From contig OZ004607.1 of assembly GCA_963924565.1 (NCBI GenBank), positions 12,338,001 through 12,402,000 of the forward strand: a stretch of 64,000 bases of DNA, given 5' to 3'. A model generated the notes under the pieces. The model made no database searches, was not told where the DNA came from, and saw only the letters and a program-made list of their open reading frames with translations. The first letter of the stretch is position 1. Every line of letters starts with the position of its first letter. Position numbers and translations under genes: made by a program. Below are positions 1 to 64,000 of the stretch, one piece after another. The DNA comes from Ascidiella aspersa. Taxonomy: Eukaryota.

Positions 1-477
1 TTAAAACACTTGAAGAGAGAAAAGAAGGCAATAAATTCGGCGAAGGCGCAAAATTTACCACGAGAATCATGTAACACAACCTAACGTCAATTAAAGCCTG
101 CAAGTAAATAGGTGGCGTTTTTAGACATCGCTTGACAGGGTTAAGCGGTTGTCCGACAGAATTATACCGGGAGGAATTCAGCCCTGCGTAGATTTTTGTC
201 TCGTATCGTACTTTGATGACCCCGGCTTGTTTCGCTTGGGATGCAGTGGCGGCTTGTGCATCGCAACTTTCACCTTAGATTGCGGTTCGACCTTTGGCGT
301 AATAGTTGTTGCCGCTTTTACGCACTTCAACAGGTTTACGTGGTTCCGGTGGCCCGGGCTTCAAACCGGCGTTGTCGGCAACGCGCTCCTTCAAGGATCT
401 GCGACGCACGGTTCTGCCGTGATTCCGTGCAACGATATCGGCTGCGGCGATTTTTTGCTGCACATCAGCTCTTTCGC

Positions 478-3400
478 TCAACGTAACGCCGACTGCTTCA
501 GTGGATTTTGATGCATGGAAAAGACTGGCGCGTGCTGTAGAGGTTCTTTCACTCTTGAAGTGTTGCTGTTTAGCAACACTGGATCTCGGTAATGGTCATT
601 CTTGCTACGTTGGCCTGTTCTAGTTAGAGTGCCATTTTGAAAAGCGTATTCATCCTCTTGGTTGTTGGGTCTCTGGGAAGATCCTCTGTTGGATGATTGC
701 ATTTTTTGAGCAGCAGAAATGTTCCCGATTTGCTTTGGCGGCACAGGTTCCTTTTGAATTATTTCAACGGTTACTTTACATTGTTGAATTGGTGAAAGAA
801 CATTTAAGTTGGCTTCTCGACTTTTTTTTGTTGTACCGCATAATATCTGCGCAGACTGTCGGTTGGCAATTCGCCTCATTCGCGCTGCTGAAAACTTGTT
901 GCCTTGCTTGGGTGGTGTGGGCGCAACGATATACTTAGTGGATGATGATATTTGTTCTGTTTGAAGCGGTGAACGCGAGGTATGCTTGGTAGATTTCACC
1001 GTTTCTTTACAAATCTGCCCTCTATTTGTAGTGCGCGTTTTGTGCTGGGCAAAACCAAGTTTGCTTTGCCTAATTGAAGCAGATTCCTGGTGGTTTAAAA
1101 CGTTTGCAGAGGGAGATGTTGCGTATTTATTTTGCGTAGTTCCATTTGTGTTTTCTTTCAACAAAGATTGACGCTTTAAAATTCGTCTTTTCCGAGCTGC
1201 AGACATTTCCCTGTCTTGCGTTGGTGGTCTGGGTTCTTTGTATTGCTTAACGACACTCGCTGCTGAATATTTCTCGCTTTGAACTTTAGCTGGATTAACT
1301 TCTGTGATTTCCTGTTTTTTGCATAAGTTGAGTTCAGATTGGCGCTTGAGAATTCGTCTTTTGCGTGCTGCAGATAAATTCCCTTCGTGACTTGGTGGGA
1401 CAGGGGCCATCATCGGACCACAAATAGTTGTTTGCCGACGCGCACTTTGAATTCTCTTGAACTTTTTCGCAACACACGATTCATTACTTGTTTTTAACGT
1501 GGCCGTTGGAGGCTTATAGCTGAAGAGAGTGTTGTCCTTAGAGAGGCAGGTTTTAATTTTGTGAGGTGTTTGAGTCTGACAAGGCTTGGAGTTAAGCTTA
1601 ACAAGCTGGTCAACAGTTTGCGGTTTTAAAGCAGCGTTGTTTGCTTTCTTCGATGCAGTGTCTTTTGATGACAGTGGTTTGACATTTGGGATGGTGGAGC
1701 TTTCCTTGACTTTCTCAGGAGAAACTTGGATGGTTTTCAAACACTTCGGCGCTAATCTTTTCTTTATAACCACCAGTGGATTTATATCTGTGAATAAAAT
1801 TTGCCAATTTTAGCAGAGTAACGACAAATCCAGATATTTGTGACATTCCGATTGGCACTAAATGAAAACTGCTAGCGAATATTTTTTTCGTAAACGGACA
1901 ATATTTAGTTAAATATTTCAGGAATTTGTGCACCAAATGATTGACAGCTGTTTCACTGAATTAAGATACATCAAGCTGCTGGCACAGCAGGACATATAAA
2001 CACATGGTAGCATTTGTATATAAATGTCCAAAATTTAACAAAAATGATGACGCCTGGGCAGACCAAATTAATTTGGGCAAGTGTCGTAGGGTTTATGTTG
2101 TATAATCATATTGTTTAACTTACCACTAGCCTTTAGGATCCGTTCTTGGACTTGATTTACCTCTGCACGTTTAAGTGGAGGTTGGGCCTGCTGTGGGACA
2201 GTAGTTTCTAAAGAACATAGAAGAAAAAAAAAACAGATTAAGACCTGGTCTAAAACATTTCATGACTAAGGTAATGATAGTGATATGCAATTGAGGATCT
2301 GAGAAAACTCATAATGTGTACAAAGCCACGATTTTTTAAGATATGTCAACGAAAAAAACAAACAGTCGCTTACCAGTCACGCATGGTTTGATTTTATTGG
2401 CCGACCGTGAAAGTTGTTCTTTACAATCGGTAAGACGGGGCTGATGTTTTATCATGTGTGCTCCTACAGTTAAAAAAACATGATTTTTCTGTTTTCTACG
2501 GACCACTATGTAATAACGTTTGACACAACCGAGCCTACCGTTTTCACGAGACGGTTTGGATTTTTCTTGTAGGCTTTTAAACTTTTGCTTGTCCCTCGAT
2601 GATAATTTCTATAAAATGAAAATATGGGTAATAAAGTCTTTAGTTCTACCTGAAAACGATAGAATAAACCGACCAATCTACCTTCATCAAGTTTTCTTGG
2701 CCATCTTTAATTTTCTTCAAGTTATTTTGAATCTTTGTGCTCTGCAATAAAAATACATTAATGTATTAGCACTGAAAAACAACAACATGACGACGTTGTT
2801 TCAAGTTACCTTCTCTGTGGGGATAATTGGAGTTGTAGCGTTTATCCTTGCAGGTCGCAATCCATAAGGACGACACTGCATGAAAAACAACACGCTAGTT
2901 AAAAAGGAAAATGTATATATTTGCATGTAAATATATTTTCAATGGTTTTACTTACATGCTCCAATTGGAGTTTGTCAGTTAAAAGCTCGTATGATTCGCC
3001 TGGGACCTTTGGTAGCGGTCGATTATATCCATGACGATTGTAGTACGAATGAACGGCAGACTTTTCTGTTTTCGGAGATATGTGTTTCTTTGCTGAAAGT
3101 GCAAAAATGTGAAGATTAGCGCCGATCCTTTCGTGCATTCTAGTGATACTTATCCGGAAGAAGATGTTTGGTGAAAACCACAGACAGTTTGAGACAAAGA
3201 CACTACGAAATGAATGATTGGAGATATGTTGTTACGAAATCTGTCGGTCTCACCAGCAGATACAAGGTGTCCAACCAACAAAACGCGGAACAGAAAGCCC
3301 TTTGTTCATACAACAACGAATGTTAGAATTTAAATTTTAGTTAAAATAAACATTTACCATTGTTACGAACCAAATTCTTCGCTTTAATATTATAATACAA

Positions 3401-6298
3401 TTAGGCATGGTTATTAAGTTGTCTACTTTTTTATTATGTAAATACCTGTTGGTGGGTAATTTTCATCAGTATCCAGTTTAAGTTCTTCCTTTGATTTTTT
3501 ATCCTTAGTCATATTTTTTCGTTTTTTTCTTTTAATCAAACCGGACTTGGTTCCTTTTTCGGATACCTAAATATCGATTTAGTGTTGATTAAGCAAACAA
3601 CGTTGTTATACATATCACAAATAAACCATAAAACTGAAAATTTACTTGATATTACAAACGAGTTATTACCTTGTCTTCCTCCTTAGAATTTTGTTTTTTC
3701 GATTCTTTTTTGTACGATTTGGGATAAAACCCAAGAATGTTCTGCCGACAACTCGCCAATTCCATTTCTTTATCGTGAGGATGACGAAAGAATATGTTTC
3801 TGTACCCTTCAACGTCAACCGTGTTGTAATTTTTAAGGGAACGCTCAAAGCCTTCTTTCGCCAGAAATTCATTGTCAAGAATTGCAGCCCATCTGCTCAG
3901 CATTGGAAAGTCCTTAACAACTCGCTCAACGAGGCCAATACCAAGGGTTGGCTCTTCCACGTCCGGACACCAAGCCCAGGGATCTTTAAGGGCTTTAAGC
4001 TTGGCAGTTTTGTTTCTTTCAACAGGTAAGGTATCGGTTTCAGGCGACTCGTTTCTCTCAAATCTCCAAACCTCATTGACGGTAACTCCCCCTGTGTCTT
4101 TACGCGGAAGACTGACCATGATTCCTGCATTACGCAAGTCTTCTGCTTTGCAACCATTTTTGAGGAGAAACTTGCGCCGTTCAAGCAGCAGCCTTTTACG
4201 TTGGTAGAGGTAGTTTCGCACGTACGTCGCTTGAAATCGGTAAACTGAGAAAACATAAAAGAAAACTTGCAATCATATAGATCACATTAGCTTATTTCGA
4301 ATCCCACAACACTTACCCAAATTATCAGCGATATTTCGCAGATGTTTCGTACTTGGAGGTGATTCCTAAAACAATAAACTTGGTTTAAAACTTGAAATTG
4401 TCTTTTGATTTTTGTTACAAAACAGAAATAAAATTTTACCTGCACTTTGTATTGCACCAACCACTGATCCCCTACAATTTTGTGAACTGTTGGCCTCTTT
4501 TTTGGAGTCGTTAGCATACGACTGATCAACTCCTTACATTCTGATTTAAATATTTAATAAAAATTTACCAACAGGTTAACTTCCACTTACAGTATGCTTT
4601 ACATGCAATATAATTACCAGAAGAAAGGCCTTCCCGAAAAGGCAATGGTTCGCCTTCTGATATCAAAATTTCTTTTTGAATGTCTTGCGATGTTTTACCC
4701 TTGAACGGATAACGTCCGTTTGTAAGCAGAAAAAGAATCACTCCCCTGCAAAACAAAACAAAACTAACCTAATAACTTGAACATTTTTGGGCCAAAAGCT
4801 CACTTTTCGATTTTTTGCCAATTATAAGAATATTACTTTACTTTGTTTTGAATGTTTGTCAAAGTAGATAAAAAATCTTGACGGGCAAAGCTACAAACGA
4901 TATACGTACATGCTCCACACATCAGCTTTCAATGGATCGTACGGATGTTTGCGACTATCGAAAATCTCGGGTGCCGCGAAGCCGGGTGTGCCACAAGGAG
5001 AAGAAGTGACGAAGCTTCGGCTGTTTTTATTTTTATCGCAGCCAGCAATCGAAAAACCGAGATCGCACAGTTTTATTTGCCCGTCACCTGTTACCAGAAT
5101 GTTGTCCGGTTTTAAATCCCTGCAAGAAGATAGTATCTTACCAAATCATATAATTGGCAATACTAATATAAAAAGTGGCAATTTAAGTTAACCTGTGTGC
5201 GATATTTCTCCTGTGCAGTTGCTGGACACCTTTGGCGATTTCCCTAAAGTAATGACGAGCCAGGTCCTCTTCCATGTATTGTTCTCCCAGTTGTTTGGTG
5301 GAAATATGGTCTAATAAAGTTTTGGTCAAATCGCCCTTGGCCGCGTGTTCAAAAACAAGAAATATTCGCTTGCATGACACGAATATGTCCAGCAACATTA
5401 CCTGGAATTAAATGCCAAAAAATACCAAAATGTTATTACGGAAAAGTAAAAACAAATTTCGTTTCACTTACAATGTTAGGAACACCAAAACACTTATTGC
5501 AGTTTCCTATTTCAGCGGGTAAGTATGTGGCAAAACCTCCAATGCTATTGGCTCCAACATCCGCATAATAGATCTTTATTGCGACCTGACAAAATATATC
5601 TGAGTAGAACCGTGTAACACATGATCATCAATTAATAATATCCTGTTAAATAAAGTTATTCTATAAAACAATCATGAGGTATACAAAATGCGAAAAGTTA
5701 AAGAGTTATTTTTTTCATTATAGAATGATTAATGCATTTACTAACATTATAAATGCTAAGAACTAATACATGCTCAAGGAAAATACATTAGCCAAGTATG
5801 TATATTACGTCATAAAAGTCAAAATACAATTTGAGGCAAAACGGCAAACTGGGTCACGTGATTATTATCATGGCAACAAAAGCGAAAGTATCAAAAAATG
5901 GAAATGAAGAAACAAACTATCTTGAAATTCGCAACACATTAATTAATAAAGAATATAACCGCGTTGAACGAGATTTTACAAAGTAATAATGAAAGTTGCA
6001 AGCGTTTTTGGTGTTTACATCGTTGTTTAGTTTTACCACAATCTATAAATGAAACTTAAGTGTTGACTGTTATGTTTTAAAAGCTAGACAACAAATATTT
6101 GCGAACCTGGAGTTTTTCATCTTCTTTCCTAACCAAGTTCAGCTTCTCTGTGGATCTAATTTTTCGCTCAGTTGGTTGGGCCAAAAACACTCTTCCCGTA
6201 GCTCCGCCTCCCAAGTATTTATCGGTCATCTTGTAGCCATGATCAGCACAGATTCTTTTCTCCTTCTTCAGAAGATACTTCCTTACCTGTGTATTCAT
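478..6298 (-). CDS. TSSK-like (CAMK-group) Ser/Thr kinase with long basic repeat tail, ~1204 aa, nested antisense in an ADAMTS intron (copy A; last exon frameshifted and shortened relative to copy B)
   Basis: Phase-consistent GT-AG exons (minus strand): 6298-6107, 5585-5472, 5401-5193, 5119-4910, 4745-4618, 4540-4440, 4365-4317, 4244-3670, 3566-3446, 3299-3254, 3202-3150, 3092-2956, 2875-2810, 2741-2682, 2608-2539, 2463-2374, 2207-2124, 1787-478. Kinase motifs: [56 protein letters not shown]. The kinase domain is certain; joining it to the tail relies on my splicing. Confidence 0.8.
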
Positions 6299-6469
6299 TA
6301 TCTCGAACAAAATGCCACCAAATCGCAGCAGAATTAACAAAATCGCTTTCAATATGATGATAATAATCACTTTTTCAACAGCTCTTAATTTTGCTTCCTC
6401 TCTCTACAATCTCATAAATCTCAAATAAAAATTTTCTAAATTCAATAAATCGTTCAATTGTAACCAAAT

Positions 6470-6486
6470 GTAGCATGGTGACGTAA
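6470..6486 (-). promoter_or_regulatory. Candidate overlapping RFX X-box / CRE in the kinase promoter (copy B 44960-44976)
   Basis: GTCACCATGCTAC (minus strand, X-box-like) overlapping TGACGTAA, ~170 bp upstream of the kinase ATG. Motif match only. Confidence 0.35.
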
Positions 6487-7104
6487 CAAGGATGTTTGTT
6501 GAGTCCTGCTAAAGTATTAACCGTTAATGTTAGTTCAAGTAAAAAGTTCTGTATGTATTTATATACTAGGGAGCAAACTGTTTAAATTATATTTTGGTCT
6601 CTGGTTCGGTTTTGGTTAAAAGTAATTTATAAAATTCGGTTCAAAACGATTTTGTTTCAAGCCATTTAAAAGAATTCGGCTACGGTTCGTTCAAAGTTGT
6701 ATTAAAACTAGTTTGCAAGTTTTGGTTATAGATAGAGGCAGCTGAAGGTTGTAAACAAGTACATATTCGGTCTGTCTACTATGCTTTCAAAGGACACTTA
6801 AAATGCCCAAAATTGTTCCTTTTTGCTATTATTTTATGATATTCATTGCATTTTCCCGCTTTTTTGTCTTTTTTGCTGTTACTTTTTTTCTGAGACACTA
6901 CTGTAGTTCCTAAAGATCTCAACAATTAGGGCTCCCAAACACCAAAATGTCTGACTTCTAGACCTTGAAGTTGTTGTCAATGTACTAATTAGATCTTTTA
7001 GGTAAACCACCGGCATACATAAAATACAATTATATTGGATGAATATTCACAAAAATAAAAAAGGAAGACACCAAATTTTTTTGAAACAAATTTGTTTATT
7101 GTAG

Positions 7105-10100
7105 TATTGGGATTCGAAGCTGACTTTGGCTGGAACCACTTTTAAATACGAACGGATGAACCAGATTTTGGACAACATTACTGCAGAGGGTCCAATTACT
7201 TTTGACATCGAGGTTATGGTAAGTTTTCGTAAGTTTACCAAAGAGTTTGAGTAAAACAAGAAACAACGTTAAATTTGCTCAGCAAAAACAAACTTTTAGC
7301 ACTTATTTAATGGTTTGCCATCAAGAAATTGTGTAAGGCCTACCTTATTTCTGGATTTACGATCTATCATTTTCTTTTTTCAAAATACTAAGAAATGCAA
7401 AATATTTCAAAAAACAGCTATGTGATAATGTTATCTGGTATTATCAACACGTATTTCTCCTTTATGTTCTTTCTATAACTAAGATTTTAATTAAAAGTCA
7501 TATTTACGAGTTTAACAATTTTTTATTCACTAGTTTTCGCTTTGCCCAGGTACTTTTCGTCGAACCAAACCCGGGAATCGAAATCACCTACGTCATGCCG
7601 CACAACGTCACTTCCGTGTTCGCCGAGGAGGAACCCAACTTCCGGTGGATGATGCAAGAGTGGGGGTCATGCTCAAGGTCATGTGGCAAAGGTAAGGCCA
7701 AGTCGATGTTTAAAGTAGCCTACATTCACGCAATGCTTGTAGTTTTGTTTATACATTTTTTCAATATTTAAGAAATAAATTCAATGCCCTGAACATTCTA
7801 TGACGTATGTGGTGTTTCACCAGTATCGGTTTGATTGCTGCTATATAATGCCTTAAAATGGTCGTTTCAACGCACCTAAATCTGTTTGTCCTTTTGTCCG
7901 TTTGAACTAATAATATTTGCTTTTATGAGCAAAAAGCATTAATTTTACCAACTGCAATTAAAGTGAGAGTTTTACTACAACTATTATCACAAGAATTCGT
8001 CTTTATTTGCCATATTTTTTCATACTGATATATAACGATTTGTATACTTTGTAATTTACCAATTAAGGCGTTCAAATGTCGATGGCGATCTGCATCGAAA
8101 AGAAGGCTGGTACTGTCGACGAGGATTTCTGTGACGCAACAAAGCGGCCCGATGACCGCAGGAGAGCTTGTCATCACCAGCCCTGCCCAGCCGAGTGAGT
8201 TGTGCAACGATTCAATCTATGGATTTTGCGTTTGTACAAGTTTTAATTGACACTGTAAACTAGACAAACACTTGGCGATCCTGGATTACTACGCGTAGCA
8301 CGTAGTACCGACTACAACGTTGTAGGCTTCCACGAAATTGTAAAAAAATATATACTACTGCTAGGCTATTTGACGGACTATATCTTCATTTTACTAAAAA
8401 GGTTTCCCAAACAAAGCATTTTAATACACAATAACGCTTTTTGTCCGAGCTATTTAGTTTAAAGATATTTTCATACAGGAGAATAAACTAGTCGTTCTTT
8501 ACTGGCTGCTGATTTTCGTACATAATATTTCTTTCCAAAAATATATCAATGGCCATTGTAAATATTCAGACTGTTCAATGTCTCTGCATAATTTTCCGTT
8601 AATTCACACTGTGTTGCATCAATCATCGTCGGTCCTGTTGATGAGTGTTGAACTGCGAATAATGATTACCGTGTTGCATTCGAAACGTTTGCAAATTAAC
8701 AATGTTGGTTAAATATATCAAGGAGGTTTTTGAACCTTAAACCAAAAACGTTTCAAAACTCATTTTCAACCACGAAGCGTTGCATGTAGCCAATGTCAAT
8801 CTACTTGTCGCGCAGATGGCTGGAAGGTCCTTGGCAGCCATGTTCCATCAGCTGCGGCGCAAAGATAGGCCGGCGTCGCCGCACCGTGGTATGCATACGG
8901 AGCCTGAGCAACGTAGAGCAAGTGGTGCTTAAGGGAAGGTCGTGCCGCAAGCTGCCCAAGCCCAAACGGGTCAAGTTGTGTCCGGCCGCTAGCCGACAAC
9001 CCTGTCCGATGTGGAGGGCAGGGAAATGGAGCAACGTGAGTGCAAACCCTTTGAAAAATTATTTAAATTGTTATTCTGCTAATTTTGTGACGAAGAACGA
9101 AATTCCTATACACCATTTAGGGCCAATTGAAATACAATAGTTTTGAATTATGGAAAGCAACCAAACGTTTGTGTATTGTTGAATTATATTTTGTTTTTCG
9201 TTTGTTATTTTTCGACCGACCCAACGTTTTGTTATTTAAGTATCACTTGGTTGCCTTTGTGGTAATATAGTATATAGGTTTATCTACTTATTTCATCTTA
9301 TCGGGAGCAGACTCCAAGATTACCGTTTTCAAAAACTGAACAATGTTTGACGGCAAACTACTTAGCCTTGCAGTAGACAGAACTTCGATGTTCTATTAAA
9401 TGTGTATAAACTAAATTTAAATATGTATTAATAAACCACAAACGGTGATAAACTCAATTTTTAGTGCTCCGCGCCATGCAACGCAACCGGTTCACGAAAT
9501 CGCACTGTCCAGTGTGTCACATACGTCATCAATGACGTCATTCTCTCGAAGAATACGGTGGACACCCCGGTCGACGACTTCCTGGACGTGGGCCGCGTGG
9601 GCTCCCGCAAGAAAACAAAGGATCCTACATCAAAGAAAAAAGGTGGAGCGCCTGGCGTTAAGGAACAAGAAGGAGGTTCACCTTTAAACCAAGAGGATAA
9701 CAGAGCAGATCATCTAAACGAAGAAATCCAAAGCAATCATCCATCTAAAAATCAGAGCCATTCTTCTCCTCATAAAAAACACAAAGTACCTCCTAAGGAA
9801 GACCAACATCTAACCGAGGAGGAAGTTTACTCCTCAGTGATGCTCAACTCGGACGTTGAGCATCTTACCATGAACAAGGTCCACATCGTCAAGAAGAGGG
9901 GAAAGGCAAGAAAGTGGGGCAAGAAAATGCTCGAAAACCTCCATTATGACGTCGTGGAAGATGGTGATTGTGACGTGGAACGTCGACCTCACGCGACCGA
10001 AGTTTGCCAGGGCAATCCTTGCGCCGTACCGACCAGGTATGTTCAAACGATCGCAATAGAGCTGTTTGTAGTCTTAGGTGTGAATTGACTTTTGGCACTT

Positions 10101-13100
10101 TTGTATTTTTACAAAAGGTAAGGTTCTTAAACGCTTATTTCTAATGCTGGCCAAAAATAGCTTTAAGTTTAAATCAAAACAGCTGTGGATTTACCCAATG
10201 TACAGAATGATTGAAAGACATATAGTTGGGTAGGTAATACTTTAGGGGCCTAATATTTAAAAGTTAAGTTAGTACAAATTTATTGTTGTTGTTTGACACA
10301 CACAACATCTCGACGTGCGTTGCTTTTCTTTTGTTCCCACTTACCATCATCCAAATGTTATACACTTCAATTTTACAATATATCTGTCAGACATTAACCT
10401 ACTAGACTTCTCTTTGGTCAGAGAACAGTGTGCGAGACAATTTATAACTTTAGTACTTATACACATTCAGTATATAGGCAAATGTGTTGGCGGCTATCTA
10501 TCATTTGAGTCATTTTCCCCCTTTATGTAGAGTTATACGAGTTATATCTATTAGTCAACTTTTATTTTCTCAATATTCAAAATTCAAACGATGTCCTTTC
10601 AGAAAATTGTTTAGGATTTAAACCAGTGGTTCTTGACCTTTTTTCCTGTGATGTCGAGCGCAAAAATGAAAATGCCAAGGGCAAAATGAAAACATTGCCT
10701 TATCGTGATTCATAAGATATGATGACACACATTACAACGGCAATATTGCAAAAACACTATAGATTAGCGCAAAAAACTTCGAGTCCCCCTGTTGCTAGGC
10801 TGTTATCATTTGTAAAGTATGGATAAAAAATAGTTCGAAAGGGGGTTCGAAAAATTGTATTTAAATAGGGCCGTTATACTTTCCATGATATGAAAACATG
10901 CAGTTGCATTCAAATAGACCTTGTGTTAAAAAAGTCAATAAAAGTAGAAAACTGAAGATTCGAGCGGAGTGCGAAATTTTTTGCAGTTTCAATGTTTGTC
11001 AAAAAACAGAGGTTGTACAGCTGTAGGAGTGGTGCCCAACACAAACGAAACCAATAAAATTGCTACATAAAATGAATAATGTAATAGAGCTCGCACCCCC
11101 CTAAGAATTGCTTGGCGCCCCCCGGTGAAGAACCGCTGATTTAAACGATACATGTTGTTCCAGAAAACCTACCCAGGCTGCTATCCTTCGACGAGATCCG
11201 ATGTTTGACATTCCTAGTCATTCCCACCCACCCAACATCACTTCCAACTACGTGTTTAACCCACTCCATTCACCTGCTGCCAGTTTCGACATCGAGGGGT
11301 CAACAGATGCCGGCGGAAAACCCACGAATCAACGCCTTGTTTCTAACAAGCTGTTAAAAAATCCTCGGACACAACATGGCGGCAACCTGTTTGATGTGCG
11401 GACATTTTTGTTCCCGGGCGGAATCAAAAGCGGGCGAAAATCGCCTGGCAACTCCTCCACGTCGGGTTCCGGGAGCGGAGATCAACTGAGCTTCAACGTT
11501 TCTAAGACAATCCCGACTTTCACTGTGACCACGTTGGCGATAAATTCGTCAGACGACGACAACACTTTCGGCACTTCGTCCGGCGCATCAACAACTGACG
11601 TGGAAACTCAAACCACAAAACCAATAACTACTACGACTACCACATCAACGACATCGACCATCGGCGAACCAAGCCCGGTGACACCCAAACCACGTTGGCT
11701 GAGCGGCTACTGGGGACAGGTGGGCTGTGTTCTGTCAAAGTTTTTGATAAATGTATAGTTAACTGATATTAAACAATTTAGTTCCCTTTTTTACCTGACG
11801 AATTATAAAAAAGCTTTCGGTGAGTGCCTTACATTTATTACGCATAAATTACAGCAAGACAACGTCTGAAACTTTTCTTGACTGCACCGAAATTTTATTA
11901 ACAAGTGTTGTAGTAGTGAACCAAGATACACTTACTTGCCCAAGTTGATGATTATCATCCCGAACACGTATTTGTTGGATTATTTGATTAAAAATCGTGT
12001 AATTTGAAAAAAATCGCAATTTCTCATTTAAAATTGCATTCTCAATTGTCCTTAAAAGATTGACGCTGATTTGTCGAGATTTCGGGGGATCCGGAAAGCA
12101 ATATTTGTTTTAACCGATTAGTACTATCAGTACCACTGAGATATTCTATCGTTCACAGATACGCTAGCATTTAAAAGGTGTAAGTAATATTTAAATTTTA
12201 TTCATAAAACCTTCAAAATTGTTAGTACTGCGCATTTGTTCGGTAGAAAAGGTTATAAGCAAAAAAACCTTTCTCAAAAATGGCAAACTTGGTAAGCGTT
12301 TTACCGAAAAAACTAAACCCTTGAACCTTTTGGTCTACACTTTTGTATACTCTAAAATCAATAAAACTGTGTCAATAATTAGAAAATTTCTAGTTGAATA
12401 TTCATGATTTTTGAACATTCAGTGCTCAACAAGCTGTGGTGAAGGCGCCCGCATCCGTAACGTTGTTTGCAGCGGAGGACCTGACAGGTGCGACAACAAA
12501 ACCAAGCCAGCCCCCGCCCAGAGGTGCAACCTTAAGCCGTGCTCGTTGTGGAAGTACGGCGGCTGGACTAAGGTACGCCGATGTTTTTCTGGTTGTGCTT
12601 CTCCAAACCAAATATTTTGACATTGTTAAAAATATGTAGGCTGTTTAGTTCTACAGCCTGGGATTTTTATCAAGTTCCCTGCTTGCTGGTTACCAGTTGA
12701 TTAACTTTTCGCCCTCCAGCTGATAAGTAAATAACGTTCCCAGCTTCTTGTAAACAGGATTCGGTTTGTCCAATTTTCTAAAAAATGTCGATTCGTCTTA
12801 TCAAATATCGCTTCCCGCTGGTCCACCGGTATCAATTTTGAATCAACTTGCCACCGCACATCAACTAATTAGCTTTTTGCTAAAATGTTGTGTAGTAATT
12901 TTAAGTTCTTAATAACAATTGCTTAATCTCTTGAGTCTGTGTTATAACCGGTACAAAAACGTACCCGTAACTTAAGGTAATTTCGAGTAGTAAACAACAT
13001 ATCCCCGCTATTTTAATGCTTTTACTGGTGTTCTGGTGTTTCTAAAAACGTATACTACACCAAACCTCAGTGTTCCCGCCTCTGTGGACGCGGCCTGAAG

Positions 13101-16100
13101 TTTCGCAAAATCCAGTGCCGCAACTCGCTCACCAACGACCTCCTTCGTCCGTACCACTGCAAGACCGTGCCGCGATTGCGAGCGATTAACGCGACATGCG
13201 ACATGAAGCGTTGTATGCCTTGGAAAACGTCAAGATGGAGCAGGGTAAGAGGCGTCTGATGCATTCCCCTGTTCTAAATTTCAAACAATAAAAACGACCA
13301 TTTTTGGCAATCGATTACCAATTTTAGTTTGGCAGAAATGTCTGTGTGAATTAAAATGAAAAATAAGTCCAAAGAGTATCATCATAAATGTACATATATT
13401 TACAAATAATACACACCAGACACACAAACACCTATATCTATTTCAAACATATATTTCCTTTGTGATCTAGTTTTCATGAGACCACCTAATGTTTGTTGCT
13501 CTCCACGAAAGCAGGAATCCATATGAAAAACTAAAAAAAATATTAATTGGGCCACTCTCTTTGTAACTCCACTTGTGGTTTAAGGCTCTTCCTTTTCCTC
13601 ATCCAGTGACGTTATGTACTACACTATTTTGTATTGATCGTGGATGGGGAGAAAAATTGAAACTTTAAACTTGAAACAACTTTAACCTATTTTTTGGTTT
13701 TAGTAAAAACGAACTGATTTCTTGACTTAACGTTGCTCTACAATTCATTTGCTATATACCATGGTTTCAATTTGCTCTGCAGTGCAACGCGACATGCGGG
13801 CCCGGTTCACAAAGACGGCGCATCGCGTGTTCCAAGGAGGGCATGTGCGACCCCGCCGCCCGACCCGCGGTCATTCAGCAGTGCACAATGCGCGTTTGCG
13901 TCGAATGGAGAACCACGGCATGGGAACGGGTATAAATTTCAAATACTTTTTTGGTCGTTTTTTTTACTTATTGAAACCCACACTTCGGTATAAAAGTGTT
14001 TTTACACGTCGTTAGTAAACCATCGTTAGGTCAGCTTGTCGGCCACGATTCCGAAAAAAATGGTTTATTTATACCAATTTGGCTTTGGTAATTTCTTTCA
14101 AATCGAAAATATTGCGAGTCTTTGTCTCAAACCTATTAATTTTTTTTTGCTGTTTTTGCTGTGTTTTAAATGTATTTTTAGGTTACTTAAAACAAGAATG
14201 CCACTTTTATACGAAAACTACGAGCCTCATGTTTTTTATTGAATGCCAAACGTTGACTTGAAATCTGTCGATATATTTTGCACCAGGTTTCTATATTTTG
14301 ACCACCTATTAATATATAATTTGCATATCCCCCAAAAATAATGTGCAATGCATAAATCAAAGGGATACAAAAATGATCTGTGAAACCTATGACACAATGT
14401 CGATTGCGTTTACCGCAAAAGCTGTATATCTAGTTTAACTTACGATGTGTTTATCCGTTTTTTACTAACTCGATTGTGTTACTGATTGTAATTGTTTAAG
14501 CCTTTAGATCAGCATACCGATATTTCACTTTTCATAAATCAGCCATTTTACCATACGTACCACAGCATATTTAATTCGCTTTCACACCTTGTTAGTACGA
14601 AAACGCTAACTTATTTGTGCTGCTTAAAAGTAATTCACACTGCATGTTTCACTAGCAAATCTTTTTTTGTGAAAACGCAGGGGTATGTAATCTTTTTAGA
14701 ATAAAATGAAGAGCAAAACCTATGCGAGATATTGTATTAACTTTGACAAAGCCGTGGTTCTAATGTTAAAACATGTTTATCAACATCTAATTGGATTTTG
14801 TTATCGATTCTATACCCTATACAGGAATATTTACCCTTTTTTAACGCAATGTAAATATATTCATTGCTAATCAGCATATTTGTCAGTTTGACAACGTACC
14901 AAAAAAGAAAGTAAATTTGTGCCAAAAGTTTCCACTTAAATGCTTTTCTGAAATAAGCAAAATAACTTTTGTGTTTTTTATTTAATGGGCGCTAAACGAA
15001 ATGCTTGCTCAAATTACCCTGGAATTTTAATGATTTGCTTGCTTTTGATGCACGATTTGTCGAATCATACACGATTGTAAATATAGTGCGTCGTCTCCGT
15101 AGCGAATTTGCTGAATGCAAGCTCAGGACCAATTCAATTAACAGCGACATGTTCAACATCAAACATGTGGCCGGAAATTGGTTTAGCTACAAACAGCAAA
15201 GTAGCTATGGAGACGACATTGTTTTACAAGTGTTGCATGTCACAGGAAATTTGTATGTTGTCACACTTCACTTTTCACATCGTTTCGTGCTGCTTTGTCA
15301 CAATGGATTGCTTTTTGCTTGCAAATAAAATAAACAAAAAAAGTTATAACAAACAGTACAGATTGGAAAATTGACTGATAATAATTAATCAGACCGCGGA
15401 ATTTTTAGAAAATTTCAGCTTATCGAAAGCCGCTAAAGTAGAAAACTACTGAATTAATCCAGAAGTTTAATCACTCATTTTGTAGCTTCGCTGCTTCATC
15501 ATCGTGTTAAGTGTTCGCTAACATGTAATTTACTAAGTCTTGTGTTTTTTTAACTTGAACTACACCCTTTAATATTATACGTTTATTGGCTTGGCTGGTC
15601 GCATAGTTTCCGAGATTGTCGCATGCAATCAAGAGTAAAAGTGCACGCCTAATTCAGCTTGATCGGTTTTGATGTGATTTGTAGCCAAAACTGTTCGTCC
15701 TTATTAAACCTAATAATTGTAGGCTATAGCTTTCGTAACAGAACAGCTTGTTGTGTTTGATAGCAGCGCTCGTTTGCATGTTTGTGCCGCTTGGAAAATG
15801 GATCACTCACGTAAAAGATCTCCTGACAGTTAATTAAAATGTTTTTGTTACTTGAAAAATATTTGCAAAGAAATCACATAACTCATCAAGGAGATCCGGA
15901 CTAACAAAACCTGTATAAAAAACGCCTGAACAACTCATTGCTTACCCTTACTATAGTCCAAAAAAATTATTTCGATAATTAATCAAAGTGGGTCAATTTT
16001 TACCGCATTTGCAAATTTCGTCAATATATTTGAAAGTTGCAATAACATTGATACAAAAGGGGATTCTGACACTTTTTGAAGTGGTTGTAGGCGACTGGAC

Positions 16101-17756
16101 TGTTCACCTGTAGAAACACGATTCGCTGAGTCACAGCGAAAGCTAAAATCGTGACGGTTTGCACGCTTTACCTTAATGTTGCAGTGTTCTGTCAACTGCG
16201 GCACTGGCCTGCAGCAGCGCGCGGCCGAATGCGTGGAAACGGCTTCGGGCAAGCTGAGCAATAAGTGTAGCAACTCGATGAAACCTCGGACACTGCAGAA
16301 GTGCAACTTGGGAAGATGTCGCGTAACGGATTTCGGTGGGTTCTCGGCAGTGTTATAAACAAGTCATTTTGAAATGTCTTAAGTCCCAGTCAAGTCATTT
16401 GTAAAAAACTTAAGTCCAAGTCAAGTCTATTTGAATAAAAAAAAGTCAAGTTCCAGTACAAGTCATCAGTTGCGCAAGTCAAGTCCCAGTGCTAAACTAT
16501 TCGAATTTTTAAAGTGGTACGATTATAAACAATAACTGAACTACAAAAAAGAAAACGCAACATATAGCAAGCAAATTGTTTTATGTGCAAAAATTTGGTT
16601 AAATAGCTTAATCCTAAAAAAAATACTTAAAGAAAACATTTCATTTCAACCCAATTTATTTGTCCGAAAGGCTTAAGTAAAGTCATGCAGCGACTTAAGT
16701 GTAAAAGTCATGCAGCGACTTAAGTGTACTTAAGTCAAGTCATTGGCTTATTGATTTAAGTCATTACAACAGTGGTTCTCGGCGTAGTTAACTTAAGTCC
16801 AAATCTCCAAGCACGTTACTATTGCGATGCAAAAACCCAGGGCTTCCCAAACTTTTTCATCTGCTACCTTCAAAAAATATTGCAAATTTCTACTACGATT
16901 AAAGTTTGACTGTGATAAAATGAAAATATTTATATGCCAGTTTCGGCACACATTTGTTGAAATAATAATGTACAATTTAGTTGGGAATTATAACTTTTAG
17001 TTGCGAATTACATTAGTATTAACAAATGCCGTTTAAAATTCAGAAAAAACTACGATTCGTAAAGATAAAACAGTAAGGCTTATCGCAACCTACTGCAGGG
17101 TGCAAACCCCTACTTTGGTAAGCTTTTACATTAGGTAGAATCGCCGCATTGTAAGTGGTCGAACGCTGAAAGGCCTTTTCCATCTTCCAAGACCAGAGTT
17201 ATAGCGACAAGGGGCTAAAATAACGGACTTGATTTACTTCTTTCAAAGTCGTTGTTATTTATTTGAAAGGACAGGGCTATTTAGGTTATGTTTGATAAAC
17301 ATTCGATATCCACCGATTTTACTAAGTCTTAATTGGATTTTTTTAAATATATTTTTAAAGTTTAGTAGTATCCTAAGATTTTATAAAGTTTTAATTGGAT
17401 TTTTTATATATATTTTAAATTTTAGTAGTACTATTTGAAAAGGGCTTGAGCAATATTTTTGAAATGACACGATTGTTTTCACCTAAATATATATTTAAAA
17501 TGAGTATTTTCAAGTTTTTAACCACTACTTAGTGTTGTTGCTATTGGCTTGAATCAATATTCAAAGAAAATATTTGAAATGTACTCTTCACATTTTATGC
17601 ACAGATTTTAGCGCATGCACTGGTGATCGATTGAAAACAATGTTTTGCAAAGTCCTAAAGAAATGGGGAAAGTGCGTTCAACCGTCGCTTGCGATTCAAT
17701 GTTGTGCTACTTGCACAACATTTACGAGCGTTCGAAGAAAAGATAAGATTTCGTGA
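7105..17756 (+). CDS. ADAMTS7/12: ADAMTS7/12-type metalloprotease, 3' half (spacer end, TSP1 x3, mucin-like region, TSP1 x4, PLAC); 5' exons lie left of the window
   Basis: Phase-consistent exons 7105-7218, 7550-7691, 8068-8194, 8816-9035, 9465-10036, 11164-11719, 12423-12572, 13071-13244, 13783-13929, 16185-16335, 17605-17756. WxxxxWxxCSxxCG TSP1 motifs, a Thr/Ser-rich exon, and terminal PLAC ([11 protein letters not shown]...QCCATC). The 3 TSR + mucin + 4 TSR + PLAC order is the ADAMTS7/12 architecture. Confidence 0.9.
10624..11138. mobile_element. hAT-type MITE
   Basis: TIRs CAGTGGTTCTT / AAGAACCGCTG; exact 8-bp TSD ATTTAAAC (10616-10623, 11139-11146). Confidence 0.85.
15090..15217. repeat. 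Imperfect intronic inverted repeat / long hairpin (copy B 53477-53604)
   Basis: gtcgtctccgtagcgaatttgctg pairs with cagcaaagtagctatggagacgac (21/24); inner stems agct/agct, accaatt/aattggt, acatgtt/aacatgt. Confidence 0.7.
16348..16774. mobile_element. hAT-type MITE with AAGTC/GACTT subterminal repeats
   Basis: Ends CAGTGTT / AACAGTG; exact 8-bp TSD GTTCTCGG (16340-16347, 16775-16782). Confidence 0.85.
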
Positions 17757-18249
17757 TCGTTTTTGTGACGAAATTTAAAATAGGTTTAAATTGTTTGTTT
17801 TGAACCATCTTGCAAAGGGCAACGTTTATTGCCCCAAAACGGTAAAACTGTGGCACCGTTTTATTTACGTTTATATTTTTTCGTTTGCTTCTGTGATTTG
17901 TCTGCGTATTACTATAGGTATTATTATATGAATAAGGATTATATTTTGTGGCTGAAGGTTTGATCTTCTTGCCTAACAAAACTATTTGACACATGGGTGT
18001 TATCAGTAGTGGGCCGCCATAGTTAAGAACCGGTTGGCTTGTCTACTCATTTTTGAAAGCCAACTTTTTCTTTATAAGGGTATTAGAATACCACTATTTA
18101 GGTAATTACTGCTTGCAGATTGGTTCGTTAGGTAAAAAAACTTTAGGTAAAAAAAACCTAACTGGAAATCAACTTGTAGACCTAAATAAAGTAATTGATT
18201 TAGGATAATTACGTGAACTCTGAAAGGAACCGACTCCCACGATCTAGTA

Positions 18250-18625
18250 CAGTGGTTGTTAACCTTTTTTGTATGTTTTACCCTTTTAAAAAAGATAAAA
18301 ATCTCATTTACCCCCAATATATAAAGTGGTGCTCATTTATTAAAAAAAATAAAAGTAACAAATTGCATCAGTTATATTCAGATCGACGGCTGCCCTTGTT
18401 TTTTGACAACGAGTTGTTCAATGTCTGTTAAAGTAGCCCATAATGCAAAACGAATATGAAATTCAACACGTGAAGTCGGTTTCGTTCTTTATATTTGATA
18501 TGCAGAAAAGCCGCTTCGCATCAGTTTGTTCAAAAAAACGTAACAACAATATTTAGAGCTGAAATACTTCTCCTTGGATTTACCCCTCAAAAACGAGCAA
18601 ATTTACCCCAGGTTAAAAAAGAATG
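18250..18625. mobile_element. hAT/Charlie-like MITE
   Basis: Left end CAGTGGTTGTTAACC, decayed right end GGTTAAAAAAGAATG; exact 8-bp TSD ATCTAGTA. Confidence 0.75.
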
Positions 18626-19295
18626 ATCTAGTACTAATCGGTTAAATCTCATCACTGAAAATAAATTTATTAAACACTGAAACATGGCATGACATCGTTT
18701 TTTGGTTAGAACGACCCATGCAATCTGAAATGCTTTGCTTATCGTTTTATAGCAAAATTTTCCAATGCCTTTTCCGTCTTAGCATTTTGCAGAGATAGAT
18801 CATTAACGTGAAGTTAAACAACAATATGCTGATAGTAAAAATAGTGTTAAAGTTTATATTGAGTGTCATTTAAAAAGCTCCAAATTCACCATGACAGAAA
18901 GTAAAATTGAATAACCTTTCATAACTGTTGTCAATTTTCAACGTGCTTCAGTTCGCTGGCTGTGAAGTTTCCTTATTGTTTTTTATTTCACTTCCTGAGT
19001 CATAGATCCAAATTAACGATGTCAACTTCAGTTTATTGCATTCTGACCAAAACAGCAAAGCCGAATAAACGAATACGCTTGCTTGACTATCAACTTACGA
19101 AGTAACGACTTCTGTAAAAACTGTTTCAGTTCAAATATAATGATGTCGACATTAAACGTTTTTTAGAATTTTCAACCATAATGAAAACACAACTGTTATT
19201 CCGATTACGCGTTTTAGTAATTTAAATCGTACTCCGTGCACGTCAGCATAGATGTATTGTACAGTTTTGCGAATGCATATTTTATCGGTTATAAA

Positions 19296-19686
19296 TAGGG
19301 AGATTATTTTTTACCTAAAAAATAGGAAATTTTGATCTGAAAAACTAAAATTTTGACAAATTTTGACCTAAAAATAATTTATTTTGACAAAATTTTGACG
19401 TGTTAGAAATACATTGATTTAAATAACCTAGGCGTCGTTAATCACTCGTTTTTTATGCCGTATATTGCTCTTAATAAAGATATAATACGGCTATAATGAC
19501 TTTGAACATAAATCAAAGCTAAATTTTTTTTGATGACATTGAACGATAAATTTCAAAACAACTGAATGACGAATTTCAAAAGCTGACTATAGTTTTTTTT
19601 TTAATTTTTTTAATTTTTGTTTTAATTTTTTTTTTAATTTTTGACAAATTTTGACATTTTCTGACAAGTAAAAAATAATCACCCTA
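19296..19686. mobile_element. hAT-type MITE with TAGGG termini
   Basis: TIRs TAGGGAGATTATTTTTTAC / GTAAAAAATAATCACCCTA; TSD GTTATAAA/GTTATAAG; repeated TTTTGAC subterminal motifs. Confidence 0.8.
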
Positions 19687-22600
19687 GTTATAAGTGATCG
19701 AAGCAGCATAACACATATATCTCACTTCTTTCCAAGTGTCAACGGTGCTTTTTTCGCTATTTTCGTCGGTGCTTTTTTTTCTCGTTTCTGAATCGCTAAA
19801 TGTTTAAGTTTTGTTTTTAGTGCGCTCATATATCAACTCGCTTAAAGAAAATTCAGCATACACGTACAATCGTACATCCTTCGTAGTGCTTTTGTTATGG
19901 AATAAATTGGCAAGCTTTTTATGAATGTATCAAAAGAATGGAACTGCGATGACTATCGTTCAAAATTCCATGGAGTATGGAAATCAAGTATTTGTTTGTA
20001 AGGGTTCCATAAAAAAATATAAGGGCCCATATTTAACACGTTACCAGTTTAAGTGATGCATGATGCCAAAAAGTGCGTTCTTATTAAAACTTATATGTTT
20101 TAAAGTTCCGTATTGTTGCGTTAGGCGGCTAGGCTACTGATGGACAACTATAGCCAGATACCGTAAGCCGTATTTCTTATTTTTAAGCAAACTGTCACAA
20201 ACAAAAGGACAGAAATGATGGCCAAGCCGTTTCTTTCTAACTAATACAAACCTACTTTAGCTGAGCTATGTATATTGTAAATATTGCACACAACCGTAGT
20301 TAAATCCTGCAGTAATACTAATTGGTATTTTAACTGGGGATGTAAATAAATGTCATTAACCTGCCGAAGGACATTTATTGGCGATAAATATTTTTTTATC
20401 GCCTTTTCCGCTCACGGTTTATTGGTAGAAATACTTACCCCAGGAATAATTTCTCATCGCATCACTACCTCTCTCTACCAAACATTGTTAACTAATTATG
20501 TGGCCCGAAAAAAAAATTTTTTTTAGGACACATGTTGTTTTTGTCTGAATTATTTATTTTATTTTTTTTTTTTCAGTCAATTTTTTATGGCTCACTTTTG
20601 ACAAGGAAAAAAACATAGTTGGAACATGAAATTTTCACAACTGTTAAATACCCTCAAAGTTGTTTCTAATATAAAAAAAATTTGCCTAGGTTCTAATGGT
20701 TGGTTTTTAGGGGGGCAAAACTGTCATTTTTTGCTAATTTTGGTTTTAGGCACTTTTCATAGATAAAACAAATGTAAAAAAAATCTGATATATTTATGGA
20801 TGATGGATACATGACATACACAATGCTAAGTAACAAAATTTTAAACCTTGCCCCTGAACTGTTTATCCGGGGGGGTCAAAATGCACAACACTTTAGGAAA
20901 TTTCATTGATATATTTACACTAGAATTTCACAAATGTTAGAGAACCATTTAAAGCTGATGTTAAAAAAAACATTTTACCTCTTGAAAAAAGGGGAGTATT
21001 TTAGGGGGGCAAAATTAAAATTCGGCCGTTTTTGTGTTTAGAGGTGTCTAAAAAACTAAAGAAAACATTGTAAAACAGTTTTCAATTTTAAAGACAAATT
21101 ATAGGTTGCTTCACAGCAAAATTTTGACCTTCAACTCAAAATAATTAACCCATGGGGGAAAATATTTAACCAAAAATATAGAAATTAAAGTGATTTTTTG
21201 ATGGAATAAAAATTGCAAACAGAGTGGTGTACAGTGCCTGGCAGATTTTTCATTTAAACTTGCGTCGGTAAAATATGTTGTTTTGTAAAAGCAATGAGTT
21301 AATTTGCTAAGAGAAACCTCTTTCTAAAAGGCAAGTCGCACGCGCTTAGTTTCACTGATACGAGACACTTTGCACGATGAATGTTGCCCGCGCTGGACAA
21401 AATAAGCATAGCAGGGAGCCAGCCGCTCGCGGCCAGAATAAAGCAAGCGATATGACCAAATTCTATATTGAAGGTTTTCTGCCGCTAGATTAGAGTAGAT
21501 AGCTGTAAAGAACTAAATCGATTACGTCACACTATTGACTTTTGTCCCCAATTAGAGGCGTATAGGGGTGCAAGAAAAAATTGTCAAATATTTATTAATT
21601 ATAAAGACAAGTTATAGGTTTGCTTCGCAGCAAAATTTATATTAAGACCACTGGCAATCTATCTTGTAAAAGTGCACCATGTCCAACCTATAACACGCAA
21701 CTTCGGGCCACATCCGCTTTTGCCTGCTAAAGCACCGAAACTGGAAGCACAACATTGGGAGTATATGGACACTGACAAATAAGACCCGTTGAAAGAATAT
21801 AGAATAACCAAGGAATAACACCCTGGTAAAGTATAGTGGAACTGCGCTATACCCCCCCCCCCCTGGTATAATATAGTAGAACCGCGCTATAACCCCCTAG
21901 CAAAATATACAAAAACCGCACACCCTGTCTAGTTTTTATCGCTTTCAAACTTAAGGAGTTATACGGACCGACTTCAATGAAAGGTGTAGGCCTATATGAA
22001 CAGCAATAACCACAGGCCACGAAGTTTAAAGTAGTATTAGACTATCATAATTAAACTATTAACGCAAAATTCGGATTTAATGTCCCATATAAAGCTCAGT
22101 TTTTCAGTTAGAATAACTACAAGTTATAATATAATGTTTATAAAGGCAGGGATACCAAGAGCATCTATACGGAGAAGCAAAAACTACTCAAAAAAGAGTC
22201 AAACAAAAAAAATATAACAATATTCACAAAAATTCTCTAAAAAATCACCTTAGAGATGGAAAAGGAAAAAGCCTAACATTTATAAGCATTTTATTATTAC
22301 AACAAGGCTCGTGTCACGAGTCTTCCCACTCCCTTTTTGGCGGACATATTACCGGGCGTACGGACCAACTGAAGAAGAAAAATGGGGTTGAGAATTACCG
22401 TCGTGGCGAGCGGACCGAAATACAAGAAGACGCGTTCCTGAGATAGGCCTTGTAGAGCCAAGAAACCCGACGGCTCCCAGGCCAATCGCAAAAGTATGGA
22501 CCACGGTGCCTGCGTGCGTGCAACGATCGAGGGTTGAGCCGCTCTTAATCCGGGCTCTGCGTTACGTTAAGGGAAGGGTCGATGGGCTGAAGGTCGTACA

Positions 22601-24251
22601 GGCCCTTTAACGAGAGGCCGCATATTCCCATGTAACTGTGCAGCGCGTCTACGTTTGGGTAAAAACTAGCCTTGGTGAGTGTCACAAATTTAGCGACTTT
22701 TGCACCGTTCAATTAACGTCTTGTTCGAGAAGTAAAGTCAAACGTTATCCCTAGCAATTACGAGAACTGTTACTGATGTTCACACGGCAAATCTTTTTGC
22801 CTACCATGCTATTATATAAGCATTTAATGCCTGGTGTCTTGCTGCTTATCTCCAGGGAGAAGTGACACGCAGCGTGATGCCTTTTATTCCCCAAATCAGT
22901 GGCCCTTAGGGCCGCAGACTCCTAAACCTATTATATGCACCAACATACCTAAAAATGTGAAAAATCTACGATGTAAACTTTTTCTATAAAGCTCAGGACA
23001 AAAATCGGTCTGAAAAATATCAAAGCAAACCATATACCAAACCAAAAAATATAACGGCTAGACAAGGCGTGTCCCGAAAATAATCTTTGGCCCATATAAT
23101 TCAAGCAACAACAAGATATGTCCCGAAAAAAAAAATTTGTTTCATTTAACTAGACTCAATAGAGCATTTCATTTTTTTCCAAAATATTTTGTAATTCGTT
23201 TAATTACGTTTTCTTTAACAAAATTAGAATTAAAATTACTTAGAATATGAAATAGAATTAAAACAAGAATTAAATTTAATGTTTCACAATTAATTTAGTT
23301 TAAATCGCAACTTATTCTCGTAAGAATGTGAATATCAATATTATTGTGCTAAATTTAAGACGGAAATCCGAATTAGAATAAAAGCTAGAATTAGAGCACC
23401 CAAGCAATTCACATATTATTATAGGTTAGATTTATAAATAGCCGCATTTTGCTTTAGTTTATTGAATTAGAAAACTATATTTTGTATTAGTTGTCCGAGT
23501 GTACATCCAGTACGCATCATTTTATCACGTGCAAAAAAAGAACAACTACAAAGTCAAGTATGATTAATATAACTGGCATATTCAAGTATGATATGAAAAA
23601 CTTTAGCATAAGTCATTTGATTGTCATTGATTTCTAATCTATATTTCTGCTTAGTTACTATATAGAAATAGTGCAAAACAAGAGAGTTGATTTGCAAAAT
23701 GCACTGTGAACTGTATAAATACAAACCACCAAAAATTGATCGACAGATAATGGCGGTAGAGATTCAAACATTAGTAAGACTTTATTAAGATGCGATTTTA
23801 AGTAACGTGATAGTCAAGGCTATAATTTGAGAAACAGTTTAAAAAACTTATTAGGTCATATTGTTTATAAGACAGTTAATCAATACTGATTAAGTGGGCA
23901 ATATTTAAAATATTTGAAAAGCCATTTGTAATAATATTTATAAAAAACAGTGAAATTTAAAAAGTCCACGGAAATTACGATTTATCTATAGGCACTTTGC
24001 AAATAACGAACATAGTTAACAAACAGTTTTAGGATTATAGGTTGGATTGCATTGTCAGCTGTTAGAACTAAGGTTCCCCAAACTAATACAAAAACTTTGA
24101 ATAAACCACAGTATCGAGTACCATTAACCAAACCTAAATTCTGCGGCACTGGGTTATTACCTGTATAGTAGCTAACTTTCGTTTACCTTTCGCAGGTGGC
24201 CTGTATAAGTTTTTTTCTAAACATTTAACAAAAATCTGAAAATTTAACGAA

Positions 24252-25181
24252 ATGCAAGCTGCGGACGAAACAAAGACACATCTAAGTGAAATCAGCGGCA
24301 ACCAACTAAACGACACCAGTGGTAACCTTCTATACCACACCAGTGGTAACTTCTCCCGTTTTAAGCAACCAGAATGGCGGCGGCGGCGGTAGGCGGCATC
24401 GCCATCGTATGTGTAACCTGGATAGGGATTGCCTTTGCTGTGCACGAAATCCGACGCCATAAATGGCAGCGAGCTAATGACAAAAGGAAACCTGGAAACG
24501 TCTTGTCGCCAGTGCTGATCAGCGGCCTTGCCGCCGCCGCCTTCGCCTGGCTCCGACTGGTCAGCAGTCAGTTGTCCTTCAACGTTGGCTACGGGGTTGA
24601 AGATTCACCAGTGTGCGATATCGTCCTCGACTTGTCGGCTGTTTTCTACTCGTGCTTCTACCTCAGTTACTACCTGGCGCTCTGGTTCCGCCTAAATCGG
24701 CTCTACGCAAACGTCGCTCGGATACATACGCTTAGCCCGTGGATGCGACGGTTCAAGTGGCTGACGCTGGTCTTCGCCGCGACCGGCGATGTCGTTTGTT
24801 TTGTGGTGGACACCTACTATCCACTTATACTAGTTCGCGGCGAGACTGCGTCGACCGGCACCAATCACCCGTCGTCTGGCCTCTGTACCTCGTTTTCGCG
24901 GTAGTGCTGCTCTCACTAGCGGCCATGATCTTCCGGTTCCTGCGGCCGCTTCGTTTCCAGCTTCGCGGCAGAAACGCGGCAAAGATCCGGCGAATCGCTA
25001 AGCGTCTCACGGCCACGTCTACGAGCTGGTGTTCGACGTCAACGTGGTGGTTGACCTGCTGTGCGTGCTCCTCACGTTCGTGTCGTGGCGAAGGATCGTG
25101 CTTTGCCGACGCGGGAAGGCTGAACAACCAGTAGGTACACCGCAGCCGTCAGCCCTGACCGCGTCGTCGGGAAACATTTAA
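24252..25181 (+). pseudogene. Frameshifted, partly deleted paralogue of the 318-aa 7TM gene
   Basis: Pieces in different frames align with the intact paralogue: FSRFKQPEW/PGRFKLEW; QLSFNVGYG/QVCFNVGYG; FYLSYYLALWFRLNRLYAN/FYISYYLVIWFRLHNLYEN; MIFRFLRPLRFQLRGRNA/MIFQFLYPLRLHLRGRNA; DLLCVLLTFVSW/NLLCVLLTFECW. Frame breaks near 24380-24395, 24830-24850 and 25010; TM6 is missing. Confidence 0.85.
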
Positions 25182-26942
25182 GAGTCGCGATTTTTGTTGT
25201 TTTTGTAAATAGGTTGATTTAAAGTTTGGTTCTTTATTTTTAAATTGTTTTTTTTTTTTTTTTTTTCTCGAAATTGGTTCGTCTTTCGAAGTCTTTAGGG
25301 AGGGGTACTTGCCTATTTAATTTAATTATAGCCAGTTAAATTTCAATTGTGGTTTTAATTATAACTTTTGTGATTTATGTGAAGCATTTTTTGTTGGGCT
25401 CAAAGTGAGGGTCCATAGAAGGGGATACCACTTATGAGGTTGAGAGCCATTGTCTCACAATATGTAATCGACAACCCATACCCAAACATTTTAGGCGAAA
25501 TGCCGGCCGTCTTAACCGATTCCAATTACGTCATTACAATAGTCAAACAAGCAATGAATATAAAACTGAAATGTGCAAACGTAATGTTTTTCGTGTTGTT
25601 TGGAGAACATGTACATTGTACAATAGCACTAAAATTTGTTGGGTAGCATTGAACTGTGTAAATACCAAGGTAACCAGTTTGTTTAACACCAAAACGTCCA
25701 TAAGTTTACACAATTAATTGAAGTACTATATAGAAGAATAAGTCATATAACCATTGGCAAGGCATCCTATTCAAAGTTTTAAAGGTTGAAAGAACATTTA
25801 TTGAACAAACACCATTTCATTCTTTTCTTGTTTATGTTTAAAATCCACTTTTGTGGTATTGGTTATTGTTACTATCGTTGTGATTTTGACTTCTTTGTAT
25901 TTACACTTTTAATAAGTACAGCCGTTAAGATTAGTGTTGTTTTCTTTGTGAGATCTTGATATAAACGAGGCTATTAACTTTCCTCGTATCGGCAAAACCA
26001 TAACGAAAAGTGCCCGAACATAACATACAGGTGGGATTTCGCTATTCGCAATTGTCAAGTCATAAGTTATGTTTAATTACGGTCGCTTAAATGGCAAGAG
26101 TTTACTCAATTCACAATATAGCTTTCGTAAATATAATACGCCATGAACCGATTAAATACTTAGAAAATGTTTTTTAAATACGTTAGAAATGGTTAAAAGC
26201 ATATTCATCAGTGCTTTTCAATCGCAATGTATTACGTAGGCTTTGGTCTTTACCAAAAGGAAGTAGGCAGATCGAAATTTAATCGTGTAATATCTCAAAA
26301 AGGAAGCAAAACATCGATCAGAAAATTTTACACATTACTCAAAGCAACCTAGCTTAGGATCGGCTTTAAATTTAAACTTATCCAAAGTGACTCACATATG
26401 GTGATACTTACGAGTCTACTCTTCTAAAAGAGTCATAGGTCTTTTCTTAGGTTGAGAATTCTTCTGTATTTGATTAAACGTTATATTGATCAATTTTAAT
26501 AGCTTTGTTTTTTTGCTTTTTGACTCTATAAAAAATTGTAAAGATCCGGTGCAGGTTCGTTTTAACCCTGGCCCGTGGGCCACTTGTAGCCAGCATTATT
26601 ATCTGTGGGCCATGTAAAATTTAGTGATGAACTCATTTCGTTAAAAACCCGAACAGTCTTTGTGTCCCACCTATATGCAGAAAATAGAAAATCAATACAA
26701 GAAAATCAGAGCTTCAGGGATTGAGAGGGCCACGCATTGCTATAGTTTTATTATGAGAAATATATTTGTTACAAACTCTAATAAACATAGAAGACCCACA
26801 TGATCGCGCGTTCACGACTAAACGGGAACTTGAATAGTATCTTACAAAATACATCAAAATCGAAAGCAAACCAGCTGATCCGCACCTTGTTCAACGTAAA
26901 GGATAATGACGTGATCTAAAATATCTTAAATATATATGTAAC

Positions 26943-27104
26943 CAGTGTTTTTTTTAAGGTGTTATGGGGGACCGAAACGGTCCCCCAAATTTCTCCAGCG
27001 GTTTCCCAAATTTTGGACTTGCAACTTTTTGGTATTTAAATGAAACACTTGCGGTATCTTAAAACTACTTAGCGGTCACCCAAACCAAACCTTTAAAAAA
27101 CCTG
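26943..27104. mobile_element. Short hAT-type MITE
   Basis: CAGTGTTTTTTTTAAGG / CCTTTAAAAAACCTG ends; exact 8-bp TSD TATGTAAC. Confidence 0.75.
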
Positions 27105-28121
27105 TATGTAACAAAGTAAGATACATGTAGATTAAAGGTCAAAGAACGAAAAGTTTATAATTTGCACTTCAGATTTACGATATAGACGTTTTTATGAACG
27201 TTTTTTTTTACAACCAATCAACAGGAATACGGCCAATCATGGCCATAGTGAAGATATACCAGTTTAGACTGTTTATGTTTAAACCCTATGAACAAGTGAA
27301 AGTGTTATGTACCATGTGTGGTCAACGTAGCCGTTTCTTAACGCTATTTTAAAGTATTATGCTGCCAAACATGCTTTATCTATTTCAGGATACACGTAAC
27401 CCTGACGTTTATAAGCTGTTGGTATTTTGTAAACTGCAACAATCAGCAGTTTACAGTCACCTTTCGTTATAGCTTTCAGTTATGCCGCCGAGTCATTCGT
27501 CGATTACGCTTTATTGAGCGGGTATAATATTGGTTGGGTATACTGCGTACTTCCTTCTGCGTTGTTTACGCTTCATTGTACGCCAGTTTCCGGTTTAGTA
27601 AAGAGAATTAAGAAAAGTGACGCCCCGCTCTACGCATCTTTTAACCTTACTTTAAATTTGACTTTATCTGTTTTGTCAAGGCACTAGGTGAGCGAGTTGT
27701 GTGGTCTATATGTTTAAGGGTCATTATTAAAAAGGAAGATAATTTAATGGCATAGACGTTTGTGACCACGCTTAAGGTCACGCCGATTAGTTGCTTGTTT
27801 TTTTTTATATATATAGTCGGAAAATTTACTGCAAGAATTCGGTGTCGCGTGGAAAAAAACATTGAATTTGTAAATATTTGGGTCGTATTATTTTTTTAAA
27901 ATTTTACAGCCGCATTGTATTTGTGCAAAGTTCTTTAATGCATTAAAACCCTTTGCGTTATTTAGATTTTTTTGGAAATAAACATTTTTGGCAATAAAAA
28001 AGGTGAATAAGGACAAAACTGCATAGAATTTTCCAACATTTTACATGGTGTTTTTAGCGTATTAATATTGACTCTATAGGGTTCCGCTTTGTTATCATAC
28101 ATAAAAAACATTGTTATACAA

Positions 28122-28399
28122 CAGGGCTACTCAATTATTTTTAGCAAAGCTTCAGTTACAAAAGTTAAAAATTTGCTTAAGTTCGTTATAACTCTCATGA
28201 AATAATTTACAGTCAAACAAAGTGTAATACGGTAAAATTTAAATATGTCCTTCGCTTCAACTTAAACAGCAGCAATTGTTTGCCAAGAAAAAAACTTATC
28301 AAATCGCATTGCTAATAGCCTAAATACTGAGGCCGATAGGTTCGGATTCAAATGAAAAGATCCGCTTTCGGACCTCGGACCGCCAGATGTGTTGCCCTG
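28122..28399. mobile_element. hAT/Charlie-like MITE
   Basis: TIRs CAGGGCTACTCAA / ATGTGTTGCCCTG (TTGAGTTGCCCTG in copy B); imperfect TSD TTATACAA/TTCTACAT. Confidence 0.65.
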
Positions 28400-29058
28400 T
28401 TCTACATTATAGTCTGGACATCCAAATTTCCTGGAAGTAAAGTCTGTTGTTTTTGACTTTTCACAATCTAACGGACATAATTTTTTAGGTATTTTATTAT
28501 CGAAGGTTCATAGAGTTACACATGGTTTAATGCATATTGTCAAACTACAAGCCTTCGGTGTACATGAAGTGTTAATTTTACTTGCAATTGGATATTAACT
28601 TTGAGAAAGCCCAAGTTCAGTGGGCCGCAGCACACCATAGTTGTAGATATTTCGCATCATTTGTACAACGCACTTCTTTTAGGGAAAATCTTATTTTGCA
28701 AAACTATTTTAGATGCTGTTGATTTGCATGCAGGCAACCCGGCGCAGTTAAAATTAACCGTCACGAATAGATAAAACACAATAGAATAATATCCCAAACT
28801 TGAAAGTAACATTTAACTGTTTTATCTTCAACAATAAATCTAAAAATACCATTGTCTAAACTCTAAATCGTAAGGTACAAAGCGAACTAAGTTCTGTATA
28901 TATAAAACTCGGGCTGACTTAACAGTAAACTTGGAGAAAAACGTATAGCCTATAAGCCTATGTTTCATACTTTAAAGGTAATCAAGCAAGAGTCGTATAG
29001 CATACCGGTAGTCCCTGTCAAATAAAAAAGGTGTTGCTCAAAGAGGAGTTTCCAAAAC

Positions 29059-30015
29059 ATGAACTCAAGTCAGACGACACTGATGAACGTGGAAAGTTCC
29101 CCTGGTCGATTTAAGCTGGAGTGGATTTGCGCAGAAATACTCAACATTGTTGAGACTCTGTGCGTAATTTGGATTGGAGTAAACTTTATCGTGTATGGAA
29201 AACGCAACGACAAGTGGAAAATCACACCGCGACAACAGGATCCAAATATCAAGTCAAGGACAGTTTATGTCGCTACACTTTGTGCTATTGTGTTTGCACT
29301 ACTTCGTCTGGTTGCTGACCAAGTATGTTTTAATGTGGGTTATGGTAGACATAATATAAGTTGTGAAATTGTCAGTTATATTTCCTACGCCTTTTTTGCA
29401 TTATTTTACATTAGTTACTACCTAGTTATTTGGTTCAGACTTCATAACTTGTACGAGAACATCTCTTATATACATGCAGTTCAAGTCTGGATCAAGTTTC
29501 TCAAATATTTAATGCTGGTACTTGTAATTTTTTCTTGTTCGTTGTCCACTTGGATTTACGCTGACCAACAGCAGGTGATAGCATCCAATATATATGGTTG
29601 CATTGTGGAGAACCCTGGGGGAGTTATACATTGGTCGCTGAGTGTTGGACTTGGGATAGCTTGGCTTGGACAGGCAATAATGATCTTCCAATTCCTATAC
29701 CCACTTCGTCTTCACTTGCGAGGCAGAAACGCAAATGAAATCCTACGAATTGCTAAACGCTCGGCCATTATTGCAACTGTTGGTGCTGTTACAGACGCCA
29801 CAAGCATGTTACTACTTAAGTTTGTCGTGCCAAACAGCACAATTGTCACCATTAGCCTTCCCGTGTTTGATCTTGTTGTATCCGTTAACTTGTTGTGTGT
29901 TCTGCTTACTTTCGAATGCTGGCCACAAATAGTTACTTGCATTTTAAGGAAGAAGCCTACTAGTGCCGCCGCCAAACCAGGGGTGCCCCATGCTTTGTCG
30001 TTGGAAAACTTGTAA
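29059..30015 (+). CDS. Intronless 7-transmembrane GPCR-like protein, 318 aa
   Basis: Clean ATG-to-stop ORF with seven hydrophobic segments, Cys at the start of TM3 (ISCEI) and in ECL2 (GCIV), N-terminal NSS sequon. No DRY or NPxxY motif, so the family is unassigned. Confidence 0.85.
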   Translation: MNSSQTTLMNVESSPGRFKLEWICAEILNIVETLCVIWIGVNFIVYGKRNDKWKITPRQQDPNIKSRTVYVATLCAIVFALLRLVADQVCFNVGYGRHNISCEIVSYISYAFFALFYISYYLVIWFRLHNLYENISYIHAVQVWIKFLKYLMLVLVIFSCSLSTWIYADQQQVIASNIYGCIVENPGGVIHWSLSVGLGIAWLGQAIMIFQFLYPLRLHLRGRNANEILRIAKRSAIIATVGAVTDATSMLLLKFVVPNSTIVTISLPVFDLVVSVNLLCVLLTFECWPQIVTCILRKKPTSAAAKPGVPHALSLENL

Positions 30016-32769
30016 TTGGGGAAGCGAATTGCTGGGATTTGTGGCAGGGAAATTCATATAAAATAAGGCGACGCTCTTTAAACACCTTTTTAGCTTCTCT
30101 TAAACAATTGTTGTACATACACATACTATTGCTGTCAGGTATTGTTATGATTGTAAAATTGTTGTACATATTCTTGCATGGCAAAAAATGTGTTACAACG
30201 ACGCTCCCTTTAACTGTGGTTTGCTGAATGATATTATGAAGCGATCATTTCTTATCTATCAGGCAAAAATACAGAATTGTATTAAAAAATGCAATAGCTC
30301 CGTATCAGCATGATTAGAATTTCATAATATGATGACATTAGTTTGTGGATGTTATAGGTTAGGGCGCGTAACAGAAAAATGACGTATTCATCCCCAGTTT
30401 CGGGCCATTGAATATTCCTGTTTACAGCGCTTCCTTATTACCTATTTCAAGTTACAAGAGCTTGTAAGAAAAATGTTTGTTTTAAAGGCAGGTTAAATAC
30501 TATTATGAGGGTGATCCTTTAAAAAAAAACTTAATATGGAAAATTTTTTTTATAAATAGTCAAATATCGGAACAAATTGCTGTGTATGCTTAAAAACATT
30601 TATTAAATCTGTAGTCCGCAAATTATTTTTCCTAAGACGCCTAAGGATAAGTTCGTTCAACTTGTGACGCGTACAGTGATACTGTCGTTGGCGTTTTGTT
30701 GTTGTCTCTATGTCTAGCTCACGTCCTATCGTCATACATGGTGAAAAACGTGAAACTGTGAAGACAAAAGAAAGGAGGGGCAGTTATTTGTTCGGAATTA
30801 AATTCTATTGATTTTTAACATTGAGCAACATCTCCTTATATATTTGCATTTTTTTTAGTTTGCACAATTCGTTCAATGTAAGTTTTACAATAACGACGCA
30901 TCACAAGAAAATACGCTTTGAAGTTGTTGCTTATTCACTATTGCTTTCAACAAAAGGCAGGAAATGGGGTGTTCCTAAAGTTGTGATTTGAAAGCTAATG
31001 TTTTGCGTGTGGATAAATCCTTATGCTTTTTGATACGAGGTATTTAAACTCGTGTGTAAACGCGGCTGCGTGATGAGAGAAAAACAGACAAAAACCCAAA
31101 ACGTACCAAATGTTTAAAAGAATTCGGAAATTTAACACGAAATTATTTCGTGCACAACAAAATTAAGTCGTGATTCACAAGTTTAACGCGTTGATTTCAA
31201 ACTATTGAGCTCCAAGCACAAAAATTAAGCTCTTTCAACATTTATCAAAAGATCGTGCGATCGACGTTTAAGCTTAGACTTCATAGATATAGACTATACA
31301 TAATTTGCCAAATGCGATACATAATGATTTAATAAAAAGTAGCATAAAAACAATTTACAGACCTTTCAGTCGACATTTTTACTTATTATTTATATAATTT
31401 TATTTTTATTTTAAAAGTATAATAGATTTTTCACCCGATAAACTAGGCAGAATCAGTTATTATTAAATCCATGTGCCATTTCGTTTTCCATGATTCCAAA
31501 CGGTGGTGATGTCTTTATCGGCAAGGCTTGTTCATATTTTGTCTTCCGTATCACAAGCAAATGCTCTGCTGACGAGATGGAGCGTCTTTCGACGTATCTT
31601 TCGACGAAATCAATTCTTCCAACAGCTAGCTTCTTGCAAGTTCCAAAAACAATAGATTTCAGGCGGTCGTTTGTAGGTGGGTCGTACAGATTAAGGCACA
31701 TCTTTTCTTTGAGCTTCGTTCGACGACTTTTCTTGTAGATATGCGTGAAATTTGAGTTCTTCGATCCTCACTCGGGACACCAATTTGAAGCAGGTGGGGC
31801 TTAATTACAAGTCTCATTAAACTAATTTGCCTCGACCAATCAACCTCACTATTACTTTAAGGTATTGTTGTAGTCTGATTACAAATCCACACAGTTTTTG
31901 TTGGCTGGTGTTGAGCTGGCCAGCCAGAAGCCGGCAAGCAACACAGCCGCTTACTGTATTAACTAGACAAAACTGGTTATATTGATATAAGCTTTCGCAT
32001 ATATAAGTTGAAAGTTTGCATAAAAGAGGAAAGGCAACACCAAAAAAGCGGAAATGATTTATAACCCGGAGCCATTTTGGCAGCCGGGAACTTTAACAAT
32101 AACGCGTTCATACAGGTGAAATACTTTTATCTGTTACGGAAATATGTGTCACGATATAACCTTTATCATGTGTGAAACAGCCGAATGCTCTGTTCTCAGA
32201 ATGACAGCGAGTGTTTGGTAAAAGGCGTGAAAAAGTGACAAATCATAAATCGTAACATATTTGATAAATACACAATACAATAAATTCCAAATTATCCACT
32301 AATTAATACTTATAACGCTACAATACATTTAACACTTTTTACTTATTTCTTTAAATTTATATCAAGTACCGGTATTTTATTGCTACAAATGAGTTAAGAT
32401 ACGAAACAAAATCTCTTGGCGACGCCATTCAAATATTGAAAAAAAGATTCAGGGCGCCACGACGCACACTTTGTGAATCTCTGAAAAGCACATTAAAATG
32501 CTTAAAGATGGAAACATTAATATGCTAAAAAACTTGATGGTAATCCACCCTACTGTCATTCCCAAATTGTTTCGACATCACCAGGAAATTCATAGCGCAA
32601 TGAAATAAGAAGGCTTTACTCTATTGGGTTCAGAGTACATTTTAAACAATGCTTCTCTGTCCTTTGTTTTACTTGTAACACTATACCAAGATAAAAACAG
32701 TTAAAATGTTCTTAATATATACCCCAATGCCGCAAACCACGAACAGTTTACTCGTCCATTCGAAAAAAA

Positions 32770-33267
32770 AACAGAGAGTCAAACCGTTTGACTTTTACGG
32801 TTCAGTGCAGGTTCGATTGCATAACCGGTTCATAAAGTTTCGGTTAGGATATAACAAAAGTTGCGTTGAATCTAAAAAAGGTGGTCAATAAATGTTGAGA
32901 ATAATTATTGTTAAACTGTAACTCGAATTAAATCTGAGTTTCGTGATGTATTGAAAAGCAAGCAGTTCATTATTAAAATTTTCTGGAAAATTAAAAAGAA
33001 ACGTTTTATTTAATACATTTTCATAAACTCTCTAACATGGCATATCTTGACTCAGGTAAATCTAAGTTGTGACGTCATGTTGGAATAAAACACTCTTTTG
33101 AAAGGGCTGAGTTCGGTTAAGGTTCGGGTATTTTCAAAATATTAGGTTCAGTTCCGGTTCGGCACCTTAAAATCTTACAAAAAACAGTTCGATACGGTTA
33201 CGGTTCCGGAAAAATTCGCCCAAAACCGGTTCATAAAAGTCAGGTTCGATTTCAGTTCGACTGCCTG
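32770..33267. mobile_element. Degenerate MITE-like element rich in GGTTCGG motifs
   Basis: Many GGTTC(G/A)G motifs ending in GTTCGACTGCCTG; the reverse-complement end CAGGCAGTCGAAC recurs at 33429. A similar motif cluster is at 6600-6700. Left end uncertain. Confidence 0.4.
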
Positions 33268-35789
33268 ACAAAACGTGTTGAATTACAAAATAGCTTTTGA
33301 CTTATCGGGTGTTTTAAAAATGCAAGAACACCTAAATATAAAAAAAATAATGCCATGTTAAAAGCTATATTTAGAAAACCGCATGACGCAGATGTCAATA
33401 ATTTTTTTCAGACATTTCGTTTTTAAATCAGGCAGTCGAACCGCGTAACATTTTCCGGTTATGATTCACATAGTAGTGCAAAACAAGACAGTTAATTTAC
33501 GAAATTCAGTGTGAGCGGTATAGTAATAAACCCTCAAAAATTGAATGACAGATAGCGATTCGAGCATTATTAAGACTTTATTAAGATGTGTGCTTCATCC
33601 ATTTCAGGATACACGCATTTCTGACGTTTATAAGCTGTTGGTATTTTGTAAACTGTAACAATGAGCAGTTTACAGTCACCTTTCGTTAGAGCTTCCACTT
33701 ATGCCACCCAGGTCAGTATACACCTATAGTGACAATACTTTCGCAGCTTTTCAGAAAGCTGATTTTGAAAAAAAAAAACAATTGTGCTGTAATTTGCTTA
33801 GGCCTATGTTAATTAATACCAAACGGAAAATTCAAACAACCTCACTTCGAGGGCTATTACCGCAGATTGTATATAATACATCGATGTTATGTGGCAAACA
33901 GAGACAAATAACTTCCGGAAGCCGCAATAATATTGAATCAGACATATAAGTTTGGGGTTTTGAGCACCGCTAGATAAAGGTGTAGCCTACACAGGTTGGG
34001 AATCACTGATGTATAGCCTCTGCAAAAATCTTACAAATGAATAAACACAAAAATGACAAACTGATTTGAAAGGATCCAAAAAACACGAGTTAAGCTATAT
34101 TAATTAAATTGTAAAAGGAAGACGGTCATTTTTATAACGGCGTTTTAGACCGACCGGGACGTCGTAAAATGTAAAAGTATAGAAAAATGTGATTTGTTAC
34201 AAAAGCGATCCGGTAACGTTTGGGGTCATTTGTCACTTAAAATCGCGTCAAGTCAGACTTTTAGCTGCAGTTGCCAAGGGATTAATTCCTTATACAATAT
34301 TTGGAAAAGAAAACTACATCTAAAAAAATCGCTAGTGTGGACTATACAAAATTAATTTTAGAATCATCTTGCAATCAAATAATCACTTTATATTTATTTT
34401 ATTTTTTACCGCCTTGAAAAAAATTCCTTCCCAGAGACAGTGACAAACTGTCACTTGACGCCTAAAAGCTTTACTTTAAGAGAAAACTTTCGAACTTTTT
34501 TTGGCTTATGGTCCAATCTGGCGACCAAGTTTTCTAATGCCGTATAAATGCAACTTCTCGCAATGCTTCCCTCCATGATGGGTGAAACTTCATTACACTA
34601 CATTGCCTCTTTATGTATTACCGCGACAAAAAATTTAAATACGACGAGGTATTTGGGGAAGGTTCAAAAAATATATTTGATAAATAGAATTTTGGTATGA
34701 TAATTCGTATACGGTCTTGTTATTAAATTTTGGCCAGCTAACATGTTTAAAAAGCAAATTTAGTTATTCTTTTAAAATGGTTTAACGCTTATGGTTTACT
34801 ATTCGTTTGGCAAGGTTACTCAGTTAATACATTATTTTATTTTATTACAAATTATTCTCTTAAAATGGTTAAACGCCTATAGTTTACTTTTTGGTAAAAC
34901 ATACTTTAAATCTGTTGTTTCGGGCCATATGCAAACCCTTTTATGTGCCTAACAATCAACCTTTTAAATCAAATATTTGCCAATTTAAACCAAATAAACG
35001 CAGTGATTTTAAGATTTATTGTTGTATGACGCCATGTCATGAGGTAACCTTGTAACATCATCCCTAAAATGCATTCATCATCAGTATGCGGGCCGCAAAT
35101 TAAATTCGATTTTTGCTTGCTGCGGCCTTTGTTGAATTTGCTGGTCCGCGAGGAATTCGTTACTGGTCCGTAGCAAGGTTTCCAGATTAAAATTTTGATT
35201 TAAACCCAAACCGTACGTAAAAGCTGGAAAAGGCTAGGTAAAAGTCAAAAACGATTGAAAGTATTTTTTTATCCAAATGACATTAACTTTCGTTTAAATA
35301 TACTCCATGGTTGATTGGCATATAAAAAATCACAATTAGTTTCAAGCACATCCTATAATGCGTTTCTTGATTGTAAAATCTAACTCCTCGTATGCACATA
35401 TCAAAAAAGGGACAAACTATCTTTTTTTATCCTTAACCGTGTTCACCCCAAAGTGCAATAGAATCAAACCATGCAGTGTAAAAAAGGTTACCGACCCCTG
35501 TTTTAGGCCCCAAAACGAAAAGCTATTTTTTTTTTGTTTTATGCGTTATTTTATAACTGAATTTTGTGACGTCATTTTAGAGAAATACAGTCCCTGACTT
35601 TTTGGGAGACTGTTTTTTATTTCTGATTAAGCCACTGATTGTTTATATGTTAAATCCATTTAAATAACAATATAAATTTAATACATCTCGATGTTTAACC
35701 AATTATATACCATAGTAAGGACACTAATAATGAGGGTCAACTGTTCTGTAAAAACTTAAAACTAACAAGCTTGCTGTTACTTATTTCAG

Positions 35790-38700
35790 GGCTATCCAGT
35801 CAAAAGTAGCAACTTGCGTTTCCGTTACGAGCAGTGCGCAGAGTTCAACAACATCCCATACAGGAACAACACCTACTCGTGGCTGCCGGTAGGTAGCGCC
35901 AGTGAGTAAAATATTTAATAAGTTTTTGGCGAACGCCTTAGCACAAGTGTCATCATTTTTTTCATGAAAGGCTGGATAACTGTAAAGATTTCGATCGCGG
36001 GAAGAATATACAATTTTTGTCAAAATTTGGTATTTTAATAATCATTAAACGAAGAAAGTATAAATAACTATATAAGCATCGAAAAGTAGTAAACTTAATG
36101 TTATCACATTTAGCATGGAATTATATTGTACAACATTAGGCTACAAATGTAATTTATCTTCATTAAGGAACTATTTTTCGGGCCTAGATAATTATCTCCG
36201 CTGGCCGTATTTGGTCGCTGGTCGTAATTTGGTGACTGCTTTATTAGTGCAACGTAACATTGACAACCATATTTCTGTTCAGTCTACCCTTGCGAACTTC
36301 ATTGTTACACGAAAGCTGGTAAACGGACGTTCGCCGACCGGTTGCGCGACAAAGTAGTGGATGGAACTAAGTGCTACAGCAACGCGAACGACATCTGTGT
36401 CGATGGCGTTTGCAAGGTGAGATCAAACATGGAAGAAAATCTATTAGTATGCATGGTAGTTTTGTAGAAATATTTTAAAAAATTTAAGATTTATTCAGAG
36501 ACACCATATGCCTTGTTTTTTAAACGCCAGAAATGCATTTCCTGACTATTTAGGTTAATTTATGTTACTTGATTCAAAATGTTGTGCTTTCACCGACTTG
36601 TTTGCCTTATCCCTTGTCAACAATTTTATGTACAAAATCTTTTTACTTCTTCCTAATTATTGCTGATTATTGTATTAAACGCATTTTAGTCGCACCTCAG
36701 GTTGATGTATCATGTGCAATAATTAAATGATCACAACAAAAATGGATTATTTACCGAATTACGTTTAATTCTGTCTATTAAAATAGTTTTCTGTTTTTGT
36801 AGCGTTTAGGTTGTGACCAACGCATCGACTCTTTCGCGCGCAAAGATAGGTGCGGGGTGTGCAGGGGGGGAGATGGCACGTCATGCAGTGACGTCACCAA
36901 GACATTTAACCGCACCCGCGGCGAAGGTAGAGTGATTAACAAATTATACTTATAAAATATATGTATTTATATATATATATATATAAATACATATATTTTA
37001 TAAGTATAATTTGTTAATCACTCTACCTTCGCCGCGGGTGCGGTTAAATGTCTTGGTGACGTCATATATGTGTGTGTTTTGAACAGATGATGATAAATAT
37101 GTATGTTTCAAACATATGACAAAAATTGTTAAAGTAAATGGTCTTCCAGGCCTAACTCCATGGTTTGTTTTATTATGGTAGTAAAAGCTGAGGCGACCAA
37201 ATTTGGTAGGTCCCAACTTTTAGTTTTATCATACACATTTCTAATTCTTGTGTATGCGCCACAGCATATGTGAGTGTCGGAATCCTGCCAATGGGAGCCA
37301 GGAACATTAAAGGGCACGAAGTGAACGCTTCGGAGAACTTTCTCGCCCTTAAAAATCCTAACAAAGATGGAGAGTATTACCTGAACGGAGATTACAAGAT
37401 AAGGGTAAGTTACAGGCGTAGTTTTATCCCACTACAGAACTTACAACACAGGACTAAGTTATACGTGAACACCTTGACATTTTGGAGTGTCCTTATCTTA
37501 AAATGTTCAGACAAAGATTATATAATACTTATAATCGCATAACATAGCTTAAAGTACAAGGTTAACATTTATACATATGTATCGTGTTTTACGGCCGAAG
37601 TCCAAAAGTCGAATCTCAATATTTGATAGTCTCTTAAAGGCTTCCTATGCTGTATGATACAAGTCCCGTTATCGTTGATCAAAAGAACTACATCTCAAGG
37701 AATAGATCGCCGTTGTTGTCATGTATGACATGTGTGTGTATGTTTATTGACTTGATGCAGTACTGTAAATCTTATGCAGTATGAAGTTGTTTTGTATTAA
37801 CAGAATGCGGCAGGCAATGTTGTCAAGATTGTTTTGACGGTCCTGGTATGACTGGAGGTCGTGAACCCGAACCTAACCGCAGGCTAGATAGGCACCTGGC
37901 CTACGTGCTGAACGCCATATAATACTCTTTGACTATATAAAGATGTGCTCAGTATTTTTTCGTATAGTTTTTTTTTTTTTTTTATAAATACTGAAAAACA
38001 GATATACTTCCTCTAATTCACATGTTTTTTATTTCTAAAATTAAACCGTCATTATATTTATTAGTTTAGTTTGCCTATTTACTATAATGAAAAGTAGGCC
38101 ATGATTAAAGTGATTCTTTTTTATTATTGCACATGAAACAACAATTTTAAAGTGCGACATCAGAAATCAATAAATTTTCGTTTAACACTATAAATTACAA
38201 AAACAAAAAATCAGCAATTATCGTGAAAAGGATATCAAAAAACGACAAAGAAAGATAGAAGGCAAAATATTTGGCGAAATCAAGTTTTTTCTACGAGAAT
38301 CAAATAACACAATTAAAATGCAACTAAATTGGAAGCGTTTTTAAACATGATACAACAACTTGCGATATCAAAAATAAATAAATTTGCATTTAACGCAATG
38401 AACTACCAACACGAAAAATAAACACAATAATTTAGCAAACATCATGGGAAAAAGTTAAAACATTTAAAGAGAGAAAAGAAGGCAATAAATTCGGCGAAAG
38501 CGCAAAATTTACCACGAGAATCATGTGACACAACCTAACGTCAGTCTGCAAGTAAATAGGTGGTGTTTTTAAACATCGCTTGACAGGGTTAAGCGGTTGT
38601 CCGACAGAATTATACCGGGAGGAATTCAGCCCTGCGTTGATTTTTGTCTTGTATCGTACTTTGATGATCCTGACCTCTTTCGCTCGGGATGCAGTGGCGG

Positions 38701-41700
38701 CTTGTGCATCACAACTTTTACCTTAGATTGCGGTTCCACCTTCGGCGTAATACTTAGGTTGCAGCTTTTACGCACTTCAACAGGTTTGCTTGACTCCGAT
38801 GGCCCGGGTTTCAAACCGGGATTGTCGGCTCCGCGCTCCTTCAACGTTCTGCGACGCACGGTTCTGCCGTGATTTCGTGCATCGATAACTGCTGCGCCGT
38901 TTTTTCGCGGCACATCAGTTCTTTGGCACAACGTAACGCCGAGCGCTTCAGTGGATTTTGATGGATGGAGAGTGACGCGTTCTGTAGAGGTCCTCTCACT
39001 CTTGACGTGTTGCTGTTTATTCCCAAGCTCTTGGTAGTGGTCATTCTTGCTACGCTTGCCAGTTCTAGTTAAAGTGGCGTTATGGAAAGCGTATTCATTC
39101 TCTTGGTTGTTGAGTACCTTGGAAGATCGTCTGTTGGCTATTCGCATTTTTCGGGCAGCAGAAATGTTTCCGCTTTGATTTGGCGGTACAGATTCTTTTA
39201 AAATACCTTTAGCGGTGTCTTTTTCTTGATGAATTGGCGAAAGCATCTTTACGTTGGCTTCTGGACTTTCAATTATTTTACCGCATAATATCTGCGCAGA
39301 TTTTCGGTTGGCAATTCGCCTCATCCGCGCTGCTGAAAACTTGTTGCCTTGCTTGGGTGGTGTGGGCGCAACGACATATTTCGTGGATGGCGAAATTTGT
39401 TCTATTAGAAGCGGTGAACGCGAGGTATGCTTGGTAGCTACGACTGTTTCCTTGCAAATCTGCACTACATTTGTAGTACGTGTTTTGTGCTCTGCAAAAC
39501 CAAGTTTTCTTTGGTTAATGGTAGCAGTTTCTTCCGGATTGTTTACCAAGTCTGCAGAGGGAGATGTTGAGTTTTTATTTTGCGTAGTTCCATTTGTGTT
39601 TTCTTTCAACAAAGATTGACGCTTTAAAATTCGTCTTTTCCGAGCTGCAGACATTTCCCCTTCTTGCTTTGGTGGCCTGGGTTCTTTGTATTGCTTAACG
39701 ACATTCGCTGCTGAATATTTCTCGCTTTGACCTTCAGCTGGATTAACTTTTAAAACTTCCTGTTTTTTGCATAAGTTGAGAGCAGATTGGCGCTTGAGAA
39801 TTCGTCTTTTGCGCGCTGCAGATAAATTCCCTTCGTGACTTGGTGGGACAGGGGCCATCATCGGACCACAAATGGTTGTTTGCCGACGCGCACTTTGAAT
39901 TCTTTTGAACGCTTTCGCAACACACGATTCATTACTTGTTTTTAACGTGGCCGTTGGAGGCTTGTTGTTAAAGAGAGTGCTGTCTTTGAAAAAGCAGGTT
40001 TTAATTTTGGGAGGTGTTTGAGTCTGGCAAGGCTTGGAGTTAAGCTTAACAAGCTGGTCAACAGTTTGCGGTTTTAAAGCAGCGTTGTTTGCTTTCTTCG
40101 ATGCAGTGTCTTTTGATGACAGTGGTTTGACATTTGGGATGGTGGAGCTTTCCTTGACTTTCTCAGGAGAAACTTGAATGGTTTTCAAACACTTCGGCGC
40201 TAATCTTTTCTTTATAACCACCAGTGGATTTATATCTGTGAATAAAATTTGCCAATTTTAGCAGAGTAACGACAAATCCAGATATTTGTGACACTCCGAT
40301 TGGCACTAAATGAAAACTGTCAGCGAATATTTTTTTACGTAAATGGACAATATTTAGTTAAATATTTCAGGAATTTGTGCACCAAATGATTGATTGCTGT
40401 TTCACTGAATTAAGATCCATCAAGCTGCTGGCACAGCAGGACATATAAACACATGGTAACATTTGTGTATAAATGTCCAAAATTTAACAAAAATGATTAC
40501 GCCTGGGCAGACCAGATTAATTTGGGCAAGTGTCGTAGGGTGTATAATATAATCATATTGTTTAACTTACCACTAGCCTTTAGGCTCCGTTTTTGGACTT
40601 GATTTACCTCTGCACGTTTAAGTGGAGGTTGGGCTTGCTGTGGGACAGTAGATTCTAAAGAAAATAGAAGAAAAAAAAAACAGATTACGACCTGGCTGAA
40701 ACATTTCATAACTAAGGTAGTGATAGTGACCTATGCAATTGAGGATCTGAAAAAACTGCAAATGTGTACAAATCCAAGATTTTTTAGGATATGTTAACGA
40801 AATAAAAACAGTTTTCATTTTTGGTTGTATATTGTTATCAAATTTATTTAATGATCACATTTTAGTCGCTTACCAGTCACGCATGGTTTGATTTTGTTGT
40901 CCGACCGTGAAAGTTGTTCTTTACATTCGGTAAGACGGGGCTGATGTTTTATCATGTGTGCTCCTACAGTTGAAAAAACATGATTTTTCTGTTTTCTACG
41001 GACCACTATGTTATAACGTTTGACACAACCGAGCCTACCGTTTTCACGAGACGGTTTGGATGTTTCTTGTAGGCTTTTAAACTTTTGCTTGTCCCTCGCC
41101 GATAATTTCTATAAGATGAAAATATGGGTAATAAAGTCTTTAGTTCAACCTGATAAATGGTAGAATAAACCGACTAATCTACCTTCATCAAGTTTTCTTG
41201 GCCATCTTTAATTTTCTTCAAGTTATTTTGAATCTTTGTGCTCTGCAATAAAAATACATTAATGTATTAGCACTGAAAATTGACAAAACAACATGACGAC
41301 GTTGTTTCAAGTTACCTTCTCTGTGGGGATAATTGAAGTTGTAGCGTTTGTCCTTGCAGGTCGCAATCCGTAAGGGCGACACTGGATAAAAACAACATGC
41401 AAGTTAAAATGGAAATGTATATATTTGCATGTAAATATATTTTCAATGGTTTTACTTACATGCTCCAATTGAAGTTTGTCAGTTAAAAGCTCGTATGATT
41501 CGCCTGGAACCTTTGGAAGCGGTCGATTATATCCATGGCGATTGTAGTACGAATGAACGGCAGACATTTCTGTTTTCGGAGATATGTGTTTCTTTGCTGA
41601 AAGTGCAAAAATGTAAAGATTATAACTCGGAACATTTCGTGCATTCTAGTGATACTTATCCGGACGAAGATGTTTGGTGAAAACCACAGACAGTTTGAGA

Positions 41701-44700
41701 CAAAGACACTACGAAATGAAAGTTTGAAGACCTGTCGTTACGAAATCTGTCGGTCTCACCAGCAGATACAAGGTGTCCAACCAACAAAACGCGGAACAGA
41801 AAGCCCTTTGTACATACAACAACGAATGTTAGAATTTAAATTTTAGTTAAAATAAACATTTACCATTGTTACGAACCAAATTCTTCGCTTTAATATTATA
41901 ATACAATTAGGCTTGGTTATTAAGTTATTTACTTATGTATATACCTGTTGGTGGGTAATTTTCACCAGCATCAAGTTCTTCCTTTGATTTTTCATCCTTA
42001 GCCATTTTTTTTCGTTTTTTTCTCTCAATCAAGCCGGACTTGGTTCCTTTTTCGGATACCTAAATATCAATTTAATGTTGATTAAGCAAACAACGTGGTA
42101 ATACATATCACAAATAAACCATTAAACTGGCAATTTACTTAATATTACAAACTAGTTATTACCTTGTCTTTCTCCTTAGAATTTTGTTTTCTCGATTTTG
42201 TTTTGTACGATTTGGGATAAAACCCAAGAATGTTCTGCCGACAACTCGCCAATTCCAATTCTTTATCTTGAGGATGACGATAGAATAAGTTTCTGTACCC
42301 TTCAACGTCAACCGTGTTGTAATTTTTAAGGGAACGCTCAAAGCCTTCTTTCGCCAGAAATTCATTGTCAAGAATTGCAGCCCATCTGCTCAGCATTGGA
42401 AAGTCCTTAACAACTCGCTCAACGAGGCCAATACCAAGGGTTGGCTCTTCCACGTCCGGACACCAAGCCCAGGGATCTTTAAGGGCTTTAAGCTTGGCAG
42501 TTTTGTTTCTTTCAACAGGTAAGGTATCGGTTTCAGGCGACTCGTTTCTCTCAAATCTCCAAACCTCATTGACGGTAACTCCCCCTGTGTCTTTACGCGG
42601 AAGACTGACCATGATTCCTGCATTACGCAAGTCTTCTGCTTTGCAACCATTTTTGAGGAGAAACTTGCGCCGTTCAAGCAGCAACCTTTTACGTTGGTAG
42701 AGGTAGTTTCGCACGTACGTCGCTTGAAATCGGTAAACTGAGAAAACATAAAAGAAAACTTGCAATCATATAAATCACATTAGCTTATTTCGAATCCCAC
42801 AACACTTACCCAAATTATCAGCGATATTTCGCAGATGTTTCGTACTTGAAGGTGATTCCTAAAACAATAAACTTGGTTTATAACTTAAATTGCCTTTTGA
42901 TTTTTTGTTGTATAAATAAAAAATAAAAAACTTACCTTCTTTTTGTATTGCACCAACCACTGATCCGCTACAATAGTTTGAACTGTTGGCCTCTTTTTTG
43001 GAGTCGTTAGCATACGACTGATTAACTCCTTACATTCTGTGTTAAATATTTAATAAAATTTTACCAGCAGGTTACCTTACAGTATGTTTTACATGCAATA
43101 TAATTACCAGAAGAAAGGCCTTCTCGAAAAGGCAATGGTTCGCCTTCTGTTATCAAAATTTCTTTTTGAATGTCTTGCGATGTTTTTGCCTTAAAAGGAT
43201 AACGTCCGTTTGTAAGCAGGAAAAGAATTACTCCCCTGCAAAACAAAACAAAAAATAACCAAAAGTTGAATATTTTTGGCAAAAAACTCACATTTAGATT
43301 TTTTCTAATGTCACTTATAAGACTATTTGTTTTTTTGTTTGAAGTGTTTTAAAAGTAGATAAAAAACCTTGACGGGCAAAGCTACAAACGATATACGTAC
43401 ATGCTCCACACATCAGCTTTCAATGGATCGTACGGATGTTTGCGACTATCGAAAATCTCGGGTGCCGCGAAGCCGGGTGTGCCACAAGGAGAAGAAGTGA
43501 CGAAGCTTCGGCTGTTTTTATTTTTATCGCAGCCAGCAATCGAAAAACCGAGATCGCACAGTTTTATTTGCCCGTCACCTGTTACCAGAATGTTGTCCGG
43601 TTTTAAATCCCTGCAAGAAGATAGTATCTTACCAAATCATATAATTGGCAATACTAATATAAAAAGTGGCAATTTAAGTTAACCTGTGTGCGATATTTCT
43701 CCTGTGCAGCTGCTGGACACCTTTGGCGATTTCCCTAAAGTAATGACGAGCCAGGTTCTCTTCCATGTATTGTTCTCCCAGTTGTTTGGTGGAAATATGG
43801 TCTAATAAAGTTTTGGTCAAATCGCCCTTGGCCGCGTGTTCAAAAACAAGAAATATTCGCTTGCATGACACGAATATGTCCAGCAACATTACCTGGAATT
43901 AAATGCCAAAAATACCAAAATGATATTACGGAAAAGTAAAAACAAATTTCGTTTCATTTACAATGTTAGGAACACCAAAACACTTATTGCAGTTTCCTAT
44001 TTCAGCTGGTAAGTATGTGGCAAAACCTCCAATGCTATTGGCTCCAACATCCGCATAATAGATTTTTATTGCGACCTGACAAAATATATCTGAGTAGAAC
44101 CGTGTAACACATGATCATCAATTAATAATATCCTGTTAAATAAAGTTATTCTATAAAACATCATGAGGTATACAAAATGCGAAAAGTTAAAGAGTTATTT
44201 TTTTTATTATAGAATGATTAATGCATTTCCTAACATGATAAATGCTAAGAACTAATACATGTTCAAGGAAAATACATTAGCCAAGTATGTATATTACGTC
44301 ATAAAAGTCAAAATACAATTTGAGGCAAAACGGCAAACTGGGTCATGTGATCATTATCATGGCAACAAAAGCGAAAGTATCAAAAAATGGAAATAAAGAA
44401 ACAAACTATCTTGAAATTCGAAACACATTAATTAATAAAGAATATAACCGCGTTGAACGAGTCTTTACAAAGTAATAATGAAAGTTGCAAGCGTTTTTGG
44501 TGTTTACATCGTTGTTTAGTTTTACCACAATCTATAAATGAAGCTTTTGCGTTGACTGTCATGTTTTAAAAGCTAGACAACAAATATTTGCGAACCTGGA
44601 GTTTTTCATCTTCTTTCTTCACCAAGTTCAGCTTCTCTGTGGATCTAGTTTTTCGCTCAGTTGGTTGGGCCAAAAACACTCTTCCCGTAGCTCCGCCTCC

Positions 44701-47700
44701 CAAGTATTTATCGGTCATCTTGTAGCCATGATCAGCACAGATTCTTTTCTCCTTCTTCAGAAGATACTTCCTTACCTGTGTATTCATTATCCTCGAACAA
44801 AATGCCACCAAATCGCAGCAGAATTAACAAAATCGCTTTCAATATGATGATAATAATCACTTTTTCAACAGCTCTTGATTTTGCTTCCCCTCTCTACAAT
44901 CTCATAAATCTCAAATAAAAATTTTCTAAATTCAATAAATCGTTCAATTGTAACCAAATGTAGCATGGTGACGTAACAATGATTTTTTGTTGAGTCCTGC
45001 TAAAGTAGTAACCGTTGTTAGTTAAAGTAAAAAGTACTGTATGTATTTATATACTAGGAAACTGTTTAAATTATATTTTGGTCTCTGGTTCGGTTTTGGT
45101 TAAAAGTAATTTATAAAATTCGGTTCAAAACGATTTTGTTTCAAGCCATTTAAAAGAATTCGGCTACGGTTCGTTCAAAGTTGTATTAAAACTAGTTTGC
45201 AAGTTTTGGTTATAGATAGAGGCAGCTGAAGGTTGTAAACAAGTACATATTCGGTCGGTCTACTATGCCTTCAAAGGACACTTAAAATGCCCAAAATTGT
45301 TCCTTTTTGCTATTATTTTATGATATTCATTGCATTTTCCCGCTTTTTTGCTGTTACTTTTTTTCTGAATATGCGAGACACTACTGTAGTTCCAAAAGAT
45401 CTCAACAATTAGGGCTCCCAAACACCAAAATGTCTGACTTCTAGACCTTGAAGTTGTTGTCAATGTACTAATTAGATCTTTTAGGTAAACCACCGGCATA
45501 CATAAAATACAATTATATTGGATGAATATTCACAAAAATAAAAAAGGAAGACACCAAATTTTTTTGAAACAGATTTGTTTATTGTAGTATTGGGATTCGA
45601 AGCTGACTTTGGCTGGAACCACTTTTAAATACGAACGGATGAACCAGATTTTGGACAATATTACTGCAGAGGGTCCAATTACTTTTGACATCGAGGTTAT
45701 GGTAAGTTTTCGTAAGTTTACCAAAGAGTTTGAGTAAAACAAGAAACAACGTTAGATTTGCTCAGCAAAAACAAACTTTTAGCACTTATTTAATGGTTTG
45801 CCATCAAGAAATTGTGTAAGGCCTACCTTATTTCTGGATTTACGATCTATCATTTTCTTTTTTCAAAATACTAAGAAATGCAAAATATTTCAAAAAACAG
45901 CTATGTGATAATGTTATCTGGTATTATCAACACGTATTTCTCCTTTATGTTCTTTCTATAACTAAGATTTTAATTAAAAGTCATATTTACGATTTTAACA
46001 ATTTTTTATTCACTAGTTTTCGCTTTGCCCAGGTACTTTTCGTCGAACCAAACCCGGGAATCGAAATCACCTACGTCATGCCGCACAACGTCACTTCCGT
46101 GTTCGCCGAGGAGGAACCCAACTTCCGGTGGATGATGCAAGAGTGGGGGTCATGCTCAAGGTCATGTGGCAAAGGTAAGGCCAAGTCGATGTTTAAAGTA
46201 GCCTACATTCACGCAATGCTTGTAGTTTTGTTTATACATTTTTTCAATATTTAAGAAATAAATTCAATGCCCTGAACATTCTATGACGTATGTGGTGTTT
46301 CACCAGTATCGGTTTGATTGCTGCTATATAATGCCTTAAAATGGTCGTTTCAACGCACCTAAATCTGTTTGTCCTTTTGTCCGTTTGAACTAATAATATT
46401 TGCTTTTATGAGCAAAAAGCATTAATTTTACCAACTGCAATTAAAGTGAGAGTTTTACTACAACTATTATCACAAGAATTCGTCTTTATTTGCCATATTT
46501 TTTCATACTGATATATAACGATTTGTATACTTTGTAATTTACCAATTAAGGCGTTCAAATGTCGATGGCGATCTGCATCGAAAAGAAGGCTGGTACTGTC
46601 GACGAGGATTTCTGTGACGCAACAAAGCGGCCCGATGACCGCAGGAGAGCTTGTCATCACCAGCCCTGCCCAGCCGAGTGAGTTGTGCAACGATTCAATC
46701 TATGGATTTTGCGTTTGTACAAGTTTTAATTGACACTGTAAACTAGACAAACACTTGGCGATCCTGGATTACTACGCGTAGCACGTAGTACCGACTACAA
46801 CGTTGTAGGCTTCCACGAAATTGTAAAAAAATATATACTACTGCTAGGCTATTTGACGGACTATATCTTCATTTTACTAAAAAGGTTTCCCAAACAAAGC
46901 ATTTTAATACACAATAACGCTTTTTGTCCGAGCTATTTAGTTTAAAGATATTTTCATACAGGAGAATAAACTAGTCGTTCTTTACTGGCTGCTGATTTTC
47001 GTACATAATATTTCTTTCCAAAAATATATCAATGGCCATTGTAAATATTCAGACTGTTCAATGTCTTTGCATAATTTTCCGTTAATTCACACTGTGTTGC
47101 ATCAATCATCGTCGGTCCTGTTGATGAGTGTTGAACTGCGAATAATGATTACCGTGTTGCATTCGAAACGTTTGCAAATTAACAATGTTGGTTAAATATA
47201 TCAAGGAGGTTTTTGAACCTTAAACCAAAAACGTTTCAAAACTCATTTTCAACCACGAAGCGTTGCATGTAGCCAATGTCAATCTACTTGTCGCGCAGAT
47301 GGCTGGAAGGTCCTTGGCAGCCATGTTCCATCAGCTGCGGCGCAAAGATAGGCCGGCGTCGCCGCACCGTGGTATGCATACGGAGCCTGAGCAACGTAGA
47401 GCAAGTGGTGCTTAAGGGAAGGTCGTGCCGCAAGCTGCCCAAGCCCAAACGGGTCAAGTTGTGTCCGGCCGCTAGCCGACAGCCCTGTCCGATGTGGAGG
47501 GCAGGGAAATGGAGCAACGTGAGTGCAAACCCTTTGAAAAATTATTTAAATTGTTATTCTGCTAATTTTGTGACGAAGAACGAAATTCCTATACACCATT
47601 TAGGGCCAATTGAAATACAATAGTTTTGAATTATGGAAAGCAACCAAACGTTTGTGTATTGTTGAATTATATTTTGTTTTTCGTTTGTTATTTTTCGACC

Positions 47701-50700
47701 GACCCAATGTTTTGTTATTTAAGTATCACTTGGTTGCCTTTGTGGTAATATAGTATATAGGTTTATCTACTTATTTCATCTTATCGGGAGCAGACTCCAA
47801 GATTACCGTTTTCAAAAACTGAACAATGTTTGACGGCAAACTACTTAGCCTTGCAGTAGACAGAACTTCGATGTTCTATTAAATGTGTATAAACTAAATT
47901 TAAATATGTATTAATAAACCACAAACGGTGATAAACTCAATTTTTAGTGCTCCGCGCCATGCAACGCAACCGGTTCACGAAATCGCACTGTCCAGTGTGT
48001 CACATACGTCATCAATGACGTCATTCTCTCGAAGAATACGGTGGACACCCCGGTCGACGACTTCCTGGACGTGGGCCGCGTGGGCTCCCGCAAGAAAACA
48101 AAGGATCCTACATTAAAGAAAAAAGGTGGAGCGCCTGGCGTTAAGGAACAAGAAGGAGGTTCACCTTTAAACCAAGAGGATAACGGAGCAGATCATCTAA
48201 ACGAACAAATCCAAAGCAATCATCCATCTAAAAATCAGAGCCATTCTTCTCCTCATAAAAAACACAAAGTACCTCCTAAGGAAGACCAACATCTAACCGA
48301 GGAGGAAGTTTACTCCTCAGTGATGCTCAACTCGGACGTTGAGCATCTTACCATGAACAAGGTCCACATCGTCAAGAAGAGGGGAAAGGCAAGAAAGTGG
48401 GGCAAGAAAATGCTCGAAAACCTCGATTATGACGTCGTGGAAGATGGTGATTGTGACGTGGAACGTCGACCTCACGCGACCGAAGTTTGCCAGGGCAATC
48501 CTTGCGCCGTACAGACCAGGTATGTTCAAACGATCGCAATAGAGCTGTTTGTAGTCTTAAGGTGTGAATTGACTTTTGGCACTTTTGTATTTTTACAAAA
48601 GGTAAGATTCTTAAACGCTTATTTCTAATGCTGGCCAAAAATAGCTTTAAGTTTAAATCAAAACAGCTGTGGATTTACCCAATGTACAGAATGATTGAAA
48701 GACATATAGTTAGGTAGGTAATACTTTAGGGGCCTAATACTTAAAAGTTAAGTTAATACAAATTTATTGTTGTTGTTTGACACACACAACATCTCGACGT
48801 GCGTTGCTTTTCTTTTGTTCCCACTTACCATCATCCAAATGTTATGCACTTTACAAATATATCTGTCAGACATTAACCTACTAGACTTCTCTTTGGTCAG
48901 AGAACAGTGTGCGAGACAATTTATAACTTTAGTACTTATACACATTCAGTAGATAGGCAAATGTGTTGGCGGCTATCTATCATTTGAGTCATTTTCCCCC
49001 TTTATGTAGAGTTATACGAGTTATATCTATTAGTAAACTTTTATTTTCTCAATATTCAAAATTAAAACGATGTCCTTTCAGAAAATTGTTTAGGATTTAA
49101 ACCAGTGGTTCTTGACCTTTTTTCCTGTGATGTCGAGCGCAAAAATGAAAATGCCAAGGGCAAAATGAAAACATTGCCTTATCGTGATTCATAAGATATG
49201 ATGACACACATTACAACGGCAATATTGCAAAAACACTATAGATTAGCGCAAAAAACTTCGAGTCCCCCTTTTGCTAGGCTGTTATCATTTGTAAAGTATG
49301 AATAAAAAATAGTTCGAAAGGGGGTTGAAAAATTGTATTTAAATAGGGCCGTTATACTTTCCATGATATGAAAACATGCAATTGCATTGAAATAGACTTT
49401 GTGTTAAAAAAGTCAATAAAAGTAGAAAACTGAAGATTCGCGCGTGCTTGACAATGAAATCAGTTTCAATGTTAAAGTTGTCAAAAAACCAGAGGTTGTA
49501 CAGCTGTAGGAGTGGTGCCCAACACAAACGAAACCAATAAAATTGCTGCATAAAATGAATAATGTAATAGAGCTCGCGCCCCCGTAAGAATTGCTTGGCG
49601 CCCCCCCCCCCCCCCCCCCCCCCGGTTAAGAACCGCTGATTTAAACGATACATGTTGTTCCAGAAAACCTACCCAGGCTGCTATCCTTCGACGAGATCCG
49701 ATGTTTGACATTCCTAGTCACTCCCACCCACCCAACATCACTTCCAACTACGTGTTTAACCCACTTCACTCACCTGCTGCCAGTTTCGACATCGAGGGGT
49801 CAACAGATGCCGGCGGAAAACCCACGGACCAACGCGGGCGAAAATCGCCTGGCAACTCCTCCACGTCGGGTTCCGGGAGCGGAGATCAACTGAGCTTCAA
49901 CGTTTCTAAGACAACCCCGACTTTCACTGTGACCACGTTGGCGATAAATTCGTCAGACGACGACAACACTTTCGGCACGTCGTCCGGCGCATCAACAACT
50001 GACGTGGAAACTCAAACCACAAAACCAATAACTACTACGACTACCACATCAACGACATCGACCATCGGCGAACCAAGCCCGGTGACACCCAAACCACGTT
50101 GGCTGACCGGCTACTGGGGACAGGTGGGCTGTGTTCTGTCAAAGTTTTTGATAAATGTATAGTTAACTGATATTAAACAATTTAATTCCCTTTTTTACCT
50201 GACGAATTATAAAAAAGCTTTCGGTGAGTGCCTTACATTTATTACGCATAAATTACAGCAAGACAACGTCTGAAACTTTTCTTGACTGCACCGAAATTTT
50301 ATTAACAAGTGTTTTAGTAGTGAACCAAGATACACTCACTTGCCCAAGTTGATGATTATCATCCCGGACACGTATTTGTTGGATTATTTGATTAAAAATC
50401 GTGTAATTTGAAAAAAATCGCAATTTCTCATTTAAAATTGCGTTCTCAATTGTCCTTAAAAGGTTGACGCTGATTTGTCGAGATTTCGGGGGATCCGGAA
50501 AGCAATATTTGTTTTAACCGATTAGTACTATACGTACCACTGAGATATTCTATCGTTCACAGATACGCTAGCATTTAAAAGGTATAAGTAATATTTAAAT
50601 TTTATTCATAAAACCTTCAACATTGTTAGTACTGCGCATTTGTTCGGTAGAAAAGGTTATAAGCAAAAAAACCTTTCTCAAAAATGGCAAACTTGGTAAG

Positions 50701-53700
50701 CGTTTTACCGAAAAAACTAAACCCTTGAAACCTTTTGGTCTACACTTTTGTATACTCTAAAATCAATAAAACTGTGTCAATAATTAGAAAATTTCTAGTT
50801 GAATATTCATGATTTTTGAACATTTAGTGTTCAACAAGCTGTGGTGAAGGCGCCCGCATCCGTAACGTTGTTTGCAGCGGAGGACCTGACAGGTGCGACA
50901 ACAAAACCAAGCCAGCCCCCGCCCAGAGGTGCAACCTTAAGCCGTGCTCGTTGTGGAAGTACGGCGGCTGGACTAAGGTACGCCGATGTTTTTCTGGTTG
51001 TGCTTCTCCAAACCAAATATTTTGACATTGTTAAAAATATGTATGCTGTTTAGTTCTACAGCCTGGGATTTTTATCAAGTTCCCTGCTTGCTGGTTACCA
51101 GTTGATTAACTTTTCGCCCTCCAGCTGATAAGTAAATAACGTTCCCAGCTTCTTGTAAACAGGATTCGGTTTGTCCAATTTTCTAAAAAATGTCGATTCG
51201 TCTTATCAAATATCGCTTCCCGCTGGTCCACCGGTATCAATTTTGAATCAACTTGCCACCGCACATCAACTAATTAGCTTTTTGCTAAAATGTTGTGTAG
51301 TAATTTTAAGTTCTTAATAACAATTGCTTAATCTCTTGAGTCTGTGTTATAACCGGTACAAAAACGTACCCGTAACTTAAGGTAATGTCGAGTAGTAAAC
51401 AACATATCCCCGCTATTTTAATGCTTTTACTGGTGTTTCTAAAAACGTATACTACACCAAACCTCAGTGTTCCCGCCTCTGTGGACGCGGCCTGAAGTTT
51501 CGCAAAATCCAGTGCCGCAACTCGCTCACCAACGACCTCCTTCGTCCGTACCACTGCAAGACCGTGCCGCGATTGCGAGCGATTAACGCGACATGCGACA
51601 TGAAGCGTTGTATGCCTTGGAAAACGTCAAGATGGAGCAGGGTAAGAGGCGTCTGATGCATTCCCCTGTTCTAAATTTCAAACAATAAAAACGACAATTT
51701 TGGCAATCGATTACCAATTTTAGTTTGGCAGAAATGTCTGTGTGAATTAAAATGAAAAATAAGTCCAAAGAGTATCATCATAAATATACATATATTTACA
51801 AATAATACACACCAGACACACAAACACCTATATCTATTTCAAACATATATTTCCTTTGTGATCTAGTTTTCATGAGACCACCTAATGTCTGTTGCTCTCC
51901 ACGAAAGCAGGAATCCATATGAAAAACTAAAAAAAATATTAATTGGGCCACTCTCTTTGTAACTCCACTTGTGGTTTAAGGCTCTTCCTTTTCCTAATCC
52001 AGTGACGTTATGTACTACACTATTTTGTATTGATCGTGGATGGGGAGAAAAATTGAAACTTTAAACTTGAAATAACTTTAACCTATTTTTGGTTTTAGTA
52101 AAAACGAACTGATTTCTTGACTTAACGTTTCTCTACAATTCATTTGCTATATACCATGGTTTAAATTTGCTCTGCAGTGCAACGCGACATGCGGGCCCGG
52201 TTCACAAAGACGGCGCTTCGCGTGTTCCAAGGAGGGCATGTGCGACCCCGCCGCCCGACCAGCGGTCATTCAGCAGTGCACGATGCGCGTTTGCGTCGAA
52301 TGGAGGACCACGGCATGGGAACGGGTATAAATTTCAAATACTTTTTCGGTCGTTTTTTTACTTACCACACTTCGGTATAAAAGTGTATTTTACAAGTCGT
52401 TAGTAAACCATCGTTAGGTCAGCTTGTCGGCCACGATTCCGAAAAAATTGGTTTATTTATACCAACTTGGCTTTGGTAATTTCTTTCAAATCGAAAATAT
52501 TGCGAGTCTTTGTCTCAAACCTATTAATTTTTTTTTGCTGTTTTTGCTGTGTTTTAAAAGTATTTTTAGGTTACTTAAAACAAGAATGCCACTTTTATAC
52601 GAAAACTACGAGCCTCATGTTTTTTATTGAATGCCAAACGTTGACTTGAAATCTGTCGATATATTTTGCACCAGGTTTCTATTATGACCACCTATTAATA
52701 TATAATTTGCATATCCCCCAAAAATAATGTGCAATGCATAAATCAAAGGGATACAAAAATGATCTGTGAAACCTATGACACAATGTCGATTGCGTTTACC
52801 GCAAAAGCTGTATATCTAGATTAACTTACGATGTGTTTATCCGTTTTTTACTAACTCGATTGTGTTACTGATTGTAATTGTTTAAGCCTTTAGATCAGCA
52901 TACCGATATTTCACTTTCCATAAATCAGCCATTTTAGCATACGTACCACAGCATATTTAATTCGCTTTTCACACCTTGTTAGTACGAAAACGCTAACTTA
53001 TTTGTGCTGCTTAAAAGTAATTCACACTGCATGTTTCACTAGCAAATCCTTTTTTGTGAAAACGCAAGGGTATGTAATCTTTTTAGAATAAAATGAAGAG
53101 CAAAACCTATGCGAGATATTGTATTAACTTTGACAAAGCCGTGGTTCTAATGTTAAAACATGTTTATCAACATCTAATTGGGTTTTGTTATCGATTCTAT
53201 ACCCTATGCAGGAATATTTACCCTTTTTTAACGCAATGTAAATATATTCATTGCTAATCAGCATATTTGTCAGTTTGACAACGTACCAAAAAAGAAAGTA
53301 AATTTGTGCCAAAAGTTTCCACTTAAATGCTTTTCTGAAATAAGCAAAATAACTTTTGTGTTTTTTATTTAATGGGCGCTAAACGAAATGCTTGCTCAAA
53401 TTACCCTGGAATTTTAATGATTTGCTTGCTTTTGATGCACGATTTGTCGAATCATACACGATTGTAAATATATTGCGTCGTCTCCGTAGCGAATTTGCTG
53501 AATGCAAGCTCAGGACCAATTCAATTAACAGTGACGTGTTCAACATCAAACATGTGGCCGGAAATTGGGTTAGCTACAAACAGCAAAGTAGCTATGGAGA
53601 CGACATTGTTTCACATGTGTTGCATGTCACAGGAAATTTGTATGTTGTCACACTTCACTTTTCACATCGTTTCGTGCTGCTTTGTCACAATGGATTGCTT

Positions 53701-56126
53701 TTTGCTTGCAAATAAAATAAACAAAAAAAGTTATAACAAACAGTACAGATTGGAAAATTGACTGATAATAATTAATCAGACCGCGGAATCTTTAGAAAAT
53801 TTCAGCTTATCGAAAGCCGCTAAAGTAGAAAACTACTGAATTAATCCAGAAGTTTAATCACTCATTTTGTAGCTTCGCTGCTTCATCATCGTGTTAAGTG
53901 TTTGCTAACATGTAATTTACTAAGTCTTGTGTTTTTTTAACTTGAACTATACCCTTTAATATTATACCTTTATTGGCTTGGCTGGTCGCATAGTTTCCGA
54001 GATTGTCGCATGCAATCAAGAGTAAAAGTGCACGCCTAATTCAGCTTGATCGGTTTTGATGTGATTTGTAGCCAAAACTGTGCGTCCTTAATAAACCTAA
54101 TAATTGTAGGCTATAGCTTTCGTAACAGAAGAGCTTGTTGTGTTTGATAGCAGCGCTCGTTTGCATGTTTGTGCCGCTTGGAAAATGGATCACTCACGTA
54201 AAAGGTCTCCTGACAGTTAATTAAAATGTTTTTGTTACTTGAAAAATATTTGCAAAGAAACCACATAACTCTACAAGGAGATCCGGGACTAACAAAACCT
54301 GTATAAAAAACGCCTGAACAACTCATTGCTTACCCTTACTATAGCCCAAAAAGTTATTTCGATAATTATAATTATTCAAAGTGGGTCAATTTTTACCGCA
54401 TTTGCAAATTTCGTCAATATATTTGAAGTTGCAATAACATTGCTACAAAAGTTGCAATAACATTGCTACAAAAGGGGATTCTGACACTTTTTAAAGTGGT
54501 TGTAGGCGACTGGACTGTTCACCTGTACAAACGCGATTCGCTGAGTCACAGCGAAAGCTAAAATCGGGACGGTTTGCACGCTTTACCTTGATGTTGCAGT
54601 GTTCCGTCAACTGCGGCACTGGCCTGCAGCAGCGCGCGGCCGAATGCGTGGAAACGGCTTCGGGCAAGCTGAGCAATAAGTGTAGCAACTCGATGAAACC
54701 TCGGACACTGCAGAAGTGCAACTTGGGAAGATGTCGCGTAACGGATTTCGGTGGGTTCTCGGCAGTGTTATAAACAAGTCATTTTGAAATGACTTAAGTC
54801 CCAGTCAAGTCATTTGTAAAAAACTTAAGTCCAAGTCAAGTCTATTTGAATAAAAAAAAGTCAGTTGCGCAAGTCAAGTCCCAGTGCTAAACTATTCGAA
54901 TTTTAGTGGTACGATTATAAACAATAACTGAACTACAAAAAAGAAAACGCAACATATAGCAAGCAAATTGTTTTATGTGCAAAAATTTGGTTAAATAGCT
55001 TAATCCTAAAAAAAATACTTAAAGAAAACATTTCATTTCAACCCAATTTATTTGTCCGAAAGGCTTAAGTAAAGTCATGCAGCGACTTAAGTGTAAAAGT
55101 CGTGCAGCGACTTAAGTGTGCTTAAGTCAAGTCATTGGCTTATTGATTTAAGTCATTACAACAGTGGTTCTCGGCGTAGTTAACTTAAGTCCAAATCTCC
55201 AAGCACGTTACTATTGCGAACTTTTTCATCTGCTACCTTCAAAAAATATTGCAAATTTCTACTACGATTAAAGTTTGGCTGTGATAAACTGAAAATATTT
55301 ATATGCCAGTTTCGGCACACATTTGTTGAAATAATAATGTACAATTTAGTTGCGAATTATAACCTTTAGTTGCGAATTACATTAGTATTAACAAATGCCG
55401 TTTAAAATTCAGAAAAAACCACGATTCGTAAAGATAAAACAGTAGGGCTTATTGCAACCTACTGCAGGGTGCAAACCCCTACTTTGGTAAGCTTTTACAT
55501 TAGGTAGAATCGCCGCATTGTAAGTGGTCGAACGCTGAAAGGCCTTTTCCACCTTCCAAGACCAGAGTTATAGCGACAAGGGGCTAAAATAACGGACTTG
55601 ATTTACTTCTTTCAAAGTCGTTGTTATTTATTTGAAAGGACAGGGCTATTTAGGTTATGTTTGATAAACATTCGGTATCCACCGATTTTACTAAGTCTTA
55701 ATTGGAATTTTTTAAATATATTTTTAAAGTTTAGTAGTATCCTAAGATTTTATAAAGTTTTAATAGGATTTTTTATATATATTTTAAATTTTAGTAGTAC
55801 TATTTGAAAAAGGCTTGAGCAATATTTTTAAAATGACACGATTGTTTTCACCTAAATATATATTTAAAATGAGTATTTTCAAGTTTTTAACCACTACTTA
55901 GTGTTGTTCCTATTGGCTTGAATCAACATTGATATGAAATCATTTGAAATGTACTCTTCACATTTTATGCACAGATTTTAGCGCATGCACTGGTGATCGA
56001 TTGAAAACAATGTTTTGCAAAGTCCTAAAGAAATGGGGAAAGTGCGTTCAACCGTCGCTTGCAATTCAATGTTGTGCAACTTGCACAACATTTACGAGCG
56101 TTCGAAGAAAAGATAAGATTTCGTGA
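35790..56126 (+). CDS. ADAMTS7/12: Second ADAMTS7/12-type copy, Cys-rich domain to PLAC; apparently 5'-truncated (no pro, catalytic, disintegrin or central TSP1 exons seen), possibly a pseudogene
   Basis: Exons 35790-35901 ([17 protein letters not shown]), 36283-36416 ([23 protein letters not shown]), 36803-36926 ([18 protein letters not shown]), 37265-37404 ([17 protein letters not shown]), then 45588-45701, 46033-46174, 46551-46677, 47299-47518, 47948-48519, 49664-50123, 50828-50977, 51468-51641, 52178-52324, 54600-54750, 55975-56126. All phases are compatible. Confidence 0.8.
36889..37064. repeat. Perfect 176-bp palindrome (88-bp arms, no spacer, (AT)n centre)
   Basis: tgacgtcaccaagacatttaaccgcacccgcggcgaaggtagagtgattaac... 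is exactly reverse-complemented to 37064; centre at 36976/36977. Confidence 0.97.
37720..37918 (-). mobile_element. Possible degraded tRNA-derived SINE
   Basis: On the minus strand: A-box-like TGGCGTTCAGCACGTAGG, B-box-like GGTTCGGGTTC, a GTCATACCAGGAC core, and a CATACACACACA simple-repeat tail. The boxes are imperfect. Confidence 0.3.
38626..44787 (-). CDS. TSSK-like Ser/Thr kinase with long basic repeat tail, ~1300 aa (copy B, last exon open for >530 codons)
   Basis: Same exon chain as copy A; ATG at 44787, last exon 40235-38626. An in-frame 6-nt indel in the KSKEELKLD exon supports coding status of the post-kinase exons. Confidence 0.82.
49103..49638. mobile_element. hAT-type MITE (copy B of 10624-11138)
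   Basis: Same TIRs and ATTTAAAC TSD; expanded poly-C near the right end. Confidence 0.85.
54763..55166. mobile_element. hAT-type MITE (copy B of 16348-16774)
   Basis: Same ends and GTTCTCGG TSD; short internal deletions. Confidence 0.85.
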
Positions 56127-56605
56127 TTGTTTTTGTGACGAAATTTAAAATAGGTTTTAATTGTTTGTTTTGAACCATCTTGCAAAGGGCGACGTTTATT
56201 GCCCCAAAACGGTAAAACTGTGGCACCGTTTTATTTACGTTTATATTTTTTCGTTTGCTTCTGTGATTTGTCTGCGTATTGCTATAGAATATTATTATAT
56301 GAATAAGGCATATGTTTTGTGGCTGAAGGTTTGATCTTCTTGCCTAACAAAACTATTTGACACATGGGTGTTATCAGTGGTGTGACGCGATAGTGAACAA
56401 CCGTTTGGCTTGTCTACTCATTTTGAAAGCCAACTTTTTCTTTATAAGGGTATTAAAATACTATTATTTAGGTAATTACTGCTTGCAGATTGGTCAGTTA
56501 GGTAAAAACTGGCCAAACTGGAAATCAATTTGTAGACCTAAATAAAGTAATTGATTTAGGATAATTACGTGAACTCTGAAGGGAACCGATTCCCACGATC
56601 TAGTA

Positions 56606-56981
56606 CAGGGGTTCTTAACCTTTTTTGTATGTTTTACCCTTTTAAAAAAGATAAAAATCTCATTTACCCCCAATATATAAAGTGGTACTCATTTATTAAA
56701 AAAAATAAAAGTAACAAATTGCATCAGTTATATTCAGATCGACAGCTGCCCTTGTTTTTTGACAACGAGTTGTTCAATGTCTGTTAAAGTAGCCCATAAT
56801 GCAAAACGAATATCAAATTCAACACGTTAAGTCGGTTTCGTTCTTTATATTTGATATGCAGAAAAGCCGCTTCGCATTAGTTTGTTCAAAAAAACGTAAC
56901 GACAATATTTAGAGCTGAAATACTTCTCCTTGGATTTACCCCAAAAAAACGAGTAAATTTACCCCAGGTTAAAAAAGGATG
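56606..56981. mobile_element. hAT/Charlie-like MITE (copy B)
   Basis: Left end CAGGGGTTCTTAACC; ATCTAGTA TSD on both sides. Confidence 0.75.
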
Positions 56982-57655
56982 ATCTAGTACTAATCGGTTA
57001 AATCTCATCACTGTATATAAATTTATTAAACACTGAAACATGGCATGACATCGTTTTTTGGTTAGAACGACCCATGCAATCTGAAATGCTTTGCTTATCG
57101 TTTTATAGCAAAATTTTCCAATGCCTTTTCATCCGTCTTAGCATTTTGCAGAGATAGATCATTAACGTGAAATTAAACAACAATATGCTGATAGTAAAAA
57201 TAGTGTTAAAGTTTACATTGAGTGTCATTTAAAAAGCTCCAAATTCACCATGACAGAAAGTAAAATTGAATAACCTTTCATAACTGTTGTCAATTTTCAA
57301 CGTGCTTCAGTTCGCTGGCTGTGAAGTTTCCTTATTGTTTTTTATTTCACTTCCTGATTCATAGATCCAAATTAACGATGTCAACTTCAGTTTATTGCAT
57401 TCTGACCAAAACAGCAAAGCCGAATAAACGAATACGCTTGCTTGACTATCAACTTACGAAGTAACGACTTCTGTAAAAACTGTTTCAGTTTAAATATAAT
57501 GATGTCGACATTAAACGTTTTTTACAATTTTCACCCATAATAAAAACACAACTGTTATTCCGATTACGCTTTTTTAGTAATTTAAATCGTACTCCGTGCA
57601 CGTCAGCATAGATGTATTGTACAGTTTTGCGAATGCATATTTTATCGGTTATAAG

Positions 57656-58088
57656 TAGGGAGATTATTTTTTACCTAAAAAATAGGACATTTTGATCTGA
57701 AAAACTAAAATTTTGACAAATTTTGACCTAAAAATAATTTATTTTGACAAAATTTTGACGTGTTAGAAATACATTGATTTAAATAACCTAGGTGTCGTTA
57801 ATCACGCGTTTTTTATGCCGTATATTTCTCTAATAAAGATATAATACGGTTATAATGACTTTGAACATAAATCAAAGCTAAATTTTTTTGATGACATTGA
57901 ACGATAAATTTCAAAACAACTGAATGACGAATTTCAAAAGCTGACTATAGTTTTTTTTTTAATTTTTTAAACGATTTATGTGCATTTTTATTTGATTTCG
58001 ACTTAAAAAATTTTGACAAATTTTGACCTAACGAGTAAATTTTGACAAAATTTTTACTTTTTCTGACAAGTCAAAAATAATCGCCCTA
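57656..58088. mobile_element. hAT-type MITE with TAGGG termini (copy B)
   Basis: Same TIRs; the TSD GTTATAAG is exact on both sides here. Confidence 0.8.
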
Positions 58089-59264
58089 GTTATAAGTGAT
58101 CGAAGCAGCATAACACATATATCTCACTTCTTTCCAAGTGTCAACAGTGCTTTTTTCGCTATTTTCGTCGGTGCTTTTTTTTTCTCGTTTCTGAATCGCT
58201 AAATGTTTAAGTTTTGTTTTTAGTGCGCTCATATATCAACTCGCTTAAAGAAAATTCAGCATACACGTACAATCGTACATTCTTCGTAGTGCTTTTGTTA
58301 TGGAATAAATTGGCAAGCTTTTTATGTATGTATTAAAAGAATGGAACTGCGATGACTATCGTTCAAAATTCCATGGAGTATGGAAATCAAGTATTTGTTT
58401 GTAAGGGTTCCATAAAAAAATGTAACGGCCCATATTTAACACGTTACCAGTTTAAGTGATGCATGATGCCAAAAAGTTCGAACCGATTAAATACTAAGAA
58501 AATGGTTTTTAAATACGTTAGAAATGGTTAAAAGCATATTCATCAGTGCTTTTCAATCGCAATGTATTACATAGGTCTTTACCAAAAGGAAGTAGGCAGA
58601 TCGAAATTTAATCGTGTAATATCTCAAAAAGGAAGCAAAACATCGATCAGAAAATTTTACATATTACTCAAAGCAACCTAACTTAGGATCGGCTTTAAAT
58701 TTAAACTTATCCAAAGTTACTCACATAGGGTGATACTTACGAGTCTACTCTTCTAAAAGAGTCATAGGTATTTTCTTAGGTTGAGAATTCTACTGTGTTT
58801 AATTAAACGTTATATTGTTTTATTAACTTTGTTTTTTTGCTTTTTGATCTTATAAAAATTGTAAAGATCCGGTGCAGGTTCGTTTTAACCCTGGCCCGTG
58901 GGCCACTTGTAGCCAGCATATTATCTGTGGGCCATGTAAAATTTAGTGATGAACTCATTTCGTTAAAAACCCGAACAGTCTTTGTGTCCTACCTATATGC
59001 AGAAAATAGAAAATCAATACAAGAAAATCAGAGCTTCAGGGATTGAGAGGGCCACGCATTGCTATAGTTTTATTATGAGAAATATATTTGTTACAAACTC
59101 TAATAAACATAGAAGACCCACATGATCGCGCGTTCACGACTAAACGGGAACTTGAATAGTATCTTACAAAATACATCAAAATTGGAAGCAAACCAGCTGA
59201 TCCGCACCTTGTTCAATGTAAAGGATAATGACGTGATCTAAAATATCTTAAATATATATGTAAC

Positions 59265-59427
59265 CAGTGTTTTTTTAAGGTGTTTTGGGGGACCGAAACG
59301 GTCCCCCAAATTTCTCCAGCGGTTTCCCAAATTTTGGACTTGCAACTTTTTGGTATTTAAATGAAACACTTGCGGTATCGTAAAACTACTTAGTGGTCAC
59401 CCAAACCAAACCTTAAAAAAAAAACTG
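59265..59427. mobile_element. Short hAT-type MITE (copy B)
   Basis: Same ends and TATGTAAC TSD. Confidence 0.75.
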
Positions 59428-60429
59428 TATGTAACAAAGTAAGACACATGTAGATTATGGTCAAAGAACGAAAATTTATAATTTGCACTTCAGATTTACG
59501 ATATAGACGTTTTTATGAACGTTTTTTTTTACAACCAATCAACAGGAATACGGCCAATCATGGCCATAGTGAAGATATACCAGTTTAGACTAGTTATGTT
59601 TAAACCCTATGAACAAGTGAAAGTGTTGTGTACCATGTGTGGTCAACGTGGCCGTTTTTAACGCTATTTAAATTTTACAAGGTATTATGCTGCCAAACAT
59701 GCTTTATCTATTTCAGGATACACGTAGCCCTGACGTTTATAAGCTGTTGGTATTTTGTAAACTGCGTCACCTTTCGTTATAGCTTTCAGCTATGCCGCCG
59801 AGTCATTCGTCGATTACGCTATATTGAGCGGGTATAATATTGGTTGGGTATACTGCGTACTTCCTTCTGCGTTGTTTACGCTTCATTGTACGCCAGTTTC
59901 CGGTTTAGTAAAGAGAATTAAGAAAAGTGACGCCCCGCTCTACGCATCTTTTAACCTTACTTTAAATTTGACTTTATCTGTTTTGTCAAGGCACTAGGTG
60001 AGCAAGTTGTGTGGTCTATATGCTAAAGGGTCATTATTAAAATAGAAGATAATTTAATGGCATAGACGTTTGTGACCACGCTTAAGGTCACGCCGATTAG
60101 TTGCTTGTTTGTTTTATATATATAGTCGGAAAATTTACTGCAATAATTCGGTGTCGCGTGGAAAAAAACATTGAATTTGTAAATATTTGGGTCGTATTAT
60201 TTTTTCAAAGTTTTACAGCCGCATTGTATTTGTGCAAAGTTCTTTAATGCATTAAAACCCTTGGCGTTATTTATATTTTTTGGGAAATAAACATTTTTGG
60301 CAATAAAAAATGTGAATAAGGACAAAACTGCATATAATTTTCCAAGATTTTACATGGTGTTCTTAGCGTATTAATATTGACTCTATAGGGTTCCGCTTTG
60401 TTATCATAGATAAAAACATTGTTATACGA

Positions 60430-60733
60430 CAGGGCTACTCAATTATTTTTAGCAAAGCTCCAGTTACAAAAGTTAAAAATTTGCTTAAGTCCGTTATATT
60501 TCTCATGAAATAATTTACAGTCAAACAAAGTGTAATACGGTAAAATTTAAATATGTCCTTCGTTTCAACTTAATGTCACTTACTAGAAAGGGGTCTTGAA
60601 TGAACAGCAGCAATTGTTTGCCAAGAAAAAAACTTATCAAATCGCATTGCTAATAGCCTAAATACTGAGGCCGATAGGTTCGGATTCAAATGAAAAGATC
60701 CGCTTTCCTCGGACCGCCAGTTGAGTTGCCCTG
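60430..60733. mobile_element. hAT/Charlie-like MITE (copy B)
   Basis: TIRs CAGGGCTACTCAA / TTGAGTTGCCCTG. Confidence 0.65.
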
Positions 60734-61393
60734 TTCTACATTATAGTCTGGACATCCAAATTTCCTGGAAGTAAAGTTTGTTGTTTATGACTTTTCACAA
60801 TCTAACGGACATAATTTTTTAGGTATTTTATTATCAGGAAGGTTCATAGAGTTACACATGGTTTAATGCATATTGTCAAACTACAAGCCTCCGGTGTACA
60901 TGAAGTGTTAATTTTACTCGCAATTGGATATTAACTTTGAGAAAGCCCAAGTTCAGTGGGCCGCAGCACACCATAGTTGTAGATATTTCGCATTATTTGT
61001 ACAACGCACTTCTTTTAGGGAAAATCTTATTTTGCAAAACTATTTTAGATGCTGTTGATTTGCATGCAGGCAACCCGGCGCAGTTAAAATTAACCGTCAC
61101 GAATAGATAAAACACAATAGAATAATATCCCAAACTTGAAAGTAACATTTAACTGTTTTATCTTCAACAATAAATCTAAAAATACCATTGTCTAAACTCT
61201 AAATCGTAAGGTACAAAGCGAACTAAGTTCTGTATATATAAAACTCGGGCTGACTTACAGTAAACTTGAAGAAAAACGTATAGCCTATAAGCCTGTGTTT
61301 CATACTTGAAAGGTAATCAAGCAAGAGTCGTATAGCATACCGGTAGTCCCTGTCAAATAAAAAAGGTGTTGCTCAAAGAGGAGTTTCCAAAAC

Positions 61394-62350
61394 ATGAACT
61401 CAAGTCAGACGACACTGATGAACGTGGAAAGTTCCCCTGGTCGATTTAAGCTGGAGTGGATTTGCGCAGAAATACTCAACATTGTTGAGACTCTGTGCGT
61501 AATTTGGATTGGAGTAAACTTTATCGTGTATGGAAAACGCAACGACAAGTGGAAAATCACACCGCGACAACAGGATCCAAATATCAAGTCAAGGACAGTT
61601 TATGTCGCTACACTTTGTGCTATTGTGTTTGCACTACTTCGTCTGGTTGCTGACCAAGTATGTTTTAATGTGGGTTATGGTAGACATAATATCAGTTGTG
61701 AAATTGTCAGTTATATTTCCTACGCCTTTTTTGCATTATTTTACATTAGTTACTACCTAGTTATTTGGTTCAGACTTCATAACTTGTACGAGAACATCTC
61801 TTATATACATGCAGTTAAAGTCTGGATCAAGTTTCTCAAATATTTAATGCTGGTACTTGTAATTTCTTCTTGTTCGTTGTCCACTTGGATTTACGCTGAC
61901 CAACAGCAGGTGATAGCATCCAATATATATGGTTGCATTGTGGAGAACCCTGGGGGAGTTATACATTGGTCGCTGAGTGTTGGACTTGGGATAGCTTGGC
62001 TTGGACAGGCAATAATGATCTTCCAATTCCTATACCCACTTCGTCTTCACTTGCGAGGCAGAAACGCAAATGAAATCCTACGAATTGCCAAACGCTCGGC
62101 CATTATTGCAACTGTTGGTGCTGTTACAGACGCCACAAGCATGTTACTACTTAAGTTTGTCGTGCCAAACAGCACAATTGTCACCATTAGCCTTCCCGTG
62201 TTTGATCTTGTTGTATCCGTTAACTTGTTGTGTGTTCTGCTTACTTTCGAATGCTGGCCACAAATAGTTACTTGCATTTTAAGGAAGAAGCCTACTAGTG
62301 CCGCCGCCAAACCAGGGGTGCCCCATGCTTTGTCGTTGGAAAACTTGTAA
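61394..62350 (+). CDS. Intronless 7TM GPCR-like protein, 318 aa (copy B)
   Basis: Identical to the 29059-30015 protein except AVQV>AVKV and VIFS>VISS. Confidence 0.85.
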   Translation: MNSSQTTLMNVESSPGRFKLEWICAEILNIVETLCVIWIGVNFIVYGKRNDKWKITPRQQDPNIKSRTVYVATLCAIVFALLRLVADQVCFNVGYGRHNISCEIVSYISYAFFALFYISYYLVIWFRLHNLYENISYIHAVKVWIKFLKYLMLVLVISSCSLSTWIYADQQQVIASNIYGCIVENPGGVIHWSLSVGLGIAWLGQAIMIFQFLYPLRLHLRGRNANEILRIAKRSAIIATVGAVTDATSMLLLKFVVPNSTIVTISLPVFDLVVSVNLLCVLLTFECWPQIVTCILRKKPTSAAAKPGVPHALSLENL

Positions 62351-64000
62351 TTGGGGAAGCGAATTGCTGGGATTTGTGGCAGGGAAATTCATATAAAATA
62401 AGGCGACGCTCTTTAAACACTTTTTTAGCTTCTCTTAAACAATTGTTGTACATACACATACTATTGCTGTCAGGTATTGTTATGATTGTAAAATTGTTGT
62501 ACATATTCTTGCATGGCAAAAAATGTGTTACAACGACGCTCCCTTTAACTGTGGTTTGCTGAATGATATTATGAAGCGATCATTTCTTATCTATCAGGCA
62601 AAAATACAGAATTGTATTAAAAAATGCAATAGCTCCGTATCAGCATGATTAGAATTTCATAATATGATGACATTGGTTTGTGGATGTTATAGGTTAGGGC
62701 GCGTAACAGAAAAATGACGTATTCATCCCCAGTTTCGGGCCATTGAATATTCCTGTTTACAGCGCTTCCTTATTACCTATTTCAAGTTACAAGAGCTTGT
62801 AAGAAAAATGTTTGTTTTAAAGGCAGGTTAAATACTATTATGAGGGTGATCCTTTAAAAAAAAAACTTAATATGGAAAAATTTTTTTATAAATAGTCAAA
62901 TATCGGAACAAATTGCTGTGTATGCTTAAAAACATTTATTAAATCTGTAGTCCGCAAATTATTTTTCCTAAGACGCCTAAGGATAAGTTCGTTCAACTTG
63001 TGACGCGTACAGTGATACTGTCGTTGGCGTTTTGTTGTTGTCTCTATGTCTAGCTCACGTCCTATCGTCATACATGGTGAAAAACGTGAAACTGTGAAGA
63101 CAAAAGAAAGGAGGGGCAGTTATTTGTTCGGAATTAAATTCTATTGATTTTTAACATTGAGCAACATCTCCTTATATATTTGCATTTTTTTTAGTTTGCA
63201 CAATTCGTTCAATGTAAGTTTTACAATAACGACGCATCACAAGAAAATACGCTTTGAAGTTGTTGCTTATTCACTATTGCTTTCAACAAAAGGCAGGAAA
63301 TGGGGTGTTCCTAAAGTTGTGATTTGAAAGCTAATGTTTTGCGTGTGGATAAATCCTTATGCTTTTTGATACGAGGTATTTAAACTCGTGTGTAAACGCG
63401 GCTGCGTGATGAGAGAAAAACAGACAAAAACCCAAAACGTACCAAATGTTTAAAAGAATTCGGAAATTTAACACGAAATTATTTCGTGCACAACAAAATT
63501 AAGTCGTGATTCACAAGTTTAACGCGTTGATTTCAAACTATTGAGCTCCAAGCACAAAAATTAAGCTCTTTCAACATTTATCAAAAGATCGTGCGATCGA
63601 CGTTTAAGCTTAGACTTCATAGATATAGACTATACATAATTTGCCAAATGCGATACATAATGATTTAATAAAAAGTAGCATAAAAACAATTTACAGACCT
63701 TTCAGTCGACATTTTTACTTATTATTTATATAATTTTATTTTTATTTTAAAAGTATAATAGATTTTTCACCCGATAAACTAGGCAGAATCAGTTATTATT
63801 AAATCCATGTGCCATTTCGTTTTCCATGATTCCAAACGGTGGTGATGTCTTTATCGGCAAGGCTTGTTTATATTTTGTCTTCCGTATCACAAGCAAATGT
63901 TCTGCTGACGAGATGGAGCGTCTTTCGACGTATCTTTCGACGAAATCAATTCTTCCAACAGCTAGCTTCTTGCAAGTTCCAAAAACAGTAGATTTCAGGC

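What the first reader, a model, noticed from the sequence alone, without database searches (positions are those of the whole stretch)
478..6298. Hidden giant TSSK-like kinase: kinase domain and Lys/Arg-rich 'orphan ORF' splice into one ~1200-1300 aa gene
Seen: the ORF track shows unconnected fragments, but 18 minus-strand exons join through canonical GT-AG introns with every phase matching. The chain runs from the kinase (GxGxxG, VAIK, HRDLK, APE, DVWSMG) through ten small-to-medium exons into the 431/531-aa basic ORF. Known: YLPAEI and PYDP..ADVWSMGVIL resemble testis-specific serine kinases (FLPREL, PYxP..DxWSxGVIL), which are normally compact ~270-370 aa proteins. Inference: a sperm or flagellar kinase carrying its own ~900-1000 aa basic scaffold or substrate tail, an architecture I do not recognise.
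Basis: partly seen in the sequence, partly recalled or inferred. Interest (0 to 1): 0.8.

Follow-up and report, generated by a model that had tools for sequence, protein, structure and literature searches.

The report
Kinase gene with stop-exon and basic tail

Summary
The exon chain is in the sequence. Stranded RNA-seq confirms 14 of its 17 introns (E1-E9 and E12-E18). The three bridging junctions (3446>3299, 3254>3202, 3150>3092) are not among the listed joints. About 13 reads lie inside the proposed mini-intron 3253-3203. Such an in-frame GT-AG bridge occurs in 278 of 300 shuffles.

The bridge region is one conserved 150-nt exon (3299-3150), found in at least 15 paralogues. In every copy the frame from E9 gives a 7-16 residue hydrophobic, Cys-ending peptide, then a TGA at the same column. 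That predicts a 582-aa kinase.

The tail exons are spliced, coding (Ka/Ks 0.5-0.6) and linked to a kinase copy at six loci. Their coverage is at least 2.5 times that of the kinase exons and rises near 3150.

Skipping the 150-nt exon (E9>E12) is in frame in every copy checked and would give 1171 aa. No such read was seen.

The TSSK assignment could not be tested. Exon-wise matches are generic CAMK and AGC kinases.

The parts
6107..6298 (-). E1: ATG at 6298 and the Gly-loop (GGGATG). Molecule ends cluster at 6347, a likely transcription start.
   Evidence: ORF and sequence; joint 5585/6107 with 26 reads and ends at 6347.
5472..5585 (-). E2: VAIK lysine and the alpha-C region (YLPAEI).
   Evidence: Joints 5401/5472 (35 reads) and 5585/6107 (26 reads).
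5193..5401 (-). E3: kinase N-lobe/C-lobe junction up to the H-R of HRD.
   Evidence: Pfam Pkinase E 2.4e-7; joints.
4910..5119 (-). E4: DLKPDN, DLG, APE.
   Evidence: Pfam Pkinase E 2.8e-14; joints 5119/5193 (31 reads) and 4745/4910 (25 reads).
4618..4745 (-). E5: kinase subdomains IX-X (MGVILF...).
   Evidence: Joints; weak MARK, SIK and CDPK matches.
4440..4540 (-). E6: end of the kinase domain.
   Evidence: Joints 4540/4618 (16 reads) and 4365/4440 (12 reads).
4317..4365 (-). E7: short linker exon.
   Evidence: Joints 4244/4317 (37 reads) and 4365/4440.
3670..4244 (-). E8: 191-residue family-specific domain with no known family.
   Evidence: 32 matches at about 30 loci in the same genome, 40-100% identity; 51 invariant columns; no Pfam hit; Ka/Ks 0.33-0.39.
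3446..3566 (-). E9: Lys-rich linker (KRKKRK). Its donor is in phase 1.
   Evidence: Joint 3566/3670 with 11 reads; depth 13-19. The phase-1 donor '..G|GT' is kept in C9, L014, L016 and L017.
3150..3299 (-). Conserved 150-nt exon. Entered from E9 it encodes a 16-residue peptide ending CICW, then TGA at 3252-3250 and a second stop, TAA, at 3234-3232.
   Evidence: Profile hits in at least 15 paralogues. The TGA, the acceptor AAG|G and the donor TAA|GTATC are kept. Identity to paralogues is like that of the kinase exons. Read depth is 11-13.
3093..3149 (-). 57-nt intron-like stretch (donor GTATCA, branch-like TAAT, acceptor CAG), mostly present in the RNA. It holds ATG 3138, which is in frame with the tail in this copy only.
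   Evidence: Conserved splice-like signals. Depth is 53 at 3111 against about 80 in E12, and no listed joint enters 3092. A 2-nt insertion in copies 2 and 3 breaks the ATG frame.
2956..3092 (-). E12: first tail exon, with the conserved motif [22 protein letters not shown].
   Evidence: Joint 2875/2956 with 62 reads. Between c1 and C3a the motif has 8 synonymous and 0 non-synonymous changes. It is also kept in C9.
2810..2875 (-). E13.
   Evidence: Joints with 62 reads on each side.
2682..2741 (-). E14.
   Evidence: Joints with 62 and 28 reads.
2539..2608 (-). E15.
   Evidence: Joints with 28 and 52 reads.
2374..2463 (-). E16.
   Evidence: Joints with 52 and 36 reads.
2124..2207 (-). E17.
   Evidence: Joints with 36 and 30 reads.
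478..1787 (-). E18: basic tail with four repeats of P-x-P-P ... [13 protein letters not shown]. The stop is at 480-478.
   Evidence: ORF; repeats; depth 37-47; Ka/Ks 0.62 and 0.48 against C3a and C9; no relatives outside this genome.
38626..44787 (-). Copy 2 of the whole unit: kinase, 150-nt exon and tail with a 531-aa last ORF.
   Evidence: the exon chain is intact.

Best explanation
This is one compound locus with two outputs. It is not a simple 18-exon giant ORF.

(1) The kinase. A transcript that starts near 6347 splices E1-E9 and then enters a conserved 150-nt exon (3299-3150). There the frame ends at TGA 3252-3250. The product is a 582-residue kinase made of a CAMK-type catalytic domain with all catalytic motifs, a 191-residue family-specific domain, a Lys-rich linker and a short hydrophobic C-terminus that ends in Cys residues. 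That C-terminus is a possible lipid or membrane anchor.

(2) The tail. Seven spliced exons (E12-E18) lie directly downstream on the same strand. They encode a fast-evolving basic protein with an RxxPxxP-YELL motif and four PxPP...[13 protein letters not shown] repeats. The KRQS sites fit a basophilic CAMK-type phospho-acceptor consensus. Most RNA over these exons does not contain the kinase exons and begins close to 3150.

A kinase-tail fusion, if it is made, most likely arises by skipping the 150-nt stop-containing exon (E9 joined to E12). That join is in frame in every paralogue checked and predicts 1171 residues.

Shown: the exons, 14 junctions, the coverage step, the conserved TGA, the linkage and the coding constraint. 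Inferred: that the short form is the main kinase product, the internal start, the skipping isoform, the anchor role and the substrate role.
For: Junctions and depth:
- 14 joints are confirmed and no listed joint enters 3092.
- Depth is 13-19 in E9, 11-13 at 3159-3235, 24 at 3122, 53 at 3111, 73-80 in E12 and 37-47 in E18.
- E9 and E18 are only 88-90% alike between the three tandem copies. Their depths are therefore largely copy-specific, which gives a tail-to-kinase ratio of at least 2.5.
- Bins 3200-3399 (9.4) and 3400-3599 (10.6) fit splicing of 3445-3300 and continuous coverage of 3299-3200.

Conservation of the 150-nt exon:
- It is found in at least 15 paralogues.
- The TGA sits at the same column in all of them. 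It is preceded by a hydrophobic peptide ending in Cys or Cys plus one residue.
- The weak acceptor AAG|G, the donor TAA|GTATC and the downstream branch-like and acceptor signals are kept.
- Its identity to paralogues equals that of the kinase exons and exceeds that of E9 and E12.

The tail is coding and linked:
- Tail-like ORFs occur at only six loci, each just downstream of a kinase copy.
- Ka/Ks is 0.48-0.62 over 390-440 codons.
- The E12 motif has 8 synonymous and 0 non-synonymous changes.
- The repeats are kept in C9.

The skip path: it is in frame, GT-AG and stop-free in copies 1-3, and phase-compatible in C9, L014, L016 and L017. No conserved in-frame ATG precedes E12. There is none in copies 2 and 3, C9, L016, L009, L022 or L014. 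This argues that E12 is reached from upstream coding exons.
Against: - There is only one RNA run. About 6% of it was read, and its tissue is unknown.
- Five joints and 31 loose ends were not displayed. The joints 3446>3299, 3446>3092 and 3150>3092 are neither shown nor excluded.
- Reads from the three 88-100% identical tandem copies cross-map. The 19 loose ends at 3118 carry the sequence of copy 3. Depth ratios are therefore approximate.
- No cluster of molecule ends was reported near 3150, so the internal start rests only on the coverage step.
- A kinase mRNA that carries a stop codon upstream of seven junctions would normally be a decay target.
- Tail-only RNA has an in-frame ATG only in some copies (c1, C3a, the L017 group). 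How the abundant tail RNA is translated is unexplained.
Confidence: 0.55

Rival explanations
1. One reading: one 1204-residue ORF through two mini-exons (3299-3254 and 3202-3150). A 51-nt intron removes both stop codons, and this is the main product.
For: In copies 1-3 the path is GT-AG and in frame. The donor GTGAGA is strong and a GTAAC branch-like site lies 28 nt before the TAG acceptor. The second stop (TAA 3234-3232) and the AG acceptor occur together, and only in copies 1-3. That could mean a lineage-specific intron.
Against: Thirteen reads cover 3225-3235, inside this intron, at the same depth as the flanking exon. No such joint is listed. The acceptor is absent in C3a, C3psi and C9, and the donor in C9. 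At 51 nt it is shorter than all 14 confirmed introns, the smallest of which is 68 nt. Equivalent paths arise in 93% of shuffles.
Confidence: 0.07
2. Two separate genes that are never fused. The kinase ends at the TGA. An independent downstream gene encodes the tail, and its promoter overlaps the kinase 3' end.
For: Tail coverage is at least 2.5 times kinase coverage and rises within about 40 nt near 3150. No listed joint enters 3092. In-frame ATGs exist at 3138 in c1, at the last codon of the 150-nt exon in C3a, and in the small intron of the L017 group. The TGA is conserved in all copies.
Against: There is no conserved start codon. Copies 2 and 3, C9, L016, L009, L022 and L014 have none in frame before the strongly constrained E12 or E12-like sequence. 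The intron-like stretch before E12 has conserved donor, branch and acceptor signals, which implies splicing from upstream. No polyadenylation signal lies between the TGA and E12 in c1.
Confidence: 0.25
3. The conserved TGA is bypassed during translation, by programmed read-through or as selenocysteine. Translation then continues through the rest of the 150-nt exon into the tail.
For: In 7 of 15 paralogues (C9, C3psi, L017, L030, L021, L009, L022) the TGA is the only stop between E9 and the donor. In four lineages the distance from the TGA to the donor keeps the tail frame: 100, 97, 109 and 103 nt. The sequence after the TGA is as conserved as the kinase exons.
Against: Copies 1-3 have a second stop 18 nt later, and C3a has a TAG. 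Three lineages are out of frame (113, 110 and 107 nt). No SECIS or any other Rfam family is found in the window. There is no conserved RNA structure. No frame after the TGA shows a coding substitution pattern. The exon is poor in A, so all three frames are nearly open by composition.
Confidence: 0.05

Closest known systems
TSSK (testis-specific serine kinase) family, CAMK group
   Same: It is a Ser/Thr kinase domain with a complete catalytic apparatus (Gly-loop, VAIK, HRDLKPDN, APE). It is a multi-copy family in an invertebrate genome.
   Different: The kinase is followed by a 191-residue domain with no known family, a basic linker and a conserved hydrophobic Cys-ending C-terminus. It has DLG instead of DFG. 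The predicted size is 582 residues or more, against about 270-370. No tree or TSSK-specific model could be applied. The best solved-structure matches per exon are MARK, CIPK, RSK, greatwall and phosphorylase kinase.
Stop-containing ('poison') cassette exons and alternative terminal-coding exons, such as the highly conserved cassette exons of SR-protein genes (from general knowledge)
   Same: It is a short exon with weak splice sites on both sides (AAG|G and TAA|GTATC). It carries an in-frame stop. Its nucleotide conservation is as high as the catalytic exons and higher than the flanking coding exons. Skipping it keeps the frame.
   Different: Here the peptide before the stop is itself conserved in length and character across paralogues. 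Inclusion therefore probably makes a functional short protein, not only a decay target. Alternative use of the exon has not been observed directly.
Kinases anchored by C-terminal cysteine lipidation, such as CaMKI-gamma/CLICK-III and LKB1 with CAAX-type ends (from general knowledge)
   Same: It is a CAMK-type kinase that ends in a short hydrophobic stretch with terminal Cys residues (CICW, VVFC, VICC, VFCV).
   Different: The endings are not canonical CAAX boxes. No lipidation was tested.

Membership tests
Eukaryotic protein kinase superfamily (Pfam PF00069) | Match to the Pkinase profile and presence of the catalytic motifs (GxGxxG, VAIK Lys, HRD, DFG-type, APE). | tested here: met
   E3 E 2.4e-7 and E4 E 2.8e-14 against PF00069. 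The motifs were read in the exon translations. DLG stands in place of DFG.
TSSK family | Kinase-domain phylogeny that places it inside the TSSK clade and not in CAMKL or another CAMK clade. | not testable with these tools
   No TSSK reference sequences or subfamily models were at hand. The exon-wise PDB search lists MARK, CIPK, RSK, greatwall, PhK, SIK and CDPK, and no TSSK chain. The Atlas gave only generic kinase clusters.
TSSK family | Compact architecture: kinase domain plus short ends, about 270-370 residues. | tested here: not met
   The RNA-supported ORF from E1 to the TGA is 582 residues and includes a 191-residue extra domain.
TSSK family | Male germ-line or sperm-specific expression. 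| not tested
   The tissue of run X3 is not given.
Alternative stop-containing cassette exon | Both inclusion and skipping junctions are observed in RNA. | tested here: inconclusive
   Depth fits inclusion (11-13 reads across 3159-3235, against 13-19 in E9). Neither 3446>3299 nor 3446>3092 is in the displayed joints, and five joints were not shown.
Alternative stop-containing cassette exon | An in-frame stop on inclusion, frame kept on skipping, and raised sequence conservation. | tested here: met
   The TGA is kept in 15 of 15 paralogues. The skip path is open in copies 1-3 and phase-compatible in C9, L014, L016 and L017. Conservation is like that of the kinase exons.
Selenoprotein | A SECIS element in the transcript. 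| tested here: not met
   No Rfam family reached its gathering score in the 64-kb window.

The most novel reading that the evidence does not exclude
The conserved 150-nt stop-containing exon is a family-wide switch. In 15 or more paralogous kinases, inclusion makes a short kinase with a hydrophobic, Cys-ending (possibly lipid-anchored) C-terminus. Regulated skipping fuses the same kinase to a rapidly evolving basic tail that carries an SH3/SH2-ligand-like motif and repeated CAMK-type phospho-acceptor sites. In this copy that fusion would be a 1171-residue kinase with its own substrate or scaffold.
Probability: 0.35. Interest if true: 0.65.

Novelty: new variant of a known kind. Interest (0 to 1): 0.45.

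Why it matters
If the switch is real, a whole lineage-specific kinase family would choose between two C-termini through one conserved exon. One C-terminus would be a membrane-type anchor and the other a long tail rich in phospho-acceptor sites. That would be a compact, testable example of how alternative splicing couples a kinase to a built-in scaffold or substrate, and of why a non-catalytic exon can be as conserved as the catalytic core.

If it is not real, the case is a caution. An in-frame GT-AG bridge between two neighbouring ORFs is expected by chance, so automatic or by-eye merging would create a false giant gene.

Tried and rejected
- Tail (443 aa) against 1.84 billion representative proteins: 0 hits. 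There is no outside homologue to show its length or context.
- E8 ORF in the word-based protein search: none. ESM Atlas: no usable hit. Pfam on eight paralogues: none. AlphaFold2 with eight sequences gave mean pLDDT 47, too poor for a fold search.
- Kinase subfamily assignment: exon-wise PDB searches and the Atlas give only CAMK/AGC-type or generic kinase matches.
- Intronic snoRNA or another RNA in 2900-3600: only a sub-threshold SNORD115 match (E 1.5). Whole-window Rfam scan: nothing. RNAalifold on 14 copies of the 150-nt exon: no structure.
- Coding frame after the TGA: pN/pS by frame is noisy (0.35-1.8), with no consistent frame.
- SL trans-splicing at 3092: no loose end is listed there, and coverage continues upstream.
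- An allele reading of the loose ends at 3118: rejected, because the letters equal copy 3.
- Earlier notes of the scan: nothing near this place. Two unrelated kinase notes lie elsewhere in the genome.
All searches were exon by exon, by reference.


Full report
**What is there**

The window is eukaryotic and invertebrate-like. It has short GT-AG introns, about 38% G+C and many polymorphisms.
- E1 6298-6107, E2 5585-5472, E3 5401-5193, E4 5119-4910, E5 4745-4618
- E6 4540-4440, E7 4365-4317, E8 4244-3670, E9 3566-3446
- E12 3092-2956, E13 2875-2810, E14 2741-2682, E15 2608-2539, E16 2463-2374, E17 2207-2124
- E18 1787-478

All borders are GT-AG and all phases match. Pfam Pkinase matches E3 and E4. 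The Gly-loop, VAIK, HRDLKPDN, DLG and APE are all present, so the kinase looks catalytically competent.

**RNA evidence**

One stranded RNA-seq run of the same species (X3, tissue unknown, about 6% of the run read) was laid on 400-6399. All reads come from the minus-strand RNA.
- Fourteen joints are listed, with 11-62 reads each. They match every intron of E1-E9 and of E12-E18 to the base.
- Molecule ends cluster at 6347, about 50 nt upstream of the ATG.
- The three joints that would link kinase and tail are not listed. Five weaker joints were not displayed, and the tool allowed only one call.
Eleven reads cover 3159.
- Depth is 13-19 in E9, 24 at 3122, 53 at 3111, 73-80 in E12 and 37-47 in E18.
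- No listed joint enters the 3092 acceptor, although E12 is the deepest exon. Most RNA over E12 is therefore continuous with 3093-3118 and beyond.
- The bins 3200-3399 (9.4) and 3400-3599 (10.6) fit removal of 3445-3300 and continuous coverage of 3299-3200.

**Paralogues and cross-mapping**

The genome is 308.6 Mb in 75 contigs. It holds about 30 loci with an E8-type domain.
- The whole unit is triplicated in tandem. Copy 2 is at window 38626-44787 and copy 3 lies just beyond the window.
- The 19 loose ends at 3118 carry the letters of copy 3, so reads cross-map between copies.
- E9 and E18 are only 88-90% alike between copies, so their depths are largely copy-specific. Tail RNA is therefore at least 2.5 times as abundant as kinase RNA from this copy.
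- The rise happens within about 40 nt, near 3150.

**The bridge region is one conserved exon**

Alignment of the E9-E12 interval shows a 150-nt block (3299-3150). It is far better conserved than E9 or E12 and about as well conserved as the catalytic exons. A profile of it finds full-length copies in at least 15 paralogues and its 3' part in more.

The following features are kept in all of them:
- a branch-like TAAC and a weak acceptor AAG|G;
- a 7-16 residue hydrophobic peptide in the frame that comes from E9, whose phase-1 donor is also kept;
- a TGA at the same alignment column;
- a weak donor TAA|GTATC at the 3' end, then a 51-57 nt intron-like stretch with a TAAY branch-like site and a YAG acceptor in front of the next coding exon.

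The peptide ends CICW in this copy, and VFCV, VVFC, VICC or VIC in others.

Its AG acceptor is missing in C3a, C3psi and C9, and its GT donor in C9. Copies 1-3 also carry a second stop (TAA 3234-3232).

A shuffle test shows that an in-frame GT-AG bridge of one or two mini-exons exists in 278 of 300 randomised versions of 3445-3093. The bridge is therefore not evidence in itself.

Reading E1-E9 plus this exon gives a 582-residue protein.

**The tail is real and linked**

- Tail-like ORFs occur at only six loci: three tandem copies, two on C3 (one of them a pseudogene) and one on C9. Each lies just downstream of a kinase copy with the same exon order.
- Ka/Ks of E18 is 0.62 against C3a and 0.48 against C9. 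The ORF stays open over more than 400 codons.
- The second half of E12 ([22 protein letters not shown]) has eight synonymous and no non-synonymous differences between c1 and C3a. It is recognisable in C9.
- E18 carries four repeats of P-x-P-P, six or seven residues, then [13 protein letters not shown]. These repeats are kept in C9 while the spacers diverge.
- From general knowledge, RxxPxxP is a class I SH3-ligand pattern. Hydrophobic(-5)/basic(-3)-x-x-Ser fits CAMK-type substrates.
- The tail has no relatives among 1.84 billion representative proteins and no Pfam family.

**How kinase and tail may be joined**

Joining E9 directly to E12, which skips the 150-nt exon, is in frame, GT-AG and stop-free in copies 1-3. 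It is phase-compatible in C9, L014, L016 and L017. It predicts 1171 residues.

Phase compatibility alone is weak evidence: it has a one-in-three chance and is then inherited. More telling is that no conserved ATG precedes the constrained E12 sequence.
- ATG 3138 is in frame only in copy 1. A 2-nt insertion breaks the frame in copies 2 and 3.
- C3a has an ATG as the last codon of the 150-nt exon.
- The L017 group has one in the small intron.
- C9, L016, L009, L022 and L014 have none.

So E12 is most simply translated from upstream exons in at least some copies. Against this, the RNA shows most tail RNA without kinase exons.

I therefore favour a compound locus with three parts: a short kinase as the main kinase product, an abundant tail-only RNA from an internal start, and a fused isoform by exon skipping. 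The fused isoform is plausible but unobserved.

**Alternatives examined**

- Read-through or selenocysteine at the TGA. Seven of 15 copies have no other stop before the donor, and four lineages keep the frame. Against it, this copy has a second stop and three lineages are out of frame. There is also no SECIS or other Rfam hit, no conserved structure and no coding signature after the TGA. The exon is poor in A, so open frames there are cheap.
- An intronic small RNA: nothing significant.

**Family assignment**

Searched exon by exon, the kinase matches CAMK/AGC-type kinases best: MARK, CIPK, RSK, greatwall, phosphorylase kinase, SIK and CDPK. No TSSK chain is listed and no subfamily model was available. 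The TSSK call stays a recalled resemblance.

The compact TSSK architecture is not met. The E8 domain has no Pfam match, no word-search relatives, no Atlas hit and only a low-confidence model.

All searches used single exons by reference. Joining was done only inside scripts, to check phases and stops.

**Verdict**

The single giant ORF as drawn is not supported. The notable feature is the conserved stop-containing exon between the kinase and its variable tail across a large paralogous family.

Noticed in passing
window 38626-44787 (-) and G000:C1:12409316-12415170 (L011): The whole kinase, 150-nt exon and tail unit is triplicated in tandem at spacings of about 38.5 and 32.4 kb. Kinase exons are 96-100% identical but E18 only 88%. 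Copies 2 and 3 are also expressed: reads with their letters cross-map onto copy 1.
   Followed up: partly
window about 590-610 (-) in E18: Copy 1 is frameshifted relative to copies 2 and 3 and C3a. Its last ORF is 431 aa (443 codons open) against 531 aa (543 open). The ancestral frame continues in another frame of copy 1 down to about 179. RNA depth is low there (4-7 in 400-799).
   Followed up: partly
window 3670-4242 (-) and about 30 other loci of G000: A 191-residue domain follows the kinase domain. It has 51 invariant columns among 8 paralogues, no Pfam family, no relatives found outside this genome, and a low-confidence structure model.
   Followed up: yes
window 2956-3021 (-), E12: The motif [22 protein letters not shown] is under strong purifying selection. 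It reads like a class I SH3 ligand (RxxPxxP) followed by a YxxL site.
   Followed up: partly
L020 (G000:C3:22018000-22027999, -): A pseudogene copy of the unit, with stops in E8 and in the tail. Even so, its 150-nt exon is 86% identical to copy 1 and has the TGA as its only stop in the E9 frame.
   Followed up: partly
window 7595-7771 (+): An ORF fragment with a weak thrombospondin type 1 repeat match (TSP1_ADAMTS, E 6e-4). It probably belongs to a neighbouring plus-strand gene.
   Followed up: partly
window 29059-30015 (+) and 61394-62350 (+): Two 318-aa ATG ORFs lie 32.3 kb apart, inside the duplicated segments. The first has no Pfam match.
   Followed up: partly
window 3150-3152 (-) and the same column in 15 paralogues: The last three bases of the 150-nt exon are always a stop triplet (TAA 13 times, TGA twice) in the frame that is open across the whole exon in copies 1-3 and C3a. 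It is unclear whether this reflects a second coding frame or only the splice-donor context.
   Followed up: partly
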